Source of the DNA: an uncultured Micrococcales bacterium
Lineage (GTDB): Bacteria; Actinomycetota; Actinomycetes; S36-B12; UBA10799
Reading direction: 5' to 3'
DNA: 64,000 nucleotides
Assembly: GCA_937952095.1 (NCBI GenBank)
Contig: CALFYG010000089.1
Location: 1,114-65,113, forward strand
Part shown: piece after piece, positions 1-64,000 of the stretch
How positions within the stretch are numbered: the first letter of the stretch is position 1
How the letters are laid out: each line of letters opens with the position of its first letter
Program-made: the position numbers and the translations under genes
The notes under the pieces: generated by a model
What the model was told of the DNA's origin: nothing
The model's input: only the letters and a program-made list of their open reading frames with translations
The model's database searches: none

Positions 1-336
1 GGTCGGATCCCCGAGTCCAAGTGGTTCCCGCGTCTGGCGATGATCGGCATCATCACCCCGCTTCTCGGTGCGAGCACCGGCTGGATCTTCACCGAGATGG
101 GCCGCCAGCCCTGGGTGGTCTTCAGCCTGATGCTCACGCAGAACGGTGTGAGCCCGACGGTCTCGGTGACGCAGGTACTGATCTCGATGACCGTGTTCAC
201 GCTGCTGTACGGCGTCCTGGCCGTGGTCGAGGTCGGCTTGCTGATGCGGGCGGTCAAGATCGGTCCGCCGGACTCGGTGGAATCCAACTACCCGGACAAG
301 GTCGGCGAAGACCGGCCGCTGACCGTGACCTACTGA
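1..336 (+). CDS. cydA: cytochrome bd quinol oxidase subunit I, C-terminal end (5' part lies upstream of window)
   Basis: Frame open from nt 1. The peptide ...ITPLLGASTGWIFTEMGRQPWVVFSLM... matches the conserved CydA C-terminal region. Stop lies 4 nt before cydB. Confidence 0.9.
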   Translation, partial: GRIPESKWFPRLAMIGIITPLLGASTGWIFTEMGRQPWVVFSLMLTQNGVSPTVSVTQVLISMTVFTLLYGVLAVVEVGLLMRAVKIGPPDSVESNYPDKVGEDRPLTVTY

Positions 337-340
337 GGAG

Positions 341-1420
341 ATGATCATGGAACTCCAACAGATCTGGATCATTCTCATCGCAGTCCTGTGGATGGGCTAC
401 TTCGTACTCGAGGGCTTCGACTTCGGCGTCGGCATCCTGCTCCCTGTGCTGGGCAAGAACGAGCAGGAGCGCCGGGCGATGCTCACCACGCTGGGCCCGG
501 TCTGGGACGGCAACGAGGTGTGGCTGCTGGTGGCCGGTGGCGCGACCTTCGCGGCGTTCCCGGAGTGGTACGCGACGCTGTTCAGCGGCTTCTACCTGCC
601 GTTGCTGCTCATCCTCGTGGCGCTGATCATCCGTGGTGTGGCCTTCGAGTACCGCAGCAAGCGCTCGAGCCTGACCTGGCGCAAGCGCTGGGACGCAGCG
701 ATCGTCGTGGGCTCCTTCCTGCCCGCGCTGCTGTGGGGTGTGGCGTTCGCGAACATCGTGCGCGGTGTGCCCATGAAGCAGGGCGAGTTCGGCAACAGCC
801 TGTACGACGGCGGGTTCTTCAACCTCCTCAACCCGTACGCGCTGATCGGCGGGCTCACCACCCTCACGCTGTTCATGACCCACGGTGCGATCTTCCTGGC
901 GCTCAAGACCGACGGTGATCTGCGCGTGCGTGCCAACAAGGTGGCCGGACAGGTCGGGCTCGTGGCGACCGTGCTCGCCGTGGTGTTCCTGCTGTGGACG
1001 CAACTGGCCTACAGCGACAAGGCCTGGACGTGGGCGCTGGTGGTCGTGGCGGCCGTGTGCTGGTTGGCCGGCCTGGCGATGAACCGGGCGGGCCGTGAGG
1101 GCTGGTCGTTCATCTTCAGCGCGATCACGCTCGCCGGTGCCGTCGCGTACCTGTTCAGCGTGCTCTACCCGAACGTCATGCCGGCGTCCAACGACCCGGC
1201 GCTGTCACTGACGATCTGGAACGCGAGCAGCACCGACTACACCCTGAAGATCATGACCGTGGTGGCCGTCATCTTCACGCCCATCGTGCTGGCCTACCAG
1301 TCGTGGACGTACTGGGTGTTCCGCAAGCGGGTGTCCCCGTCGCAGATCTCCGATGCGGGCGAGGGCTCGCTCGATCTGCCCGGCGAGGGCCAGAAGCCAG
1401 GGGAGACGGTCGGAGTCTGA
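341..1420 (+). CDS. cydB: cytochrome bd quinol oxidase subunit II
   Basis: Polytopic 359-aa ORF with WMGYFVLEGFDFGVGILLP...GPVWDGNEVWLL, the CydB signature. The GAGGAG SD at 335-340 fits ATG 347 slightly better than ATG 341. Confidence 0.93.
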   Translation: MIMELQQIWIILIAVLWMGYFVLEGFDFGVGILLPVLGKNEQERRAMLTTLGPVWDGNEVWLLVAGGATFAAFPEWYATLFSGFYLPLLLILVALIIRGVAFEYRSKRSSLTWRKRWDAAIVVGSFLPALLWGVAFANIVRGVPMKQGEFGNSLYDGGFFNLLNPYALIGGLTTLTLFMTHGAIFLALKTDGDLRVRANKVAGQVGLVATVLAVVFLLWTQLAYSDKAWTWALVVVAAVCWLAGLAMNRAGREGWSFIFSAITLAGAVAYLFSVLYPNVMPASNDPALSLTIWNASSTDYTLKIMTVVAVIFTPIVLAYQSWTYWVFRKRVSPSQISDAGEGSLDLPGEGQKPGETVGV

Positions 1421-1436
1421 ACCGACCGGGATCGGT

Positions 1437-1478
1437 GAGGGCGGCTGGATCGAGGGATCCCGCCGCCCTCTGATTCTT
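1437..1478 (+). terminator. hairpin with T-rich tail after cydB
   Basis: GAGGGCGGC (1437-1445) pairs with GCCGCCCTC (1462-1470), with a nested GGATC/GATCC stem, followed by TGATTCTT. Confidence 0.55.
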
Positions 1479-1564
1479 GACAGGCCCCGCGCTGGACCGT
1501 CGTGCGGCTGACGGATTCGCGCCCCGAGAACTGGTCACGGCGCAGCACTGGGCGCCGGGGACGA

Positions 1565-2029
1565 TCACGGGTGGCGCCGCCGGTGGGCCAGGCGCAGAGC
1601 CATCCGTACCGCGTCGCCCGGATGCTCCGCACGTTGCGGGCCCTCCGGGATGTTCCAGCCACCGACCATCACCACGGGGATCCGGGTCCGCATGGCCAGC
1701 GAGACCTCACTGAGCGAACCCCAACTGGTCCCCACGCAGATGACGGCGTCCGCGGAACGGACGATCAGCGCGTTGCGCATCTCGCCGAGGCCGGTGGGTA
1801 GGCCGATGGTCACGTACGGGTTGGCGTCGCGCTCGAGTCCGGGAAGGATGCCGACGACCACGCCGTCGTTGATCGCCGCCCCGCGGGCAGCCGCCTCCAT
1901 GACGCCGCCGTGGCCCCCGGTCACCACGACATGTCCGCCTGCTGCGAGAAGACGGCCGACCTCTTCGGCCGCCTGGAGTTCATCGGGCTGGGCCTGCGCA
2001 GGGCCGACCACAGCGATGGTGAATGGCAC
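1565..2029 (-). CDS. TIGR00725/LOG-like (SLOG) Rossmann-fold protein
   Basis: IAVVGPAQ...VVTGGHGGVMEAAARGA...ADAVICVGTSWGSLSEVSLA. GTG at 2029 chosen as start; the ORF extension to 2128 is Arg/Pro-rich. Confidence 0.7.
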   Translation of the reverse strand: MPFTIAVVGPAQAQPDELQAAEEVGRLLAAGGHVVVTGGHGGVMEAAARGAAINDGVVVGILPGLERDANPYVTIGLPTGLGEMRNALIVRSADAVICVGTSWGSLSEVSLAMRTRIPVVMVGGWNIPEGPQRAEHPGDAVRMALRLAHRRRHP

Positions 2030-2103
2030 GTGCGCCTCCCTTCCCCTTCCGCCATTGTGACCACGATCGGGGGTGCGCCGACGGGTGCCCCTACGATGTG
2101 GGC

Positions 2104-2454
2104 GTGACGGCAGCCGAGGTTGACGCATATCTGGACGGGGTGCCGCAGCCGCAGCGCGCGACCCTCGAGGTGGTACGGGCCCGCCTGCAGGCGCACCTGC
2201 CGGACGCTGAGGAGGTCATCTCCTACGGGGTGCCGGCCTTCGCCGTCGACGGCAAGGCGGTCGCCGGGTACTCCGCGGCGAAGAACCACTGCTCCTACCT
2301 GCCGATGAGTGGCTCGGTCCTGGCGAAGATGGCCGACGCGCTGGCCGGCTACCAATGGTCGAAGGGGGCGCTGCGGTTCGCCGTCGATGAGCCCCTGCCG
2401 GCGGATCTCATCGGGGCGCTGGTGGATGCACGATTGGCCGAAGTGAGCCGCTGA
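2104..2454 (+). CDS. DUF1801 (YdhG-like) domain protein
   Basis: VDAYLDGVPQPQRATLEVVRARL...ISYGVPAFAVDGKAVAGYSAAKNHCSYLP. GTG start at 2104 chosen. Confidence 0.7.
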   Translation: MTAAEVDAYLDGVPQPQRATLEVVRARLQAHLPDAEEVISYGVPAFAVDGKAVAGYSAAKNHCSYLPMSGSVLAKMADALAGYQWSKGALRFAVDEPLPADLIGALVDARLAEVSR

Positions 2455-2500
2455 GCTCGCTCGCGGCGTATGGTGCCCGCGTGCCCGGGTACCTTCTCGC

Positions 2501-3025
2501 ATGGCTGTCGACATCGTTCTCGTTCTCGGTTCCGAACACCGCCGTCTACGGCAACTCCTGGACCGGTGCGGCCGGTCCAGCCGGGGTTTCCATGACCCGG
2601 CCCAGGAGTTGCACAAGGCGCTGCGTGCACACGTACTGGCCGCCACCGCGGAGGTCTACCCGACCGCCGCGGCGCTTGGGTCTTCGTCGCAATGGCCCGC
2701 TGAGGAGATCGCCGACATCCGGATGTGCGCGGAGTCCAGCCATCCGGCTCGTGAGGAACTGACCGGCGCCGCGGAGGGGCTGATCCGCATCGAGCGGCAC
2801 ATCGTCGCGCTGCTCGAGCAACTCGGACTCGACGAACGCCGCCGCCTGGGAAAGGTCTTCCGGATCCGCCGCGACGCGCAGCTGCGCGGTTCGAGCAGCG
2901 GTTCGCGGCGTCGCCGGTCGCAGACGGAACTGTACGAAATGGCCCGCCGGGCCGGGGTGGAGCATCGCTCCCGGATGACGCAGGCACAACTACAGGCGGC
3001 CATCGAAGCCCGCAGCAGTGGTTGA
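2501..3025 (+). CDS. hypothetical protein, hemerythrin-like N-terminus and Rho_N/SAP-like C-terminus
   Basis: N-terminus DIVLVLGSEHRRLRQLL...ELHKALRAHVLAATAEVYP. C-terminus TELYEMARRAGVEHRSRMTQAQLQAAIEA resembles the Rho N-terminal helix pair. Confidence 0.5.
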   Translation: MAVDIVLVLGSEHRRLRQLLDRCGRSSRGFHDPAQELHKALRAHVLAATAEVYPTAAALGSSSQWPAEEIADIRMCAESSHPAREELTGAAEGLIRIERHIVALLEQLGLDERRRLGKVFRIRRDAQLRGSSSGSRRRRSQTELYEMARRAGVEHRSRMTQAQLQAAIEARSSG

Positions 3026-3119
3026 TCAATCAATCCGAAATGCACCTTTACGGGACCTACCGAAACATGTACTGTAGTTCGTGCGTCGAGAATCCGGCGC
3101 ACTCTCGGATCTACAGAGA

Positions 3120-3155
3120 CGTTGGATCCACCCGTCGATCGGTACCTCTCGGTAC
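3120..3155 (+). promoter_or_regulatory. candidate regulatory sites upstream of the GT-sigma gene
   Basis: CGTTG-N15-CGGTAC (3120-3145) is a one-mismatch variant of the nGnAT-N15-GGGTAC motif. TCGGTAC is directly repeated at 3139 and 3149 (10-bp phase). Confidence 0.25.
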
Positions 3156-3228
3156 GACTTCTGCATCCCGACGTGAGCTTCAGACACCAGGCCGCGTCGC
3201 TCCACACTCCTGTTGAGCGAGGTTTCCT

Positions 3229-4998
3229 ATGTTCATCCACGTTGTATCCCGTCCCCTGTCCGATGTGACGCACGTTCCCCGCAGCGGGGTCCGTGCCCTC
3301 GTTGACTCCATCCGGCGCGCCGGGGGTGAGGCGGACTTCGACATTGCCACCGCAGGTGACATCGGCGCCGCAGTCACGGCCTGCGGCGACCAGCTCCTCG
3401 CGAGTTGGCGCCACAAGCGCCCAGAGGTGGTGCACGCAGTCGGGGTGGTGGCCACGCTGGCCGCTCTGCACGTCCGCCCTGATGATCTACCGGTCGTGGC
3501 CACGTTCGACGAGAACCCCTCGCCCGCGCGGCTCGAGGAGGAACTCGCCAGACAGGTGGACGCAATCCTGCCTCTGTCGACCTCTGAGCAGCAGCGCTGG
3601 CGTGAGGCCGGCGTCCGCTCGCTGCCAGCGGGTGTGATGGGGGTGCCTGCGCCGGCCACGCCGATGCCGACACGTCCTCAGGACGGCCATGTGGTGAGCC
3701 TGTCCACTGGACCCGGCTTGGAGTCGCTCATCAGGTCGATGCCCTTGTGGGGACCCAAGCGGCTCGTGCTGCTCGGGCACATAGGTGAGGAGAAGTTGCG
3801 ACGCCTCCGGGCGGTCGCCGACGAACTTGGTGTTCGGGCCATGGTCGACCACCGTCCGGGGTTGCGCGGTCAGGCACGAACGGCCGTCTGGCGCGACGCG
3901 CTACTGCTCGTGGCGGGTGCGGAGGGTGCCCGCAACGGGGCACACGTGCTGGAGGCCGCGTCTCACGGTGTCACGTCCGTGGCGGTCGCACGTGAGGCAC
4001 ATCTCGACCACATCGTCCCCGGAGCGACCGGTGTACTGATCGAGCCGGACGACGGGGTGCGAGGCCTCGGAGAGGCTGTCGGCGAGCTTCTGGGCGATCC
4101 GCTGCGGTGCCGTGGCATGGGCTCGGCTGCGTGGTTGCGTCTGCACGCATTGCACGAGAAGCCCGCGGTGGGGCAGCACTTGTTGTCGATGTACGAGCGG
4201 GTCCTGGGCGATCCCGCCCCGGAACCGGTTCGTGTGAGCAGCACGGCGCCTCTGACCGAGGAGGGCACGGAGTTGGCCCTGGCCTACATGCCCCTGGCCC
4301 GCCAGCTGGCACATCGGTATGCGGGCCGCGGGCAGCGGATAGACGACCTCGTCCAGGTCGCCTCGCTGGGCCTGGTGCGAGCGGCGTCGCGGTTCGATCC
4401 CCATTTCGGGACCGAGTTCCACTCGTTCGCCGTGCCCACCATCCTCGGCGAACTGCGTCGGCACTTCCGTGATCACGCGTGGGCGGCCCGCGTCCCGCGC
4501 AGCCTTCAGGAGGTCACGCTGAAGGTGCAGAGGGTGTCCGACGAGCTGCGCTCCACGCATGGAAAGGATGCGACTCCCGCCGAAGTGGCCGAGCACCTGG
4601 GCCTTGTGGAGGAAGAGGTCCTGCAGGCTATGCAGGCGCGCGGTGAGGCGATGAGTTCCAAGTCCCTCGACCACCCGATGGGCGAGGACGGCGATGAGGC
4701 GTTCGGTGATCTGGTGGGCGACCTCGACCCGGATCTCGACTACGTGGAGATGAGGGAAGCCGTGCGCGCGGCTCTGCAGCAGCTGCCGGAACGCGAGCGG
4801 GAGATCCTGCTCATGCGCTTCTACGGCGAGCAGACCCAGTCCGAGACCGCGCAGGCGCTCGGACTGTCGCAGGTCCACGTGTCCCGCCTGATCACCAGGA
4901 CGCTGGCGGCGCTGCGCGACCACGTCTTGAACGACGTCCCGCTGCCGCGGTCGTGGCAGTCCGAGGACGGCGCAGAGCCCGGACGGCGCGCGGCCTGA
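3229..4998 (+). CDS. fusion protein: GT-B (GT1/GT4-like) glycosyltransferase-like domain + SigB/SigF-family sigma-70 factor
   Basis: Residues 1-335 carry ...LLLVAGAEGARNGAHVLEAASHGVTSVAVAREAHLDHIVPGATGVLIEPDD..LLGDP (GT1 C-terminal Rossmann pattern). Residues ~345-589 carry YMPLARQLAHRYAGRGQRIDDLVQVASLGLVRAASRFD, FAVPTILGELRRHFRDHAWAARVPRSLQE and LPEREREILLMRFYGEQTQSETAQALGLSQVHVSRL (sigma regions 2, 3, 4). One uninterrupted frame. Confidence 0.8.
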   Translation: MFIHVVSRPLSDVTHVPRSGVRALVDSIRRAGGEADFDIATAGDIGAAVTACGDQLLASWRHKRPEVVHAVGVVATLAALHVRPDDLPVVATFDENPSPARLEEELARQVDAILPLSTSEQQRWREAGVRSLPAGVMGVPAPATPMPTRPQDGHVVSLSTGPGLESLIRSMPLWGPKRLVLLGHIGEEKLRRLRAVADELGVRAMVDHRPGLRGQARTAVWRDALLLVAGAEGARNGAHVLEAASHGVTSVAVAREAHLDHIVPGATGVLIEPDDGVRGLGEAVGELLGDPLRCRGMGSAAWLRLHALHEKPAVGQHLLSMYERVLGDPAPEPVRVSSTAPLTEEGTELALAYMPLARQLAHRYAGRGQRIDDLVQVASLGLVRAASRFDPHFGTEFHSFAVPTILGELRRHFRDHAWAARVPRSLQEVTLKVQRVSDELRSTHGKDATPAEVAEHLGLVEEEVLQAMQARGEAMSSKSLDHPMGEDGDEAFGDLVGDLDPDLDYVEMREAVRAALQQLPEREREILLMRFYGEQTQSETAQALGLSQVHVSRLITRTLAALRDHVLNDVPLPRSWQSEDGAEPGRRAA

Positions 4999-5003
4999 TT
5001 CGT

Positions 5004-5042
5004 GCAACTCGCCGGCCGGCCCTCCGCCGGCCGGCGAGTTGC
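5004..5042 (+). terminator. perfect 17-bp GC-rich hairpin after the GT-sigma gene
   Basis: GCAACTCGCCGGCCGGC / GCCGGCCGGCGAGTTGC with the 5-nt loop CCTCC. No T-tract, which is common in high-GC actinobacteria. Confidence 0.6.
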
Positions 5043-5083
5043 CAAGCCCTGCCAACCGGCCCCGCCGACCGTCCTGCAGTTCC

Positions 5084-5109
5084 GGTATGGAAACCGGCGG
5101 ACCGGGAAA
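5084..5109 (+). promoter_or_regulatory. candidate SigB/F-like promoter of the heptose operon
   Basis: GGTAT-N15-GGGAAA, 58 nt upstream of the gmhB ATG. Same -35 pentamer and spacing as the stress-gene sites; the -10 is of GGGWAW type. Confidence 0.3.
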
Positions 5110-5167
5110 AAGCCCACATCTTGATTGACCTGTTCTTCTCTTCCGGAAGGACCAGTGAGGACTGAAC

Positions 5168-5707
5168 ATGATGGCCGTCAACGCGGTGCTGTTCGATCGT
5201 GATCACACACTGACGATCGACGACCCGCCCTACAACGGGGATCCGGACCTGGTGCGCCCCATGCCGGGCGCGGTGGAAGCTGTGGCCCGCCTGCGCACCG
5301 CGGGTATTCCCGTCGGGGTTGTGACAAACCAGGCAGGAATCGGTCTGGGACTGCTCACCCATGAGCAGGTCGAGAAGGTCAACGCGCGCGTTGACGAAGT
5401 GGTCGGACCCTTCGACACGTGGCAGTACTGCCCGCACGCTCCCGCCGACGAGTGCAGTTGCCGCAAACCCGCGCCCGGTCTGATTCTGCGTGCCGCCGAC
5501 GCTCTGGGAGTCGATGCGCGCACCGTGGTCGTCATCGGGGACACCGTCATGGACGTGGGAGCTGCCGAATCTGCCGGTGCCACCGGGATCCTCGTCCTCA
5601 CCGATCGGACACGGGCCTCGGAGATGCGGCGTTCCCGGCTCGTCTGCCGAGACCTTCTGTCAGCAGTCGACTGGGTCCTCGCGGGTCAGTGGGTGATGCC
5701 CGCATGA
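5168..5707 (+). CDS. gmhB: D-glycero-D-manno-heptose 1,7-bisphosphate phosphatase (HAD-IIIA)
   Basis: LFDRDHTL...VVTNQAGIG...CPHAPADECSCRKPAPGL...IGDTVMDVGAA (GmhB/HisB-N type motifs). Confidence 0.85.
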   Translation: MMAVNAVLFDRDHTLTIDDPPYNGDPDLVRPMPGAVEAVARLRTAGIPVGVVTNQAGIGLGLLTHEQVEKVNARVDEVVGPFDTWQYCPHAPADECSCRKPAPGLILRAADALGVDARTVVVIGDTVMDVGAAESAGATGILVLTDRTRASEMRRSRLVCRDLLSAVDWVLAGQWVMPA

Positions 5708-6711
5708 GTGCGCGCACGTTGGTGACCCGGCTCGACAGCGCCGGTGACGTGCTGCTGGCCGGACCAGCGGTGCGCGCCGTCGCGCGATCGGGTGCCAGCG
5801 TCCCCCTTCTGTGTTCGCGCAAGGGTCTGGCAGCGGCGCAGTTGCTGCCGGACGTCAGTGAGATCCTGGTCTTCGATGCCCCGTGGGTGCACGGCGATCC
5901 TCCGCCCTTGCGCGCACGCGACCTCGCATCGCTGAGCTGGCGCCTGTACCGCCGCCGCTTCGACGACGCGGTCATCCTGACCTCGTCCTTCCAGAGTTCG
6001 CTGCCCATGGCCATGCTCTTGCGCGCGGCGCGGGTGGGCCGGATCTGCGGGGTCAGCGACGACTACCCGGGAAGTCTGCTCGACGTGCGCGTGCGGGTCG
6101 ACGACGGTCTGCACGAGGCCGAGCGAGCCGCTGCGATCGCGCAGGCCGCGGGGTACCCCGCCGATGGCGAGGGTCCCCGCATCCGTGAGGACCTACCGGA
6201 GGTGCCGGGCTGGGCTCCGGGCGGACCGTACGTGGTGCTGCACCCCGGCGCTGAGGTCCCGGCACGCATGTGGGATCCGGACCTGGCGCGCGATGCGGTG
6301 GAACTCATGCAGCGTGAAGGTCACCGGGTTGTGGTCACGGGCGGCCCCGATGAGCGCGCACTGACTGCCCACGTCGCAGGCGCCCACGGCGTCGATCTCG
6401 GCGGGCGTACAACACTGGCACAGCTGGCTGGAGTGCTGCGGGGAGCACAGGCCGTGGTGGTGGGCAACACGGGCCCCGCACATCTGGCAGCAGCGCTCGG
6501 CGCACCTGTGGTGTCCTTGTTCTCGCCGGTCGTACCGGCGCACAAGTGGGCTCCCTACACCGACCGGCTTCTCGTGCTCGGCGACCAATACGCGGCATGT
6601 GCACAGACCCGGGCGCGGGAATGCCCGGTCGCGGGTCACCCATGTCTGCGCTCGGTCGGTCCGCGCGATGTCCTGGCCGCTGTCGAGACCCTCACGCGGG
6701 TGGTCGCATGA
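5704..6711 (+). CDS. GT9 family glycosyltransferase (heptosyltransferase-like) 1
   Basis: ATGA overlap with gmhB. RLDSAGDVLLAGPAVRAV...GGRTTLAQLAGVLRGAQAVVVGNTGPAHLAAALGAPVVSLFSP... Confidence 0.85.
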   Translation: MSARTLVTRLDSAGDVLLAGPAVRAVARSGASVPLLCSRKGLAAAQLLPDVSEILVFDAPWVHGDPPPLRARDLASLSWRLYRRRFDDAVILTSSFQSSLPMAMLLRAARVGRICGVSDDYPGSLLDVRVRVDDGLHEAERAAAIAQAAGYPADGEGPRIREDLPEVPGWAPGGPYVVLHPGAEVPARMWDPDLARDAVELMQREGHRVVVTGGPDERALTAHVAGAHGVDLGGRTTLAQLAGVLRGAQAVVVGNTGPAHLAAALGAPVVSLFSPVVPAHKWAPYTDRLLVLGDQYAACAQTRARECPVAGHPCLRSVGPRDVLAAVETLTRVVA

Positions 6712-7661
6712 AAGTGCTCATGTGGCATGTCCACGGCGCCTGGGCGACGGCGTTCGTCCACGGCCGCCACGAGGTGCTCGTTCCCCTGACACCGGACCGA
6801 GGACCCGACGGCCGTGGTCTGCCGGCCACCTACGCATGGCCGGCGTCCGCCCGCGCCGTCTCGCCCGGGGAACTCGCGCAGGAGCAGTTCGACGTGGTCG
6901 TTCTGCAGCGGACCGAGGAGATCGACCTGCTTCGCCTGTGGTGCGGTCTGCGGGCAGGGGTCGATGTGCCCGCGGTGTTCGTCGAACACAATGCGCCACT
7001 GCAGCCGGTGGCCAGCCGGCACCCGCTCGCAGAGCAGAGCCGGATCCCCATCGTGCATGTCACGCACTTCAACGCGCTGATGTGGGACAACGGGCGGGCC
7101 CGGACCGAGGTGATCGAACACGGGATTCCCGACCCGGGGCCGCGGTACCGCGGAACGCTTCCGAGGGCCGCGGTGGTGGTGAATGAACCCCTTCGCCGGG
7201 GACGCGTCACGGGCACTGATCTCCTGTCGACCGTCGCCGACTCCGCCGCGGTCGACGTCTTCGGCATCGGAACGGCGGCACTGACCACCTCGGCCCACCG
7301 GCACAAGATCCTCGGTCATGGCGACATCGCTCACGATCCGTTGCTGGATCTCGTCGCCGGGCGCCGGGTGTACGTGCACCTGTGCCGTTGGACCAGCCTG
7401 GGCCTTTCCCTGCTGGAGGCCATGGCGATGGGGATGCCGGTGGTCGGTCTGTCGACCACGGCGGCACCCGAGTCCCTGGCCGCGAGCGCGGCTGTACTGA
7501 CCAACGACCCGCATGTCCTGCGCAGCGCGCTGCGCGAGTACCTCAACGACGACGCCGCCGCCGACGCCGCCGGGCGCCGGAACAGGTCGGCCGTGCTTTC
7601 CCGCTTCAGTCTCGAGAGGTTCCAGACCGACTGGGACCGAGTACTCAAGGAGGTCCTCTGA
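6708..7661 (+). CDS. GT1/GT4-like glycosyltransferase
   Basis: ATGA overlap. ...RRVYVHLCRWTSLGLSLLEAMAMGMPVVGLSTTAAPE... (GT-B C-terminal motif). Confidence 0.75.
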   Translation: MKVLMWHVHGAWATAFVHGRHEVLVPLTPDRGPDGRGLPATYAWPASARAVSPGELAQEQFDVVVLQRTEEIDLLRLWCGLRAGVDVPAVFVEHNAPLQPVASRHPLAEQSRIPIVHVTHFNALMWDNGRARTEVIEHGIPDPGPRYRGTLPRAAVVVNEPLRRGRVTGTDLLSTVADSAAVDVFGIGTAALTTSAHRHKILGHGDIAHDPLLDLVAGRRVYVHLCRWTSLGLSLLEAMAMGMPVVGLSTTAAPESLAASAAVLTNDPHVLRSALREYLNDDAAADAAGRRNRSAVLSRFSLERFQTDWDRVLKEVL

Positions 7662-8887
7662 TGAGGATTGCAATGGTGTCCGAACATGCCAGTCCGCTGG
7701 CCGTGCTCGGGGGTGTGGATGCCGGCGGCCAGAACGTCCACGTCGATGCACTCGCCCGCAACCTCGCCGCCCGCGGTCACGAGGTGGTCGTGCACACCCG
7801 GCGCGACGACCCTGACCTGCCCACCACCGTCGAGCTCGCACCTCGGTTGCGCGTGCATCACGTCGACGCGGGCCCGCCCACGTATGTGCCCAAGGACGAA
7901 TTCGGGCCATTCCTGCCGCGGTTCGCGGAGGAACTCGCACGCTACTGGGGTCGTTGGCGACCCGACATCGTCCACGCGCACTTCTGGATGAGCGGGGTGG
8001 TGAGCCTACTGGGCACCGAGCAGTACGCGATTCCGTCGGCGATCACATTCCACGCCCTCGGCGTGGTCAAGAAGCGGCACCAGGCGCAGGCCGACACCAG
8101 TCCTGATGTCCGGATCCCCGCCGAGCGGCAACTGATCGCTCGCATGGATCGCATCATCGCCACGTGCAGTGATGAGGTCCGTGAGTTGCAGGGTCTCGGT
8201 GGCGAGATCGACCGCATCGACGTCGTGCCGTGTGGTGTCGATGCGCAGGCCTTCGTGCCCCGGCCCTCGGTGCGGCCCGACGGACGTCCGTTCCAGGTCC
8301 TGTCGCTGGGCCGTCTCGTGCCGCGCAAGGGGGTTGGTGAGGCCGTGCGCATGATGACGGAACTCCCTGATGCGGAGTTGGTGGTCGCAGGCGGACCGCC
8401 CGCGGCCGAGGTGGACGACGACCCGGAGGTCAAGCGGCTCCGATCGTTGGCCAGGGAGCTCGGTGTGGCTGATCGGGTACGCTTCGTCGGCGCCGTGGAC
8501 CGCGATCGCGTGCCGCAGCTGGTGGCCGACTGTGACGTGGCCGTGTGCCTTCCCTGGTACGAGCCGTTCGGCATCGTGCCGCTGGAGATCATGGCCTGCG
8601 GCCGGCCGGTGGTCGGATCTGCGGTCGGGGGCCTTCTCGACACGGTCAGTGACGGCAGGACCGGACTACTCGTAGCACCCAAGGCACCGAGTGAGGCTGC
8701 TTCGGCCGTGCGGCGTCTGCTCGACGACCCCCGGCGGCGCGCCCGAATGGGTGAGGCCGCACGCCGCAAGGTGGAGCGTCTGTACGACTGGCGAGAGGTC
8801 GCCGAGGCGACCGAGGCGGTGTACCAGCAGATGTTGCAGGAGCGCGGACCGAAGCAGTCCGTCGCGGTGGGACGGACGGCGCGGTAA
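7661..8887 (+). CDS. GT4 family glycosyltransferase
   Basis: 1-nt TGATG overlap. MRIAMVSEHASPLAVLGGVDAGGQNVHVDALARNLAARGHEVVVHT...CLPWYEPFGIVPLEIMACGRPVVGSAVGGLLDTVSDGRTGLLV. Confidence 0.88.
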   Translation: MRIAMVSEHASPLAVLGGVDAGGQNVHVDALARNLAARGHEVVVHTRRDDPDLPTTVELAPRLRVHHVDAGPPTYVPKDEFGPFLPRFAEELARYWGRWRPDIVHAHFWMSGVVSLLGTEQYAIPSAITFHALGVVKKRHQAQADTSPDVRIPAERQLIARMDRIIATCSDEVRELQGLGGEIDRIDVVPCGVDAQAFVPRPSVRPDGRPFQVLSLGRLVPRKGVGEAVRMMTELPDAELVVAGGPPAAEVDDDPEVKRLRSLARELGVADRVRFVGAVDRDRVPQLVADCDVAVCLPWYEPFGIVPLEIMACGRPVVGSAVGGLLDTVSDGRTGLLVAPKAPSEAASAVRRLLDDPRRRARMGEAARRKVERLYDWREVAEATEAVYQQMLQERGPKQSVAVGRTAR

Positions 8888-9522
8888 TGAGTCCCCGAAC
8901 GGCGGCCCGGACCTCGGGACCGGACATCGAGATCCTGGTCGACCCCTTGGTCCAGGAACACCGAGCGGCAACAGTGTCAGCCCTGGAGCTGGCGGGCCCG
9001 GCGCTGGAGAAGGTGGCTGCGTGGGGCCGACGTCTGGCCGAGAAGTTGTCCACGGGCGGTCGTCTGCTGGTGTGCGGCAACGGCGGTAGCGCCGCAGAGG
9101 CTCAGCATCTGAGCGCGGAGATCGTGGGCCGTTTCCGGGACGACCGCCCGGCCTTCTCCGCACTGGCGCTGCATGCCGAGACCTCGAGTCTGACCGCGAT
9201 CGCCAACGATTACGGCCACGTGCACATGTACGCGCGGCAGGTGGAGGCGCACGCCAATCCCGGTGATGTGCTCCTTCTGCTGTCGACGAGCGGCCGTAGC
9301 CCGAATCTTCTCGAGGCGGCTGATCGCGCCAACCGGCTCGGCGTGCGCACCTGGGGTCTCACCGGACCTGCCCCCAATCCTTTGGCACAGCGCTGCGATG
9401 AGGCCGCGACCGTGCCGAGCGTGTCCACCAGCGCGATCCAGGAGGTGCACCTGGTCGCCGTTCACGTGCTCTGTGCAGCATTCGACGCCGCATTGCCGGC
9501 CACTTCGCGGCAGGTGCTCTGA
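8887..9522 (+). CDS. gmhA: phosphoheptose (sedoheptulose-7-P) isomerase, SIS domain
   Basis: 1-nt TAATG overlap. LLVCGNGGSAAEAQHLSAEIVGRF...ALALHAETSSLTAIANDYG...LLLSTSGRSPN. Confidence 0.88.
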   Translation: MSPRTAARTSGPDIEILVDPLVQEHRAATVSALELAGPALEKVAAWGRRLAEKLSTGGRLLVCGNGGSAAEAQHLSAEIVGRFRDDRPAFSALALHAETSSLTAIANDYGHVHMYARQVEAHANPGDVLLLLSTSGRSPNLLEAADRANRLGVRTWGLTGPAPNPLAQRCDEAATVPSVSTSAIQEVHLVAVHVLCAAFDAALPATSRQVL

Positions 9523-10925
9523 TGTCCCCGGATTGGACCGACGCGCCGCCGCTGGTGGTCGTGGGCGACAGCCTCCTGGATGTCGATGTAGACGGCTCCT
9601 GCACGCGAATGTGCCCCGACGAACCGGCCCCGGTGGTCGATGCCAGCCGGAGGATCGATCGCCCAGGAGGTGCCGGTCTTGCGGCGCTGCTCGCCGCCCG
9701 TGACCGCCCGGTCGTGCTTGTCACCGCGATCGGTGCCGATGAGGCAGGTGAGCGACTGCGGGAGCTGCTGGACGGACGCGTCACGCTTGTCGATCTCGGC
9801 GCCGCACACACCGTGGTCAAGACGAGGGTGCGTGTGGATGGCCGCACGCTGGTGCGAATCGACGAGTCCGGTACCGGGCATCCGGGCATTCATGGCGTGC
9901 CCGACGACGTCGCCGCCTGGTTGCGGTCCGCCGCTGCGGTGCTGGTCAGCGATTACGGCCTCGGAGTCACCTGTGAACCCGGCATCCGTCGGCTACTGGC
10001 GGCGGGACCCACTGTGTGGGACCCCCATCCTCGCGGCGCACAGCCCGTGCCCGGCGTCACGCTGGTTACCCCCAACGTCCAGGAGGCGTCGTACTTCTCA
10101 GGCCTGACAGGCAGCGGTCTGGCCGCCGCGATCAGGCAGGGCACGGACCTTGTCGAGCGCTGGTCCGCCAGCGGCGTGGCGGTTACGCGTGGCCGCGACG
10201 GGGTTGTCCTGTGCGCGCCGGACAGCCCGCCGCTGGTCGTGCCCGCCGAGCGGATACATGCAGGCGACACGTGCGGTGCAGGCGACGCGTTCGCGGCCGG
10301 TACCGCCCTCGCCCTGGCCACCGGGGCTGATGCCGCGCAGGCGCTGTCGGCCGGCGTTCGGCGAGCCGGGGACTTCCTGGGCAGGGGAGCGGTGGCAGGC
10401 CTGGATGCCCCTGAGTTCCGTGCGCCGACGCCGATCGGTGCCGATCAGGTCGTCGCCCGCACGCGAGCCGGCGGTGGCACCGTCGTGATGACCGGTGGCT
10501 GCTTCGATCTGCTGCATGCGGGCCATGTGGCGTATCTGGAGGCGGCCCGGTCGCTGGGCGACTGTCTGGTGGTCGCCCTCAACAGTGACGACAGTGTGCG
10601 CGGACTCAAGGGACCGGGCCGTCCGCTGGTTCCGGCCGCGGACCGCAGCCGGGTCCTGAGTGCCTTGGCCTGCGTCGACGCGGTCGAGGTGTTCGAGACC
10701 AGCACCCCGGTCCCGGTCCTCGAGCGCCTCAAGCCGGACATCTTCGCCAAGGGCGGGGACTACCGGGGCCACTCGATCCCGGAGGCCGCCGCGGTGCAGG
10801 CCTACGGCGGCCAGGTGGTTGTGCTGCCCGAACTGATCGGGCGCAGCAGTACCCGCCTCGTGCATGCGGCACGTGGAGCGGATCACGCAGTGGAGGAGCA
10901 GACATGTCGGACGCAGTCGGCCTAG
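9522..10925 (+). CDS. hldE: bifunctional heptose 7-phosphate kinase / heptose 1-phosphate adenylyltransferase
   Basis: 1-nt TGATG overlap. N-terminal PfkB kinase (VVGDSLLDVDV...GDTCGAGDAF) plus C-terminal cytidylyltransferase (VVMTGGCFDLLHAGHVAYLEAARSLGDCLVVALNSDDSVRGLKGPGRP). Confidence 0.88.
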   Translation: MSPDWTDAPPLVVVGDSLLDVDVDGSCTRMCPDEPAPVVDASRRIDRPGGAGLAALLAARDRPVVLVTAIGADEAGERLRELLDGRVTLVDLGAAHTVVKTRVRVDGRTLVRIDESGTGHPGIHGVPDDVAAWLRSAAAVLVSDYGLGVTCEPGIRRLLAAGPTVWDPHPRGAQPVPGVTLVTPNVQEASYFSGLTGSGLAAAIRQGTDLVERWSASGVAVTRGRDGVVLCAPDSPPLVVPAERIHAGDTCGAGDAFAAGTALALATGADAAQALSAGVRRAGDFLGRGAVAGLDAPEFRAPTPIGADQVVARTRAGGGTVVMTGGCFDLLHAGHVAYLEAARSLGDCLVVALNSDDSVRGLKGPGRPLVPAADRSRVLSALACVDAVEVFETSTPVPVLERLKPDIFAKGGDYRGHSIPEAAAVQAYGGQVVVLPELIGRSSTRLVHAARGADHAVEEQTCRTQSA

Positions 10926-11593
10926 GCCGGGTACTCATCACCGGAGGGGCATCCGGGCTCGGCGCAGCGGTGGCCGACGGCGTGGCAGCTGCCGGTGGAG
11001 AACCGATCGTGATGGACCTCGTCGCGCCTCGGCGCTCCCACGTCCACTTCGCCGTCGATCTCGCGGATACGGCAATGACCGAATCCGTGACGTCCTTCAT
11101 CGCCGCGGATGGCCTCGACGCGGTGGTGACCTGTGCCGCGATCGACTCCTGCGGCCCGCTCGAGACGGTGAAGACCGAGGACTGGGAGCGCGTGGTTCAG
11201 GTCAATCTGATGGGTACTGCGGCTGTGATTCGGGCCTCGATGAGTGCCCTGCTGGAGTCCCAGGGGCAGGTCGTGACGGTGGCATCCACCTTGGGCAGGC
11301 GCGCCTTGCCCGACGCCTCCGCCTACTGTGCCTCCAAGTTCGGCGTGGTGGGCCTGACGCGGGCGCTCAATGCGGAGATGGGGCACCGTCTGCGCGTCAC
11401 CTGTGTCATGCCGGGGGGGATGGACACCCCGTTCTTCGACGGCCGGCCACAGAAGTACAGGCCGGCCGCCGACGCCCCCCTGATGGTGCCGGAGGACGTG
11501 GCGGAGGTCATCGTGGACGTCCTTCGCCGGCGGGGATCGGCCACCGTCCCGGAGATCATGATCACCCCTGGTGGGGAGACCTCATGGCCGTAG
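10904..11593 (+). CDS. classical SDR family oxidoreductase
   Basis: VLITGGASGLGAAVA...ASAYCASKFGVVGLTRAL. 22-nt overlap with hldE. Confidence 0.8.
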   Translation: MSDAVGLGRVLITGGASGLGAAVADGVAAAGGEPIVMDLVAPRRSHVHFAVDLADTAMTESVTSFIAADGLDAVVTCAAIDSCGPLETVKTEDWERVVQVNLMGTAAVIRASMSALLESQGQVVTVASTLGRRALPDASAYCASKFGVVGLTRALNAEMGHRLRVTCVMPGGMDTPFFDGRPQKYRPAADAPLMVPEDVAEVIVDVLRRRGSATVPEIMITPGGETSWP

Positions 11594-12474
11594 CCCTGGC
11601 GCTGCGTGCCGCCGGTGTGGGTGACCTGCTCACGGCGGTCCCGGCCCTGCGCGCCGTGGCGCAATGCGATGGGGTACGCCGACTGGAGATCGCAGCACCA
11701 GGTTGGCTGCATCCGCTGGTACATCTCGTTCCGGGGGTCGCAGGGGCGGTTGATGTCGATGGGCTGATCCCACGACGTGATCTGTCGGACGCCGTGGCGT
11801 TCAACATGCACGGTCGAGGCCCGCAGAGCCATCAGGCGCTGATGACCCGGGAGCCCAGGGAGCTGGTGGCGTTCGCGTGCCCCGGGGTGTGGGAGACCGG
11901 TCCGGAGTGGTTCGTGGATCCGGAGGAGCCGGAGCGGGAGAGGTTCTGCAGGCTCGTGCGCTGGATCGGTCTGGACGCAGACCCCGAACTGGTGGGCATT
12001 CGCCGTCCGGATCGCAGGAGTTCGTACGGTCACGTCGTTCTGCATGTCGGCGGCACGGACCCACGACGCAGATGGCCTCCCGAGTACTTCGCCGATCTGG
12101 CCCGCCGGTTGGCCGGCCACCGCATCGTGCTCACCGGGGGACCCGCCGACATCGTGATAGCCCGCCGCACCGCACACCTGGCCGGTCTGGCCAGCGATCA
12201 GGTTCTGGCAGGCCGGCTGGGACTCGAGGACCTTGCGGCGTTGATCGCCGACGCGCGCCTCGTGGTGACCGGGGACACGGGCGCGGCACACCTGGCCCAC
12301 GCGTACGGCGTTGCCTCCGTGGTGGTGTTCGGGCCCGCCTCTCCCGGACAGTGGGGGCCGCCCACCGCCGTCCGCTCGATCGTTCTGCGTGGTCCGGGCG
12401 AGGAACCGCTCGCGGCGGATGTGCCCGTGGCCGATGTGGAGAAGTCTGTGGCTGCGCTGCTGGAGCAGTCATGA
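11584..12474 (+). CDS. GT9 family glycosyltransferase (heptosyltransferase-like) 2
   Basis: 10-nt overlap. RAAGVGDLLTAVPALRAV...VVLHVGGTDPRRRWPPEYF...LEDLAALIADARLVVTGDTGAAHLAHAYGVASVVVFGP. Confidence 0.8.
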   Translation: MAVALALRAAGVGDLLTAVPALRAVAQCDGVRRLEIAAPGWLHPLVHLVPGVAGAVDVDGLIPRRDLSDAVAFNMHGRGPQSHQALMTREPRELVAFACPGVWETGPEWFVDPEEPERERFCRLVRWIGLDADPELVGIRRPDRRSSYGHVVLHVGGTDPRRRWPPEYFADLARRLAGHRIVLTGGPADIVIARRTAHLAGLASDQVLAGRLGLEDLAALIADARLVVTGDTGAAHLAHAYGVASVVVFGPASPGQWGPPTAVRSIVLRGPGEEPLAADVPVADVEKSVAALLEQS

Positions 12475-14033
12475 ATGGTCCTCCGGAGCTGCAGAAGTTG
12501 CCGAATACTCAGAATCCATCGGGTCCGTCGAAACCGTCGCATCCGTGGAATCTGCAGGCTGCTTCGGACGACCCGGATCGTTGGCAACTTCAGCGGCTGG
12601 TGCCGTCCTTGGCCTGGGGCCGCGTGCTGGTCGTCGGCGATGTCCTGCTCGATGAGTGGCTACAGGGGTCATGCGCGCGGATCGCACGGGAGGCTCCGGT
12701 GCCCACGGTCACCATCGGCTATCGCGACGCCGCACCCGGAGGTGGCGGCAACACGGCGGTGAACGTCGCCAGTCTGGGTGGCCAGGCCCGCCTGATCTGC
12801 ACTGTGGGCGATGACGTCGTGGCCGACGAGCTGGTGGGCCACCTTCGGCGCCGCGGTGTGGATCCGTCCCTGGTGAGGGTCCCTGGGCGGCGCACGGTGG
12901 CCAAGCGGCGGGTCGTCGTGGACGGGCACGTCCTCGCGCGCTTCGACGAAGGTGACACCGGGCCGACTCCCGAGGCGATCGACATCGAAGTGGCCGAGCG
13001 CGTGCGCGCCCTGGCGCAGTCCAGCGATGCGGTCGTGGTGGCGGACTACGGACTCGGGACGTTGGGGGGAGCCGCCGTCAAGGAGGCACTCGCACACGTG
13101 GGTACGAGGATCCCGCTGGTGGTCGACGCTCACGACGTGTGTGCCTGGAGCGGAGTGAATCCCGGTGTGGTCACTCCCAACTGGTCCGAGACCGCCGACA
13201 TCCTGGGCCTCGACCCGCGCATGACGGGGCAGGCGCGCATCGAGCGCATCTGGGGTCACCGGCAGAGGCTGATGGCTGCGACCGGTAGCAGGCAGGTGAT
13301 CGCAACGTTGGACGGTGATGGGGCCCTGATAGTCGATGCCGAGGGGGTGCGCCACATACCCACGCGCAGGGTGGTCGATGAGCACAGCGCCGGGGCGGGG
13401 GACACATTCGCTGCAGCGCTGGCCCTGTCCCTGGCGGTCGGCGCCCCGATGGCGCAGGCCGCACATCTGGCGGTCTCCGCGGCCACGGTGGTCGTGCAGC
13501 GCCCCGGTACCGCGACGTGTTCGGCCGCCGACCTCGTCGCCGGCCCGGACACCGCACTGCTCACGACCGAACAACTCGCCGGGCTCTGTCGCGAGCATCG
13601 GCACGCTGGCCGCACGATCGCCTTCACCAACGGGTGCTTCGACGTACTCCACGCCGGGCACGTCGCGAGTCTGCGGGCTGCCGCCGAGCAGGCCGATGTC
13701 GTGGTGGTCGCCCTCGACAGCGACGCCGGGGTGCGTGCGGTGAAGGGTCCTGGTCGCCCGGTGAACCGCCTGGCCGACCGCGCCGCGGTGCTGGCCGCCC
13801 TGGACACCGTGGACCACGTGGTGTCGTTCGACCGGCCGGCCCCCGTGTCACTCATCGAGATGATCCGCCCCGACGTGTACGTCAAGGGGGAGGATCACGA
13901 CATCAGCACGTTGCCCGAGGCTCAGGCTGTGACCCGGTTCGGCGGGCGCCTTCACCGTGTGCCACTGCTGCCGGACCGTTCGACCAGCAGTGTGATCGCC
14001 GCGTGTGCCGCGGCACAGGGGCGCCCGGCGTGA
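12471..14033 (+). CDS. second HldE-like bifunctional sugar-phosphate kinase / nucleotidyltransferase
   Basis: ATGA overlap. PfkB domain (VLVVGDVLLDEW...PGGGGNTAVNVASLG...GAGDTFAAAL) plus IAFTNGCFDVLHAGHVASLRAAAEQADVVVVALDSDAGVRAVKGPGRP. Carries a ~45-aa Pro/Ser/Asn-rich N-terminal extension. Confidence 0.82.
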   Translation: MNGPPELQKLPNTQNPSGPSKPSHPWNLQAASDDPDRWQLQRLVPSLAWGRVLVVGDVLLDEWLQGSCARIAREAPVPTVTIGYRDAAPGGGGNTAVNVASLGGQARLICTVGDDVVADELVGHLRRRGVDPSLVRVPGRRTVAKRRVVVDGHVLARFDEGDTGPTPEAIDIEVAERVRALAQSSDAVVVADYGLGTLGGAAVKEALAHVGTRIPLVVDAHDVCAWSGVNPGVVTPNWSETADILGLDPRMTGQARIERIWGHRQRLMAATGSRQVIATLDGDGALIVDAEGVRHIPTRRVVDEHSAGAGDTFAAALALSLAVGAPMAQAAHLAVSAATVVVQRPGTATCSAADLVAGPDTALLTTEQLAGLCREHRHAGRTIAFTNGCFDVLHAGHVASLRAAAEQADVVVVALDSDAGVRAVKGPGRPVNRLADRAAVLAALDTVDHVVSFDRPAPVSLIEMIRPDVYVKGEDHDISTLPEAQAVTRFGGRLHRVPLLPDRSTSSVIAACAAAQGRPA

Positions 14034-15142
14034 GTCCTACCCCCCGCGAGCTGCCACGGCTCGATCATGTCGAGTCGATCGCCGTGCTGCGGGCCAACGC
14101 GATGGGGGACTACATCGCAGCCGAGCCGGCGCTGACCGCGTTGCGCAGCGCAGCGCCGCGCGCACACATCACCCTTCTCGCCTCCGCCTGGCACTTGGAG
14201 GCTCTGGCCGGGCGGCCCGGACCCGTCGACGAGGTGATCGTCCTGCCGGAAGTCCCTGGCGGCGCCGCCGTGGAGGAATCCGACTTCATCGCCGGCTTGC
14301 GATCACGGCGTTTCGAGATCGCGTTGCAGATGCACGGTGGTGGCCGCAACAGCAACCCGATCGTGGGCGCGCTCGGAGCCTCGTTCACCGCCGGTTTCCA
14401 GGCGGATGATGCGCCGCCCTTGGACGCCACCCTCGCGTACCAGTACTGGCAGCCGGAGGTGTTCAAGTGGCTCGATGTCGTCGGTCTGTTGGGTGTGGTG
14501 GCCCAGCGGGTGCGACCGCGGTTCCCGGTCATTGCTGAAGACCGCCGCGCTGCAGCCGAGAGCCTGGCCATGGCAGGCGTCGAGCCCGACACGGCGTACG
14601 TCGTGATTCATCCTGGCGCGACCGATCCGCAGCGTCGGTGGCCGGCGCAGCGGTTCGCGCAGGTCGCCGAAGCACTGCGCTGCATGGGGTTACAGGTCGT
14701 CGTGATCGGGACCCCCTCAGAAGGACCCGTCGTCGAGGAGGTGGTCCGTAACGCCCCCGGTGCGGTAGCTGTATCGACGCCGGACTTCGCGGCGCTGGTC
14801 GGCGTGCTGGAGGGGTCTCGGTTGCTGGTGGGCAACGACAGCGGTCCGCGGCACCTCGCAGAGGCCGTCGGGACCGCCACGGTTTCGATCTACTGGTGCG
14901 GCAATGTGATCAACGCCGGTCCGCTGTCACGCGATCGACACCGGGTACACATCTCCTGGACCACACACTGCCCGCAATGCGGCCGGATTCGTGTTGGGGA
15001 GCCCTTCCCCCCGCGTTGTTACGATGAAATCAGTTTCGTCAGCGACGTCCGGACGCAGTCGGTGATCCGAAGCGCCGAGGAGTTGCTCGGTCCGGCGGGC
15101 ACCATCCACCGACGATGCGACGGCAGGAGGGCGGCGTCATGA
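14030..15142 (+). CDS. GT9 family glycosyltransferase (heptosyltransferase-like) 3
   Basis: GTGA overlap. IAVLRANAMGDYIAAEPALTAL...VVIHPGATDPQRRWPAQRF...FAALVGVLEGSRLLVGNDSGPRHLAEAVGTATVSIYW, then the C-terminal Cys cluster CPQCG...RC. Confidence 0.8.
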   Translation: MSPTPRELPRLDHVESIAVLRANAMGDYIAAEPALTALRSAAPRAHITLLASAWHLEALAGRPGPVDEVIVLPEVPGGAAVEESDFIAGLRSRRFEIALQMHGGGRNSNPIVGALGASFTAGFQADDAPPLDATLAYQYWQPEVFKWLDVVGLLGVVAQRVRPRFPVIAEDRRAAAESLAMAGVEPDTAYVVIHPGATDPQRRWPAQRFAQVAEALRCMGLQVVVIGTPSEGPVVEEVVRNAPGAVAVSTPDFAALVGVLEGSRLLVGNDSGPRHLAEAVGTATVSIYWCGNVINAGPLSRDRHRVHISWTTHCPQCGRIRVGEPFPPRCYDEISFVSDVRTQSVIRSAEELLGPAGTIHRRCDGRRAAS

Positions 15143-15465
15143 GCACGGACCCGTCGAGGCTGGTCGTCTCCGACTCGGTGGCGAGGCTGATCCTTGCCGC
15201 GGAAGTCACTGGTGAGGACTCGGAACTGGTGCGAGAGCGCGTCAGTTCTGAGCTGCGGCAGCCGCTCTCGCGCTTCGTGATCGATCTGTCTGCGTGCAAG
15301 TTCCTGGACCCGGAGGCCGTCGATCTGATCGGCTCAGTGATGGGCGTGGCCGACCAGCGGGACATACCCATCGTCCTTGAAGGTGCGTCGGCCAACGTGC
15401 GAGTGATTCTCGGGATCGCCGGACTGCTGGACTTCCCGGCCGACCGGGGAGAGGGTGGATCATGA
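15139..15465 (+). CDS. STAS domain protein (anti-sigma-factor antagonist-like)
   Basis: ATGA overlap. ...RFVIDLSACKFLDPEAVDLIGSVMGVADQRDIPIVLEGASANVRVILGIAGL. The DSSG phosphoserine position appears to read DPEA. Confidence 0.75.
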   Translation: MSTDPSRLVVSDSVARLILAAEVTGEDSELVRERVSSELRQPLSRFVIDLSACKFLDPEAVDLIGSVMGVADQRDIPIVLEGASANVRVILGIAGLLDFPADRGEGGS

Positions 15466-16673
15466 ATCCGGTGGACGGGGGGAGCCGGTGGGAGGCCCCG
15501 GACACCCCACTGGTGCAGACAGTCGCGGCCCTCGGCAAGGAGGTTCGCGATCTGCGTGCCTCGGCACGGCTGCGCGCAGTGATCGAACAGGCCAAGGGCG
15601 TGCTGGTCGAGCGGCACGGGATCTCACTTGACGAGGCCTTCTCACGGCTGCGCAGCATGTCCCAGGAGCACAACGTCAAGCTTGTGGAAGTGGCGGCCAC
15701 AGTCGTGGGTGTGGCGCTTCCCGAGGACGAGGCACCGGAGTCCGCGGAGATCCTCGTCGACGAGGCCTTTCCGGCGTCGGAGGCGACCTCAGCGACGTGG
15801 AAGACCCTGCGCGAGCAACCGGATGTGAAGGCCGGCGTTGTCACTGCCGTGATGGATGCGGTGGCCAGTGCCACCGACGAGGGGTCGGAGGCGGCACAGC
15901 TGCTGCTGGAACTGATGGAGCCGTCCGGGGCGGCGGCGTTGACGATGTACCGGACGAGCGTCGATGGTTCGTTGCGCCTGGTCGGCCACGTGAACATTCC
16001 GGGGGACCTGGTCAGCTCCTGGCGCAGCGTGCCACCGAGCACCGATGTGCCGTTCGTCCGCTCGGTGGTGGACAACGTCGCCCTGTTCTGGGGGGACCGC
16101 GCGGAGCGGATCGCCGAGTTCCCGCAGGTGGCGCGCAGCGGTTCGGCCGGCTTCGAGGCGACCGCGACCATCCCCGTGGTGGAGGAAGAGACGGTCATCG
16201 GTGTGATCGGTCTGATCTGGCGTGATCGGCAAACGTTCGACGACCTGCGCAAACGGTCGATCACCAAGACCGTTCAGCGCGTGGCTCCGCTGTTGATGCG
16301 CAATCTGCGGGCCGCGGATCCGGAACTCGACTGGATGAACACCCTGATGCGGCTGCATCTGGATCCGTGGCTGATCCTCGATATCGTCCAGAACTCACAG
16401 GGCCAGCCCACCGATTTCGTCGTCCAGGATGTCGCCTCCAACGTCGCTGGTGGCGGCGACTGGCTGGGGCGCCGCCTGTTCGAGATCTGGCCCTTCCTCG
16501 CCGAGGACGGGACAGGTGACACCCTCATGCAGTTGGCGAGGACCGGCGGATCCTGGTCGGTAACCATCGCTGAGGAGTCGGCGGCGCCGTGGGGGGTCCC
16601 GGGGGGCATCCTGCGGTCCGTCCGCCTGGGGCTACGTGTGGCTCTGCTCTGGCGCACCGGCCAGCCGCACTAG
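15462..16673 (+). CDS. ANTAR domain (N-terminal) + GAF + PAS-like protein
   Basis: ATGA overlap. LRAVIEQAKGVLVERHGISLDEAFSRLRSMSQEHNVKLVEVAATVV is the ANTAR motif. The middle has a GAF-like pattern (..ATIPVVEEETVIGVIGLIW) and the C-terminus is PAS-like. Confidence 0.75.
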   Translation: MNPVDGGSRWEAPDTPLVQTVAALGKEVRDLRASARLRAVIEQAKGVLVERHGISLDEAFSRLRSMSQEHNVKLVEVAATVVGVALPEDEAPESAEILVDEAFPASEATSATWKTLREQPDVKAGVVTAVMDAVASATDEGSEAAQLLLELMEPSGAAALTMYRTSVDGSLRLVGHVNIPGDLVSSWRSVPPSTDVPFVRSVVDNVALFWGDRAERIAEFPQVARSGSAGFEATATIPVVEEETVIGVIGLIWRDRQTFDDLRKRSITKTVQRVAPLLMRNLRAADPELDWMNTLMRLHLDPWLILDIVQNSQGQPTDFVVQDVASNVAGGGDWLGRRLFEIWPFLAEDGTGDTLMQLARTGGSWSVTIAEESAAPWGVPGGILRSVRLGLRVALLWRTGQPH

Positions 16674-18083
16674 CAGCAAGGACGCGTCTCCACGGGCCTG
16701 CCGGGGCGTCATCACCGCATTCATGACAATCCTCGCCCACCCCTGCGTGGACCTGCGACGCAGTGCCACCGCACTGGCCCTGAGGTTCGACAGCCCCTCG
16801 ACCAGATCGCGCGTGCCATCGACCACGCCGTCGGTGTAGATGAGCAGCGAGTCCGACGGCAGCACGCGGGCTTGAACCACGTTCTGCGATCCGGGGCGAG
16901 GAGCTCCGATGCCACGCCCTGTGGCTTCAAGCCAGTCGCAGGAACCGTCGTCATGCACCAGCAAGGCGGGCGGGTGTCCGCCGGACACCAGCTCGACCCG
17001 CCCGGTGGCAGGATCCATCACGGCCGCCAGTAGAGAGGCCCGCGGTGGCTGCGTCTCGGCCGAAAGCGTCTGCGCCGAGCGTGCGATCAGCTGGTCGAGG
17101 GGGACTCCCGCGGCGAAATGCGCTCGGCTCACATACAGGACTTTCCACGCGTCCCGCACAGATATGACCCCGGAGCCCAGGGCGTCGACCACGAGGATGA
17201 GTACTCGCCCGTCCGGCATCTGGCCGACGTCGATGACGTCTCCCCCGCTTGGCGTGTCCGGGCCGGCAGTGGTACCCCACAGATCGAGTTCCACTCCAGG
17301 AATTCGCGGCAGCGTCGCCTGCTGCGGGGAGCCGAGTGCCTTGAGCAGCGCGGTCTGTTCCCGCCGGCGGGCGGCGGCCTCCAGCAGGGCCCGCCGATCC
17401 TGCTCGGCCTCGATGATCGTCGTGACGTCCCGGATGGAGACCAGAGTTGTGTCCTCGTCCACGCGTGAGGCGTAGTACTCGATCCACCGTTCACCGTCCG
17501 GTCCGAGCAGCCGTTCGTCCTCATGCAGGCGCGCGGGCTCGTCGGCAGACAGCCGCCGGGGGTCGTCCATCACACAACCACCCGAACAGACTCGGCCGTC
17601 GGCCAGGACGTGGCCGAGCAGGCGATGCAACGCGACAGAGGGTGCCACGCCCGGCGCGAAGGTGCTCATCGCCGGATTCGCGAGGACGACGCGACCCTCG
17701 TTGTCCAGGACCGCCAGACCCTCGGGGACGGACTCGAACACCCGCGACTGGGTGCGCTTCAGGCGGGTCAGGCGGGCCACACGCAGGTCGATCGCCCACG
17801 AGGCCGCGACGCCGAGAAGCGAGGCGAGCGCCACGTTCCCGATCCGGTACGCCTTGTGGTCGGTGTCGGTTGCGAAGGCCACCGCCACAGCGGTGAGCAC
17901 TGCGGCTCCAGCCACGATCATCGTCTCGCGGGGGTTGAGGAAGAGTGCGGCGGCGACGACCACGATGCCCATGGTGGGGATGAGGACTCCACCGAACTCC
18001 GGCACCACGATGGCCAGAACCAGCAGGCAGCCCAGCGGTATGCCGATGGTCGCCGAACGCAATCGCGGACCCACTGGCGGCAC
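16632..18083 (-). CDS. membrane-anchored PAS + PP2C/SpoIIE-family phosphatase
   Basis: 3-4 N-terminal TM helices. PAS (FESVPEGLAVLDNEGRVVLANPA). PP2C motifs GGDVIDV, VVDALGSGV, LIYTDGVVD, GDASLLLV. Confidence 0.82.
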   Translation of the reverse strand: MPPVGPRLRSATIGIPLGCLLVLAIVVPEFGGVLIPTMGIVVVAAALFLNPRETMIVAGAAVLTAVAVAFATDTDHKAYRIGNVALASLLGVAASWAIDLRVARLTRLKRTQSRVFESVPEGLAVLDNEGRVVLANPAMSTFAPGVAPSVALHRLLGHVLADGRVCSGGCVMDDPRRLSADEPARLHEDERLLGPDGERWIEYYASRVDEDTTLVSIRDVTTIIEAEQDRRALLEAAARRREQTALLKALGSPQQATLPRIPGVELDLWGTTAGPDTPSGGDVIDVGQMPDGRVLILVVDALGSGVISVRDAWKVLYVSRAHFAAGVPLDQLIARSAQTLSAETQPPRASLLAAVMDPATGRVELVSGGHPPALLVHDDGSCDWLEATGRGIGAPRPGSQNVVQARVLPSDSLLIYTDGVVDGTRDLVEGLSNLRASAVALRRRSTQGWARIVMNAVMTPRQARGDASLLLVRLAGAPEQSHT

Positions 18084-18095
18084 CGTCCCTTCCGC

Positions 18096-19649
18096 CTAGC
18101 CTTGCCCCACTTCATCCGACAGTACCGTCTCCGGCGGACTCTCCGAGGCGATCGCCTGTACGGCCGGGCCCTCGAGGACCGCCCCATCGGGTGAGAAGAC
18201 GGACCCGTGCAGTGGGCAGTCCCAACTCTGATCGGCGTCGTTCCAGGCAACGATGCCGCCGAGGTGGGTGCACACGGCACTGCACACCCGCCGGCGACCA
18301 CGGCTGGTGCTCACCGCTTGCGGGGCAGGGACGTGCCGCCGTACGGCGCCGCGACCCTCCTGCGACTCCGAGTCCGGAGTCAGTCGCGGTTCGACCGCCC
18401 AGCCCTTCAGCAACTTGACGCCGACCTCCGCGTTGAGGCGAGCGAACTTGCCCAGCCCGGGGATGCTGCCCGCCAGCCGGGGCTTCAACGCAGCAGCCCA
18501 CGGTTTCTCCTGCCCCGTGATGATGTCGGCGAGGATCAGCCCTGCGGCCGACCCGTTCGTCATGCCCCACTTGCCCATACCCGTGGCCATGAGCAGTCCC
18601 GAGGGCCCCAGCGGCGCCCGACCGATCTGTGGCAGAAGATCGACACTGCTGTAATCCTGAGCCGACCACCGGTGGGTGAACTCGCTTACCTGGAAGTTCG
18701 CGTGTGCCCAGCGGGCGAGGTCGTCCACGTGCTGATGGGTGGGGTTCTTCTTACCCGTCGGATGGCCGTTGCCGCCTACAAGCAAGTACTGTTCACCGGC
18801 CGCCGAACGGGCCGTCCGTAGCGACCGCGTTGGTGAGTCCGCGCTGATGTACATCCCCTCGGGCATCGTCCGGGGGCCGCGGCAGGCCATCACGTAGGAG
18901 CGCGAGGGGCTGCTGTTCGCGAAGACCAGCGTGCGGCGGGGGAACGGGAGCAGGGTGGCCAGCACGACCCAGCGCGCCGAGACGGTCAGTCCGCCGGTGG
19001 TGACCACATGCAGTTCGTCGCCGGAGTCCATTACGCCGGCCACCCGGGTGGGCCACGCGACCGGGACACCGAGTTCGGTCAGACGACCCTCGAGCGCGGC
19101 CACGTACTGACTGGGGTTGATCTGCAGCTGCCCCGGCAGCCGGACGGCCGCCCTGGTCGGGAACGGAAGCTCCTCGGGGACGGACAGCGTGGCCGGCAGG
19201 CCCTGTTCCGCCAGCGCGGCGTGCTCCTGATGGATGGCGCCGACACCCTGCTCGGCGATCGTGTAGGTCCAGGCGTCACGGACATCGTGGTCCACATCCG
19301 CGCCGTCGATCACACGCCGCACAAGATCCTGACCGTGCCTGTTGGCCGTGAGGTAGGCCCGCGCGACCTGAGGGCCGTGGGTTGCGGTGATCTTGCCCAG
19401 CATGGTGCTCTGCTGCAGAGTGACCTTCGCGGTCGAGCGGGTAGTGGTGCCCGCACCCGGCCGGCGGGCCTCGATCACGGCGACATCCACACCCCGTTCG
19501 GCCAGCACCAGCGCCGTCGACAAGCCGATGATCCCGGCGCCGACCACTATCACCTCGTGACGCTCCCCGAGGTGATCCGGGGTGCCGTCGCCGAGCACCG
19601 GACCCCAGAACGATTCGGCACGCCGGGGGATCGAAGGATGATCATTCAT
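18096..19649 (-). CDS. FAD-dependent oxidoreductase fused to a Rieske [2Fe-2S] domain (YhfW-like)
   Basis: VIVVGAGIIGLSTALVLAERGVDVAVIE (FAD dinucleotide fold) and C-terminal CTHLGGIVAWN...WDCPLHGSVF (Rieske CxH...CxxH). ATG 19649 chosen as start. Confidence 0.85.
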   Translation of the reverse strand: MNDHPSIPRRAESFWGPVLGDGTPDHLGERHEVIVVGAGIIGLSTALVLAERGVDVAVIEARRPGAGTTTRSTAKVTLQQSTMLGKITATHGPQVARAYLTANRHGQDLVRRVIDGADVDHDVRDAWTYTIAEQGVGAIHQEHAALAEQGLPATLSVPEELPFPTRAAVRLPGQLQINPSQYVAALEGRLTELGVPVAWPTRVAGVMDSGDELHVVTTGGLTVSARWVVLATLLPFPRRTLVFANSSPSRSYVMACRGPRTMPEGMYISADSPTRSLRTARSAAGEQYLLVGGNGHPTGKKNPTHQHVDDLARWAHANFQVSEFTHRWSAQDYSSVDLLPQIGRAPLGPSGLLMATGMGKWGMTNGSAAGLILADIITGQEKPWAAALKPRLAGSIPGLGKFARLNAEVGVKLLKGWAVEPRLTPDSESQEGRGAVRRHVPAPQAVSTSRGRRRVCSAVCTHLGGIVAWNDADQSWDCPLHGSVFSPDGAVLEGPAVQAIASESPPETVLSDEVGQG

Positions 19650-19657
19650 GCCGGGTA

Positions 19658-19683
19658 GTACCCGCGGGCGGCCCGGGTATCCG
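19658..19683 (-). promoter_or_regulatory. candidate SigB/F-like promoter (near-leaderless) of the FAD/Rieske-PP2C operon
   Basis: Minus strand reads CGGAT-N15-GGGTAC; the hexamer ends 8 nt before ATG 19649. Confidence 0.35.
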
Positions 19684-19686
19684 CAA

Positions 19687-19712
19687 CGTCTGTTCATCCG
19701 CCCACCGGGTAC
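19687..19712 (+). promoter_or_regulatory. candidate SigB/F-like promoter (near-leaderless)
   Basis: CGTCT-N15-GGGTAC; the hexamer ends 9 nt before ATG 19722. Confidence 0.3.
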
Positions 19713-19721
19713 AGACTGATC

Positions 19722-20210
19722 ATGTCCGGCAGGATCCTCGGTCCCGACCTCGAGATCCCCGACGAGTCCGCCTTCCTCGCAAGGGAGCGCCGCGTCGAGC
19801 GGGTGGGCTGGATGGTTGTGCTGGTGCTGATGATCGCCGCCGCGACCGGTCTGCTGGGTGCGGGACCGGCGAGCTGGGCCACGGCGTCCGCGGGCATGGT
19901 CGCCGTCGACTACTCACGCGTCGTGCATCACCAGACCGAGGAGGACCTCACGATCGTCTTCCCCGTCAGCGGCGAGGACGTTGCCGTGGAGTTGCGGGGT
20001 GGCTGGGTGGAGGCGGCCACCATCCGAGGGTTGACCCCCGAACCCTCCGAGCAGTTGAGCGTCCCGGGGGGTGTGCGCTACCAACTGCCGGCCGGACCGG
20101 GCCGGGGCCGGTTCACAGTGGCGTTCCGCATGGACAGGGTGGGCCTGGTGTCCGGGGAGGTGGTGGTCGACGGCCGCCGCGTCGACGTCCGGCAACTGGT
20201 CCTTCCCTGA
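19722..20210 (+). CDS. hypothetical membrane-anchored protein
   Basis: 162-aa ORF with one TM helix (VGWMVVLVLMIAAATGLLGAG). Coding-like composition. No family recognised. Confidence 0.55.
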   Translation: MSGRILGPDLEIPDESAFLARERRVERVGWMVVLVLMIAAATGLLGAGPASWATASAGMVAVDYSRVVHHQTEEDLTIVFPVSGEDVAVELRGGWVEAATIRGLTPEPSEQLSVPGGVRYQLPAGPGRGRFTVAFRMDRVGLVSGEVVVDGRRVDVRQLVLP

Positions 20211-20222
20211 AGGAGGTGCGAC

Positions 20223-20675
20223 GTGCAAGCAGTCCTGAGTGCCGCTGCGGTGTACCTGATCCTGATGCTGCTCTTCCGGCTGACCGGCAAACGCACTCTG
20301 GCACAGGTCACGACGTTCGACCTCGTACTGCTTCTCATCATCTCCGAGGCCACCCAGCAGGCACTGATCGGTGAGGACTTCTCGGTCACACAAGCGTTCA
20401 TCGTGATCACCACATTGATCGCGCTCGAGCGCGGATCGGACTACCTGTCTTGGCGCTTTGCGGGCTTTCGCCGGTGGAGCGAGAGTGTGCCGGTCGTGCT
20501 TGTTCACCAGGGCGCCGCGCAGGAGGCTCAACTGCGCCATTACCGGCTTACACGCGACGACATCCTGTCCGCCGGCCGTCAGCAGCATGGCCTGCGCAGT
20601 TTCGCGCAGATCCAGTGGGCAGTGCTGGAGAGTTCGGGGTCGATCAGCGTCGTGCCGTGGCCGGACCAGACGTGA
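20223..20675 (+). CDS. DUF421 (YetF-like) membrane protein
   Basis: AVYLILMLLFRLTGKRTLAQVTTFDLVLLLIISEATQQALIGED is the typical DUF421 N-terminus. Confidence 0.75.
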   Translation: MQAVLSAAAVYLILMLLFRLTGKRTLAQVTTFDLVLLLIISEATQQALIGEDFSVTQAFIVITTLIALERGSDYLSWRFAGFRRWSESVPVVLVHQGAAQEAQLRHYRLTRDDILSAGRQQHGLRSFAQIQWAVLESSGSISVVPWPDQT

Positions 20676-20700
20676 GTATGCCCGCGGGCCACGCGGGTAG
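20675..20700 (+). promoter_or_regulatory. candidate SigB/F-like promoter of the YghA-like SDR gene
   Basis: AGTAT-N15-GGGTAG, ending 9 nt before ATG 20710 (GTG 20704 is the alternative start). Confidence 0.3.
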
Positions 20701-20703
20701 TGG

Positions 20704-21558
20704 GTGATCATGACGGCGCATCCCGACCAGACGATCAGCTACCCGGGCGACGAGTCGACGATGAGTGAACAGCCCCGCGATGAGATGCGCGACTACACCG
20801 GCAGGGGACTGCTCGAGGGCAAGGTGGCGATCGTCACCGGTGGTGACAGCGGCATCGGGCGTGCGGTGTGCGTCGCCTTCGCCAAGGAGGGCGCCGACGT
20901 CGCTGTGAGTTACCTCGATGAGCACGACGACGCGCAGCGGACCGGTGAACTGATCGAGGCCGCCGGCGGACGCTACCTGGGGATCCCGGGAGACATCAGT
21001 GACCAGGACCACCGGCGGCAGGTCGTTGGCCGGACCGTTGACGAACTCGGTCGCCTCGACATCCTCGTGAACAACGCGGCTTTCCAGAACCCTGTCGACC
21101 GCCCGGAGGATCTCACCCTCGAACAGTGGCGCCGGACGTTCGCCACCAACATCGAGTCGACCTTCTTCTTGACCCAGGCGGCCCTGGAGCACATGCCGGA
21201 GGGGTCCGCGGTGATCAACACGGCCTCGATCACCGGCCTGCAGGGACACAAGACGCTGCTGGACTACTCGGCCACCAAGGGGGCGATCATCACGATGACG
21301 TACTCCCTGGCACAGGCGCTCGTGGACCGGGGCATCCGCGTCAATGCGGTCGCGCCCGGTCCCGTGTGGACACCGCTGATCCCCGCCACGTTCGACTCCG
21401 AGAAGGTCAAGGGCTTCGGCACGGACACCCCGATGGGGCGAGCGGCCCAGCCGGACGAGATCGCCCCGTCCTACGTGTTCTTCGCCAGTGATCGCCTGTC
21501 GTCCTACTACAGCGGCGAGGTCCTGGCCCCCGTCGGAGGCCAGACGATGCCTGGCTGA
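20704..21558 (+). CDS. SDR oxidoreductase, YghA/YdaD (general stress protein 39)-like
   Basis: ...SYPGDESTMSEQPRDEMRDYTGRGLLEGKVAIVTGGDSGIGRAV...YSATKGAI... Confidence 0.85.
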   Translation: MIMTAHPDQTISYPGDESTMSEQPRDEMRDYTGRGLLEGKVAIVTGGDSGIGRAVCVAFAKEGADVAVSYLDEHDDAQRTGELIEAAGGRYLGIPGDISDQDHRRQVVGRTVDELGRLDILVNNAAFQNPVDRPEDLTLEQWRRTFATNIESTFFLTQAALEHMPEGSAVINTASITGLQGHKTLLDYSATKGAIITMTYSLAQALVDRGIRVNAVAPGPVWTPLIPATFDSEKVKGFGTDTPMGRAAQPDEIAPSYVFFASDRLSSYYSGEVLAPVGGQTMPG

Positions 21559-21699
21559 ACCACCAGTCGCGTCCGCGGGCTCTGCCCCGCCGGACGTCCC
21601 CCGGGCGGGCTTTCCCCTTCCGTCCGGCAGGCCGGGAGGGTGTGGCGGCACCCTCCCGGCCACTTCTTTGCGACCAGTTTGCCGACCGGATTGCCGGCC

Positions 21700-21950
21700 G
21701 GGCCAGGGGGTACGCGACACGCCGTAGGGACGCGCGGTGGGTGGCGGCGGAGTGCGTGTTACTGGTTGGCGGCGGCGTGCCTCAACCAGTTGGGTACGCG
21801 ACACGCCGTAGGGACGCGCGGTGGGTGGCGGCGGAGTGCGTGTTGCTGGTTGGGGGCGGCGGGCCTCAACCAGTTGGGTACGCGACACGCCGTAGGTGGC
21901 GGCGGAGTGCGCGGCGGAGTGCGTGTTGCTGGTTGGGGGCGGCCGGAGCC
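21700..21950. repeat. tandem 84-bp repeat (about 2.8 copies) containing CTGGTTG-N14-CAACCAG hairpins
   Basis: GGTACGCGACACGCCGTAG starts at 21709, 21793 and 21877 (exact 84-nt period). Units are near-identical over their full length. Confidence 0.9.
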
Positions 21951-21988
21951 AGGGGCACGCCCATCGGGGCCCGCCCCTGGCCCCCGCG

Positions 21989-23101
21989 TCACTTGGCGGT
22001 GCGGCGTCGGCGCTTGTTCGCGTCGATCTCCTCATCTATGGCGAGGACCTCCTGGCCGGCCTTGGCGGCGACCTTCTTGCGGCTCGCGGCCTTCTGCTGG
22101 TCGGCGGAGTCCGCGAGGTCGGAGGTGCGCTGGCGATTCCGCTGACCCTCCTGGGCCTTCTGGGCCTTCTTGCGGGCGTCTGCCTTCCGGCGCCGCTCGG
22201 TCTGTTCCACCTGCTCGCGCTTGCGCTGCTCGCGGCGCTCGAGGTCCTCGGTGCGCTTCTGTGCTTCAGAGCGGGCCTGCTCCTTCGATTGCTCCGCCTT
22301 CTCGACCTGCTCCTGCTCACGGGCCTGCGCCTCGGCATCACGGCGCTGCGCCTCGGCCTCTTCGGCCATGGCAGCCTTCAGGGTTCGCACCGCGGCCTGC
22401 TTCGAGCGGCCCTTTCGTGTGAGCTCCTCGTTTCTCAGCAGCCCCCCGGCCACCTGCATCACAGTCGCCTCGAGTGCACCGAAGCCCATGGCTGGTGGCC
22501 AGTCGGACCCCTGTCGGCCCGTGACCCTCTCAACGCCGGTCAGAGGCAGTCGCACCGCTGACAGACCACGTCCGAGCATCCGCTCCGAGAAGGAGCCAGC
22601 CTCGATCGCCCCGTTCTCGGCGAGCGCATGGGCCCGCTCCTGCTCGGCGCTGGCCCGGTCGCGGATGTCGGCGACCTCATTGTCCGCGTCGGCACGCTGC
22701 CTGTGGGCCGCCTGCTTTCGCTGGTCGGCACCCCGCTCGGCGCGCTGCTTGTCCTGCGCCACCGCGCCCTTGCCCCGTTGTGTGAGATCGACAACGGCGT
22801 CCTGGGCCGCGTCAGCCTCCCGTTCGGCACGGGTCAGTTCCTCCTGCTCTCGCTTCTCGGCGAGCAAGCGCGCGCGCTCATCGGCGGCCTCCCGCTGCGC
22901 CATCTCGGCCTCGGTCAACTCCTCCGTCAGCTCGGCGCGCTCACGCTGCTCGCGAGCGCTACGGATGCTCTGAGCCTTCTCGCGGTGCAGGTCACCCTCG
23001 CGCTCGAGGTCTTCACTGCCGGTCACCGCGCCGGCCATGCGTTTGGCCGCACCGGTCACGCGGTCCATGGCCTCTTGTCCCAGGGACGTCCTGGAGTCCA
23101 T
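21989..23101 (-). CDS. CsbD-like, highly charged coiled-coil protein
   Basis: N-terminus GAAKRMAGAVTGSEDLEREGDLHREKA (CsbD-like). A second CsbD-like stretch LLRNEELTRKGRSKQA. Long E/R/K/Q/A-rich segments. Confidence 0.65.
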   Translation of the reverse strand: MDSRTSLGQEAMDRVTGAAKRMAGAVTGSEDLEREGDLHREKAQSIRSAREQRERAELTEELTEAEMAQREAADERARLLAEKREQEELTRAEREADAAQDAVVDLTQRGKGAVAQDKQRAERGADQRKQAAHRQRADADNEVADIRDRASAEQERAHALAENGAIEAGSFSERMLGRGLSAVRLPLTGVERVTGRQGSDWPPAMGFGALEATVMQVAGGLLRNEELTRKGRSKQAAVRTLKAAMAEEAEAQRRDAEAQAREQEQVEKAEQSKEQARSEAQKRTEDLERREQRKREQVEQTERRRKADARKKAQKAQEGQRNRQRTSDLADSADQQKAASRKKVAAKAGQEVLAIDEEIDANKRRRRTAK

Positions 23102-23150
23102 CAGTTTCTCCTTGCGTTGTGATTGCGGTCGTTACCGCCGTGTCAGTCCC

Positions 23151-23176
23151 GTACCCCCATGCCTGCTGGGCATGCC
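23151..23176 (-). promoter_or_regulatory. candidate SigB/F-like promoter of the CsbD-like gene
   Basis: Minus strand reads GGCAT-N15-GGGTAC, 49 nt upstream of ATG 23101. Confidence 0.35.
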
Positions 23177-23183
23177 CGCTGTC

Positions 23184-23209
23184 GGTATGGCGCTGACCCG
23201 TGGGGGTAC
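23184..23209 (+). promoter_or_regulatory. candidate SigB/F-like promoter of the 23253-24987 operon
   Basis: GGTAT-N15-GGGTAC, 43 nt upstream of ATG 23253. Its hexamer is the mirror arm of the inverted repeat CGTACCCCCA/TGGGGGTACG. Confidence 0.35.
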
Positions 23210-23252
23210 GCCGGTGGTGAACACACCCCTAGAACAGGAGAGGAGTCCAGAC

Positions 23253-24044
23253 ATGGATGGGACCCCCGGTACGGCACACGCCGACCAGCCCACCGCTGGC
23301 ACCACCGAACCCACCGTGGACATCCGAGAGGAGGCCGCGGCCGATGCGCGCGCGGTCGTGGACACGGCCAAGGACCAGACCCGCGGCGCGATGTCGAACT
23401 TGAAGCAGGAGTTCCGTCGGCAGATGTCGGAGCAGAAGTCCCACGTGGCGGGCTCGATCCGCGAGATCGGTGACGAACTGGAGAAGGCCTCCGGAAGCAG
23501 TTCGGGCACCGTGGCCGACATGGCCTCCACCGCAGCGCAGAACGCGCGCCGGATCTCCGCCTGGGTGGAGGACCACGAACCCGGCGATGCCGTGCGCTCC
23601 ATCGAGGACTTCGCGCGCCAGCGGCCGATGCTGTTCCTAGTGGGGGCCGCTGCGGCAGGAGCGATCGTGGGCCGGATAACGCGCAACGCGATGGCGGCAC
23701 GACAGAGTTCGCAGAAGAACCCCTCGACCGGCAGTGGCGTCGACCATGGCGTTTACGCGGGAGGTAAGCGGGCCGACGCCGATTACCTGGGCCCGGATCA
23801 ACAACTGGTGACCGGCGAGGTGCCTCCGCTTGGCGGGCCGAGCGGGCAGGCCATGCAGCCGCATATGACGGGGCAGCCGGTCGATGAGGCACGGCTGACC
23901 CAGGGGTCCGGACCGCTGGCGCAGCGCGGGCACGACCCCCAGTCGGCGTATCCCAGCAACGACCAGCCCGCGATCGACGTCGGGGACGAGTTGCCGGCAC
24001 CCGGCACCCGGATCGGGCCGCGCACACAAGGTGGCGGGCGATGA
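23253..24044 (+). CDS. hypothetical stress-cluster protein with one TM helix
   Basis: AGGAGAGGAG SD before ATG 23253. ...RPMLFLVGAAAAGAIVGRI..., then a Gly/Pro/Gln-rich tail. Confidence 0.6.
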   Translation: MDGTPGTAHADQPTAGTTEPTVDIREEAAADARAVVDTAKDQTRGAMSNLKQEFRRQMSEQKSHVAGSIREIGDELEKASGSSSGTVADMASTAAQNARRISAWVEDHEPGDAVRSIEDFARQRPMLFLVGAAAAGAIVGRITRNAMAARQSSQKNPSTGSGVDHGVYAGGKRADADYLGPDQQLVTGEVPPLGGPSGQAMQPHMTGQPVDEARLTQGSGPLAQRGHDPQSAYPSNDQPAIDVGDELPAPGTRIGPRTQGGGR

Positions 24045-24487
24045 GTGAGCCCACTGCCGACATCCGTGATCACGCGGATCCGCTGGACGTCCGTGAGACA
24101 CCCTCGGCGGACAACTCCTTCGCCGAACTCGTGGGCAAACTGACCGAGGACACCTCTCGGTTGTTCCGCCAGGAGGTTGAACTGGCGCGCGCCGAGGTCA
24201 AGCAGGAGGCCGTTGTGGCCGCCACGGCGGCCGCACTCATGGCGGCGGCCGGGGCGCTGGGGGCAGTGGCGCTGATTCTGCTGTCCTTCGCGGCCGTCGA
24301 GGGTCTGCAGCGACTGCTCGACATCGATCTGGCCTGGTGCTACTTGATCGTCGGCCTGCTGTGGGCCGTTATCGCGGCTGTCCTGTTCGCAGCCGGCCGC
24401 AAGAAGTTGCAGAACGTGAACCCCAAGCCGGAACGCACCGTGGAGACGGTCAAGGAGATTCCGCAGGCATTGAAAGGACAATCATGA
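24041..24487 (+). CDS. DUF1469 / holin-X-like (Phage_holin_3_6) membrane protein
   Basis: ATGA overlap. SFAELVGKLTEDTSRLFRQEVELARAEVKQE plus two TM helices. Confidence 0.75.
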   Translation: MSEPTADIRDHADPLDVRETPSADNSFAELVGKLTEDTSRLFRQEVELARAEVKQEAVVAATAAALMAAAGALGAVALILLSFAAVEGLQRLLDIDLAWCYLIVGLLWAVIAAVLFAAGRKKLQNVNPKPERTVETVKEIPQALKGQS

Positions 24488-24987
24488 GCACACCCGAAGA
24501 GATCCAGGACGATATCGAGCAGACCCGGGCGGACGTTCGGCAGGACGTCGAGGCCCTGCAGGAGAAGGTCAACCCCCGAGGTGCTGCCGGTCGTGGCGCG
24601 GCGCGGGTCAAGGAAACGGTGTCAGAGGTGACCGACCGAGTCATGGGATCCGCGCAGGACGGTGCCTCCACCGCCCGCAGCGCCGTTACTGCTGCACCTG
24701 AGCGCGTGCGGTCGGGCACTCAGGGCAACCCACTGGCCGTCGGGCTCGGGGCTTTCGCCCTGGGATGGCTGGTTTCGTCGCTGATCCCCGCCTCTGAGCG
24801 CGAACAGGACGCGGTGCGCTCCATACAGGACTCGGGGATCACCCAGCCGCTGCAGGAGACCGCCCAGAAACTCGCCGACGAGGCGCAGTCCCAGGGGCAG
24901 CAGGCGTTGCATGAGGTCGCGGAACAGGCCAAGAGCAGCGCGGAGTCGCTGGCGGAGACCACCAAGGAGAAGGTCAAGGGCTCCTGA
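24484..24987 (+). CDS. DUF3618 domain protein
   Basis: ATGA overlap. STPEEIQDDIEQTRADVRQDVEALQEKVNP... plus one TM helix. Confidence 0.75.
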   Translation: MSTPEEIQDDIEQTRADVRQDVEALQEKVNPRGAAGRGAARVKETVSEVTDRVMGSAQDGASTARSAVTAAPERVRSGTQGNPLAVGLGAFALGWLVSSLIPASEREQDAVRSIQDSGITQPLQETAQKLADEAQSQGQQALHEVAEQAKSSAESLAETTKEKVKGS

Positions 24988-25004
24988 CCCGGTCACCTGT
25001 CACG

Positions 25005-25038
25005 GCGAACCCCCCGGCGCACATGCCGGGGGGTTCGT
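25005..25038. terminator. bidirectional hairpin between convergent genes
   Basis: GCGAACCCCCCGGC / GCCGGGGGGTTCG(T), a 13-14 bp stem with a 6-nt loop. Confidence 0.6.
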
Positions 25039-25061
25039 TCGCTCCCGCGTCCCGGCGGGAC

Positions 25062-26024
25062 TCACCCCTCCCACAACAGCCTGAGCAGCGCGGGTTCCCA
25101 GTCGCACAACTCGTCTCCGGCCGCTTCGGGAAGATCGGCGCCGTCCACGTATGCCTGCACCACGCGCGGGTCGACGTAGGAGGAGCGAGCCACCGCTGGT
25201 GTGTTGCCGAGATGGGAAGCGGCGGCCTCCATGGCCTGCTCGACCGCCCGTGCCTGCGACGCGGCGCCGCTGTGCGTCTTGCTGAGAGTGGCCAGCGCCT
25301 GGAGGCCGGCTTGCCAGGTCCGGAAGTCCTTGGCGGTTCCCTGCACCCCGATCTCCTCGAGGTAGTCGTTGATGTCCTGACTGGTCACGTCGTGCCAGCC
25401 GGATGCGTCGCGCCAGGCGAGTATCTCGATCCCGCCACCCCGCCTTCTCTGAAGATGGCGCACAGCTGCCAGCAGGCCGTCGTCGTGGAGTGCCACGTCA
25501 TGGTCGCGTGCCGACTTTCCGGGGAACCGAAGCCGGATGATGCCGCCACGGGTGCTGACGTGATCGCGGCGCAGAGTCGCGACCCCGAAGCTGTTCGCGT
25601 ACCCCTCTGAGCCGATCCGCAGACCGCCGAGGTCAAGGATGTGGAACGCCACAGCCAGCGCGCGCTCTCGCGGCATGCCGGGCAGCCTCAGGTGCCTCGC
25701 CGCTCGATCCCTCCCCAGCGGGAGGCTGCGTCCGAACTCCAGCACCCGGTCGAACTTCTCCCGATCGCGTTGCTCGCGCCATCCAGGGTGGTACAGGTAC
25801 TGACGGCGCCCGGCCTCGTCGGTCCCGAGGGCCTGGATGTGGCCGTTGTCCCACGGGCAGATCCACACGTCGGTCCAGGCCGGCGGTATCGCCAGGTCCT
25901 TGCAGCGCTGCACGTCGATGTCGGGCAGGCGATTGCGCTCGACATCCAGATACGAGAAGCCCCGGCCGCGCCTGACCCTTGTCCACCCTGCGGTGGTCGG
26001 ATCCGAGCGACGCAGCCGGGGCAT
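25062..26024 (-). CDS. type IB DNA topoisomerase (poxvirus-like bacterial TopIB)
   Basis: GRGFSY..IPPAWTDVWICP..GHIQALGTDEAGRRQYLYHPGWREQRD..KF...RFPGKSARDHDV...TAKDFRTW...LGNTPAVARSSYVDP (catalytic Tyr context). ATG 26024 chosen as start. Confidence 0.88.
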   Translation of the reverse strand: MPRLRRSDPTTAGWTRVRRGRGFSYLDVERNRLPDIDVQRCKDLAIPPAWTDVWICPWDNGHIQALGTDEAGRRQYLYHPGWREQRDREKFDRVLEFGRSLPLGRDRAARHLRLPGMPRERALAVAFHILDLGGLRIGSEGYANSFGVATLRRDHVSTRGGIIRLRFPGKSARDHDVALHDDGLLAAVRHLQRRRGGGIEILAWRDASGWHDVTSQDINDYLEEIGVQGTAKDFRTWQAGLQALATLSKTHSGAASQARAVEQAMEAAASHLGNTPAVARSSYVDPRVVQAYVDGADLPEAAGDELCDWEPALLRLLWEG

Positions 26025-26035
26025 CCTGCGGAGTC

Positions 26036-26476
26036 TTACTGCGGTAGATCGACCTCGGTCGGCAGATCGTCGCGCCAGTCCTGCAACTGTTGCTCCACGC
26101 GATCCAGCGCTCGCTCGTCGTTGAGGAAGTACGTGACGCCGAGCGCCATCGCACCCCCCAGCAGCGCAGCGATGATGCTGAGGACCAGCCCACCGATCGC
26201 CGTGCCTCGCCCGGTCACCTGGATCCGGTCGGCATTGCGGATCCCGACGATTCCGAGGACGATGCCGATGAGGCTCAGCACCAGCCCGAGGGGGACAAGG
26301 ACCACCGTGAGCACGCTGAGCAGCGCGGAGAGGCCGAAGACGACCGCGAAGACCGCAGCTGCTGAGGTCTTGGCCGGGGTCGTCATCCGGGTCTGGACGT
26401 CGGGTCCGGACGAGTAGGTGGTCGGCTGACCGGCCGGTTGCCCGGTGGCCCGGCGGGACTGTGGATCGTACGACAT
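26036..26476 (-). CDS. DUF4190-like small membrane protein
   Basis: Pro/Gln-rich N-terminus followed by two long hydrophobic helices (AVFAVVFGLSALLSVLTVVLVPLGLVLSLIGIVLGIVG...). 11 nt upstream of topIB. Confidence 0.6.
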   Translation of the reverse strand: MSYDPQSRRATGQPAGQPTTYSSGPDVQTRMTTPAKTSAAAVFAVVFGLSALLSVLTVVLVPLGLVLSLIGIVLGIVGIRNADRIQVTGRGTAIGGLVLSIIAALLGGAMALGVTYFLNDERALDRVEQQLQDWRDDLPTEVDLPQ

Positions 26477-26520
26477 GTTCTGTGCCCTTCCTGTGGCGTG
26501 TCGTTCGCTGTCGTCGCCGA

Positions 26521-26546
26521 GTACCCGCCGATGCGGCGTCCATCCG
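26521..26546 (-). promoter_or_regulatory. candidate SigB/F-like promoter of the membrane protein-TopIB operon
   Basis: Minus strand reads CGGAT-N15-GGGTAC, 44 nt upstream of ATG 26476. Confidence 0.35.
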
Positions 26547-26559
26547 CAGGGCGGGACTT

Positions 26560-26585
26560 GGTATGGACCCTCCCGCACCGGGCAG
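26560..26585 (+). promoter_or_regulatory. weaker SigB/F-like promoter variant of the hemerythrin gene
   Basis: GGTAT-N15-GGGCAG, 36 nt upstream of GTG 26622. Confidence 0.2.
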
Positions 26586-26621
26586 GTGGTGGTGACCGAT
26601 CCGAAGCCTTCAGGAGGACAC

Positions 26622-27191
26622 GTGACCGTGACGGGAAATGGCCAGGACGTCCTGGACCTACTCATTCAGGAACACCGCGACGTCGAGCAGATGCTCGAGC
26701 AGTTGAGCATGCAGGACGGGCAGGAGCAGGACCCGCGGGACGTCGCCGATCTGGTGATCGCCAGCCTCGTGCGGCACTCCGTGGCAGAGGAGATGTACGT
26801 CTACCCGGCCATGCGTGAGTACCTCGAGGACGGTGACGCGGCAGTCGAGCACGACATCGCCGAACACCAGGAGATCGAGGAGTGCCTCAAGGATCTCGAG
26901 GGGCTCGAGCCGGCCGACGGCCGCTTCACGGAGGTGGTCGCCCGGTTGCAGGAGCTCATCGCCGATCACGTCAGTGACGAGGAGGACGAGCAGTTCCCGC
27001 GTCTGCGCGAGGTCGTTCCCGAGCAGCGGCTCATCGACCTTCGCGAGAAGGTGGAGGCTGCCGAGAAGGTGGCGCCGACCCGGCCGCACCCGAACACCCC
27101 GCACAGTGAGCTCTTCCACAAGGTGGTCGGTCCCGGGGTGGGGATGGTTGATCGTCTGCGGGATGCCATCTCGGGGCGGATCACCCCCTGA
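26622..27191 (+). CDS. hemerythrin HHE cation-binding domain protein
   Basis: AGGAGGA SD then GTG. DVLDLLIQEHRDVEQMLEQL...LVRHSVAEEMYVYPAMRE...EHDIAEHQEIEECL...DHVSDEEDEQFPRL. Confidence 0.8.
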   Translation: MTVTGNGQDVLDLLIQEHRDVEQMLEQLSMQDGQEQDPRDVADLVIASLVRHSVAEEMYVYPAMREYLEDGDAAVEHDIAEHQEIEECLKDLEGLEPADGRFTEVVARLQELIADHVSDEEDEQFPRLREVVPEQRLIDLREKVEAAEKVAPTRPHPNTPHSELFHKVVGPGVGMVDRLRDAISGRITP

Positions 27192-27238
27192 ACGAATCCT
27201 TCGCGGTCCCCGTCGGCTACCTGCTGGCGGGGATCGCG

Positions 27239-28444
27239 TTGTTGCTGGCGGCGATCCTGCCAAGGATCCTGAGCCGGCTGCCCCTTTCTCCGGCGATCGT
27301 CTTCGTGGCGGCCGGTGCCCTTGCGGCGCTCGTTCCGGTGGGGGGTCGTGTGGACCCGATGGCGCATCTCGGGCTGATCGAGCACGTCACCGAACTGGTG
27401 GTGATCATCGCGCTGATGGGAGTGGGGTTGGCACTGGACCGACCACTGTCCCTGCGCGGGTGGGCGCCCACCTGGCGTCTGTTGGCGATCGGGATGCCGG
27501 CCTTCATCGCCATCGCGGCCGGTCTGGCGTGGGCTGTCCTGGGTGTGTCGGTGGCCGCTGCGGTGCTCCTGGCGGCCGTGCTCGCGCCCACCGATCCCGT
27601 GCTCGCCTCGGAGGTGCAGGTGGGAGAACCGACCGACGACCCGGGCAGTGAGGACGTCGTCCGGTTCTCCCTGAGTTCGGAGGCCGGACTCAACGACGGG
27701 CTCGCGTTCCCGTTCGTGCACGCCGCGATTCTGCTTGTGGCGTTCGGGGGCTGGGAGTGGGTCGGCGGATGGGTCGCGTGGGAGCTCATCGGCAAAGTGG
27801 CGATCGGCGTGGGGTGCGGCTGGATAGTCGGCATGCTGCTCGCCCGGCTGGCGTTCCGGGCACCTGCGCGTTCCCTGCGATTCGCGGAGACCGCAGAGGC
27901 GATCGTCGCCCTGAGTGCGGTCTTCGTGTCGTACGGCCTCGCGGAGGCTGTGGGAGGGTACGGCTTCCTGGCGGTGTTCTGCACGGCGATCGCGTTGCGG
28001 GCCTTCGAGCGTGGTCACGAGTACCACCGGGTGCTGCATGAGTTCGTCGGCCAGCTCGAGCGACTACTCACACTGGCCCTCCTGCTCGTGTTCGGCTACG
28101 CATTGATGCGTGGGATCTTGGGGGGCCTCACATGGTCCGCGGTGCTCTGGGGTCTGTGCGCAGTGCTGCTGGTCCGTCCGGTCACCGCGTGGTTGTCCCT
28201 GCGTCGCCTGGACCTGCATACGGCCGACCGACGCAGCATCGCGTTCTTCGGCGTGCGCGGGATCGGCTCCTTCTACTACCTGGCCTTCGCGTTGAACACG
28301 GCGCGATTCCCCGAGGCCGACGTGCTGTGGGCGACGGTGTCGTTCGTGGTCCTCGCGTCCGTCGTGATCCACGGTGTCTCGGCGGCCCCCGTGCTGCGGG
28401 CCCTCGACCGACGCTTCGGCAGGCGTACGCCGGATCCGGCCTGA
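27239..28444 (+). CDS. cation:proton antiporter (Na+/H+ exchanger family, NhaP-like)
   Basis: Polytopic membrane ORF with LAPTDPVLASEV...SSEAGLNDGLAFPFV. The TTG start is uncertain; the hydrophobic sequence continues upstream without a canonical start codon. Confidence 0.8.
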   Translation: MLLAAILPRILSRLPLSPAIVFVAAGALAALVPVGGRVDPMAHLGLIEHVTELVVIIALMGVGLALDRPLSLRGWAPTWRLLAIGMPAFIAIAAGLAWAVLGVSVAAAVLLAAVLAPTDPVLASEVQVGEPTDDPGSEDVVRFSLSSEAGLNDGLAFPFVHAAILLVAFGGWEWVGGWVAWELIGKVAIGVGCGWIVGMLLARLAFRAPARSLRFAETAEAIVALSAVFVSYGLAEAVGGYGFLAVFCTAIALRAFERGHEYHRVLHEFVGQLERLLTLALLLVFGYALMRGILGGLTWSAVLWGLCAVLLVRPVTAWLSLRRLDLHTADRRSIAFFGVRGIGSFYYLAFALNTARFPEADVLWATVSFVVLASVVIHGVSAAPVLRALDRRFGRRTPDPA

Positions 28445-28457
28445 CTTCTGCCACAGT

Positions 28458-29633
28458 GTGCCTGTGGATCCGCTCGAGTCGCTCTTCTGGGTCATCCTCG
28501 TGGCCGCGCTGGCGCCGGTCGTCGCGCGGGTGCTCCCCGGCAAACTTCCGGGGGTCGTGTTCATGCTCATCGGCGGAGTGCTGATCGGCCCGGAGGTCCT
28601 GGCCAACGCTGACCCCGATGACATGTCGTTGTTGTCCACGATCGGGTTGTCTTTCCTTTTCCTGCTGGCCGGGTACGAGCTCGAGCCGACGCTGATGCGG
28701 CAGACGCCGGGCAGGATCGCGATCCGTTCGTGGTTCGTCAGTGCCGCGTTGTCCGTCGCGGTGACGGCGGTGCTCTACGAGGCGGGTGTCATCACAGACT
28801 TCGTGGCGATCGCCATCGGACTGACGACGACCGCCCTGGGTACCCTGCTTCCCATCGTGCGTGACGCGGGGATGCTGGACGGACCGCTGGGCCCCTACAT
28901 CTTCGCCGCCGGCGCGGTGGGGGAGTTCCTTCCGATCGTGGCCATGGCCCTGCTGCTCACCTCGTCCGGGCCCATCGCGGGGGTGTTCGCGCTGGTCGGG
29001 ATGGCCGGTGCGACTCTGCTGGCGCTGCTGCTGATCCGATGGGTGAAGCGTAAGGGCTGGAGTGAGCGTCTGCGGCTGCCCGAGGAGTCGACGGGCCAGA
29101 CCACTCTGCGCTGGACGCTGGTCCTGCTCGCGGCGTTGGTTCTGGTCGCCGACGACTTCGGCCTCGATGTCGTGCTCGGAGCCTTCCTCGCCGGCGTGGT
29201 GCTGCGGCAGTGGTCGCCGGTCTCGGCCGAATCGCTGGAGCGCAAGCTCGAGGCCGTCGGATACGGCGTCTTCATCCCGATCTTCTTCGTGACCTCCGGC
29301 ATGCGGCTCGACGTCATCTCGATCATGGAGAACCCTGGGCGCCTGTTGCTCTTCTTCGTGTTGCTGTTCGTCGTGCGCGGACTGCCCCAGTTGGTCATGT
29401 ACCGCGGGCACCTGGATCGTGTTCAGCGGTGGCAGATGGTGTTCCTGACGGCCACGGCCCTGCCGTTGCTGGTGGCACTGGCCGACGTGGGCACCGCGTC
29501 CGGTCTCATGCTTCCGGAGAATGCAGCGGCGCTCGTCGGGGCAGGAGCCCTGTCGGTCCTGGTGTTCCCACTGGTGGCCACGACGATGAGGGCGGCCCCG
29601 GCCGGCGAATCCGTCGAGACGGCCACCGGCTGA
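28458..29633 (+). CDS. cation:proton antiporter (Kef/CPA2-like)
   Basis: LPGVVFMLIGGVLIGPEVL...LSTIGLSFLFLLAGYELEP. About 11-12 TM helices. GTG 28458 chosen as start. Confidence 0.78.
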   Translation: MPVDPLESLFWVILVAALAPVVARVLPGKLPGVVFMLIGGVLIGPEVLANADPDDMSLLSTIGLSFLFLLAGYELEPTLMRQTPGRIAIRSWFVSAALSVAVTAVLYEAGVITDFVAIAIGLTTTALGTLLPIVRDAGMLDGPLGPYIFAAGAVGEFLPIVAMALLLTSSGPIAGVFALVGMAGATLLALLLIRWVKRKGWSERLRLPEESTGQTTLRWTLVLLAALVLVADDFGLDVVLGAFLAGVVLRQWSPVSAESLERKLEAVGYGVFIPIFFVTSGMRLDVISIMENPGRLLLFFVLLFVVRGLPQLVMYRGHLDRVQRWQMVFLTATALPLLVALADVGTASGLMLPENAAALVGAGALSVLVFPLVATTMRAAPAGESVETATG

Positions 29634-29657
29634 GGCGAGCCTTCGTAGTCTGGGGCA

Positions 29658-31895
29658 ATGCAGACACGGGGGCGCGCGACCCCAGAGGTCCAGGCGACGC
29701 AGACGGCCCTGGACCGCCTCGGCACCGCTCTGAGTGTCGGATTGTTCGTGGTGGCGGGGTTGAGTTTCCTTGTGCCGTACGCAGGTCAGGGGCTTGCTCT
29801 GCGGACGGCGTCCTTCGCGGTGTGTGTGGCGGGGGCCATCGGGATGTGGCGGGTCAGGAGCGCGGACCGTCCCTTCGAGCCGGCTCTCAACCTGCTGATT
29901 CCTCCGCTGGTGGTGGTCGCGTTGGCGGCGGTGCAGATCATCGCCGGTGCCGCCTCCTGGTGGCTTCCCCTGGAGATCGCTGCTCTCGGCGCGGTGATGG
30001 CGACCGCCGCGATGCACAGGATTCCTGCCTCGACCGCATTAGCCGCCGTCACGATCGTGGTGTCCGTCGCACCGGGCCTGTTGCTCGCCCCGATGGGAAC
30101 GACCGACGAGGGGCTCGTGTTCTACCGGCTCGAACAACTCGTGATCGCCTATGTGATCACAGCCGTCGGGGCCGCTGTTCTGTTGAGAGTTCAAAGCACA
30201 GCGGGTAACGATCGCGAAGTCTCCCGTCGGGAACTCATGGCGCGCGCCGATGGGCAGACGCAGGCAGTGGCGCGGATGTCGGTGAGACGAGTCCTGCACG
30301 ACACGGTCTTGAACACACTGGAAACGGTCGCAAATGGGGTCCCGGAGGAGCAGTGGCCCCAGCTGCGTCGCAGGTGCACGGCGGATCTGCGGACACTGGA
30401 GAGCATCCCCGATGTCGCAGCGGCTCGTGAGTTGGCGGACCTGGTGAGCGAGTTGCACCACGTGGGGGTCGCCATAGACGCCGATGTCAAGTGGCTCGGC
30501 GACCCGCCCCCTCTTGTCAAGGAAGCCGTCTTGGCCGCCACGGCCGAGGCGATTCGCAATGCCGCCCGGCACTCGGGAACCGATCGGGTGCTGGTGCGTG
30601 GCCGGGTCACCGTCGACGCGGTGTTCGTCGAAGTCGTGGATTCCGGCGTGGGCCTGGCGGGGACGTCCTCAGACCGGCTCGGCGTGCGCACGTCGATCGT
30701 GGCCTCGATGGACGCCGTCTCCGGGCACGCCTTCGTCGACAGCCAGCCGGGGGTCGGGACCCGGATCAGTCTCGTCTGGGACGCCGACAAGGCACGTGTG
30801 GCCAGTGCACTGTCAGGCATGAGACTGCGCCTGCAGCGGGTGTTCGCCATGGCCGCCACGGTGTCCCTGGCCGCCTTCACCATCTCGGCACTCGTCGATC
30901 CCGGCCTGCAATGGCCTCTTTGGAGGCTGTGTGTGATCGGGGTCGCGGGAACCACGATCCTCGTGCTCCTGCGTTCGGCGATGCGTGGAAACCTGGGCCG
31001 CGGCGGCCTGATGCTTGCGCTGGCCGGGCTGGCCCTTGTCGTCGTCCTGCTGCCTCTGTCCGATCCTCGGTGCGCTTCCTTGCAGAGTTCGTACCCGTTC
31101 GATCTACGCGCGGTCCTGATGGCGGCGATCGCCTTGTCAGTGATCACATGGCGGGGGTTGGCCGCCTCCGTGGTGGTGCTCCTGCTGGCGTCGGGTATGG
31201 CCAACCTCTTGTGGATCAACATCGGATCCACGTGTGGATGGACCTATTTGCTCATCTCGTGTGTTGCGGCCTCCATCGGGATTGCGGCGTTCTGGTTCGC
31301 ACGGACCATGGACGAACAGGGCAGGTCTCTGGCCAGGCAGGTGCTCGGGCACGAGCAGGCGATGTTTGCCGATGCACAGCGTGAGGCCCGGACCAGGGAG
31401 TTGTCGTCCTGGAAGGGGATCGAAGTCGCCGAGGCGGCCGCAGTCCTGGAGCGGATCGCGTCGGGCGAGCCGGATTCCCCGAGCCTGCGTCGCAGGGCGC
31501 GTACGGTTGCCCAGCAGGTCCGGCAATGGTTGCTCCTGCTGGGCACCTCGGGCCCGGTCCCCATCGTGCTCGCAGACCTGCTGCAGCACTTCCCGTGGTC
31601 ACCGGCACTGCATCTTGAGGGTGATCCGCGCGCGGTGGACGATGACAGCCTCGGCGCGCAACAAGCAGCGCAGCGCCTGGCCGACTGGATTCCCCAGGTT
31701 CCAGGCGCCGCTGTCAGGGTCACCGTCAGTCGCACCGGGGATACCGCCAGTGTGCTGGTGCACAGCGATCGGCCGGGAGCCTGTGAGGATCCGGAGGAGT
31801 GGAGTGATGAGGACGGGTGGTGGCTGCACCTGACCTGGGAGCCGGCCCCGCGCCAGGCTCAGGCACTTGGCGTCGAACCCCGGCCTCGAGTGTGA
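29658..31895 (+). CDS. atypical sensor histidine kinase with two TM bundles and a degenerate second kinase-like module
   Basis: TM block (aa 20-190). H-box RRVLHDTVLNTLETV and ATPase EAIRNAARHSGTDRV...VEVVDSGVGL...QPGVGTRISLVW. Second TM block (aa ~395-555). The C-terminal module lacks an obvious His box. Confidence 0.72.
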   Translation: MQTRGRATPEVQATQTALDRLGTALSVGLFVVAGLSFLVPYAGQGLALRTASFAVCVAGAIGMWRVRSADRPFEPALNLLIPPLVVVALAAVQIIAGAASWWLPLEIAALGAVMATAAMHRIPASTALAAVTIVVSVAPGLLLAPMGTTDEGLVFYRLEQLVIAYVITAVGAAVLLRVQSTAGNDREVSRRELMARADGQTQAVARMSVRRVLHDTVLNTLETVANGVPEEQWPQLRRRCTADLRTLESIPDVAAARELADLVSELHHVGVAIDADVKWLGDPPPLVKEAVLAATAEAIRNAARHSGTDRVLVRGRVTVDAVFVEVVDSGVGLAGTSSDRLGVRTSIVASMDAVSGHAFVDSQPGVGTRISLVWDADKARVASALSGMRLRLQRVFAMAATVSLAAFTISALVDPGLQWPLWRLCVIGVAGTTILVLLRSAMRGNLGRGGLMLALAGLALVVVLLPLSDPRCASLQSSYPFDLRAVLMAAIALSVITWRGLAASVVVLLLASGMANLLWINIGSTCGWTYLLISCVAASIGIAAFWFARTMDEQGRSLARQVLGHEQAMFADAQREARTRELSSWKGIEVAEAAAVLERIASGEPDSPSLRRRARTVAQQVRQWLLLLGTSGPVPIVLADLLQHFPWSPALHLEGDPRAVDDDSLGAQQAAQRLADWIPQVPGAAVRVTVSRTGDTASVLVHSDRPGACEDPEEWSDEDGWWLHLTWEPAPRQAQALGVEPRPRV

Positions 31896-32113
31896 GCCCG
31901 TGCGGACGTGACCCCCGGCCGACAGGCCCCGGTGTGGCTGCCGCCGTCGAGTGCTGCGAACGGGCCAGGTTTCGGGGTGGGGAGTTGACCTGTTCGTGAC
32001 GCTCGCCGTCCGACAATCCAGCGCGGCCGAATTTGTTGTCCACAACCCCGGTTTGGTACTGGTGTTCGTCGTACACCCGTGCGATATTGGAGGTACGGAA
32101 GCGGGGTGACGAT

Positions 32114-33337
32114 ATGGCGGTGTTCGAGGTCTCACGAAGAGTCCAGCGCCGCATCAGTCTGGCCGCCGACCTACCGTCCGAACACCCCCCAGTCCTTGAT
32201 GAGATCAACGCGCTGGTCGATGAGTTGCCCGACCCGCAGCTGATGCACGCCGAATCCCGGGCCGGGACGTTGGCGGCGGTGGCCCGGCTCCGCAACCGTC
32301 TGGAGGCCTACCTGACCGAAACCGCCGGTGCCGCGGACGAGCACCACGACTCCCGGGTGTTGGGTGCTGGCACGACGGGGACGATGGTCGCGGTCGCCAC
32401 GGGGCAGAATCCGGCGGTCGGGTCGGCCACCGTGGCCCGCGGCAACGCCCTGCAACATTTGCCGGCAGTCAGTGCCGCGTTCCGCGACGGCAGCATCTCT
32501 GGTGCCCATGTGGCGGTGATCACCACTGAGGCGCCGCGGATCACCAGGTTCCACCTCATCGAATCCCAGGTGGTCACCATCGCGCAGACCGTGGAACCGG
32601 CCGAACTACGCCGGCTGCTGACGTTGTTGGTGGAGCAGTGCCGTCCCGAAGCCCGCGACGACACCGCCGAACACCTCCACGCAAAACGCGGGATCTCGCT
32701 GTCGGAGACCGCCAACGGCATGTTCCGCCTCGACGGCTACCTGGACCCGATCGCCGGGGCCGCGCTACGCGACGCCCTGGCCACCCTGATGGGCCGCACC
32801 GGACGAGACGACCGGCGCACCCCGTTGCAGCGCCGCGCCGACGCGCTCACCGACCTGACCACCGCCGGCACGGCCAACACCAACCCGCTGGGCGTCTCCC
32901 AGGTGTCCGTCATGGTGGACCTGGAAGACCTCTCATCCGACGGCGCAGTGTTGGATGACGACTCCGCGCTCGGCACCCGGATGCTCGACCTGATCACCTG
33001 CACCGCCATCATCTCGATCATCCTGGGCACCCGCCGCGACAAAACCTTCGTCCCCCTAGCCCTCGCCCGGGGCAAACGCACCGCGAACCACGACCAATGG
33101 CGCGCCCTGACCGCACGAGACCGTGGCTGCATCCGCTGCGGCAAAACCCCCCGATACTGCCAAGCCCACCACATCCACCACTGGCGCCACGGCGGCACAA
33201 CAGACCTCAACAACCTCGTCCTGCTGTGCTCAAGATGCCACCACGACCTCCACCACGGCCACTACACCATCACCATGACCCACGGCATCCCCCACATCAC
33301 CACCACCGGCACCCGCGCACCACCCCAAACCGGCTAG
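32114..33337 (+). CDS. DUF222 + HNH endonuclease protein (REP13E12-type)
   Basis: ...RLRNRLEAYLTE...LQHLPAVSAAFRDGSISGAHVAVI.. plus C-terminal CIRCGKTPRYCQAHHIHHWRHGGTTDLNNLVLLCSRCHHDLHHG. Confidence 0.85.
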   Translation: MAVFEVSRRVQRRISLAADLPSEHPPVLDEINALVDELPDPQLMHAESRAGTLAAVARLRNRLEAYLTETAGAADEHHDSRVLGAGTTGTMVAVATGQNPAVGSATVARGNALQHLPAVSAAFRDGSISGAHVAVITTEAPRITRFHLIESQVVTIAQTVEPAELRRLLTLLVEQCRPEARDDTAEHLHAKRGISLSETANGMFRLDGYLDPIAGAALRDALATLMGRTGRDDRRTPLQRRADALTDLTTAGTANTNPLGVSQVSVMVDLEDLSSDGAVLDDDSALGTRMLDLITCTAIISIILGTRRDKTFVPLALARGKRTANHDQWRALTARDRGCIRCGKTPRYCQAHHIHHWRHGGTTDLNNLVLLCSRCHHDLHHGHYTITMTHGIPHITTTGTRAPPQTG

Positions 33338-33507
33338 AAAGAGGGTCGGGCAACTGGTCACCTGGTCCCGAAGGTCCAGGGCAACAACCGGAGAGATCGG
33401 TGGTGTTTGCGCGGGTCTAGGCAAAGACTCGTCGCGCGGGGAGTTCCTCAGGACCGCGATAACGGGCACGGGCGACGACGGCCAGCGTGACCGTCAGCCG
33501 TTCGCGC

Positions 33508-34158
33508 CTACTCGTCTCCTTCGAGCAGTCCGTCTTCACGAGCCGCGGCTTGCAGCTCGGCCTTCGTGCGCGCAGGGCGCCCGGTGGCGCGGTATTTCGC
33601 GCGCACCCGGTCGAGGTACTCCTTCGCGGTGTGCTGACTGACCCCCATCCGGCGCGCCACGGCTTTCAGCGTGAGTCCCTGCGCGTACAGCTGAAGGGCC
33701 CGCAGTTCCTGGCCGCTCAGCTCGGGCAGGCCCGGGCTGTACATGACCTCGGCGATCTCCCGGGTCAGGATGAAGTTGCCACCGGCGACCTCCCGCAGAA
33801 GGTTCAGGAGGTCGTCGGGTCCGGACGCCTTGGACACGTAGCCGCCGGCGCCGGCCAACAGGGCCTCCCGCAGCGCGGTGCCCCGCACGACCGCGCTCAC
33901 GAGCAGGACCGGAATACCCCGGGTCCCGAAGGCCTCCACCGTGTCCGCCGCGCGCGGGCCACCAGGGCCGAGGTCGATGTCGAGCAGGACCACGTCGAGC
34001 TCGCCGGCTCGGGCCAGTGCCTCGGCAGGGTCACCCCCCAGGTAGGTGACCCGCACGGTGGGTGCGTTGTCCCCCAACCACGCCCGCAACCCCTCGGCGA
34101 ACATCAGGTGATCATCGATGATCGCTACGCGCAGGGGCTCCCCGTTCACGCGAACCAT
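33508..34158 (-). CDS. NarL/LuxR-family response regulator
   Basis: LRVAIIDDHLMFAEGLR...DVVLLDIDLG (receiver domain) plus LSGQELRALQLYAQGLTLKAVARRMGVSQHTAKEYLDRV (LuxR HTH). ATG 34158 chosen as start. Confidence 0.88.
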   Translation of the reverse strand: MVRVNGEPLRVAIIDDHLMFAEGLRAWLGDNAPTVRVTYLGGDPAEALARAGELDVVLLDIDLGPGGPRAADTVEAFGTRGIPVLLVSAVVRGTALREALLAGAGGYVSKASGPDDLLNLLREVAGGNFILTREIAEVMYSPGLPELSGQELRALQLYAQGLTLKAVARRMGVSQHTAKEYLDRVRAKYRATGRPARTKAELQAAAREDGLLEGDE

Positions 34159-34247
34159 TGTGCCAAGGGCCTTAACAAAGCCTGTCCCCCGATTCGGTGA
34201 CACGCCGGGGTGGAACGCACGGTGTCCGCTGGGCGACTGTGTGTGAC

Positions 34248-34282
34248 AGAGGGGGTGCATCGCGGGGGGGTGCACCCCCTCT
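34248..34282. promoter_or_regulatory. perfect 12-bp inverted repeat in the divergent RR / secernin-like intergenic region
   Basis: AGAGGGGGTGCA-N11-TGCACCCCCTCT, 47 nt upstream of ATG 34329. Confidence 0.35.
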
Positions 34283-34328
34283 TGATGTTTCGCTACAACC
34301 ACGTGCCGCGCGGGCGCACAATGGGCGC

Positions 34329-35585
34329 ATGTGCGACACGTTCGTCTCTTTGCCCGATGCCACCACGGACGCCTCGGTGATCCTCGGGAAGAACAGCGAC
34401 CGCGAGCCCAACGAGGCGCACGAGGTCGTCATGATCCCGGCTGCCGACCACGATCGGGCCCGGGTCAAGGCCACCTACCTCGACATCGCGCAGGTGTCCC
34501 ACACACACGCTGTCCTGTTGTCAAAGCCCTACTGGATCTGGGGCGCCGAAATGGGCGTCAACGAGCACGGGGTGGCGATCGGCAACGAGGCGGTCTTCAC
34601 GAAGGCCAAGCGGGAGAAGACGCCGGGCCTGCTCGGGATGGATCTGTTGCGCCTCGGTCTGGAGCGCGCGGCGACCGCCGACGAGGCGGTGGACGTCATC
34701 ACTGCCCTGCTCGAGGCCCACGGACAGGGCGGACAGGCCGGTCACACGCACAAGCTGGAGTACGACAACAGTTTCATCGTCAGCGATCGCACGCAGGCCT
34801 GGATCCTTGAGACCGTCGGCCGGGATTGGGCCGCGAAGCGCGTGGATCGCACCGCGTCCATCAGCAACGGCTTGACGCTCGGCTCGGTTGAACGCGCCTC
34901 CGGCGGATTGCGCGGCGAGCCTGTGACGTCGCATTCCGACTTCCTGTACACGCGGTTCTCGGACTCCGCAGCCCGGCAGTGCCGGACCTCCGACGCCCTC
35001 AGCGCCGCGCGAGGACGCATCGACGTGCCTACGGCGATGCGCCTGCTGCGCGACCACGGTGACGTGGGCCCGGACTGGTCACCCGCCCGCGGAATCACCG
35101 GTCAGACCGTTTGCGCCCACGCCGGATTCGGTCCGATCCGGGTGGCACAGTCGACGGGCTCGATGGTCGCGCACGTCACCGCCGACGACATCACGGTCTG
35201 GCTCACGGCGACATCCGCGCCGTGCACTTCGGTGTTCAAGCCGGTCTGGTTCGACGGCGGGTTGCCCGAATTGAAAGCACCCGGCATGCAGTTCGACGCT
35301 CAGACCCTGTGGTGGCGCCACGAGCTGCTGCACCGGGCCACGCTGGGCAACTATCCCGAACGGGCAGCCGCCTACGCCAAGCTGCGCGACGATCTCGAGG
35401 CGGAGTTCCTGGCCGCAGCGCCGACCGCCGATGATCGCGCAGGGTTCACAGCCCGTTGTTTCTCCCAGGCCGACGAGGCGGAGGCGGCATGGCTGCAGGC
35501 GGTCAGAGCGCTCCCGGAGGCGAAGATCCCGCGGCTGTATGAACGGGCCTGGCGCACGTGGGACCGTCTGGCGGGCATGCCGTGA
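34329..35585 (+). CDS. secernin-like peptidase C69 family Ntn hydrolase
   Basis: Starts MCDTFVSLPDATTDASVILGKNSDREPNEAHEVV (N-terminal nucleophile Cys and the GKNSDR motif typical of secernin/C69). Confidence 0.78.
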   Translation: MCDTFVSLPDATTDASVILGKNSDREPNEAHEVVMIPAADHDRARVKATYLDIAQVSHTHAVLLSKPYWIWGAEMGVNEHGVAIGNEAVFTKAKREKTPGLLGMDLLRLGLERAATADEAVDVITALLEAHGQGGQAGHTHKLEYDNSFIVSDRTQAWILETVGRDWAAKRVDRTASISNGLTLGSVERASGGLRGEPVTSHSDFLYTRFSDSAARQCRTSDALSAARGRIDVPTAMRLLRDHGDVGPDWSPARGITGQTVCAHAGFGPIRVAQSTGSMVAHVTADDITVWLTATSAPCTSVFKPVWFDGGLPELKAPGMQFDAQTLWWRHELLHRATLGNYPERAAAYAKLRDDLEAEFLAAAPTADDRAGFTARCFSQADEAEAAWLQAVRALPEAKIPRLYERAWRTWDRLAGMP

Positions 35586-36802
35586 CCTCCGCGGCGAAGC
35601 AGCAGGCGCTGCAGTGGGCCGAGCAGTACGTGTGCCCCGATCGGGTGCGCTTTCTGACCGCCGCCGGGATCGACCTGGTGATCGGTCGCCGCGAGGGGTA
35701 CCGGCTGTGGGACCTCGATGGCCGGGAGCTTATCGACATCCATCTCAACGGAGGCGTGTTCAACCTCGGCCACCGCAATCCGCAGGTCATCGAGGCGCTG
35801 AGGGCGGCCCTGGAGACCCTCGACATCGGCAATCACCACTTCCCGAGCGTCGAGCGCGCCCAACTGGCCCATGAACTCGTCGGGCTGACCCCGGGCATGC
35901 AGTACGCGGTCTTCGCCAGCGGGGGTGGGGAGGCGATCGATCTGGCTATCAAGAGTGCCCGCCGGGTGACAGGGCGCCGACGCATCGTGTCGGTGACCGA
36001 CGCCTACCACGGACACACCGGGCTGGCCCTGGCCGCCGGGGACGAACAGGCCGCCACTGCCTTCCTGTCCCTCGACCCCGACATCGTGAGAGTGCCGTTC
36101 AACGACGCCGAGGCACTGGCTGCGGCCCTGCGGGAACCCACCGCGGCCGTCATCCTCGAAACCGTCCCGGCGACCGCCGGCTTCCCCAGGCCCTCGGACG
36201 CGTACCTGCCGGCAGTTCGCAGGTTGTGCGACGAGGCCGACGCGCTCTACATCGCCGACGAGGTGCAGACCGGCCTGGGCCGAAGCGGACGGATGTGGGG
36301 CGTGGAGTTGTTCGGCGTGGTCCCGGACATCCTCGTGACCGGCAAGGGACTGTCCGGGGGGATCTACCCCATTGCCGCCACGTTGCTCAACGAGCGCGCC
36401 GGTCAATGGCTGCAGACCGACGGCTGGGGTCATGTGTCGACCTTCGGCGGCGCCGAGCTCGGCTGTCGAGTCGCCTCCCGCGTGCTCGAGCTCACCGGCG
36501 AGGCGCTGCCGACGCTGCCGATCGATGCCTGGGCCGCAGGGTTCGCCGAACTGGCGCAGGCATACCCGCAGTGGGTCGTAGAGGTGCGCCAGACGGGGCT
36601 GATCATCGGTGTGAAGTTCGCCAACGAGATGGGCGGCATGCTGATGACCCGGCTGCTGTACGACCAGGGGGTGTGGGCGATGTTCGCGGGGTTCGACCGC
36701 TCGGTGTTGCAGGTGAAGCCGGGCCTGCTGATGAGCGACGGCGAGCGCGGGCAGGTGCTCGAGGCCTTCCATCGGGCATGCGCCGTGGCGGTGACGATGT
36801 GA
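35582..36802 (+). CDS. class-III (PLP) aminotransferase
   Basis: GTGA overlap. GYRLWDLDGRELIDIHLNGGVFNLGHRNP...SGGGEAIDLAIK...YHGHTG...ADEVQTGLGRSGRMWG...VTGKGLSGGIYP. Confidence 0.85.
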   Translation: MTSAAKQQALQWAEQYVCPDRVRFLTAAGIDLVIGRREGYRLWDLDGRELIDIHLNGGVFNLGHRNPQVIEALRAALETLDIGNHHFPSVERAQLAHELVGLTPGMQYAVFASGGGEAIDLAIKSARRVTGRRRIVSVTDAYHGHTGLALAAGDEQAATAFLSLDPDIVRVPFNDAEALAAALREPTAAVILETVPATAGFPRPSDAYLPAVRRLCDEADALYIADEVQTGLGRSGRMWGVELFGVVPDILVTGKGLSGGIYPIAATLLNERAGQWLQTDGWGHVSTFGGAELGCRVASRVLELTGEALPTLPIDAWAAGFAELAQAYPQWVVEVRQTGLIIGVKFANEMGGMLMTRLLYDQGVWAMFAGFDRSVLQVKPGLLMSDGERGQVLEAFHRACAVAVTM

Positions 36803-37677
36803 GACAGACACTCGAGCAACTCGAGTCCCGGCTCGATCCCGCCCATCCGCAGGGCGTCACCGTGCTGGCCTACGGCGAGATCTCAGCGGCCCTGTTGGTG
36901 CCCGGCCTCGAGGGCAGGGTGTGCAAGCGCATGTCCGGCTTCGCCGACCACGCGATGGCGGCCGCGTACTGCGATCTGGTGACCGAGTACATCGCGGTGC
37001 TGCGCGACAACGGCGTGCGGGTCGTGGACACCGAGGTGGTTCTGCTCGACCGTCGGGGCCGCGCCCCCGTCGTATACCTGGTGCAGCCTTTGCTGGACGC
37101 CTTGGGCAACAAGATCCTGCACACCGCGGCCGACGATGAACTCACCGCCGCGATCCACACGGTGCTGGACCGGGTGTGGGCGTTGCACCAGCGCACGGCG
37201 GCGCCCGAGGTCGCGATCGACGCGCAGTTGTCCAACTGGTCCTTCAGCGACCCCGATGATCCGGTGTTGCTGGACGTGGGCACGCCTTTCGTCCGGCAGG
37301 CCGGGGCTCACGCCTTCGATCAGGAGATCCTGCTGTCCGCCGTCCCGCCCGGGATCCGCGCCTACTACCGGCGCAAGGGGACGGCCTCGGAATACATGGA
37401 CGACTACTTCGCGCCCCGCCTGGTGGCGGTGGACCTGCTGGGCAACTTCATCAAGGAGTCCGCGGTGCCCCGCCTGCCCGAGGGGATCGTCGCAGCCAAC
37501 GAGTGGCTGACCGCGCACGACCTCGACCCCATCGAGCGGGCCGAGGTCGACGACTACTACAAGCAGGACGCCTCCACCCTGGAATTGTTCCTGCGGGTGC
37601 GTCGACTCGACCGGGCGGCCAAGCGGCTGCTGCGCCGGGAGTACGACTTCATCCTTCCCGGGAAGGTGGAGCGCTAG
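36799..37677 (+). CDS. conserved hypothetical protein, possibly protein-kinase-like fold
   Basis: GTGA overlap. By-eye kinase-like landmarks: YGEISAAL..VCKRM (Lys), VYLVQPLL (hinge), AIDAQLSNW (catalytic-loop-like), LLDVGTPF (DFG-like). Confidence 0.5.
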   Translation: MRQTLEQLESRLDPAHPQGVTVLAYGEISAALLVPGLEGRVCKRMSGFADHAMAAAYCDLVTEYIAVLRDNGVRVVDTEVVLLDRRGRAPVVYLVQPLLDALGNKILHTAADDELTAAIHTVLDRVWALHQRTAAPEVAIDAQLSNWSFSDPDDPVLLDVGTPFVRQAGAHAFDQEILLSAVPPGIRAYYRRKGTASEYMDDYFAPRLVAVDLLGNFIKESAVPRLPEGIVAANEWLTAHDLDPIERAEVDDYYKQDASTLELFLRVRRLDRAAKRLLRREYDFILPGKVER

Positions 37678-37712
37678 AAGCGGGCAGGGGCGTGCGCAAG
37701 TAGCCTTGCCAC

Positions 37713-39329
37713 GTGCGCGGATTCGATCGGCGGCTGCTGACCTACGCCCGATCCACGCGCGCTTTCCTCATCGCCAGCGTCGCGGTGCAGTCCCTGCAGG
37801 CCGTGCTCATCGTCATCCAGGCCCTGCTGATCGCCACGATCATCGTGCAGGCCTTCACCGAGGGCGCGACGCTCGCGCAGGTCATGCCCCGGGTGGTGCA
37901 GTTGGCGGTCGTGATCGGCCTGCGCTCGCTGACCGCGTTCTTCGCTGAGTGGCTGGCCCACCGCACAGCCGCCACCGCGATGAGCGAGCTGCGGATGGCT
38001 GCCTGGCGCCACATGATGAGCCTGGGGCCGGCGTGGCTGTCGAACCAGCGCACCGGTGAGCTCGCACAGTTGCTCGTGCGCGGGATCGGGGGGCTCGAGG
38101 CCTACTACGCGCGCTACCTGCCGCAGCTGGTCTTGGCCGTCGTCGTGCCGTTGATCGTAGGCGTCGCGATCCTCACCCAGGACCTGCTCGCCGCGGTGAT
38201 CGTGGCGCTGACGGTCCCGCTCATCCCCGTGTTCATGATCCTCGTCGGCTGGGTGAGCCAGGCCCGTGTCGACAAGCAGTGGCGCTGGCTGTCGGTGCTG
38301 GGCAACCACTTCCTGGATGTGGTCGAGGGTCTGCCCACCCTGAAGGCGTTCAACCGTGCGCAGCACCAGGTCGGCCAGATCCGTCGGGTCGGGGACGAGC
38401 ACCGGCAGGCCACCATGGGCGTTCTGCGGATCACGTTCCTGTCTGCCCTCGTGCTCGAACTGCTGTCGACGCTTTCCGTCGCGCTGATCGCCGTGTCCAT
38501 CGGCGTGCGGCTCGTGGACGGCGACATGACCCTGATGGCCGGGCTGTCCGTGCTGATCCTGGCGCCAGAGGTGTACCTGCCGCTGCGGATGGTGGGGCAG
38601 CACTTCCATGCCGCTGCCGAGGGTGCCGATGCCGCGGACCGGGTCTTCGCCATCATGGCGCAGGCGCCGCCGTCGAAGGGGTCCGCCGACCTTGTCACCG
38701 CCGACGCCGACCTGAGTCTGCGTGACGTGTCGCTGGCCTACGGCGACGATCCTGTGGTCAGCGGTCTGTCGGCCACGATCCCCGCCGGACGGATCACGGT
38801 CATCAATGGGCCGTCGGGTGCGGGTAAGACCACCGTGCTCAATGCGCTGCTCGGGTTCCTCACACCCCGCGAGGGAGAGGTCCTGATCGGCGCGCAGGAC
38901 CTTGTGGATATCGACGTGCGGCAGTGGTGGGAACACGTGGCCTGGGTCCCGCAGTCGCCGCAACTGCTGCCCACGACCCTGCGGGAGAACCTGACTCTGG
39001 GTCAGGACGTGGATGTCGCCGAGGTGTTGGCGCAGACGCGGCTCGCGCACTGGGTCGCCGGCCTTCCCGACGGGCTGGACACGGTGGTGGGGGAGGGCGG
39101 ACGGCCGGTGTCGGTCGGCCAGGCGCGGCGCATCGCACTGTCCCGGGCCCTGCTGCGGCGAGCCCGCGTTCTCATGCTCGACGAACCGACGGCCGGGGTC
39201 GACCCGGAGTCCGAGGCCGCGATCATCGATGTGCTGCGCGAGGTGGATGCCACGGTTGTCGTGGTCGGGCACCGGTCGGCGATCAACGACATCGCGGACC
39301 ACACCGTCTCGGTGGGGGTGGTCGTGTGA
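37713..39329 (+). CDS. cydD: thiol reductant ABC exporter subunit CydD
   Basis: RLLTYARSTRAFLIASVAVQSLQAVLIVIQALLIA... (6 TM helices) plus NBD GPSGAGKTT...VSVGQARRIALSRAL...LMLDEPTAGVD. Confidence 0.88.
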   Translation: MRGFDRRLLTYARSTRAFLIASVAVQSLQAVLIVIQALLIATIIVQAFTEGATLAQVMPRVVQLAVVIGLRSLTAFFAEWLAHRTAATAMSELRMAAWRHMMSLGPAWLSNQRTGELAQLLVRGIGGLEAYYARYLPQLVLAVVVPLIVGVAILTQDLLAAVIVALTVPLIPVFMILVGWVSQARVDKQWRWLSVLGNHFLDVVEGLPTLKAFNRAQHQVGQIRRVGDEHRQATMGVLRITFLSALVLELLSTLSVALIAVSIGVRLVDGDMTLMAGLSVLILAPEVYLPLRMVGQHFHAAAEGADAADRVFAIMAQAPPSKGSADLVTADADLSLRDVSLAYGDDPVVSGLSATIPAGRITVINGPSGAGKTTVLNALLGFLTPREGEVLIGAQDLVDIDVRQWWEHVAWVPQSPQLLPTTLRENLTLGQDVDVAEVLAQTRLAHWVAGLPDGLDTVVGEGGRPVSVGQARRIALSRALLRRARVLMLDEPTAGVDPESEAAIIDVLREVDATVVVVGHRSAINDIADHTVSVGVVV

Positions 39330-40942
39330 TCCTGCGCGATCCGGCCGTGACCCGGCTGCGGGAGATCTACCGTCCCGCCTCGGGTCGCCTGTGGTTGGCC
39401 GCCTTCCTCGGGGCGCTGGCCCTCGGGTGCTCGGTCGGGCTGATCGCCGCGAGCGCATGGCTGATCTCGCGCGCCTGGGAGCAGCCCCCGATCCTGTTCC
39501 TGCAGGTGGCGGTGGTCAGCGTCCGCGCCTTCGGCATCGGCCGTGGCGTGTTCCGTTACGCCGAGCGTCTGGTCAGCCACCAGGCCGCGTTCCGCTCGCT
39601 CGTGGACCTGCGGGTCGCGCTCTACGAGCGGCTCATCCCTCTGGCCCCGGCGGGCCTGCCGGCCTTCAAGCGCGGGGACCTACTGCGCAGGATGGTCGAC
39701 GACGTCGAGGCGATGGCGGACCTGAGCCTGCGCGTGATGTTGCCGATCTTCTCGGCGATCCTCGTGGGGACCGGCTCGGTGATCCTCTGTGCGTGGCTCC
39801 TTCCCACGGCCGGTGTGATCATGGCCGTCATGCTGCTGCTCGGCGGCATCGTCGTGCCGGCGGTCATCATCTGGTCGTCCGGGCGGGGTCAGGCCGTGCA
39901 GGCCCCGTTGCAGGCCGAGCTGTCGTCCGAGGTGCTCACCGCCCTGCACGCCGGGCCAGAGCTGATGGTGCTCGGCGCCGACGACGAGTACGCGCGGCGC
40001 ATCGCGGACGTCGACCACCGGCTGACCTCGGCCATGCGACGCACCGCCGTCGGCTCGGCGCTGTCGTCGGCGCTGGGGATCCTGATCCAGGGTGCGGCGG
40101 TGATCGCGATGATCCTGGTGGCGGTCCCGGCGGTGCGAAACGGGGATCTGCGCGGGGTCAACCTGGCGGTTCTCGTACTGCTTCCGCTGGCGGCCTACGA
40201 GGCGGTCGCGGTGCTCGCCCCGTCGGCCCTTGCGGCCATCCGCGTGCGGGCGGCGGCCGGGCGTCTCGTGGAGATCCTGGATGCCGTGCCGCCTGTCGGC
40301 GAGCCCACGTCGCCGCAGGTCGGCTCCGGCACGGCGATCGAGGTGGCGGGCCTGCGTGCGCAGTACCCGACGGGGCCCGTGGCCGTTCGCAACGTGGGCT
40401 TCACCCTGCCGCAGGGGCGGCGTGTCGGTCTGGTGGGGGAGTCTGGTTCGGGCAAGTCGACCGTGCTGAACGTACTGGCGGCCTACCTCGGCTATCAGGG
40501 CCGGGCGGCGCTCGGCGACGTGGAGATCGCCGACCAGGCCGGGGACGAGGTGCGCGGGCAGGTGTTGTGGACGCCCCAGATCCCCCACGTGTTCGACGCC
40601 GATGTGGCGGCCAATCTGCGCATGGCCAAGCCTGATGCCACGGACGAGCAGTTGCGGTCCGCGCTCGAGGCCGTCGGGCTGCCGCTGGAACTCGACCGGG
40701 CCGTCGGCCAGCACGGCGCGACGTTGTCGGGTGGCGAGCGGCAGCGGCTGGGTCTGGCACGCGCGGTTCTCGCCGATCATCCTGTGCTGCTACTCGACGA
40801 GCCGACCGAACACCTGGACCCCCCGACGGCCGCCGGGGTGCTGGCGACCATCGAGCGGGTGAGCGCTGGACGGTCCCTGGTGGTCGTCACCCATCGACCG
40901 ATCGAGTGGCTCGATGCGCACGTCGAGGTGCGGGTGCCGTGA
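39326..40942 (+). CDS. cydC: thiol reductant ABC exporter subunit CydC
   Basis: GTGA overlap. TMD plus [12 protein letters not shown]...[15 protein letters not shown]...[11 protein letters not shown]. Confidence 0.88.
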
Positions 40943-41604
40943 AGCCCCTGGCACAGATCATCGACCCGGGGTGGGCGACTGCTCTCGCTCCGGTCGAGCC
41001 GCAGATCCGCGCGATGGGTGACTTCCTTCGCGCCCAGCCCGCATATCTGCCTGCGGGCGCGGACGTGCTGCGGGCCTTCACGTACCCCTTCGACGCGGCC
41101 GAGGTCCTGATCGTCGGCCAGGATCCGTACCCGACGCCGGGGCATCCGATCGGGTTGAGTTTCGCCGTGGCTCCGGACGTGCGGCCCCTTCCGCCGAGCC
41201 TGGTCAACATCTACACCGAGTTGGTGTCCGACCTAGGCGTTCCGATGCCCTCCACCGGCGACCTGCGGCCGTGGGCGCAGCGGGGGGTGGTGCTGCTCAA
41301 CAGGGTGCTCACTGTGGCGCCAGGCAGATCCGCGTCGCACCGCGGCAAGGGCTGGGAGCCGATCACCGAGCACGCGATCCGTGCGCTGGCCGCCAGGGAT
41401 CGTCCTCTGGTCGCGATCCTGTGGGGACGCGACGCCCAGACACTCACCCCGATCCTTCGCGACCACGGGGTGCCGGTTCTGACCAGCGTGCATCCGAGCC
41501 CGCTTTCGGCCCACCGGGGGTTCTTCGGATCCCGGCCCTTCAGCCGCGCCAACACCGCACTTGTCGAGCAGGGGGGCTCGGCCATCGACTGGTCACTGCC
41601 CTGA
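40939..41604 (+). CDS. ung: uracil-DNA glycosylase, family 1
   Basis: GTGA overlap with cyd[21 protein letters not shown]...PSLVNIY...LLLNRVLTV...HPSPLSA. Confidence 0.9.
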
Positions 41605-41773
41605 CGCGGCTGGCTGGGTCATCCGCGAGCACTCCGGACTTCGGGGATCACCGAAGTCCTCACGCCTGGGGTGGGGTTCGTCGGGGTCAACTTCTGCTCA
41701 AAGTCGCCGCGCCCCGGGTGCACGGGCACCCTCTGGCACGCTAACGTCGTGGCTCCCCAGCGAAAGGAACGCA

Positions 41774-42022
41774 ATGAGCGAGAACGACAACATCGAGGTC
41801 GTTGAGGCCGTCACCGCGGAAGTCACCGAGGACGGCGACATCGTGGCCGAAGACATCGTGGCGGCCATCGACACCGAGACCGGCGAGGCACTCATCGACG
41901 ACGTCGTAGCGGTGGAGGCCGCGGATGGCAGCACCTTCGTGGAGGAGACCGTCACCGCGATCGACGCCGACGGCAATGAGACGCTGCTGGCCGACGTGAT
42001 CGAGGAGACCGAGGCCGAGTAG
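41774..42022 (+). CDS. small, very acidic hypothetical protein (82 aa)
   Basis: GAAAGGAA SD before ATG. Asp/Glu/Val/Ala-rich sequence with repeated V-E/D-x-V-T-A patterns. Confidence 0.5.
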   Translation: MSENDNIEVVEAVTAEVTEDGDIVAEDIVAAIDTETGEALIDDVVAVEAADGSTFVEETVTAIDADGNETLLADVIEETEAE

Positions 42023-42078
42023 TTTGACTGGTGGTAGATCCCACTCGAGGGTTCTGCCCACTCACAAGGAGTTACTGA

Positions 42079-42456
42079 ATGGACGGCTCTGTTTTCCAGG
42101 CCATTTTGCTCGCGTTCCTGTTCATGGCGTACCTGATCCTGGTCTTTGTCATCGTCGGCGACCTCATGCGCGATCACGAGCTCAGCGGTTGGTGGAAGGC
42201 GGTCTGGATCGTCGCCCTGATCCTGATCCCGTGGCTCACCGGCCTGATCTACATCATCGTGCGCGGTAAGGGGATGGCCGAGCGTTCTGCGCAGGAGGCC
42301 GCGCGCATCCAGCAGGCGCAGGCCGACTACATCAAGCAGGTGTCCGGCAACGCCGACCCCGCCACGCAGATCGCCAACGCCAAGAAGCTGCACGACGACG
42401 GCGTCATCAGCGACAAGGAGTTCGAGGAGCTCAAGGCCAAGGCCCTGTCTGCCTGA
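42079..42456 (+). CDS. PLD-nuclease-N (PLDc_N) membrane domain + SHOCT domain protein
   Basis: AYLILVFVIVGDLMRD...WKAVWIVALILIPWLTGLIYIIV plus C-terminal KLHDDGVISDKEFEELKAKAL (SHOCT). Confidence 0.78.
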   Translation: MDGSVFQAILLAFLFMAYLILVFVIVGDLMRDHELSGWWKAVWIVALILIPWLTGLIYIIVRGKGMAERSAQEAARIQQAQADYIKQVSGNADPATQIANAKKLHDDGVISDKEFEELKAKALSA

Positions 42457-42470
42457 TCCGCAACCACCTG

Positions 42471-42502
42471 GAACGCCCCCCGCCGCGAGGTGGGGGGCGT
42501 TT
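42471..42502 (+). terminator. GC-rich hairpin after the SHOCT gene
   Basis: AACGCCCCCC / GGGGGGCGTT, a 10-bp stem with a 10-nt loop. Confidence 0.5.
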
Positions 42503-42640
42503 CGCGTATCGAACTGGTTGACGCAGGCCCGCCGCCAACCAGTAACACGCGGGTGGGCGGTCCGAACACCCGCCTCACACGGCGTGTCGCGTATCGAACT
42601 GGTTGGCCGGTGGTGGTGCTCAACCAGTTCGATACGCCTG
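42496..42640. repeat. second locus of the same ~84-bp repeat family, inverted orientation (about 1.7 copies)
   Basis: GGCGT(T/G)TCGCGTATCGAACTGGTTG occurs at 42496 and 42581. This is the reverse complement of CAACCAGTTGGGTACGCGACACGCC from the 21.7-kb locus. It contains CTGGTTG-N14/15-CAACCAG hairpins and overlaps the MFS stop codon. Confidence 0.85.
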
Positions 42641-44011
42641 AGCACGGAAACCCACGCCGGCGACCAGGGCACCCACCCCGCATAGCACCGCTGAGATGAG
42701 CATCGCCCGGGCGTATCCGGGGTCGAGGCCCGCGCCGCCGACCCCCACCCCGGCCAGCGCCGGCAGCACCGCGATGGCGATGAGCCCGGCCACCCGGGCG
42801 ACGGCGTTGTTGACACCTGAGGCGGTGCCCGACAGGTCGGGCCCGACATCCAGTAGGGCCGCCGTGGTCACCGGCGCCACCACCAGCACCAGTCCCACGG
42901 CGAAGATCACCAGCGCCGGGAGGACCTTCCCCTGATAGGAATCCCCGGCTCCGAGCGTGCTCAGCCACGCCAGCCCCACGGCCATGATCACCGGCCCGGC
43001 CACAAGGAACCACCGCGGACCGAAGCGGCTGACCAGAGCCCCCACCCGTGCCGAGCCCAGCGCCAGCAGGATCGTGATGGGCAGGCCCGCGGCACCGGCG
43101 GCCAGCGCCGAGTACCCCATCTGGATCTGCAGATAGACCGTCAGCAGGAACGTCGACACGCTCAATGCCCCGTAGACGACGAACGTGACGAGGTTCGCCA
43201 CGGTGAAGGTCCGGATGTTGAAGATGCTCAGCGGCAGCATCGGCGCGGCGGCGCGGCGCTCCACCACCACGAACACGACCAGGAGCAGCACACCGATCCC
43301 CACGAGGAGCCACGCGCGCCCGCCGAGGCGGTTGATCTCGATGAGCGGGCCGACCACCAGCCCCAGGCCGATGGTGGCCAGCCCGGCCCCGACCAGGTCG
43401 AGCTGACGCAGCAGGCCGGCGTCGGTCCGGGTGCCGGGGGTGGCAGGGACAGCGCGCGCCAGCCACACCGCGAGCGCGGCCAGTGGCAGGTTGATGAGGA
43501 ACGCCAGCCGCCAGCCGATGGGGAACGCATCGACCAGCGCCCCCCCGACGAACGGCCCGAGTGCGGTGAAGATCCCGGACAGACCCGACCACGCCCCGAT
43601 CGCGCGCCCCCGGTCGTCGCCAGCGAACTCCGAGTTGAGCAGTGCCAGTGAGGTGGGCACCATCAAGGCCGCGCAGGCACCCTGCAGCATGCGCGCGGCC
43701 ACCAGCGCGACCATCGATGGCGCAAGGCCACACGCCGCGCTGGCCACGGCGAATCCCACGATCCCGAACACGAACACCCGGCGCTTGCCGAGCAGGTCTC
43801 CGAGTGAGCCACCCACGAGCACCAAGGCCCCCAGGGTCAGCAGGTACCCGTCGAGAACCCACTGCATCCCGGAGAAGCCCCCACCGAGATCCTCGGTGAT
43901 GTGGGGCGCCGCCACGGTCACGATGGTGCCGTCGAGGAATGCCATGCCCGAGGCGACAACGCTGGCGCTCAGGGCTCTGCGCCCCTGACCCGAGGACAGC
44001 GTGAGCGACAT
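42620..44011 (-). CDS. MFS transporter, DHA2 (EmrB/QacA)-like
   Basis: VVASGMAFLDGTIVTVAAPHI...MQWVLDGYLLTLGALVLVGGSLGDLLGKRRVF. About 14 TM helices. Confidence 0.88.
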   Translation of the reverse strand: MSLTLSSGQGRRALSASVVASGMAFLDGTIVTVAAPHITEDLGGGFSGMQWVLDGYLLTLGALVLVGGSLGDLLGKRRVFVFGIVGFAVASAACGLAPSMVALVAARMLQGACAALMVPTSLALLNSEFAGDDRGRAIGAWSGLSGIFTALGPFVGGALVDAFPIGWRLAFLINLPLAALAVWLARAVPATPGTRTDAGLLRQLDLVGAGLATIGLGLVVGPLIEINRLGGRAWLLVGIGVLLLVVFVVVERRAAAPMLPLSIFNIRTFTVANLVTFVVYGALSVSTFLLTVYLQIQMGYSALAAGAAGLPITILLALGSARVGALVSRFGPRWFLVAGPVIMAVGLAWLSTLGAGDSYQGKVLPALVIFAVGLVLVVAPVTTAALLDVGPDLSGTASGVNNAVARVAGLIAIAVLPALAGVGVGGAGLDPGYARAMLISAVLCGVGALVAGVGFRAQAYRTG

Positions 44012-44103
44012 GCCCCAACCCTAGGGGGCATGTGGCGCATGTCTCGGCGCCGAAACGGGGCGGGCTCGACGGCGGGACGCGGACCGGGTGTAACCATGGA
44101 TGC

Positions 44104-44778
44104 ATGGCCGATCGACCCGGGCGCAGTGGCGCACTCTTCGACGAACTCGAGCGCTGGAGCAACCTCGGCCTCGGCCTGGCCGGGCTGGCGTCGGGCTACA
44201 CCCGCTCCCGGCTGGTGGACGACGGGCAGCCGGCCCCGGGTGACCCGGACGTCGTGACGCTCGCCGACCTGCTGGCCGTGCTGCCCGGTGCCGCCGCCTC
44301 GATCGCGGCCGCGGCGCAGTCAGCGATCTTCGACGCCGTCGCGCATGTGGAGGATCTGCTCAATCAGGCGTCCGCAGCGGCCTCCGGGGTCGAGTTCACG
44401 GGCCGCCCGATGCGCGCACTGCATGCCTGGCTGACCGGACTCGACCGGCAGTTCCGTGACAAGCAGGCCGAACGTGCGGAGGTCGCCGCGCAGTTCCTCG
44501 CCACCGTCGGCCCGGAGACGACCGCCGAGCTGCTCTCCCGGGTCGACATGAACATGGTGCTCAGCGAGGTGGACATGGATGCGCTGGTGGAGCGGGTGAC
44601 CCTCGAGAAAGTCCTCGAGAAGGTGGACTTCAACTCAGTGGTGGCCGACGCTCTCACACAGATCGACGCCACCGATCTCACCGGCGTGCTGGCGACGACG
44701 ACCGTGGACTCGATTCGGACCCTGCCAGGGGCCGCGACCCGGATGGCCGGCCGAGTCGTGCGGCGCCCGACCTCCTGA
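44104..44778 (+). CDS. hypothetical protein
   Basis: ORF with coding-like composition. ATG 44104 chosen as start. No family recognised. Confidence 0.5.
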
Positions 44779-45245
44779 TGCGGGCACTCGTCCAGCGCGC
44801 CGACGGCGCCGCCGTGAGCATCCACGGCGAAGTGACGGGATCCTTCGACGGGCCCGGACTGGTGGTCCTCGTCGGCGTGACCCACACCGACACCCCGGAA
44901 CTCGCCGCGCGCCTGGCCGCGAAGGTCTGGGGGGCGCGACTGTTCGACCGTGACCGCCTGCCGTCGGTGTGTGTGCCGCCGGGCGGACCCGCCGAACTGT
45001 CGGCCTCCGATGTCGGCCTGCCCCTGCTGGTCATCAGCCAGTTCACGCTCTACGCCAACACCCGTAAAGGTCGCCGCCCGACCTGGGATGCGGCAGCGCC
45101 CGGCCCTGTGGCCGAACCGCTCGTGGAGGCGTTCGTCGAAGCCTTGCGCGAGGCCGGGGCACGGGTCGAGACCGGGCGATTCGGCGCGGACATGCAGGTC
45201 CGTCTCACAAACGACGGGCCGATCACCGTCCTGTTCGAGGTCTGA
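44778..45245 (+). CDS. dtd: D-aminoacyl-tRNA deacylase
   Basis: MRALVQRA...[12 protein letters not shown]...[18 protein letters not shown]...[15 protein letters not shown]. Confidence 0.9.
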
Positions 45246-45264
45246 AGCGGCTACCCTTTGGCGC

Positions 45265-46020
45265 GTGTACGACGCGCCCATCGCCGAGGTCAGCGGCGCC
45301 TGCTTCGCCGGCGACCGCCTCGTCCTCGTCGGCGACTCCGAACCGGTGCTGGCCTGGGCGACGTGGGCCGATGGGCCGGGACAGTGGCACACCCTGGATG
45401 TGTCGGCCCTGCCCGGCGCACCGTCGGACACCGGTCAGTTCGAGGCGGTCGAACACCTCGACGACGACATCGTCGTGATCCTCTGCGAGGAGCCGGCACT
45501 GCTGGTGGCCGTGGACCTGGGTGCCGAACAGATCGTGGGCTCGTGGCACCTGCACGTCGATCTGAAGGGATTGGCCAAGCCCTGGTCGAAGGATCCGAAC
45601 TCGCACGGTGAAGGCTTCTTCTTCGGCCCTGACCGGCTCTTCATCGTCAAGGAGAAGAAGCCGGCGGCGATCGTCGAGTTCGGCATCCGTGGCCAGGAGA
45701 GCATCGGGGCACCCCGCGTGGGGACCTGGCGACCACCAGCCGACGGGGAACTCAGCGCGCTGGCCTGGACCGAACTGGACCTCGAGGACGTCAGCGACGT
45801 GTGCGTGGTCGGGTCGGACATATGGCTGCTCAGCGACAAGGCCCGCTGCATGCAGCGACTCGGGGACCCGGCGACGGCACTGCCCAAGCACATCGAGAAA
45901 CCCGAGGGACTGGCGCGCACGCCGGAGGGTAGGTGGTTGGTGGCAGTGGACAACACACACGGCGAAGGGGCACTTCATGTGCTCGATGGGACTGGCCAAT
46001 ACCCCGATACGGATCGATGA
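45265..46020 (+). CDS. hypothetical protein (possibly beta-propeller/SdiA-regulated-like)
   Basis: 251-aa ORF from GTG 45265. Repeated strand-like segments. No confident family. Confidence 0.5.
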   Translation: MYDAPIAEVSGACFAGDRLVLVGDSEPVLAWATWADGPGQWHTLDVSALPGAPSDTGQFEAVEHLDDDIVVILCEEPALLVAVDLGAEQIVGSWHLHVDLKGLAKPWSKDPNSHGEGFFFGPDRLFIVKEKKPAAIVEFGIRGQESIGAPRVGTWRPPADGELSALAWTELDLEDVSDVCVVGSDIWLLSDKARCMQRLGDPATALPKHIEKPEGLARTPEGRWLVAVDNTHGEGALHVLDGTGQYPDTDR

Positions 46021-46391
46021 TGGACTTGTTCAGGTGGTTCGGCTGGCCGTTCCGGCACTCCCCGGTGGAAGATGGGGAACCCGATGCGGATCCACGATCC
46101 GAGGAGGATGACATCGCTACCGACGACGACAGCGAGGCCACACGGGACCGTTCCGTTCCCACGCGTGACGAGTTCTTCACGCCGATGGCACGATTCCAGG
46201 GCGAGTTCACCCCCGAGAACCTCGCGTTCGACGCCAACCTGCAGGAGTTCGCGCAGCGGGTGGCCTACCTCTGTGGGCTGGAGACGGCGGGCAAACTCAG
46301 CCCGGACGAGGCCCACTCCCGGATTCGGGACCTGTACGAGCAGTTGGCCCGCACCAAGAAGGGCCTCGGGATCGGTGAGCCGGAAGCCTGA
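46017..46391 (+). CDS. hypothetical protein with acidic disordered N-terminus and conserved C-terminal helical domain
   Basis: ATGA overlap with the preceding gene. C-terminus FTPENLAFDANLQEFAQRVAYLCGLETAGKLSPDEAHSRIRDLYEQL. Confidence 0.55.
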   Translation: MMDLFRWFGWPFRHSPVEDGEPDADPRSEEDDIATDDDSEATRDRSVPTRDEFFTPMARFQGEFTPENLAFDANLQEFAQRVAYLCGLETAGKLSPDEAHSRIRDLYEQLARTKKGLGIGEPEA

Positions 46392-46458
46392 CCCCCCTTC
46401 GACAAGACCGCGCACGTGTGCCACACTTCTGCACAACGTAGGAAGGAGGTTCGCGACG

Positions 46459-46512
46459 ATGGATTCCCGGCAGATGTGTATGTGTCGAATGATGTCCGTC
46501 GCCGGGGCCTGA
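46459..46512 (+). CDS. candidate 17-aa Met/Cys-rich leader peptide MDSRQMCMCRMMSVAGA
   Basis: GGAAGGAGG SD at 46441-46449, 9 nt before the ATG. 5 Met and 2 Cys in 17 codons. The stop abuts hairpin segment 1. Confidence 0.5.
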   Translation: MDSRQMCMCRMMSVAGA

Positions 46513-46583
46513 GCGACGATTCCTTACGTTCCCCGGCGAAGAGTCCGGGGCTTTTCTTTTCGGTGCGTCGAGCGCCCGGACTC
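46499..46583 (+). promoter_or_regulatory. candidate transcription attenuator (mutually exclusive hairpins) upstream of metY-metX
   Basis: Segment 1 CGCCGGGG (46500-07) pairs with segment 2 CCCCGGCG (46531-38). Segment 2 CCCCGG pairs with segment 3 CCGGGG (46545-50). Segment 3 GAGTCCGGG (46541-49) pairs with segment 4 CCCGGACTC (46575-83). Confidence 0.5.
46531..46563 (+). terminator. intrinsic terminator inside the metY leader
   Basis: CCCCGG-cgaagagt-CCGGGG followed by CTTTTCTTTTCGG, a T-run that is rare in this GC-rich sequence. Confidence 0.5.
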
Positions 46584-46626
46584 CCACCCATCCGGCACCG
46601 ATCCCAGAACCGAGAAAAGGAAAACC

Positions 46627-47943
46627 ATGAGCGACGCCTGGTCCTTCGAAACCAAGCAGATCCACGCAGGACAGACCCCCGACGAGACCACCAACGCGCG
46701 GGCCCTGCCGATCTACCAGACCACCAGCTACACCTTCAACGACACGACCCACGCCGCGAACCTGTTCGCCCTCAAGGAACTCGGCAACATCTACACCCGG
46801 ATCATGAACCCGACGCAGGCGACCGTCGAGGACCGGATCGCAGCCCTCGAGGGCGGCGTCGGGGCCCTGCTGGTCTCCAGCGGGCAGGCCGCCGAGACCA
46901 TCGCGATCCTGAACGTGGCGGAGGCCGGGGACCACATCGTGTCCAGCCCCAGCTTGTACGGCGGCACCTACAACCTGTTCCACTACACGCTGCCGAAGCT
47001 CGGGATCGAGGTCTCTTTCGTGGAGAACCCCGACGACCCGCAGTCGTGGCGTGACGCCATCAAGCCCAACACCAAGGCCTTCTTCGGCGAGAGCATCTCG
47101 AACCCGAAGAACGACATCCTCGACATCGAGACCGTCGCCGAGGTGGCGCACGAGTTCGGCGTGCCGCTGATCGTGGACAACACGGTGGCCACCCCCTACC
47201 TGGTCCAGCCGCTGAAGTGGGGCGCGGACATCGTCGTGCACTCGGCCACCAAGTACATCGGCGGTCACGGCACCGCCGTTGCCGGCGTGATCGTGGACGG
47301 TGGGACGTTCGACTACGCCCAGTACCCCGAGCGCTACCCCAACTACAACGAGCCGGACCCGAGCTACCACGGCCTGGTGTACGCCCGTGACCTCGGCGTG
47401 GGCTCGCAGTTCGGCGCGAACCTCTCGTTCATCCTCAAGGCGCGCGTGCAGTTGCTGCGCGACCTCGGCGCCGCGGTGGCACCGTTCAACGCGTGGCTGC
47501 TGTCGCAGGGCCTCGAGACGCTGAGCCTGCGGGTTGAGCGGCATGTGGAGAACGCGCAGGCCGTCGCCGAGTGGCTCACCACCCGCGACGAGGTGGAGAA
47601 GGTCAACTACGCGGGTCTGGAGACCAGCCCGTGGTACGAGACCGGCCGCAAGTACGCCCCCAGCGGCACCGGTGCAGTGCTCTCCTTCGAGATCGTCGGG
47701 GGCGTGGAAGCGGGCAAGGCGTTCGTGGAGGCGCTCGAACTGCACAGCCACGTGGCCAACATCGGGGACGTGCGCAGCCTGGTCATCCACCCCGCGTCGA
47801 CGACGCACTCGCAGTTGACGCCCGACGAGCAGTTGGCCGCGGGAGTGACCCCCGGTCTGGTGCGTCTGGCGGTCGGGATCGAGAACATCGCCGACATCCT
47901 CGCCGACCTCGACGCCGGTTTCCGCGCCGCGAAGCAGGCCTGA
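46627..47943 (+). CDS. metY: O-acetylhomoserine aminocarboxypropyltransferase (sulfhydrylase)
   Basis: FETKQIHAGQ..DETTNARALPIYQTTSYTF...YTRIMNPT...HSATKYIGGHG... (PLP-dependent Cys/Met metabolism family). Confidence 0.92.
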   Translation: MSDAWSFETKQIHAGQTPDETTNARALPIYQTTSYTFNDTTHAANLFALKELGNIYTRIMNPTQATVEDRIAALEGGVGALLVSSGQAAETIAILNVAEAGDHIVSSPSLYGGTYNLFHYTLPKLGIEVSFVENPDDPQSWRDAIKPNTKAFFGESISNPKNDILDIETVAEVAHEFGVPLIVDNTVATPYLVQPLKWGADIVVHSATKYIGGHGTAVAGVIVDGGTFDYAQYPERYPNYNEPDPSYHGLVYARDLGVGSQFGANLSFILKARVQLLRDLGAAVAPFNAWLLSQGLETLSLRVERHVENAQAVAEWLTTRDEVEKVNYAGLETSPWYETGRKYAPSGTGAVLSFEIVGGVEAGKAFVEALELHSHVANIGDVRSLVIHPASTTHSQLTPDEQLAAGVTPGLVRLAVGIENIADILADLDAGFRAAKQA

Positions 47944-47946
47944 GCG

Positions 47947-49053
47947 ATGAGCACCTCCGGCGGATGGCGCGAGGGTGACGATCCCGGCTGGCGGCGCTTC
48001 GCCGACCTCGGCCCGATGGATCTTGATCTCGGCGGCCGTCTGCCGGAGGTGCGCGTCGCCTACGAGACGTGGGGAACGTACAACGGCAACAACGCTGTGC
48101 TGGTGCAGCATGCTCTGACCGGCGACGCCCACGCCGCGGGTCCGGCCGGTCCGGGGCAGCCGACGCCGGGATGGTGGGACCCGCTCATCGGCCCGGGCAA
48201 GGCCATCGACACCCGGCGGTGGTTCGTCCTGTCGTCCAACGTCCTAGGTGGCTGTCAGGGAACCACGGGTCCCTCGAGCCTCGCCCCTGATGGCCGTCCC
48301 TACGGGTCGCGGTGGCCGCGCATCACCATCCGCGATCAGGTAGCCGTCGAGGTGGCGCTCGCGGATGCCCTCGGCATTGAGCACTTCACCGCCGTGATGG
48401 GTGGGTCGATGGGTGGTATGCGGACGCTGGAGTGGATCGTGCAGCATCCGCAGCGGGTGGGTACGGCTCTGGTGATGGCGACATCGGCCTCGGCGACAGC
48501 CGACCAGATCGCCACCCAGAGCGTGCAGATCCAGGCCATCGCGACCGACCCGGCCTGGCATGGCGGGGACTACTACGACACCGGGCAGGTTCCGCTGGCC
48601 GGGATGGGCGTCGCGCGCCGGATCGCGCACCTCACATACCGCACCGAGCGCGAACTCGCCGCGCGGTTCGGCCGGGACCATCAGCTCGGGGAGGACGCGC
48701 TGGCCGACGGGCGCTTCGCCGTGCAGTCGTACCTGGATCACCAAGCAGACAAGTTGAGCAAGCGGTTCGACCCCGGCACGTACGTCGCGCTGTCGGACGC
48801 CATGAGCCTGCACGACGTGTACCGGGGCAGGGGGCTCGGCGCCCTGCGTGACGTGGCGGTCCCGACACGTGTGGTCGGAATCCCGTCGGACCGCTTGTAT
48901 CCGCTGTACCTGCAGCAGCAGATCGCTGACGAACTCGGTGTGGAGCTCGACGTCGTCGATTCCCCGTTCGGCCACGACGGCTTCCTGCTCGAGGATGACG
49001 AGATCGGCCGGGTGGTCTCGGATCTGCTGGCCCCCCAGGCGACGCCCTGCTGA
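47947..49053 (+). CDS. metX: homoserine O-acetyltransferase
   Basis: LPEVRVAYETWGT...NAVLVQHALTGDAHA...WWDPLIGPGKAIDT..WFVLSSNVLGGCQGTTGPSS...GGSMGGMRTLEW. Confidence 0.92.
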   Translation: MSTSGGWREGDDPGWRRFADLGPMDLDLGGRLPEVRVAYETWGTYNGNNAVLVQHALTGDAHAAGPAGPGQPTPGWWDPLIGPGKAIDTRRWFVLSSNVLGGCQGTTGPSSLAPDGRPYGSRWPRITIRDQVAVEVALADALGIEHFTAVMGGSMGGMRTLEWIVQHPQRVGTALVMATSASATADQIATQSVQIQAIATDPAWHGGDYYDTGQVPLAGMGVARRIAHLTYRTERELAARFGRDHQLGEDALADGRFAVQSYLDHQADKLSKRFDPGTYVALSDAMSLHDVYRGRGLGALRDVAVPTRVVGIPSDRLYPLYLQQQIADELGVELDVVDSPFGHDGFLLEDDEIGRVVSDLLAPQATPC

Positions 49054-49063
49054 GATAGTGCTG

Positions 49064-49447
49064 ATGGCCGAGCCGAAGACCCGCCCCACCGGCGCCAGCG
49101 TCGAGGCATTCCTGGACGCCGCGACTCCCAGGCAGCGTCGAACGGACGGATTCACGCTGCTGGAGATCATGGGCGAGATCACCGGGCAGCCCGCCGTGAT
49201 GTGGGGACCCAGCATCGTCGGCTTCGGTTCCAGGCCGATGGTCTACGCCTCCGGTGCCACGGTCGACTGGCCGGTGGTGGCGTTCAGTCCGCGCAAGGCC
49301 AGCCTGGTGCTGTACATCGACCACGACGACGACCTGCTGGCCAGACTCGGTAAGCACAAGCTGGGCAAGGGATGCCTGTACATCACCAAACTCTCCGACG
49401 TGGAGGAATCGGTGTTGCGCGAGTTGATCTCGCGGACCGTCGGCTAG
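49064..49447 (+). CDS. DUF1801 domain protein
   Basis: KTRPTGASVEAFLDAATPRQRRTDGFTLLEIMGEITGQPAVMWGPSIVGFG...VAFSPRKASLVLY. Confidence 0.75.
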   Translation: MAEPKTRPTGASVEAFLDAATPRQRRTDGFTLLEIMGEITGQPAVMWGPSIVGFGSRPMVYASGATVDWPVVAFSPRKASLVLYIDHDDDLLARLGKHKLGKGCLYITKLSDVEESVLRELISRTVG

Positions 49448-49977
49448 TCCTCGAGCCCCGGCGGATCCTCGCCAACCAAACCGTCCACGGTTTCGCGGAT
49501 CAGATCGGCGTGGCCGGTGTGGCGGGCGTACTCCTCGATGAAGTCCACCAGGATGCGCCGCAGTCCCGGGCGTTGTCCGTCGGGGAACCTCACACCGAGA
49601 TGGTCGAGCCCGTTCGCGGCGAGGGCCTCAGCGAGCAGTTCGCGTGAGCGCACCACGGAGGTCCGCCACAGAGCCGTCAGTGTCTCGGGACTGTCGTGGG
49701 CTGCGGATGTCCATGGCCATTCCTCGCTGTGTTCACGCCACATGGGCTGCAGCGGCCGGCCATGGAGCTTGTACGAGAACGTGAAGTCCTCCGCGAAGGC
49801 CATGTGTTTGAGAAGCCCGCCGAGTGTGATGGTTGAGACGCCGATCCGCGCCCGCATCCCGTCTGCGTCCACTCCGGTGCATTTCCAGGCGAAGGTGGCC
49901 CGTTGGCGCTCCAGGGAACCGACAAGCGTGGTGAGTTCATCGCCGACGACCGGCGGGAAACGCGGCCAGGAATCCAT
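49444..49977 (-). CDS. DinB/DUF664 family protein
   Basis: LVGSLERQRATFAWKC...TLGGLLKHMAFAEDFTF...FIEEYARHTGHADLIRE. Confidence 0.78.
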   Translation of the reverse strand: MDSWPRFPPVVGDELTTLVGSLERQRATFAWKCTGVDADGMRARIGVSTITLGGLLKHMAFAEDFTFSYKLHGRPLQPMWREHSEEWPWTSAAHDSPETLTALWRTSVVRSRELLAEALAANGLDHLGVRFPDGQRPGLRRILVDFIEEYARHTGHADLIRETVDGLVGEDPPGLED

Positions 49978-49987
49978 GCAGCGACAT

Positions 49988-50767
49988 TCAGGGCCGGGAC
50001 ACCACGAAGAACCGTGCTCCGTTGGGGTCGAGGACCCCGGCGACCACGCTGGTGGCCGTCTCGTAGGGCTTGACGAACACCTTGCCGCCCAAGGACAACG
50101 CGTCGTCCACGGTGCCGGGTACATCGTTCACCGCGAAGTACACCTGCCACACCGCGGGGATCTCCTCCGGCACGTTGCGGGGCATGTCCTCCGCGCCGGC
50201 GTTGGTCTGGTCCTCACCGGGCTTGTCCGGCAAGTGGGCGACCTTGTAGCCCGGCGTGGTGCCGTCGGTCCAGATCCATCCGAAGACCTTCTCGTAGAAC
50301 GGCAGAGCAGCCGTCAGGTCGCGGGTCTGCAGTTCGTTCCACGTCAGCGAACACGGTTCGTCGAAGACATCGGCGCCGGTGTGCGCGTACGGCTGCCAGA
50401 TCCCGAGCATGCCGCCGCTCGGGTCCATGATGTTGGCCAGCCGCCCCTGGTCGGTGACGTCCATGGGCGCGAGCATCACCTGCCCGCCCGCGGCCCGCAC
50501 CGCCTCACACGTGGCATCCGCGTCGTGCACGAGGACGTACGAGACCCACTGCGGGAGCAGGCCCTCGGCCGACATCTCCGGGGGCATCGGGCTCATGCCG
50601 GCGACGAGTTGGCCGTCGAGGAAGAACTGCGTGTAGTGGGCGCCCATGTCCTGCGTGCGGTCGTAGGCCTCCCATCCGAACAGCCCGCAATAGAAGTCCC
50701 GCGCGCGGTCCTCATCGGACGTGAAGGTGTCGGCCCAGCCGAACATGCCATCGGGATGCGCAAACAT
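49988..50767 (-). CDS. two-domain VOC (glyoxalase/bleomycin-resistance fold) protein
   Basis: FGWADTFTSDEDRARDFYCGLFGW... and a second half ..ALPFYEKVFGWIW...VWQVYFAVNDV... Paralog of the next gene. Confidence 0.8.
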   Translation of the reverse strand: MFAHPDGMFGWADTFTSDEDRARDFYCGLFGWEAYDRTQDMGAHYTQFFLDGQLVAGMSPMPPEMSAEGLLPQWVSYVLVHDADATCEAVRAAGGQVMLAPMDVTDQGRLANIMDPSGGMLGIWQPYAHTGADVFDEPCSLTWNELQTRDLTAALPFYEKVFGWIWTDGTTPGYKVAHLPDKPGEDQTNAGAEDMPRNVPEEIPAVWQVYFAVNDVPGTVDDALSLGGKVFVKPYETATSVVAGVLDPNGARFFVVSRP

Positions 50768-50797
50768 GCTCCGAGGGTATGGCACCGACATCGGCGT

Positions 50798-51568
50798 CTA
50801 GAACGACCCGAGCAGGAACATGCCTCCGGTCGGGTCGATGAGTCCGCCGAACTTGCCGGGTCCCATCTCCATCGCCGGCAGGAACACCTCGCCGCCGAGG
50901 CCTTCGGCCGCCGCCATCGAGGTGTCGCAGTCCTCGACCGCGAAGTAGACCATCCAGACGTTGGGCGCCTCGTCCGGCACCCCTGGAGGCGTGGTCATCG
51001 CCCCGGCGTTGGACTTGTCATCACCCTCCTTGGCCGCGATGTTGGCCACGTAGTACCCCGGGTTCGGCCCGTCGTCCCACTCCCAGCCGAACACCGTCTC
51101 GTAGAAGGGTAGCGCCGCCTCGATGTCGCGGGTCTGCAGCTCGTTCCAGGTCATCGACCCGGGTGCGTTGAAGATGTCGGCACCTTGGTGGGCCGCGGGT
51201 TGCCACAAGCCGACGGCGGCGCCGGTGGGGTCGGCCAGCATCGCCATCCGACCCTGATCCATGACGTCCATCGGCGGCATCGAGATTGTTCCTCCTGCGG
51301 CCTCGGCTGCAGCTGCCGTGGCGTCGGCGTCCTCGACCAGCACGTACGAGGTCCAGAACGCCCCGACCTCCTCGGGCACCCCGGGCATCATCGGGGACAG
51401 TCCGCACACGAGCTGCCCGTCCTTGAAGAACTGCGTGTAGGGCGGGCCCATCGGGGTGGGCTGGTCCACGTGGGTCCACCCGAACAACCCCTCGTAGAAC
51501 TCGATGGCCCGGCCCGGGTCGCGGGTCATGAGATCGGCCCAGCCGAACAGTCCATTCGGATACCGCAT
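50798..51568 (-). CDS. two-domain VOC family protein (tandem paralog)
   Basis: AAAGGAGA SD before ATG 51568. LFGWADLMTRDPGRAIEFYEGLFGW...ALPFYETVFGWEW...VWMVYFAVEDC. Confidence 0.8.
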   Translation of the reverse strand: MRYPNGLFGWADLMTRDPGRAIEFYEGLFGWTHVDQPTPMGPPYTQFFKDGQLVCGLSPMMPGVPEEVGAFWTSYVLVEDADATAAAAEAAGGTISMPPMDVMDQGRMAMLADPTGAAVGLWQPAAHQGADIFNAPGSMTWNELQTRDIEAALPFYETVFGWEWDDGPNPGYYVANIAAKEGDDKSNAGAMTTPPGVPDEAPNVWMVYFAVEDCDTSMAAAEGLGGEVFLPAMEMGPGKFGGLIDPTGGMFLLGSF

Positions 51569-51730
51569 GATGTCTCCTTTCGTCCGTGGTCCCACGCTAG
51601 GCACGGGGTACGACATCCGCGCAAGGGTCCAACGGACACAGTTGTTCCGGCCAACGCGCGGTGACGTAGCGGTGACACGTGGCCGACCGGTGGGGAATCG
51701 GCCGGGGTGCCTCACGGGGCCGGGTGCGAT

Positions 51731-51754
51731 TAGGTTTGTGCGTAGGTTTGTGCG
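51731..51754 (+). promoter_or_regulatory. tandem 12-bp direct repeat TAGGTTTGTGCG x2 just upstream of glpK
   Basis: Exact duplication at 51731-42 and 51743-54. Each copy starts with the TANNNT-type hexamer TAGGTT. 20 nt upstream of ATG 51775. Confidence 0.3.
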
Positions 51755-51774
51755 CAGACGAGTGGAGGCAGCAC

Positions 51775-53271
51775 ATGGCGATCATGGCCATCGATCAGGG
51801 CACGACCTCGAGCCGGGCGATCATCTTCGACGTCGACGGCGTCCCGCTGGCGATGGACCAGCAGGAACACGAGCAGATCTTCCCCAAGGCAGGCTGGGTC
51901 GAGCACGATCCCATGGAGATCTGGCGCAACACCCGCGAGGTGATGGGCGCCGCGCTGGCGAAGTCGAACCTGTCGCTGAGCGACATCGATGCGGTCGGCA
52001 TCACGCAGCAGCGGGAGACGACGGTCGTCTGGAACCGCACGACCGGCCTGCCGATCTACAACGCGATCGTCTGGCAGGATACGCGGACCCAGGCGATATG
52101 CGACGAGCTCGCGAACACAGTCGGCGAGGACCGCTTCCGGCAGACGACCGGCCTTCCGCTGGCCACCTACTTCTGCGGGCCCAAGGTCCGCTGGATCCTG
52201 GACAACGTCCCCGGCGCTCGCGCCCAGGCCGAGTCCGGGGTGCTTCTCATGGGCACCATCGACACCTGGCTGCTGTGGAACCTCACCAACGGCCGCGTGC
52301 ACGCGACCGACCCCAGCAATGCCTCCCGGACCCTGCTCATGGACCTCGACACCCTGCAGTGGGACCCCGAACTCGCCGACGTGATGGGTGTGCCGATGAG
52401 CATGCTCCCGGAGATTCGCAGTTCATCGGAGGTCTTCGGCGAGGTCCAGAGCCCGGCATCCATGCGAGGTGTTCCCATTGCGGGAATCCTCGGCGACCAG
52501 CAGGCGGCCACCTTCGGCCAGGCGTGCCTGAGCCCTGGCGAGGCGAAGAACACCTACGGAACGGGAAACTTCCTGCTCCTCAACACCGGAACGGAGAAGG
52601 TGCTGAGCAACAACGGGCTGCTCACGACCGTCTGCTACAAGATCGGTGACGCCCCGGCCGTGTACGCCTTGGAGGGGTCCATCGCGGTGACGGGCAGCCT
52701 CATCCAGTGGCTGCGGGACAACCTCGGGATCATCGACTCGGCGCCGGAGATCGAGGAGTTGGCCCGTGGTGTGGAGGACAACGGCGACTGCTACTTCGTG
52801 CCGGCGTTCAGCGGATTGTTCGCCCCGTACTGGCGCGGTGATGCGCGGGGAGCGATCGTGGGGCTCACCCGGTTCATCAACAAGGGGCACATCGCCCGGG
52901 CCGCCCTGGAAGCCGCCGCGTACCAGTCACGCGAGGTCATCGAGGCCATGGAGGCCGACAGCGGCGTGCGGCTGACGACGCTGAAGGTCGACGGCGGAAT
53001 GGTCCTCAACGAGTTGCTGATGCAGTTCCAGTCCGACGTGCTCGGCGTCCCCGTGATCCGGCCCCGGACGATCGAGACCACCGCGCTCGGCGCCGCCTAT
53101 GCGGCGGGGCTGGCCGTGGGCTTCTGGGAGAACGAGACGGCCATCCGCACCAACTGGGCCGAGGGCAAGCGCTGGGAGCCGCAGATGTCGCCGGGGGACC
53201 GGGAGTGGCTGTTCGACCGGTGGCGGCAGGCGGTCACGCGCACGTTCGACTGGGTGCCGACGGGCCAGTAG
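51775..53271 (+). CDS. glpK: glycerol kinase
   Basis: [15 protein letters not shown]...[11 protein letters not shown]...[28 protein letters not shown]... Confidence 0.95.
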
Positions 53272-53363
53272 CCGCAGGCGGCGCGAGTGTCACCAAACGG
53301 TCAGTTCCAAGGGCGCGGATCGTGCGTCTTCGTAGCACTCGCCCGCAGGTCCTCCGGCGGGGC

Positions 53364-54050
53364 TCAGACGAAGTCGGGTGCCTGTTGCATGACCGGTTCC
53401 CCCAGGTCTAGGTCGGGGAACCATTCGGCGAGCAGGGCGCGGACCTGCAGGTCGATGTCGACGAGCACCTGCTGGACCTCGGCGCCCGACAGCCCTTCGA
53501 GGTGGCTGATGTCGCGCCATTCGTAGCGGTCCTGGCCGTCGATCACAGGCAGGGAGCCGGCCGTGGTGGCGCCCACCACGACCAGTCGGTCCGCGACGGC
53601 GAGCATCTCGTCGCTGTACTTCTTGGGGATGTCGGTCAGGTGCACACCGTGAGCCGCGAGGCCGTTGGTGACCTCGTCCAGCACGTGCCCCTTGGGCGCC
53701 ACACCGGCCGATACGACGTAGACCAGCCCGGGGGCGTAGTAGCGGAAGAGCGCCGCGGCTGCCTGGGAGCGGCCGATGTTGTCCTGACAGACGATGAGGA
53801 CCTCGGGCTGCGACTTCAGGATCTCGCCGGCCTGGATCTGTTCGGCGCGGACCTGGGTCAGGGCGGCCCGCCCGACGAGCACCGGGAGGTAGGTCTTCAC
53901 AGAAGCGGTGGCCGCCATCTGGTCGTACAACTCGTCGACGATCGCCGCGAGGCGCTCCCGGGGGATGGCCGCGCCGGTGTGGTTGACCAGGCCGTCGACC
54001 ACACTGCGCAGCTGCATGTCGACATTGGGCTCTCGCGCGGTTTCACTCAC
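53364..54050 (-). CDS. LMW-phosphatase/ArsC-fold protein with N-terminal three-helix domain
   Basis: LIVCQDNIGRSQAAAALF (CX5R(S) P-loop). The N-terminal ~70 aa are helical. GTG 54050 chosen as start. Confidence 0.65.
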   Translation of the reverse strand: MSETAREPNVDMQLRSVVDGLVNHTGAAIPRERLAAIVDELYDQMAATASVKTYLPVLVGRAALTQVRAEQIQAGEILKSQPEVLIVCQDNIGRSQAAAALFRYYAPGLVYVVSAGVAPKGHVLDEVTNGLAAHGVHLTDIPKKYSDEMLAVADRLVVVGATTAGSLPVIDGQDRYEWRDISHLEGLSGAEVQQVLVDIDLQVRALLAEWFPDLDLGEPVMQQAPDFV

Positions 54051-54063
54051 TCCTGCATTGTGC

Positions 54064-55038
54064 TCAACCGCGGGGGCGACTCGCAACGAATACCGGAAGT
54101 CCGGCGCGCCATGCCAGGTAGTACTGGTCACGCTGCATACCCACACTCTCGTACAGCTGCGTCGCACCCGTGGGGTTGGTGGCGTCGCAGTGCAGCGCGG
54201 TACCGGTGAATCCCAGACCGGCGTCGCGGTGGAACGCATCGCGCAGCAGGAACTTCGCGACCCCCCTGCCGCGGTACTCGCGCAGCACCCCCAGGGTGGC
54301 CACGTAGCCCAGCTGATGGGCCGCGTAGCGGTTGCTTCCGAGGCACACACCCACACAGTCGTCCCCGTCGAACACCAGGCGCCACTGTGTGAGGTCCGCG
54401 GTCTCGTCGAGCATGTCCTGCTTGAAGGCGTCGAACGGCCGCGGGTGGAAGTCGTAGTGATCGAGGAAGGATGATTGCACGACCTCGTACACATCGCCCC
54501 AGTTCTCCTCGCGCATCCCCCCGACGGTCAGACCGGGGGGTGGCGTCGCGGGTTGGGGTGTGTCGAGGAAGTCCAGCCGCATACGCAGATAGACGCGGTG
54601 GGTCTCGTAGCCGGCCTCCCGCAGCGCGGATTCGACGGCGTCATCGCCACGGAAACTCTCCACCTTCAGCGTCGCGCCGAGGGGGACCTCGAAGGTCGCG
54701 GCATACGACTGCCCGGCGACCAGCAGGCGGGCGGCGATCTGCTGCCGGTGCCGGGCGTGGGGGGCGATGAACACATCCATGTAGAGGGCGTGGCTGTGGG
54801 CGAAGTCCTCGTACGCCAGCGCCACCGCCACCAGTTCCTCGTCATGCCACACCGCCGCGGTGCCTCGTGCGCCGTGCAGCTCGGGTGCACGCAGCGCCCC
54901 GAGCGTCTCGGAGTCGTTGCTGTCCGAGCGTCCGAAGAACGCGGTTTCCATCGACGTGACCACGGCGGTCACCTGGGAGAGATGCGCATCCTCCACCGGC
55001 GTCACTCGAAGCCCGGAGGGCAGTCCGGTGGTATGCAT
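54064..55038 (-). CDS. tandem-GNAT N-acetyltransferase
   Basis: Second half ..LGYVATLGVLREYRGRGVAKFLLRDAF... (acetyl-CoA motif A). The first half is a degenerate GNAT. ATG 55038 chosen as start. Confidence 0.75.
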   Translation of the reverse strand: MHTTGLPSGLRVTPVEDAHLSQVTAVVTSMETAFFGRSDSNDSETLGALRAPELHGARGTAAVWHDEELVAVALAYEDFAHSHALYMDVFIAPHARHRQQIAARLLVAGQSYAATFEVPLGATLKVESFRGDDAVESALREAGYETHRVYLRMRLDFLDTPQPATPPPGLTVGGMREENWGDVYEVVQSSFLDHYDFHPRPFDAFKQDMLDETADLTQWRLVFDGDDCVGVCLGSNRYAAHQLGYVATLGVLREYRGRGVAKFLLRDAFHRDAGLGFTGTALHCDATNPTGATQLYESVGMQRDQYYLAWRAGLPVFVASRPRG

Positions 55039-55131
55039 GGCGAGGTGTGACACGGCTGTCAGGCAACCACAAGCCGGGGCCGGTCGCCAGCAGGTTTCGC
55101 CGCCGAGGACCGCATGGGCGAGGATGGGGCT

Positions 55132-56013
55132 GTGAAACGTGTGCTCCTGCTGGTCGTCGCATTCCTGCTGGCCGGGTGTGCCAGCAGTGCCGGATCGCCG
55201 GCGCCGAGCCCGTCGGCACCGTGCGATCCTGGCCCGGCCGGGACCAGGCAGGTCCAGGTCGGCAAGCGGTCGTTCCTGCTGCACGTACCCACCGATTTCC
55301 AGAACCCCTCGCCGGCCGTGTTCACGTTCCACGGCCGCGGCTCCAACGCCCAGCAACAGCTACTGCTGACCGGCTTCGATCAGGTCGCCGAGGAGGGTCG
55401 CTTCCTCGTGGTCGCGCCGGAGGCCCGTAACGGCCGCTGGGACTTCACCGGAGGCGACGACGACTATCTGCGGGCAGTGGGCGCCGCGGTGCCGTGCATG
55501 GATCCCACCCGCGTCTACGCCTCCGGGATGTCGATGGGTTCGGCGATGACGTTCGCGCTCGCATGCGCTCCTGACCGCAAGTTCGCGGCCTTCGGCGGTG
55601 TGGCGCTCACGGTGTTCGAGCCGCAGTGCGAGCAGGCACCGCCCGCGCCGATCATCTACTTCCACGGCACCGCCGATGAAGTGGTGCCGTTCCGGGGTGG
55701 GCAGCCCGAGGGTGAAGACATCGACCTTCCGGCGGTACCGGTGGCGATGCGGGAATGGGCGCAGCACAACGGCTGCACCTCCGACACCGTCGAACGCCTC
55801 GGCAAGGACATCCGGTTGCAGGAGTGGAGCGACTGCACGGCCGATGCCGACGTGGACTACTACCGGGTGCGCGGCGGGGGTCACACGTGGCCGGGTACGG
55901 CACCTTTCATCGCCGATGCGATCGAGCAGTCCCTGGGCAAGACCTCACAGACGGTGAACGCGTCGTCACTGATGTGGGAGTTCTTCGAGCAGTACACGCT
56001 GTCACCCGCCTGA
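55132..56013 (+). CDS. secreted lipoprotein, PHB-depolymerase/LpqC-type esterase family
   Basis: Signal peptide plus lipobox VVAFLLAGCASS. FTFHGRGSNAQQ...GRFLVVAPEA...RVYASGMSMGSAMTF (GxSxG)...YFHGTADEVVP. Confidence 0.8.
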   Translation: MKRVLLLVVAFLLAGCASSAGSPAPSPSAPCDPGPAGTRQVQVGKRSFLLHVPTDFQNPSPAVFTFHGRGSNAQQQLLLTGFDQVAEEGRFLVVAPEARNGRWDFTGGDDDYLRAVGAAVPCMDPTRVYASGMSMGSAMTFALACAPDRKFAAFGGVALTVFEPQCEQAPPAPIIYFHGTADEVVPFRGGQPEGEDIDLPAVPVAMREWAQHNGCTSDTVERLGKDIRLQEWSDCTADADVDYYRVRGGGHTWPGTAPFIADAIEQSLGKTSQTVNASSLMWEFFEQYTLSPA

Positions 56014-56091
56014 GCGCGAGTTCGACCCCGGGAAACACCCGCCGCCGCTGTGTCACAGTTGAGGGGATCCTCGTCCAGACAGGAGTGGCAC

Positions 56092-57297
56092 ATGCTCGAA
56101 TTCGCATCCTCCAACTGCCGGGCGGTGAACGCCGAACGAGCCGTGCTTGAAGCCCTGGAGTTGGCCTACGGTGTACCGGATCCCGAGGTGGACCTTATCC
56201 TGATCAACGCCGCCGTGGGCCACGACTTGCAGACCCTGTCGCGTGTGGCGATGCGGCAGTGCCCGGATGCCCGCGTGCTGGCCGCGTCCTGCGCCGGTGT
56301 GGTGGGACCGCAGGGCCCGGGGGAGTCATTGCACGACATCGGACTCATCGGCGTGCGCGGCTCGGAGTTCACCGTGGCGCAGGTGGATGGGCTGTTCGGG
56401 GCCACGTCGTTCGAGATGGGTGCGGCGCTCGGTGAGCAACTGGCGAGCACTCCACAGCCGGTCAGCATGGTCTACCTGCTCGCCTCCGGCATCGACATCG
56501 CCAACGACCGGGTGATCGAGGGTATCGAGTCGGTGCTGGGTCCGGACGTGGTGATATTCGGGGCCACCTCCAGCGACCAGATGCAGGGAGTGGCGACGTA
56601 TCAGGCGATCGACGGTGAGTCCTACCAGCACGCGGCCTTCGCCGTGGGGTTCTGGGATCCCACCCTGCGGGTCGACACGCAAGCGACGCACGGGTTCATC
56701 GCCGTCGGCGAGCCCATGGTCGTGACCGCTGCGGAGGGCAACCGGATCATCGAGCTCGACGGCAAGCCCGCGTGGCCGACGTACCTCGAGCGGATGGGCC
56801 TGTCACCGGACGCCACGGAGGGCGACACCATCCCGATCGGCGCGCTGGCCGAGGAGTTGTCACCCGAACTCGCCGCGGAGTACGGGAACGCGCACATCCT
56901 GCGGGTGGTGACGCACCACACGGACGACGGCGAGATCATCTACGCCACCGAGGTTCCGGTGGGCACCAGACTCTGGCTCACCGTGCGCGACGAGGAGCGC
57001 ATCTTCGCGGACATGGACCGGATGATGCAGTCGATGGAGAAGCGATATCCGGACAGCAAGCCGGTCGCCGTGTTCCAGGCCGACTGCCTTGCGCGTGGGC
57101 GACGGCTCTTCGACAGGGTGATGAAGGAGGAACTGGTCCACCGCATGCAACAGCCCATGGCCACCGACGGTGAACTCCCGGCCTGGTTCGGGATGTACGG
57201 CTTCGGCGAGTACGCCCGCCTCGGCGGCACCAACTGCTACCACAACTACACGACGGCCCTGGCCGCCCTGTACCGCGTGGGAGACGACGGCGCATAG
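56092..57297 (+). CDS. FIST (FIST_N + FIST_C) sensory domain protein
   Basis: Architecture and motifs: ..LILINAAVGHD...VIFGATSSDQMQG...FIAVGEPMVVTAAEGNRIIELDGKPA...WFGMYGFGEY. Confidence 0.72.
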   Translation: MLEFASSNCRAVNAERAVLEALELAYGVPDPEVDLILINAAVGHDLQTLSRVAMRQCPDARVLAASCAGVVGPQGPGESLHDIGLIGVRGSEFTVAQVDGLFGATSFEMGAALGEQLASTPQPVSMVYLLASGIDIANDRVIEGIESVLGPDVVIFGATSSDQMQGVATYQAIDGESYQHAAFAVGFWDPTLRVDTQATHGFIAVGEPMVVTAAEGNRIIELDGKPAWPTYLERMGLSPDATEGDTIPIGALAEELSPELAAEYGNAHILRVVTHHTDDGEIIYATEVPVGTRLWLTVRDEERIFADMDRMMQSMEKRYPDSKPVAVFQADCLARGRRLFDRVMKEELVHRMQQPMATDGELPAWFGMYGFGEYARLGGTNCYHNYTTALAALYRVGDDGA

Positions 57298-57309
57298 GCC
57301 GGCACTGCG

Positions 57310-59598
57310 ATGACCGAGGACGTGTCGAGCCCATCGCGCCGGATCGACGCCGGTGCGTACAGCCTGCTCCAGCAGCAGCTGGTCTCGGTGCGTGCCCGCC
57401 TCGACCGCCAGGTCAGTCAACTGATCCGGCTCAACCGCGTCTCCGACGAGTTGCTGCATGCGCAGGCCCCAATGGCGCAGTTCTTCGCGGAGGCCATCGT
57501 GGACATCCTGGACGTGGCTCTGGGTGCGGTGTGGATCTTCGGTGACGACGGGCAGCCGTCCCAGGTCGCGGCGTTCGGCGTGCCGGACAGCGACGGGTGG
57601 GCGCAGGCCGGCATGAGGATCGCAGAGCAGTTGCAGGAATCGAAGGCCGTGCCCTTGCCGGACCCGGTGCGGCAGTACCTGCCTGGCCCGGCCCTCGTCG
57701 ACCCGATCGTCTGTCGGGCATTCGGGGCCGACAAGCAGGTGAAGGCGCTGCTGCTGGCGTCCAACACGACGTCCATGGCCGGCATGTGCGAACCGACCGC
57801 GGAGGAGACCCTCGAGATCCTGACGTTGGTGGCCGAGAAGTTGTCCGCACACATGGCCGTGCTGGCCGACCGCAAGATCATCGCCGAACAGGTTGTGATG
57901 CTTCGTGAGTCCGAGGAACGTCTGGGGCTGGTGCTCAAGGGCACCAACGACGGGTGGTGGGACTGGGAACTGACCTCGCACAAGTGCCTGGTGTCGCAGA
58001 GGTGGTTGCAGATGCTCGGTCTTGAGGGTGGCGACGTCGAAGTGCTGGACGGCTTCTGGTGGGATCAGGTGCACCCCGAGGACCGCGCGAGCTTCCGTGG
58101 AGATCTCGAGGACGCGCTGGCCGGTGACGCCGGGGGCCTCGAGGCGGAGATCCGGATGCGGCATCAGGACGGCACCTACGTCCCGGTCCTCCTGCGCGGG
58201 ACGATCACGCGCGCCGCCGGGGGTGAGCCGGTCCGCTTCACCGGCTCCATCTTCGACCTGTCCGAGCGGCATCGCCAGGAGAACCAGGTCCGGCGCCTGG
58301 CCTTCTTCGATCCCCTCACGGATCTGCCCAACCGGCGCATGCTCATCAGCCGCATCGAAGACACGCTGCGCGTCAACAGCCAGACCGGTGCGATCGCGGC
58401 GGTGCTGATGCTCGACCTCGATCGGTTCAAGACACTCAACGACACCCACGGGCACGCCGCCGGTGACCAACTCCTGCGGATCGCGGCCCACCGCCTGCAT
58501 GCGGAGGTGCGCGACGCCGACACTGTCGCCAGGCTGTCCGGTGACGAGTTCGTCGCGTTGCTGCCCGCCGCCGGTGACGACGTGCCCGGGGCCATCCGGT
58601 CCGCCGAACTGGTCGCCGAACGTCTCCAGCAGGCGCTCAACCGGCCCTTCGAGCTCGATGCGGGGACCATGCATCTGAGTACCAGCATCGGGATCGCGCT
58701 GGCTGCCGGTTCGACGGCGACCGTGGACGACGTGCTGAAGCAGGCCGATGTCGCGATGTACGAGGCCAAGGCCGCCGGGCGCAACGCAGTGAGGGTGTTC
58801 AAGCTGGCCATGCAGATGCAGCTGGAGGAGAGGGCCAGGTTCGACGCGAGGCTGCGGGAGGGTTTCGCGGCCGGGGAGCTCGAGGTGCACTACCAGCCGC
58901 AGGTCGACGCGGAAGGGCGGTTGTGCGGGACCGAGGCGCTGCTGCGGTGGTTCCCGCCGGAGCTCGGTCCGGTGGCCCCCACCGAGATCATCACAGCGGC
59001 AGAGGACAGTGGATTCATCCACGAACTCGGCCAGTGGGCACTGGAGACCGTGTGCCGGCAGGCCGCCCTTTGGGGGTCGGGTCCGGATTCTCGGATCGCC
59101 GTGAACCTGAGTTCCGCGGAGTTCCTCCATCCCGATTTCCCGGAACGGGTGCTCGCGGTCCTGGAACGCACCGGGGTGTCCGGCAAGGCCATCCGACTGG
59201 AGATCACCGAGGCCACAGTCGTCAGCGACGTGGAGTTCGCCGCCAGCCGCATGGAGACCTTGATGGCACACGGCATCGAGTTCTCCGCGGATGACTTCGG
59301 CACTGGGTACTCGTCCTTGACGTACCTGCGGGGGCTGCCCTTCTCGGAGGTGAAGATCGACCGTAGTTATGCCGCGCGACTGCCCACCGATGCTCAGGAC
59401 GTGGCGATCGTGCAGGCCATCATGGCGCTGTGCCAGACGCTCGGTCTGCGCATCGTCGCCGAAGGCGTGGAGACCTCGGCACAGCTGGAAGCCCTCGCGA
59501 AGTACGGCGGTGAGGTGTTCCAGGGGCACCTGTTCGGGGGCCCGCAGCCGCCACCGACTCGCCCTGAGGACCTCGTCCAACGCCGGCGCTCGGTCTAG
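57310..59598 (+). CDS. GAF-like + PAS + GGDEF + EAL c-di-GMP signalling protein
   Basis: FFDPLTDLPNRRML...LMLDLDRFKTLNDTHGHAAGDQLL...ARLSGDEFVALL (SGDEF). EALLRW...RLEITE...ADDFGTGYSSLTYL...VKIDRSY...AEGVE. Confidence 0.9.
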   Translation: MTEDVSSPSRRIDAGAYSLLQQQLVSVRARLDRQVSQLIRLNRVSDELLHAQAPMAQFFAEAIVDILDVALGAVWIFGDDGQPSQVAAFGVPDSDGWAQAGMRIAEQLQESKAVPLPDPVRQYLPGPALVDPIVCRAFGADKQVKALLLASNTTSMAGMCEPTAEETLEILTLVAEKLSAHMAVLADRKIIAEQVVMLRESEERLGLVLKGTNDGWWDWELTSHKCLVSQRWLQMLGLEGGDVEVLDGFWWDQVHPEDRASFRGDLEDALAGDAGGLEAEIRMRHQDGTYVPVLLRGTITRAAGGEPVRFTGSIFDLSERHRQENQVRRLAFFDPLTDLPNRRMLISRIEDTLRVNSQTGAIAAVLMLDLDRFKTLNDTHGHAAGDQLLRIAAHRLHAEVRDADTVARLSGDEFVALLPAAGDDVPGAIRSAELVAERLQQALNRPFELDAGTMHLSTSIGIALAAGSTATVDDVLKQADVAMYEAKAAGRNAVRVFKLAMQMQLEERARFDARLREGFAAGELEVHYQPQVDAEGRLCGTEALLRWFPPELGPVAPTEIITAAEDSGFIHELGQWALETVCRQAALWGSGPDSRIAVNLSSAEFLHPDFPERVLAVLERTGVSGKAIRLEITEATVVSDVEFAASRMETLMAHGIEFSADDFGTGYSSLTYLRGLPFSEVKIDRSYAARLPTDAQDVAIVQAIMALCQTLGLRIVAEGVETSAQLEALAKYGGEVFQGHLFGGPQPPPTRPEDLVQRRRSV

Positions 59599-60290
59599 AA
59601 GCGCCAGACCTCCACAGCGAGAGCGGCGGGCACGCCGACCGAACTCCCGGTCTGCTCCAGGAACGCCCGCAGGAACTCCGGGTCGGCCATGGGGTGCTCG
59701 CCGAGGCCGTCGAGGTATGCCCGGTGCTCGGACAGCGACGCCACCGCCCGGTCGACACCGGCGGAGACGTCGAGCGCGTGGGTCGCCTCGGGTGAACCCG
59801 CCACCAGGGCGAGGTCGACGTGGTGGGGTTCGGTCCCCGGGAAGATCCACCGGTTCCCGGCATCGGCGATCGCATCGAGTGCCGCTTCGCCCACGATCCG
59901 GTGGTCGGCGCTGTTGCGGGCGTGTGGGCCCCAACTCTCCCGGTGGTTGAAGAGCAGGACGGTGTCCGGGGTGTGCCGCCGGATCGCGTGCGCGAACTCG
60001 CGGCGCAGGCCCATGCGGTCGTGGATCGTGCCGTCGGGGTGGGCGAGGAACTCCACGACCCCCACGCCCACGACGTCGGCGCTGCTGATCTGCTCGGCCT
60101 CGCGGACCACAGCCGCCTGTTCCGGGTCCATGCCGTCGATGCCCGCCTCGCCGCGGGTGGCCAGCAGGTAGCGACAGTCCGCACCGGCAGCCGTCCACAT
60201 GGCCACCGCGGCTGCCGCACCGTACTCGATGTCGTCGGGGTGCGCGACGATCGCCAGCGCCCGCCGGGGCGTGTGTTCCAGCAGTTCCAT
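59595..60290 (-). CDS. PIG-L (LmbE-like) family deacetylase
   Basis: ALAIVAHPDDIEYGAAAAVAMWTAAG...LATRGEAG...HPDH. Confidence 0.82.
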   Translation of the reverse strand: MELLEHTPRRALAIVAHPDDIEYGAAAAVAMWTAAGADCRYLLATRGEAGIDGMDPEQAAVVREAEQISSADVVGVGVVEFLAHPDGTIHDRMGLRREFAHAIRRHTPDTVLLFNHRESWGPHARNSADHRIVGEAALDAIADAGNRWIFPGTEPHHVDLALVAGSPEATHALDVSAGVDRAVASLSEHRAYLDGLGEHPMADPEFLRAFLEQTGSSVGVPAALAVEVWRF

Positions 60291-61178
60291 TTACTGCTGT
60301 GGCTTCGACTGGAAGGCGGAGGCGAAGTTCTCCAGGGCGCCGGTCAGTTCGGCCGGGACGACCCACACCTTGTTCGACTCCCCCTTGGCGATCTCCGGCA
60401 GTGCCTGCAGGTACTGGTAGGCGAGCAACTTGGGATCGGGGTCGGCCTGGTGGATTGCGTCGAACACCTTCTGCACCGCCTGCGCCTCACCCTCGGCGCG
60501 CAGGATCGCCGACTGCTTGTCACCCTCTGCACGAAGCACAGTGGCCTCCCGCTCGCCCTGCGCAGTCAGGATCTGGGACTGCTTGATGCCCTCGGCCGTG
60601 AGGATGGCCGCCCGGCGATCGCGCTCGGCGCGCATCTGCTTCTCCATCGACTCCTGCACGCTCGGCGGCGGGTCGATGGCCTTGAGTTCGACGCGGTTCA
60701 CGCGGATCCCCCACTTCCCGGTTGCCTCGTCGAGGACCCCGCGGAGTTGGCTGTTGATCTGGTCGCGTGAGGTCAGTGTGGCTTCGAGGTCCATGCTGCC
60801 GACGACGTTGCGCAGGGTCGTGACCGTCAACTGCTCGACGCCCCAGATGTAGTTCTGGATCTCGTAGGTCGCGGCCTTCGGGTCGGTGACCTGGAAGTAG
60901 ATGACCGAGTCGATGCTGACCACCAAGTTGTCCTCGGTGATCACCGGCTGCGGCTGGAAGCTCACCACCTGCTCACGAAGGTCGAGCCGGGAGGTGATGC
61001 GGTCGACGAACGGAACCAGGATGTGCAGCCCGGCGCCGAGGGTGCGGCTGTACCGACCCAGGCGCTCGACCACACAGGCCTGCGCCTGCGGGACGATCCG
61101 GACCGTCTTGGCGATGACGATGATGACGAACAACAGGACGAGCAGTACGACGACGGCACTGGCGATGGCTGCGGTCAT
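60291..61178 (-). CDS. SPFH/band-7 (stomatin-like) protein
   Basis: IVPQAQACVVERLGRYSRTLGAGLHILVPFVDR...TLRNVVGSMDLEATLTSRDQIN... plus coiled-coil tail. Confidence 0.9.
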   Translation of the reverse strand: MTAAIASAVVVLLVLLFVIIVIAKTVRIVPQAQACVVERLGRYSRTLGAGLHILVPFVDRITSRLDLREQVVSFQPQPVITEDNLVVSIDSVIYFQVTDPKAATYEIQNYIWGVEQLTVTTLRNVVGSMDLEATLTSRDQINSQLRGVLDEATGKWGIRVNRVELKAIDPPPSVQESMEKQMRAERDRRAAILTAEGIKQSQILTAQGEREATVLRAEGDKQSAILRAEGEAQAVQKVFDAIHQADPDPKLLAYQYLQALPEIAKGESNKVWVVPAELTGALENFASAFQSKPQQ

Positions 61179-61187
61179 GTCTTCTCC

Positions 61188-61616
61188 TCAGTAGGGCCGG
61201 ATGATCGCGGTGGCACCGCGGATGGCGACGACGGTTCCGGTGGCACCGGTGTCGATGGGGTCCCAGGCGTCTTCGAGTTGGGCCGACCAGATCTCGCCGT
61301 TGAGCTTGACCCGTCCGCTCTGCGCGGTCACCGTCTCGAGCACGGTGACCTGCTGGCCAATCAGCGCGTCCACCCCGGTCAGGGCGGTCGGTCCGGTCTT
61401 GAGGTGGCGCAGTGCGATCGGGCGGACCGCGAAGATCCCCAGCACGGCCACCCCGACGGCGGCGCCGGCCTGCACGATCAGTGGCGCACCCAGGGCAGCG
61501 GCACCCGCGCCCGCAAGCGCACCCGCGGCGAGCATGATGAGCACGAAGTCGAGGCTCATGACCTCGAGAATCCCGAACACCACCGCCGCGATGAGCCAGA
61601 AGATCGCTGCTGACAC
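61188..61616 (-). CDS. NfeD family membrane protein
   Basis: Two to three TM helices then OB-fold-like GQQVTVLETVTAQSGRVKLNGEIWSAQ. GTG 61616 chosen as start. Confidence 0.8.
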   Translation of the reverse strand: MSAAIFWLIAAVVFGILEVMSLDFVLIMLAAGALAGAGAAALGAPLIVQAGAAVGVAVLGIFAVRPIALRHLKTGPTALTGVDALIGQQVTVLETVTAQSGRVKLNGEIWSAQLEDAWDPIDTGATGTVVAIRGATAIIRPY

Positions 61617-61831
61617 TGTGCCTCCTCCGTCCAGCCTATGCGCTCGACTGCCGGAGGGGAAACAGCGTGATTGCCGTGGAGGCGCCCCCACAATTGGGCC
61701 GGAAATGCCGAGAGGCCCGGAAACCGACCTCTTTCGATGCCCGGAGTGCCTGGTTTGCACCCTTCTGAGAGGGCGGGCAGCCCGGAAACCCACCTTTGTC
61801 GCCCAGTTGTGGGGAGGCTAGCCTGAGCCCG

Positions 61832-62761
61832 ATGGACGTCTACGTGCCCGGTCGGGCGATGCGCAATCCCCACCTGCAGACCACACGCAGTCGGCTGCTG
61901 CCCCTTCGTGTCCATCTGCCCGAGCCGGAACTCGTCCTGGTGGATATGCCGGACGGCTCCGGAGACCGCCTTGCCGTGCTGCTGCACGAGGGGGATCCGG
62001 ACAAGCCGCTGGTGCTGGTGGTGCACGGTCTGGGCGGAAGCGCGGAGTCCGACTACGTCCGCTACGTGACCGCCGGCCTGCTCGACGCCGGTTTCCCGGT
62101 GGGGCGGATCGATCTGCGCGGAGCCGGCACCGGCGAGTACGCCGTCGGGATGTACCACGGCGGCAAGACCGAGGACGTGCGAGCGGTCATCGAGCACTTC
62201 GACCGCCCGGTGGCCCTGGTCGGCTTCTCCTTGGGCGGGAACCTGAGTATCAAACTCCTGGGCGAACACCCGGATGCTGTCGTGGCCGGCGTGGCGGTCT
62301 CGGCTCCACTCGACCTCGCGGTCAGCGTCGAGCACCTGCACCACATGGCCGGGGGACTCTACGAGCGCTTCTTGGTGCACCGCCTGCGCAAGGAGGCATT
62401 GCGGGCAGGCGCGCGCTACACCCCCGAGGAACGCGCGGGCATCATCGCCGCCAAGGGCCTCGTGGAGTTCGACAACGCGCTGACCGCACCGCGCCACGGG
62501 TGGCGCGACGCCGCCGAGTACTACGCGGTCAATTCCAGCATCGGGTACCTGGACAAGGTCGAGGTCCCGCTGCTGCTCGTGCACTCCAGGGACGACCCGA
62601 TGGTGCCCTTCGGCCCGTACCTGTCGGTGGACTGGGATGCGCTGCCCACCACTGAACTGGTGCTCACCGACCACGGCGGGCACGTGGGGTTCCACAGCCG
62701 TGGGCGAGCGCCCTACTACGTCGGCTTGGCCGTCGACTTCCTGCGGAAGGTCGAGGGCTAG
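61832..62761 (+). CDS. alpha/beta hydrolase (YheT-like)
   Basis: PLVLVVHGLGGSAESDYVR...DLRGAG...VALVGFSLGGNL...SRDDPMVP. Start could be 61832 or nearby. Confidence 0.78.
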   Translation: MDVYVPGRAMRNPHLQTTRSRLLPLRVHLPEPELVLVDMPDGSGDRLAVLLHEGDPDKPLVLVVHGLGGSAESDYVRYVTAGLLDAGFPVGRIDLRGAGTGEYAVGMYHGGKTEDVRAVIEHFDRPVALVGFSLGGNLSIKLLGEHPDAVVAGVAVSAPLDLAVSVEHLHHMAGGLYERFLVHRLRKEALRAGARYTPEERAGIIAAKGLVEFDNALTAPRHGWRDAAEYYAVNSSIGYLDKVEVPLLLVHSRDDPMVPFGPYLSVDWDALPTTELVLTDHGGHVGFHSRGRAPYYVGLAVDFLRKVEG

Positions 62762-63330
62762 CGCGTCTCGAGGTCGAGCCGGATGTGGGAGATCATGGAC
62801 CGCAGGGCGGTGTGGGCGTTGAGCAGGTCCTCGCCCCAGCTCGACAGGTAGGCGTATTGCCACCACCACAGGGCCTCGATCGGCCGCCCGGCGGCGTAGT
62901 GGCCGAAACCGTGGTTGAGGTCGGTGACGATGCTGGACAGGTCGTCGGACAGCGACGACTCCACGATCTCCGGCGCCGGGAAGTACGGGTCGTCGATGGT
63001 GTTGTACCTGTCGGCGTGGCTGAAGACTTCGGCAAGGCGCAGCCGCAGGTCGTCGACCTCGGGTTCTCCGCCTGTGTCCGGCTCGTAGCGGCCCTCCGGG
63101 ACGACGTCGGTGAGCGCGCCGAGCCGTGCCCCGTGCGCGGCCAGCTGCGAGGTGTGGATGAGCAGCAGTGCGATGGCACTGTCGCCGAGGCCGCCGGCGG
63201 CGACCCGTTCGACGGCGATGACGAACTCCTGCACCGCTACTGCCATCTCGTCGGCGAGATCCAGAGCCGTCGAGTCCACCGGGGTGGGGGCAGCCGTCAC
63301 CGACACCTCGTCACCTGGCAAGTCACGCAT
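62758..63330 (-). CDS. DUF5063 domain protein (usual recR neighbour in actinobacteria)
   Basis: ...[12 protein letters not shown]...[18 protein letters not shown]...[34 protein letters not shown]. Confidence 0.75.
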
Positions 63331-63628
63331 CGATCCTCCTGCGTCCCGCGAACGCCCTTCCGAGCGTCACCTCATCAGCCAACTCCAGGTCACCGCCCAT
63401 CGGCAACCCACTGGCCAAACGTGTCACAGCCACGCCGATCGTGGCCAACTGCCGGCCCAAGTATGCGGCGGTCGCCTCGCCCTCGGTGTTCGGGTCGGTT
63501 GCCAGAATGACCTCCTGCACCGTGCCGTCCGCAAGGCGCCCGAAGAGCTCTCTTATGTGCAACTGGTCCGGGCCGATGCCGCGCATGGGGTCCAGCACGC
63601 CACCGAGCACGTGGTAGCGGCCGCGGAA
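63323..63628 (-). pseudogene. recR: recR 3' portion only (Toprim + C-terminal domain; HhH and C4 zinc finger missing)
   Basis: [32 protein letters not shown]...[22 protein letters not shown]...[24 protein letters not shown]. The in-frame upstream sequence is not RecR-like. Confidence 0.75.
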
Positions 63629-64000
63629 GCCGTGATCGTCGACCAGATCCTGGTAGATGGCCTTGGCATTGCGGCCTTTGCTCAGAGACAACTCAATGAA
63701 GTCGGCATAGGGTTGGCAGGCGCTAGCGGAGGGGCCGCGAGTTGGCGTGGGCACCGAGGCAGAGTCGAGGGACACTTCGTTGGCCGGTTTTGGCGCTCGC
63801 GTGCTGGGAGCGGTGCCGGAGTCGGGGGACACCTCGTTGGCCGGTTTTCGATCCGGTCCCGAGTCGGTGGACACCTCTATGGCCGGATATGCCGCGCGGC
63901 CCCAGCGGCCGGGCTCGCGCACCGCAATCCCGGCCGCCTTCAGGTAGCCGCTCGCGGTCTCGCGCCGGACACCCGTCGCATCCTCGATGCGGCGCAGCGT
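63629..64000 (-). mobile_element. IS21-family-like transposase (IstA) N-terminal fragment, fused in frame to recR; continues beyond window
   Basis: Frame open to nt 64000: [27 protein letters not shown] (HTH-like), KPANEVS(P/L)DS repeats, [32 protein letters not shown] (pattern recalled from IS21 IstA N-termini). Confidence 0.5.

Follow-up and report, generated by a model that had tools for sequence, protein, structure and literature searches.

Upstream of metY and metX, the window (the whole 64-kb stretch of DNA that was analysed; all coordinates are on its forward strand) carries a conserved leader ORF rich in Met and Cys codons together with a set of competing RNA complementarities, and this leader stands in a replacement relation to the SAM-IV riboswitch found at the same place in related bacteria. 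The region is probably, at about 60%, a ribosome-mediated attenuator of metY-metX that gauges how much charged Cys-tRNA and Met-tRNA is available. Ribosome-mediated attenuation as a kind of mechanism is well supported, since conservation extends to the ORF frame, the Shine-Dalgarno (SD) sequence, both stems, the T-tract and the codons for Cys and Met, and the leader is a real and apparently undescribed variant of leader-peptide attenuation. An earlier, sequence-only reading of this DNA had proposed that the position of the ribosome on the leader ORF chooses between an antiterminator and a terminator, a proposal that conservation in nine distinct sequences strongly supports.

The leader ORF and its genomic setting

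The leader ORF (MDSRQMCMCRMMSVAGA followed by TGA; 46459..46512, with the ATG at 46459-61 and the TGA at 46510-12) comprises 17 codons and lies 114 nt upstream of metY. It is preceded by a strong SD, GGAAGGAGG (46441..46449), located 9 nt ahead of the ATG. Direct reading confirmed this arrangement as well as the reported content of five Met and two Cys in 17 codons, with six Met/Cys falling within eight residues; all the sequence details that had been listed around the leader are in fact present. The putative sensing codons, ATG TGT ATG TGT CGA ATG ATG (46474..46494), specify Met6 Cys7 Met8 Cys9 Arg10 Met11 Met12. ATG and TGT had been described as rare in this genome, and they do occur at 12 and 1.2 per 1000 codons, respectively, in metY plus metX, where CGA is used in 0/808 codons; the leader core TGT-CGA-ATG has the rare CGA and TGT as fixed codons. 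When all 1076 small ORFs of 8-41 codons on both strands of the whole window were surveyed, the leader ORF and a shorter form nested in it were alone in having at least four Met/Cys in any eight residues, and a density of at least five in eight was reached in 0/20 shuffles of the window.

The first structural gene, metY (46627..47943), encodes a bifunctional O-acetylhomoserine/O-acetylserine sulfhydrylase (NF005872 at 815 bits, cut-off 703) and begins with an ATG at 46627, where its start had been placed from the sequence; this double activity fits joint sensing of Cys and Met. It is followed by metX (47947..49053), encoding homoserine O-acetyltransferase (NF047917 at 513 bits, cut-off 475). 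A promoter-like element (46398..46427) consists of a -35 sequence, TTCGACA (46398-46404), a 17-nt spacer and an extended -10 sequence, TGcCACACT (46419-46427), and its TTCGAC and TGnNANNNT motifs are kept across clade alignments. It remained below the pass mark in a scan based on the E. coli consensus. From these signals transcription would be expected to start at ~46433-46435. Between the -10-like box and the ATG are 31 nt, which include the strong SD, so the ORF is not leaderless. The gene upstream of the leader (45933-46391) was found by tblastn in four of the five clade genome relatives (L001, L002, L004 and L005) and in none of the other 75 metY loci.

Window-type leaders were recovered in nine distinct sequences from a comparison set of 80 related metY loci and a metagenome scan, thus bearing out the expectation of a conserved Met/Cys mini-ORF upstream of metY. 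The peptide common to them is M-x3-4-MCMC(C)RM[MI]-x3-GA, and its tail, S-[VIA]-[AV]-G-A, is also conserved. The SD, the ORF frame, the start, the stop, the T-tract and the three RNA segments described below as 1, 2 and 3 are kept in all nine; the SD reads GGAAGGAGG in six members and GGGAGGAGG, GAAAGG or GGAAGGG in the others. The sensing codons are invariant in the clade save for TGT/TGC swaps, which are synonymous, and for one additional Cys codon; insertions or deletions within the Cys run are of whole codons. GYCGGGGCCUGA is likewise kept in the nine sequences, while codons 2-5 and the loops vary freely.

Competing RNA helices and the proposed mechanism

Segment 1, UCGCCGGGG (46499..46507, including CGCCGGGG at 46500-07), covers codons 14-17, lies 3 nt before the stop codon and forms the 5' strand of the putative antiterminator, helix 1:2. 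Its partner, segment 2, CCCCGGCGA (46531..46539, including CCCCGGCG at 46531-38), is invariant in the nine sequences and is common to helices 1:2 and 2:3. Segment 3, GAGUCCGGGG (46541..46550), provides both the 3' strand of the terminator stem (CCGGGG at 46545-50) and the 5' strand of helix 3:4, in which it would pair with segment 4, CCCGGACUC (46575..46583, with CCCGGACTC at 46575-83), in read-through RNA. These three pairings had been pointed out in the sequence-only reading and each was recovered, with calculated energies in the window of -21.1 (1:2), -12.3 (2:3) and -18.2 kcal/mol (3:4). The 2:3 hairpin is followed by a U-tract, CUUUUCUUUUC (46551..46561, with CTTTTCTTTT at 46551-60), as terminator tail, and a scan for hairpins with T-tracts identified it as one of two canonical terminator shapes on both strands of the 64 kb; its T-tract is also one of two runs in the window with at least 8 T in 11 positions. 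The same U-tract (46552-61) is complementary over 10 bp to the metY ribosome-binding site (RBS; 46614-23), contained in an A-rich region, AGAAAAGGAAAAC (46613..46625), which is the sole run in the window with at least 8 A in 11 positions. A helix between U-tract and metY SD was predicted in 9/9 clade members, and at locus L081 the second U-run and the first A-run have been lost together.

Two further segments involve the start of the leader. Segment A, AACGUAGGAA (46435..46444), overlaps the beginning of the SD and pairs with segment B, UUCCUUACGUU (46520..46530), thereby enclosing the mini-ORF in the minimum free energy (MFE) folds of untranslated leaders; complementary changes between them (GUA/UAC, GCA/UGC, GCAG/CUGC, GUGGAA/UUCCAC) were observed, and a swap test of A:B was non-significant (p = 0.17). 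Segment 0 (46448..46464), made up of the SD end, the spacer and the start codon, pairs with 46494-46509, where the distal ORF codons and segment 1 lie, in the MFE of 9/9 clade members, with duplex energies of -13 to -24 kcal/mol. Cognate 0:1 pairs outperformed swapped ones (p = 0.034) and 84% of 0:1 cells were paired as against 35-55% in slid controls, with non-significant covariation. Segment 0 is predicted to serve as an anti-antiterminator and to occlude the leader's own RBS. In addition, segment 1', GCGACG (46513..46518), can pair locally with 46497-46502, giving a hairpin around the stop codon that competes with 1:2; this hairpin contributes ~-11.9 kcal/mol in the window and is weak in L004.

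Across the nine sequences, helix 2:3 was paired in 100% of cells, 1:2 in 97.5% (seven of its nine pairs constant, one pair changing from C-G to U-G) and 3:4 in 85%, with U-A to U-G changes and covariation not beyond that of shuffles. The compensatory changes that had been anticipated in 1:2 and 2:3 were not seen in any of the nine, both stems being invariant, so covariation cannot test the exact fold logic. The Gly codon GGG within segment 1 is invariant even though GGG represents 21% of Gly codons in metY plus metX.

Folding calculations pointed to a leader poised between states. The MFE of the whole leader is ordinary (z = 0.23) and uninformative, and the full-length leader is bistable, with an ON conformer at -71.3 and an OFF conformer at -70.5 kcal/mol. 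The untranslated leader adopts the closed fold plus terminator as its MFE in 9/9 members, and the RNAalifold consensus chooses 1:2. Masking the window leader as if by a ribosome at the stop codon yielded the terminator together with SD masking, whereas a mask mimicking stalled ribosomes yielded 1:2 and 3:4. Among the nine clade members the stop-codon mask gave 2:3 in seven, while the stalled-ribosome mask gave 1:2 in five and retained the terminator in four, and in several members the SD was masked in both states; masked folds in which the 5' region was left free retained the terminator. For RNA ending at 46552, the combination of 1:1' and terminator (-24.2 kcal/mol) is slightly better than 1:2, a preference that reverses only with a ribosome edge at ~46500. 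The outcome is therefore not set by thermodynamics alone, given the competition between 1:2 and the local hairpin at the stop codon.

We propose the following sequence of events, in which the ORF is presumed to be translated, ribosomes to stall on it and transcription to terminate, and in which the direction of the response is likewise putative. Transcription would start ~25 nt ahead of the strong SD of an ORF carrying Met-Cys-Met-Cys-Arg(CGA)-Met-Met. In RNA that is not translated, the SD/AUG region would pair with the 3' end of the ORF, including segment 1, leaving segment 2 free, and the untranslated leader is therefore predicted to terminate through 2:3 and the U-tract. A ribosome reaching the UGA would cover segment 1, with the same terminated outcome. 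A ribosome held at the Cys/Met codons, on the other hand, would open the closed fold and release segment 1 to pair with segment 2, and formation of 1:2 would block the terminator and allow RNA polymerase to read into metY-metX, segment 3 then pairing with segment 4 in the read-through RNA. In the terminator conformer, the U-tract could mask the metY RBS and so add a translational layer.

Leaders upstream of metY in related bacteria

A SAM-IV riboswitch lies upstream of metY in 55 of the other 74 relatives, with scores of 93-117 bits. In the window SAM-IV (RF00634) gave no match at the gathering score, no hit with E<=10 in 46300-46700 and no nhmmer match with E<=1, and it is also absent from L001-L005 and from the clade's metagenome members. 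More generally, no Rfam family was matched in the whole window, nor in its leader at E up to 10, nor in the other leader types or the cysK leader; a known riboswitch, which the sequence-only reading had asked to be checked for, was thus rejected for the window leader. In 34 of the relatives a shorter mini-ORF, M-x-CC(C)-R-M-xxx, starts 35-40 nt past SAM-IV; at locus L075 it is metY itself that starts 37 nt after the aptamer. This points to a sensing uORF, and not the enzyme gene itself, as the direct target of some SAM-IV riboswitches. A canonical terminator was found only in the window clade, which lacks SAM-IV; the 34 SAM-IV-linked mini-ORF loci and L068 gave none, implying that the ancestral output of the mini-ORF was something else. 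The spacers past the mini-ORF are C-rich and G-poor in SAM-IV-linked loci, and the C/G skew is weaker (0.13) in the window clade. As a separate observation, a stem embedding the stop codon (UGA/UCAG versus UAG/CCUG) looks convincing individually in L012 and L032; as a family-wide feature, evaluated by duplex energy against shuffles, it gave a weak signal (a mean z of -0.6, with p<=0.05 at 20% of loci) and was set aside.

Eight other relatives, including Longivirga, encode upstream of metY a leaderless peptide of 34-36 residues with TAnnnT 6-7 nt before the ATG. Three of the four that were scanned exceed the 27-bit cut-off of NF042934 ('putative leader peptide'), namely L035 (28.1), L039 (29.4) and L055 (Longivirga, 30.7), and L015 stays below it at 19.8 bits. 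The three passing loci share the core CAG-ATG-TGT-(..)-CGA-ATG with the window-type leader. The peptides of the window and L001 did not match NF042934 at E<=10, even when extended in frame upstream. A 'VGRRF' in the upstream extension, considered as kin of the 'VSRRF' of NF042934, was discarded, being the SD read in frame and absent in L005. The earlier statement that no annotated Met/Cys leader family is known for metY-metX holds for the window peptide, which is unmatched, and does not hold for metY in relatives, where NF042934 exists.

The core TGY-CGA-ATG is common to window-type, SAM-IV-linked and NF042934-type leaders; the Arg codon before Met is CGA in 41/44 leader ORFs, and TGT outnumbers TGC by 99:25. 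The window leader would appear to descend from a Cys-rich mini-ORF of the kind gated by SAM-IV in relatives, with the riboswitch gone, Met codons added and an intrinsic terminator present in the clade. A fuller scenario of sensor swap is put forward tentatively. The SAM-IV-gated mini-ORF of relatives would be a two-input device responding to SAM and to Cys-tRNA/Met-tRNA; the clade would have lost the aptamer while the mini-ORF gained a promoter, an SD, Met codons and a terminator, so that Met status came to be read through Met-tRNA. The near-invariant CGA before AUG would be a slow-decoding sensitiser, in that an I-A wobble pair in the P site would retard decoding in the A site, so that the Met codon after CGA becomes the decisive pause. 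Because the upstream gene is confined to the window clade, deletion of an aptamer in situ cannot be shown.

The MetY proteins concerned are 80-97% identical, yet their genes display four control arrangements: SAM-IV alone, SAM-IV with a Cys-rich mini-ORF, a leaderless NF042934-type leader and an SD-led leader with terminator. Together these make up a compact system for studying the exchange and combination of RNA sensors, and the CGA-AUG leader offers a simple test of rare-codon 'sensitisers'. For annotation, Rfam overlooks mini-ORFs of this sort, and NCBIfam overlooks the window type as well.

Alternative readings and known systems

The output of the same leader-ORF sensor might instead be metY translation initiation or Rho-dependent termination, which we consider unlikely. 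In the translational version, the U-tract would mask or unmask the RBS via the cascade of 2:3 versus 1:2 and 3:4, hairpin and U-tract serving mainly as an anti-SD. Its appeal lies in two of the rarest compositional runs in the 64 kb being complementary to each other, in the U-tract:RBS helix present in the MFE of all nine members and in the joint loss of both matching halves in L081; moreover, Canestrari et al. are said to have described RBS-sequestering structures blocked by ribosomes stalled in a polycysteine tract. The SD, however, is masked in both masked states in several members, so a translational switch is not cleanly predicted. Rho would find rut-like spacers, C-rich and G-poor, in the SAM-IV-linked loci, but the skew is weaker in the window clade, and the 34 homologous mini-ORFs lacking any canonical terminator favour an output of either sort. 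What weighs for intrinsic termination is that the stem plus CUUUUCUUUU is a textbook terminator, of which there are two sites in 64 kb, and that it is present exactly in the SAM-IV-less clade.

Attenuation by the leader ORF also has to be weighed against readings in which its codons do not sense amino acids. The mini-ORF could be translated and merely report general translation or coupling, or encode a functional Cys/Met peptide such as a metal or redox binder. Cys-rich small proteins exist and the tail is conserved, but peptide length and N-terminus vary, with just the Cys/Met/Arg codons and the pairing 3' part fixed; the tail is conserved down to synonymous sites (GGG, GCC), as RNA pairing predicts, and the element is constantly tied to metY, where it alternates with a SAM riboswitch, all of which make this very improbable. 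We give least credence to an unrecognised metabolite- or protein-binding RNA with an incidental ORF, or to a hairpin that terminates the upstream gene. The invariant stems and a UGU-CGA-AUG core fixed at the nucleotide level beyond the needs of the peptide would suit a binding RNA; yet Rfam was silent even at E up to 10, the ~25 nt between promoter-like element and SD leave no room for an aptamer, Cys indels are whole codons, and the start and stop codons are retained along with the SD. The hairpin, for its part, lies 140 nt past the stop codon of the upstream gene with the conserved promoter-like element in between, and that gene, found in 4/5 clade relatives, accompanies none of the 75 other loci.

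Attenuation by a Met/Cys leader can be set beside several known systems. With SAM-IV (RF00634) it shares the genomic position and, in relatives, the regulated gene, and differs in having no aptamer, as sensing would use tRNA charging and not SAM. Riboswitch-controlled uORFs form a class that includes the Salmonella mgtA riboswitch with mgtL. In M. tuberculosis, the Mbox/rv1805A system combines a riboswitch-controlled small uORF with Rho-dependent termination (PMC12810186). The SAM-IV-linked relatives resemble this class in their apparent translational platform on a conserved uORF and their long C-rich spacer, and depart from it in that the uORF itself carries the sensing Cys and Met codons; no description of such a two-input SAM-IV device was found among the literature searched.

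Actinobacterial Cys-rich leader peptides comprise the mycobacterial polycysteine leaderless sORFs (Canestrari et al. 2020, 10.1101/834739) and the NCBIfam families NF042934, NF042933 and NF042936. Like these leaders, the window-type ORF places Cys codons (two to three, ahead of metY) in a short ORF upstream of sulfur-metabolism genes, and the NF042934-type metY leaders of relatives are akin to the mycobacterial Cys-rich attenuators; in the mycobacterial papers searched, metY/metC are not named among the loci. The window leader differs from them in lacking the N-terminal domain (..SRRxVDLxRVxSxxC) of NF042934 leaders, in being SD-led rather than leaderless, in interleaving Cys with Met instead of forming a run and in possessing a canonical intrinsic terminator. 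It shares with uORFC-8-2, a leader predicted upstream of cysS in Rhodobacterales (Brewer et al. 2021, PMC8632094), a predicted Cys-codon ORF with an intrinsic terminator, whereas uORFC-8-2 belongs to another phylum and another gene, contains two tandem Cys codons and no Met, and bears no relation to a riboswitch.

The closest parallel in architecture is with the classical leader-peptide attenuators of the trp, his, leu, thr and ilv operons, including actinobacterial trp/ilvB; in the study that covered the latter (Seliverstov et al. 2005, PMC1262725), methionine operons yielded no RNA element, and our literature search returned no description of a Met-codon leader. As in those systems, a short SD-led ORF rich in codons for end products of the pathway precedes overlapping antiterminator and terminator hairpins and a U-tract, the antiterminator strand of an untranslated leader is predicted to be sequestered by a segment lying upstream, and the sensing codons lie ~70 nt from the terminator. 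The window leader is set apart by a stop codon inside or next to the antiterminator strand, by a U-tract that may double as anti-SD for the structural gene, by an invariant rare CGA before a conserved Met codon and by the putative joint sensing of Cys and Met. If our reading is correct, leader-peptide attenuation, so far known for a short list of amino acids, extends to methionine, and a single leader reads both Cys and Met, which belong to one pathway branch.

The Met/Cys-rich leader ORF and its surroundings

Direct reading of the sequence recovered every element that the sequence-only reading had listed, all on the forward strand. An SD (GGAAGGAGG, 46441-49) lies 9 nt ahead of the ATG (46459) of a 17-codon leader ORF, MDSRQMCMCRMMSVAGA, which ends with a TGA at 46510-12. 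Near its end lies the core of segment 1, CGCCGGGG (46500-07), complementary to the core of segment 2, CCCCGGCG (46531-38); segment 3, CCGGGG (46545-50), is followed by the T-tract CTTTTCTTTT, and segment 4, CCCGGACTC, occupies 46575-83. The ORF precedes metY (start at 46627), which encodes a bifunctional O-acetylhomoserine/O-acetylserine sulfhydrylase (NF005872, 815 bits; cut-off 703), and the downstream metX, which encodes the homoserine O-acetyltransferase MetX (NF047917, 513 bits; cut-off 475). A promoter-like sequence upstream of the leader, TTCGACA-17 nt-TGcCACACT, is kept across the window clade and scored below the pass level in an E. coli-consensus scan.

The leader hairpin with its T-tract was scored as terminator-like by a consensus scan, and this shape is rare: our own scan of both strands of the 64-kb window returned two such sites in all. 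The other is a hairpin with a T-rich tail at 34264-34290 (GGGGGGGTGCACCCCCTC TTGATGTTT); the window has one further T-rich run, at 28650-28660.

The leader ORF is no chance product. Among 1076 small ORFs of the window, a density of at least four Met/Cys per eight residues was reached only by this ORF (6/8) and a shorter version nested in it, and five in eight was reached in none of 20 shuffles of the window. Its codon choice is equally distinctive. In metY and metX, ATG and TGT occur at 12 and 1.2 per 1000 codons, and CGA is absent from all 808 codons, 42 of them for Arg. Yet TGY-CGA-ATG forms a nucleotide core common to the three types of leader ORF found at metY: of 44 leader ORFs, 41 use CGA for the Arg preceding the conserved Met (window 46486-46491 and homologous positions), and Cys codons across the ORFs are TGT and TGC in a ratio of 99:25, preferences opposite to the codon usage of the genome. 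No pairing partner was found for this core, and the fixed CGA ahead of the conserved AUG is unexplained by either peptide or pairing needs. In yeast, CGA codon pairs slow A-site decoding through I-A wobble in the P site; by analogy, and as a hypothesis only, CGA before AUG would turn Met11 into a site of sensitised pausing.

Four arrangements upstream of metY

The window was compared with 80 metY loci with protein identities of 80-97% (scan with one genome per species), mostly from Actinomycetota or Nanopelagicales MAGs and including Longivirga aurantiaca; three new variants of the window type (L081, L107 and L117), along with copies of known ones, came from a pattern scan of metagenomes. Four kinds of arrangement precede metY. 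The window type (a), comprising the window, L001-L005 and the three metagenome variants, amounts to nine distinct sequences with a mean column identity of 79-82%. The proposed conservation of a Met/Cys mini-ORF was borne out: SD, stop codon, segments 1, 2 and 3 and the T-tract are kept in all nine, as is an ORF of 17-18 codons reading M-x3-4-M-C-M-C-(C)-R-M-[MI]-[SF]-x-[AV]-G-A. This conservation is selective, codons 2-5 and the loops being variable and one member having a GTG start. Only in this type does a canonical terminator, hairpin plus T-tract, stand between the leader ORF and metY. The SAM-IV riboswitch (RF00634) was detected in the window type neither by Rfam nor by an nhmmer profile built from 28 Rfam hits, and no Rfam family matches the window or, even at E up to 10, its leader, so that the search for a known riboswitch left the original reading standing. 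Two metagenome contigs, L111 (WBZT01009601.1), with a leader identical to the window's over the 230 nt compared, and L092 (WBZL01006158.1), nearly identical with a few differences 3' of the stop codon, probably derive from the window's own or a very close population.

In 34 loci among L006-L080 (type b; e.g. L018:446-715, L012:2165-2501, L008:1588-1859) a SAM-IV aptamer (93-117 bits; gathering score 38) ends 35-40 nt ahead of the start codon of an SD-led mini-ORF, M-x-CC(C)(C)-R-M-x-x-x, of 6-13 and mostly 9-10 codons, whose Cys codons (2-4) differ in number by whole codons. The spacer to metY (61-295 nt) is C-rich and G-poor (C 41-47%, G 25-27%), and none of the 34 has a canonical terminator. 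In L075 the start of metY itself lies 37 nt past the aptamer, so the mini-ORF occupies the place expected for a directly regulated gene; the riboswitch of type (b) apparently controls a sensing uORF and not metY directly, an arrangement of which we found no description in the literature. L008 (MCCRMSGVAGV) and L049 (MRCCCRMFSPAGA) have the ORF tail and segment 1 in common with the window and, judged by sequence, look like intermediates. Other loci carry SAM-IV with no mini-ORF (type c; e.g. L040, L053 and L022).

Eight loci have a different ORF and no SAM-IV (type d; L015, L035, L037, L039, L042, L046, L055 from Longivirga aurantiaca, and L064). This ORF, MRPRVNLVSRRFVDLRRVASQMC(M)...(V/M)RMPGCP, has 34-36 codons, lies 140-310 nt upstream of metY, carries 2-3 Met codons and 1-3 Cys codons close to its end, and precedes a strong GC hairpin of 10-14 bp and UCGUCGUUCC; its mRNA looks leaderless because a TAnnnT box stands 6-7 nt ahead of the ATG. 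Three of four scanned peptides pass the 27-bit cut-off of NF042934, a 'putative leader peptide' family (28-31 bits; L015 reaches 19.8), with weaker matches to the Cys-rich leader peptide families Ms4527A (4/4) and Ms5788A (3/4). The sequence-only reading was aware of no annotated Met/Cys leader family for metY-metX; one is present upstream of metY in these relatives, and the window peptide lies outside it. At metY, the window-type leader alternates with SAM-IV and with a leader-peptide family already recognised. The mean number of internal Met codons is 0.9 for type (b), against 3.0 for type (d) and 3.3 for the window type; the two riboswitch-less arrangements may share ancestry.

L068 carries a mini-ORF, MIPSRLCCRMSG (L068:2320-2360), with no obvious SD, detectable SAM-IV or canonical terminator, which may be a further riboswitch-less derivative. 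Five MAG contigs labelled Cyanobium, Synechococcus or cyanobacterium (L070, L072, L077, L078 and L079) encode MetY 80-82% identical to the window's, with neither SAM-IV nor mini-ORF upstream; horizontal transfer or mis-binning could account for them.

Alternative folds and the mode of regulation

The complementarities of the leader are mutually exclusive. The antiterminator 1:2 comprises 9 bp (46499-07 with 46531-39; -21.1 kcal/mol including an inner hairpin) and shares its segment 2 strand with the 2:3 terminator (-12.3 kcal/mol), while the 3:4 pairing reaches -18.2 kcal/mol. Pairing across the nine sequences is 97.5% for 1:2 and 100% for 2:3, and because both stems are essentially invariant covariation is uninformative for or against them; the RNAalifold consensus of the clade is 1:2. 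Three further features, absent from the sequence-only reading, emerged: pairing of the SD/AUG region, a stop-codon hairpin and a U-tract:RBS complementarity. Each of the nine leaders, folded untranslated, has in its MFE the SD/AUG region (segment 0, 46448-64) paired to segment 1 and the distal part of the ORF, alongside the outer helix A:B (46435-44 with 46520-30) and the terminator. Cognate 0:1 pairs were stabler than swapped ones (p = 0.034); the same test on A:B (p = 0.17) and a formal covariation test of 0:1 were not significant.

The hairpin at the stop codon (46497-02 with 46513-18), worth about -11.9 kcal/mol, is a rival of 1:2. In RNA extending only to 46552, this hairpin plus the terminator (-24.2 kcal/mol) is slightly ahead of 1:2, a disadvantage lifted when the free RNA begins near 46501, where a ribosome holding Met11 in the A site and CGA in the P site would be predicted to have its leading edge. 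A complementarity of 10 bp links the U-tract (46552-61) with the metY RBS (46614-23). Runs of at least 8 of 11 number three in the 64 kb: two T-runs, including this U-tract, and one A-run, the RBS. The U-tract:RBS helix is part of the MFE structure in each of the nine window-type members, L081 has lost both matching halves together, and on these models it may mask the RBS. The full-length leader is bistable, with 1:2 plus 3:4 at -71.3 kcal/mol and the closed fold with terminator and masked RBS at -70.5 kcal/mol.

The sequence-only reading had predicted that ribosome position selects between 1:2 and 2:3. Masking a ribosome at the stop codon of the window leader gave the terminator conformer. 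A stalled-ribosome mask, which in the window leader (stalled or queued ribosomes) gave 1:2 plus 3:4 with the RBS free, yielded 1:2 in five of the nine members (RBS still masked in two) and kept the terminator in four. The terminator also persisted when a single footprint was masked and the 5' region left free.

We put the probability that the leader is a ribosome-mediated attenuator of metY-metX at about 0.62; a cis-regulatory sensing role of one sort or another for the mini-ORF is judged more probable still. Classical attenuation reading Cys-tRNA and Met-tRNA is the best-supported mode. No translation, or a fast run to the stop codon, would leave the terminator and a masked metY RBS, and the operon off; a pause at the Cys/Met codons would allow 1:2 and then 3:4 to form, and transcription would read through. 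That the ORF is translated, that ribosomes stall on it and that transcription terminates are inferences, as are the direction of the response and the site where transcription starts. The main rival leaves the sensor unchanged and assigns the output to RBS masking and/or Rho, as favoured by the homologous mini-ORFs of riboswitch-bearing relatives, which do without a canonical terminator and precede C-rich, G-poor spacers.

Relation to known leader systems

Cys-codon leader peptides were predicted in 2005 for actinobacterial cys and cbs operons, in a study whose survey turned up no RNA element at methionine operons (PMC1262725). Mycobacterial polycysteine leaderless sORFs are Cys-responsive attenuators (10.1101/834739, a preprint in which metY, metC and 'riboswitch' do not occur). 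For M. tuberculosis, PMC13096801 names the Cys attenuators Rv2334A, Rv0815A, Rv0485A and Rv2391A. A Cys leader with a terminator has been described for cysS in Rhodobacterales (PMC8632094), and riboswitch-gated uORFs with Rho termination for an M. tuberculosis Mbox (PMC12810186). Our literature search found no paper tying a leader peptide to O-acetylhomoserine sulfhydrylase, and none on a bacterial uORF connected with SAM-IV. An unrelated organism (about 47% GC; L100:1078-1260, minus strand; L120:1100-1300) has an SD-led leader ORF, MNKRSMYMCMCMRMMCRGRRHKD, ahead of a 9-bp hairpin with TTTTTT and a cysteine synthase (CysK-like) gene; it has no match in Rfam, NCBIfam or Pfam and looks from its sequence like an independent Met/Cys leader-peptide attenuator.

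The interest of the system lies in the possible sensing of Met through a leader peptide, in the four-way regulatory diversity at one gene, metY, and in the composite of SAM riboswitch and sensing uORF implied in relatives. The window leader belongs neither to NF042934, its peptide having no family match, nor to SAM-IV, and is predicted to work like a classical attenuator; it is a real regulatory leader, a variant of a known attenuator type.

What the first reader, a model, noticed from the sequence alone, without database searches (positions are those of the whole stretch)
63323..64000. In-frame chimera: IS21-like transposase N-terminus joined to the 3' half of recR at a GF-RGRY microhomology
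Seen: on the minus strand the frame is open from nt 64000 through 63323.
- The first ~125 codons read [27 protein letters not shown]..., then KPANEVS(P/L)DS repeats, then [32 protein letters not shown]. This is a pattern I recall from IS21-family IstA N-termini.
- From [10 protein letters not shown] onward the sequence is unmistakably RecR (Toprim, [11 protein letters not shown]-terminal GGDLE).
- The RecR HhH motif and C4 zinc finger are absent.
- The downstream DUF5063 gene is the normal recR neighbour.
- Both parents plausibly contain GF/EF-xG-xY at the junction.
Inference: either a deletion or illegitimate recombination between an IS copy and recR, which would inactivate recR, or an assembly chimera at a short shared sequence. 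This is not a simple IS insertion: no IS end, no inverted repeat, and the transposase catalytic part is missing.
Basis: partly seen in the sequence, partly recalled or inferred. Interest (0 to 1): 0.6.

Follow-up and report, generated by a model that had tools for sequence, protein, structure and literature searches.

The report
Broken recR joined to transposase fragment
At the very end of the window, the first fifth of a jumping-gene (IS21-type) transposase gene is spliced in frame onto the last half of the DNA-repair gene recR; only this one assembly has the join, so it is either an assembly or library artefact or a very recent private gene knockout, and it is not a new kind of protein.

Summary
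On the minus strand, 64000-63620 encodes the N-terminus of an IS21-family IstA (HTH-1, a KPANEVSxDS-repeat linker, and part of HTH-2). It is joined in frame to recR codons 106/108-203, followed by the usual DUF5063 neighbour.

- **Crossover:** it lies in an 8-nt microhomology, CGCTACCA (63612-63619). The wild-type RecR of this species reads FTGRY, not FRGRY.
- **Both folds are cut:** the join falls inside HTH-2 of IstA and inside Toprim of RecR. The RecR HhH and Cys4 finger are missing, so the product cannot be a working RecR or a working transposase.
- **Private to this window:** the host is an uncultured actinobacterium abundant in metagenomes. All 16 conspecific contigs covering the site continue as intact recR after dnaX. 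The window has no private SNP in the adjacent 16 kb.
- **Foreign IS:** relatives occur almost only in Acidobacteriota, Planctomycetota and Myxococcota. No protein in the searched set spans the junction, and the fragment's GC3 is foreign to the host.
- **Local assembly trouble:** contigs of this species often break at dnaX-recR, sometimes with foreign or adapter tips.

I lean towards a chimeric join that is not part of the genome (about 0.55). The main rival is a recent strain-private microhomology rearrangement that kills recR (about 0.4). Only reads can decide. Interest is low.

The parts
63620..64000 (-). 5' fragment of an IS21-family istA gene, equivalent to IstA residues 22-120 of the 515-aa L011 protein. 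It comprises most of HTH-1, the linker, and HTH-2 up to just before its last helix. It runs off the window end; about 21 codons and the IS left end would lie beyond 64000.
   Evidence: The best 120 listed homologues are 48-70% identical, aligned. Relatives are intact istA-istB elements, and L011 passes NF033546 and NF038214. The window itself scores only 18.1 bits on NF033546. The domain layout is taken from PMC10122671 and applied by analogy.
63748..63890 (-). Three tandem 42-57-nt units encoding the (K/Y)PA(N/I)EVSxDS repeats of the IstA inter-HTH linker. The third unit is degenerate.
   Evidence: the repeat finder family D1: 3 copies of 44 nt at 100, 82 and 66% identity, spaced 57 and 42 nt apart. 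The same motif is conserved in relatives.
63612..63619 (-). Crossover zone: CGCTACCA (codons R-Y plus CA), shared by the IS parent type (..GGC CGC TAC CAG..) and by wild-type recR (..GGG CGC TAC CAC..).
   Evidence: Alignment of the window with wild-type loci. Megablast identity to wild type ends at 63619. L011, L016 and L018 read GGC CGC TAC CAG. Positions 63620 and 63623 are the only positions that differ from every conspecific contig covering them.
63323..63611 (-). 3' remnant of recR: wild-type codons 108-203 plus the stop. This is Toprim without its first 22 residues, plus the RecR C-terminal motif. It is 100% identical to wild type.
   Evidence: Toprim_4 profile positions 17-85 and RecR_C. 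TIGR00615 profile positions 98-196. Identical to L090-L093.
62758..63330 (-). DUF5063 gene, the normal downstream neighbour of recR. Its ATG overlaps the recR stop by 8 nt (ATGCGTGA).
   Evidence: PF16702, 114.9 bits. The identical protein follows intact recR in 10 contigs and is recorded on 248 contigs.

Best explanation
The join is most likely not part of the organism's chromosome. I read it as a chimeric end of the assembled sequence. A DNA molecule or read path began in an IS21-family istA gene of another community member and switched template at the 8-nt match CGCTACCA into the actinobacterial recR. The assembler then used it to extend a contig at a place where contigs of this species habitually break. 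Under this reading nothing 'works': the in-frame ORF follows from the match falling on R-Y codons in the same phase in both genes.

Shown:
- the anatomy of the join;
- the 8-nt microhomology;
- the privacy of the junction to this window;
- the foreign composition and taxonomy of the IS part;
- the loss of essential parts of both proteins.

Inferred:
- that the join arose in vitro or in silico rather than in the cell;
- that the window end is close to a contig end.
For: 1. **The junction is private.** All 16 conspecific contigs (98.7-99.9% identical) that cover window 63619 continue with intact recR after dnaX. The exact wild-type RecR is recorded on 149 contigs.
2. **The strain is otherwise not distinct.** There is no private SNP from 47305 to 63619. 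The sequence is 100% identical to L090 over the last 8.4 kb, and L090 carries intact recR.
3. **The IS is foreign to this lineage.**
   - Of 77 related loci in one genome per species, nearly all are Acidobacteriota, Planctomycetota or Myxococcota. The single Actinomycetota hit is 50% identical.
   - The fragment's GC3 is 0.787. That equals the minimum of 269 host 127-codon windows (mean 0.886, sd 0.031) and is close to Acidobacterial copies at 0.67-0.77.
4. **Co-occurrence.** A related IS (89.5% nt identity over 181 nt, L011 = WBZP01023899.1) and a 99.9% identical host contig (WBZL01001190.1) carry neighbouring accession prefixes. This suggests both parents live in the same kind of community.
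5. **No independent support.** The junction pattern is absent from genome contigs. No protein in the searched set (about 5.8 billion sequences) spans it.
6. **This locus is a break point with odd tips in other assemblies.**
   - L092 and L096 end in dnaX.
   - L093 ends in a 315-nt, roughly 50% GC foreign tip joined inside dnaX.
   - L099 is an Illumina adapter joined to recR codon 103, 7 nt from this junction.
7. **Position.** The foreign part is only the last 381 nt of the window. Nothing of dnaX, the recR 5' half or the rest of the IS is in the 64 kb.
8. **Literature.** Chimeric contigs are documented in activated-sludge metagenome assemblies (PMC7881036).
Against: - No reads are available, so nothing here is direct.
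- Eight nucleotides of identity are far too few for a de Bruijn or overlap misjoin. The artefact therefore needs a template-switch chimera in the library.
- An assembler would normally prefer the well-covered wild-type path over such a tip.
- Microhomology of this size is just as typical of genuine illegitimate recombination.
- The IS fragment is a clean open frame that keeps the family's conserved residues.
- Its GC3 is a little higher than in the Acidobacterial copies.
- Truncated N-terminal remnants of this IS clade do occur in real long contigs: L025, L036, L040, L060, L061.
- I could not show that the window end is a contig end.
Confidence: 0.55

Rival explanations
1. The junction is real and private to one strain. 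An IS21-family element, or foreign DNA carrying one, entered this actinobacterium. RecA-independent, microhomology-mediated recombination at CGCTACCA then joined istA codon 120 to recR codon 106-108.

Three routes are possible:
- a deletion after an IS insertion in or just upstream of the recR 5' half;
- an inversion or translocation with an IS copy elsewhere;
- a one-step illegitimate integration of incoming DNA.

The result is a recR null allele and a dead IS remnant. The RecFOR route of RecA loading would be lost.
For: - An 8-nt microhomology is very unlikely at a random join (about 3e-4), so an annealing-driven join is indicated. Such 8-mers are plentiful between the two parents, at 213 positions.
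- An assembler following the dominant path is the simplest way to obtain this sequence.
- The IS clade spans several phyla on long contigs and in isolate genomes, so it moves between hosts.
- N-terminal-only remnants of the clade exist in real genomes.
- The downstream genes are intact and the recR stop/DUF5063 start overlap is preserved.
- From my own knowledge of mycobacterial genetics, recR is dispensable for viability in other Actinomycetota.
Against: - It requires a foreign IS, its arrival at this locus and an internal breakpoint, all within a lineage that shows no private SNP in 16 kb.
- 16 of 16 other contigs are wild type.
- No IS at 90% identity or more appears anywhere in the protein set, even though the host is sampled on hundreds of contigs.
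- The fragment's GC3 is foreign to the host.
- A simple deletion cannot extend far upstream, because it would remove dnaX, which is normally essential. The original insertion site is therefore confined to a few hundred bases.
- A recR-null clone would have to dominate its sample.
Confidence: 0.4
2. The in-frame fusion is a functional new protein, or a genuine novel RecR N-terminal domain. The IstA HTH-1 and linker would replace the RecR HhH/zinc-finger module and deliver the Toprim part to DNA.
For: The frame is open across the junction. Both halves are DNA-related, and the downstream operon structure is kept.
Against: - Both folds are cut.
  - The join removes the first 22 residues of Toprim. 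Wild-type Toprim_4 spans residues 84-174, and the chimera matches profile positions 17-85 only.
  - The IstA part ends inside HTH-2, before its last helix.
- RecR truncated at the N-terminus (32-196, 51-196) is monomeric and does not bind RecO (PMC3510498).
- No relative has this architecture.
- It fails both family cutoffs.
Confidence: 0.02
3. An ordinary IS21 insertion into recR, seen at one IS end.
For: An IS-family gene abuts a truncated housekeeping gene.
Against: - The junction lies at istA codon 120, several hundred bases inside the element.
- In intact relatives, the IS left end lies roughly 100 nt upstream of the istA start (L025/L032 comparison).
- The only inverted repeat in 63600-64000 is a 15-nt pair at 63905-63937, about 290 nt from the join, and nothing resembling an IS end lies at the join.
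- The orientation is wrong for an end-on junction: the istA 5' part reads into recR.
Confidence: 0.01

Closest known systems
RecR recombination mediator (TIGR00615; Pfam RecR_HhH, Toprim_4, RecR_C, plus the Cys4 zinc finger)
   Same: The last 96-98 residues are identical to the species' own RecR, with the usual DUF5063 gene downstream.
   Different: Residues 1-105 are missing: HhH (10-52), the Cys4 finger (C60, C63, C72, C75) and the first strand region of Toprim (84-105). It scores 133.7 bits against a cutoff of 162.55, where the wild type scores 260.1. No dnaX lies upstream in the window.
IS21-family insertion sequences (IstA transposase NF033546 plus IstB helper ATPase NF038214); structural reference is the IS21-family IstA of PMC10122671
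   Same: The 5' part is homologous to IstA N-termini (48-70% identity among the best listed hits). It has HTH-1, a linker and the start of HTH-2. The closest DNA relative, L011, is an intact istA-istB element.
   Different: It stops at IstA residue 120 of 515. There is no DDE core, no IstB and no terminal repeats in the window. It scores 18.1 bits against a cutoff of 160. The linker carries KPANEVSxDS repeats not described for the model element.
Chimeric contig ends in metagenome assemblies
   Same: The join is private to one assembly, sits at the extreme end of the sequence, is compositionally and taxonomically foreign, and lies at a locus where other assemblies break or carry foreign or adapter tips (PMC7881036).
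   Different: The two parents share only 8 nt, so a k-mer misjoin cannot explain it. Read-level evidence is lacking.
Microhomology-mediated illegitimate recombination or deletion between short direct repeats in bacteria (own knowledge, for example the classical lacI deletion studies)
   Same: The join lies in an 8-nt identity flanked by partial similarity (13 of 17). It leaves a truncated IS and a truncated gene.
   Different: The presence of the IS in this genome, and of the reciprocal or deleted material, could not be shown.

Membership tests
RecR (TIGR00615 equivalog) | Whole-protein score at or above the curated cutoff (162.55 bits) | tested here: not met
   133.7 bits, profile positions 98-196 only. 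The wild-type protein of the same species scores 260.1.
RecR (TIGR00615 equivalog) | N-terminal helix-hairpin-helix domain (needed for the N-N dimer) | tested here: not met
   No RecR_HhH hit in the chimera. The wild type has it at residues 10-52. Role from PMC3510498.
RecR (TIGR00615 equivalog) | Cys4 zinc finger | tested here: not met
   Wild-type cysteines 60, 63, 72 and 75 lie upstream of the junction. tblastn finds only residues 103-203 in the window.
RecR (TIGR00615 equivalog) | Complete Toprim domain | tested here: not met
   Toprim_4 matched from profile position 17 of 85. The wild-type domain spans 84-174, so its first 22 residues are replaced.
RecR (TIGR00615 equivalog) | RecR C-terminal motif and the usual gene neighbourhood | tested here: met
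   RecR_C at 42.2 bits. DUF5063 lies downstream as in the related contigs. The upstream neighbour dnaX is absent from the window.
IS21-family element | IstA transposase reaching the NF033546 cutoff (160 bits), with a DDE (rve) core | tested here: not met
   18.1 bits, profile positions 11-91. No rve hit. The relative L011 scores 238.7 and has rve.
IS21-family element | N-terminal tandem HTH region homologous to IstA | tested here: met
   The best listed homologues are 48-70% identical over 94-100% of the 129-aa query. Full-length relatives are istA-istB pairs. Only HTH-1, the linker and part of HTH-2 are present.
IS21-family element | Adjacent istB helper ATPase gene | tested here: not met
   tblastn with the L011 IstB finds nothing in the window.
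IS21-family element | Terminal inverted repeats and target-site duplication | not testable with these tools
   The left end would lie beyond position 64000 and the source contig could not be retrieved. The junction itself is not an IS end.
Assembly or library chimera | Junction unsupported, or supported only by rare or duplicate reads, while the wild-type path has full depth | not testable with these tools
   No reads or coverage data are available. Indirect evidence only.
Genuine microhomology-mediated rearrangement | Short identity at the breakpoint | tested here: met
   CGCTACCA, 8 nt; probability about 3e-4 at a random join. This feature is shared with template-switch artefacts, so it does not discriminate.
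Genuine microhomology-mediated rearrangement | Parent IS resident in the same genome, or a reciprocal or flanking junction | tested here: inconclusive
   There is no other IS piece in the 64-kb window. None was found in the species-level genome scan or in the protein set. The source genome itself was not available.

The most novel reading that the evidence does not exclude
The junction is real and the in-frame ORF is expressed from the IS promoter. It would be a hybrid carrying IstA HTH-1 and its repeat linker fused to the RecO/RecF-binding remnant of RecR. It might act as a dominant-negative or as an IS-end-tethered recombination factor in a natural recR-deficient strain of an abundant uncultured wastewater actinobacterium. 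The more modest version is simply that the lesion is real: cross-phylum IS21 DNA joined by microhomology, giving a natural recR null. That version has a probability of about 0.4 but is of a well-known kind.
Probability: 0.02. Interest if true: 0.5.

Novelty: not a real feature. Interest (0 to 1): 0.12.

Why it matters
It matters little for biology. If the join is an artefact, its value is practical. It is a worked example of a contig-end chimera that mimics an in-frame domain fusion, and such a case could be annotated as a novel RecR or a 'domesticated transposase'. It also flags dnaX-recR as a recurrent break point in assemblies of this organism.

If the join is real, it would be one strain's recent recR knockout through a known mechanism (microhomology-mediated illegitimate recombination involving an IS). 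It would then have some interest as evidence for cross-phylum IS21 transfer into an uncultured actinobacterium.

Tried and rejected
**Retrieving the source contig to see beyond 64000.**
- Exact look-ups of the 199-aa and 225-aa chimeric products found nothing.
- Look-ups of the DUF5063 and GGDEF-EAL proteins returned 20 contigs. Of the 17 that reach the site, all carry intact recR, and none is the source.
- The junction pattern is absent from genome contigs.
- The IS-side pattern in metagenome-contig hit only an unrelated intact IS, L011.

**Finding a strain-specific protein to fish out the source contig.** The window has no private allele between 47305 and 63619.

**Looking for the missing pieces inside the window.** There is no dnaX, no recR 5' half, no other wild-type upstream DNA, no istA 3' part and no istB. 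This rejects a local rearrangement within the 64 kb.

**Looking for the same fusion elsewhere.** A junction-centred protein search found no sequence spanning both sides. That search returned only 68 short candidates, so its reach is limited.

**Looking for adapters in the window.** None found.

**Other scans.** Promoter/terminator and Rfam scans found nothing relevant.

**Readings considered and rejected.**
- A simple IS insertion: the junction is internal to istA.
- A de Bruijn or overlap misjoin at a shared sequence: only 8 nt are shared.
- A random ligation chimera: the microhomology has probability about 3e-4.
- A conserved novel RecR N-terminal domain: all relatives are canonical.

Full report

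The C-terminal 100 residues hit Pfam Toprim_4 (profile positions 17-85 of 85) and RecR_C. They also hit the NCBIfam recR equivalog, but only over profile positions 98-196 and at 133.7 bits, below the 162.55 cutoff. The next gene downstream (62758-63330, minus) is DUF5063 at 114.9 bits. Its ATG overlaps the recR stop by 8 nt.

The N-terminal 125 residues hit the IS21 transposase model only weakly (E 0.0016). A homologue search nevertheless returned 1743 proteins, and the best 120 listed are 48-70% identical over 94-100% of the query. Their alignment gives the consensus ...[35 protein letters not shown]..[20 protein letters not shown]..[45 protein letters not shown].

The genomic relatives are nearly all complete istA-istB pairs. 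The closest at DNA level is L011, 89.5% identical over 181 nt. It encodes a 515-aa IstA and a 249-aa IstB, which pass the curated IS21 transposase and IstB models at 238.7 and 239.7 bits. Plasmid matches lie under genes annotated istA. The KPANEVSxDS repeats are three 44-nt DNA units at 63748-63890.

**The wild-type locus.** The DUF5063 protein is recorded unchanged on 248 contigs. Its sources name the organism as an uncultured Actinomycetota / 'Candidatus Nanopelagicales bacterium' MAG.

Twenty contigs retrieved through two flanking proteins are 98.7-99.9% identical to the window. Every one of the 17 that reaches the site has dnaX (about 600 aa), then a 203-aa recR, then a DUF5063-position gene (16 have DUF5063 itself; the diverged L089 has a 346-aa ORF without a Pfam hit there).

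The intact RecR has HhH at 10-52, cysteines at 60, 63, 72 and 75, Toprim_4 at 84-174 and RecR_C at 176-199. It scores 260.1 bits.

**The junction.** Wild type reads GAG TTC ACG GGG CGC TAC CAC GTG (E F T G R Y H V). The window reads GGC TTC CGC GGC CGC TAC CAC GTG (G F R G R Y H V). The nearest IS relatives read GGC TTC CGC GGC CGC TAC CAG AGC (G F R G R Y Q S).

- The switch therefore lies inside CGCTACCA, window 63612-63619. Position 63620 is IS-type and 63611 is recR-type.
- The shared protein motif is F-x-G-R-Y, and the R of FRGRY comes from the IS.
- In simulated random joins of an IS proxy to dnaX-recR, 8 nt or more of microhomology occurs with probability about 3e-4. The join was therefore made by annealing, not by blunt ligation.
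- Shared 8-mers are common between the two sequences (213 positions), so the site is not special.
- The in-frame result follows from the match being in the same codon phase in both genes.

**What the product would be.** The join corresponds to IstA residue 120 of 515. In the structurally characterised IS21-family IstA, two N-terminal HTH domains are joined by a minor-groove-binding linker and are followed by the DDE core (PMC10122671). By analogy, the fragment keeps HTH-1, the repeat-bearing linker and HTH-2 without its last helix. That mapping is an inference.

On the RecR side, residues 1-105 are lost, including the HhH, the zinc finger and the first 22 residues of Toprim. RecR truncated to residues 32-196 or 51-196 is monomeric and does not bind RecO (PMC3510498). 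The ORF therefore cannot be a working RecR or a working transposase, and a functional fusion is very unlikely. No relative has such an architecture.

**Real or artefact.** The evidence favouring an artefact is as follows.
- The window differs from all 16 conspecific contigs that cover the site only on the IS side of the junction. It has no private SNP from 47305 to 63619, and it is identical over its last 8.4 kb to L090, which carries intact recR.
- The IS clade is found almost only in Acidobacteriota, Planctomycetota, Myxococcota and a few other phyla. There is one distant Actinomycetota hit.
- No protein more than about 91% identical to even the most conserved IS stretch exists in the searched set, although the host is heavily sampled.
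- The fragment's GC3 (0.787) equals the minimum of 269 host windows of the same length (mean 0.886, sd 0.031). It is close to Acidobacterial copies at 0.67-0.77.
- Nothing of dnaX, the recR 5' half or the rest of the IS lies in the window.
- Other assemblies of this organism often end in dnaX or recR (L092, L096).
  - One (L093) ends in a 315-nt foreign tip of about 50% GC joined inside dnaX.
  - One tiny contig (L099) is an Illumina adapter joined to recR codon 103, 7 nt from this junction.
- Chimeric contigs are documented for activated-sludge metagenomes (PMC7881036).

The evidence against an artefact is as follows.
- Eight nucleotides cannot cause a k-mer or overlap misjoin. A template-switch chimera in the reads is needed, and the assembler must have taken it in preference to the wild-type path.
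- Microhomology is equally the signature of genuine illegitimate recombination.
- The IS clade does cross phyla.
- N-terminal remnants of the clade exist on real long contigs.

I could not retrieve the source contig or any reads. I put the artefact at about 0.55, a real and very recent strain-private recR knockout at about 0.40, and a functional fusion at about 0.02.

**Comparison with known things.** The 3' part is the species' own recR. As a protein, the ORF fails every N-terminal defining feature of RecR and the family cutoff. The 5' part belongs to an IS21-family istA. The window holds no DDE core, no istB and no IS ends, and the junction is not an IS end, so this is not an IS insertion. 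Both remaining explanations are well-known kinds: a chimeric contig end, or a microhomology-mediated rearrangement involving an IS.

**Verdict.** The feature is ordinary and most likely not a real genomic feature. Interest is low (0.12). Read mapping across 63,560-63,700, or PCR from the IS part into DUF5063, would settle it.

Noticed in passing
L093 17096-17410 (ENA ERZ650282 NODE_89_length_66925_cov_8.27): The last 315 nt of this 66.9-kb contig of the same species are about 50% GC and unrelated to wild type. They are joined inside dnaX and encode a response-regulator-like N-terminus (MDAQHLYRIVLIDDSRMARLGLREQL...). This is a second odd join at a contig end in the same dnaX-recR neighbourhood.
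   Followed up: partly
L099 1-60 (ENA ERZ724099 NODE_204872_length_605_cov_2.19); protein P0151: The contig starts with the Illumina TruSeq adapter GTGACTGGAGTTCAGACGTGTGCTCTTCCGATCT, joined directly to the recR of a related strain at codon 103, 7 nt from the window's junction. The gene call therefore begins MCSSDL (adapter-derived). This may be coincidence, or a preferred fragment end at this site.
   Followed up: partly
L025 about 6431 onward, L036; proteins P0003, P0004, P0016, P0038, P0064, P0103: Many relatives of this IstA are short ORFs that share one break, '..TPPGE|DYG[KE]SRVMVR..', at about IstA residue 161. L025 loses homology to the intact copy in the same genome (L032) there, yet stays homologous to L036 beyond the break. 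An IS110-family transposase ORF lies downstream (L025 8472-9359, minus). This looks like a second element that inserts at one fixed site inside this istA.
   Followed up: partly
L049, L053, L070, L071, L072, L081: These IS21-clade copies have istA or istB split by insertions of 1-3.5 kb, that is, nested elements.
   Followed up: no
L024, L027, L030, L031, L035, L051, L072, L073 at the codons for GF-TGRY: Some IS relatives read TTC ACG GGG CGC TA(C/T) at this motif. That is 12-14 nt identical to the host recR (TTC ACG GGG CGC TAC), which is longer than the 8 nt shared by the variant present in the window.
   Followed up: no
L089 12286-16551 (JGI 3300056626, 83.7-kb contig): This is a diverged variant of the locus. 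The PIG-L gene is missing or merged (Band_7 ORF of 526 aa). The hydrolase/DUF5063 region is only 85.5% identical, while neighbouring genes are 98% identical. recR and dnaX are intact.
   Followed up: no
L092, L093, L096 (ends in dnaX); L095, L097, L098 (ends 2-4 kb downstream of recR): Independent assemblies of this organism repeatedly terminate in or near dnaX-recR. This suggests a region that is hard to assemble, either GC-rich low-complexity dnaX or strain variation.
   Followed up: no
window 56860-60366 (minus) and other long antisense ORFs: A 1168-aa ORF lies antisense to the GGDEF-EAL gene. Several other long overlapping ORFs are the usual high-GC artefacts, not genes.
   Followed up: no
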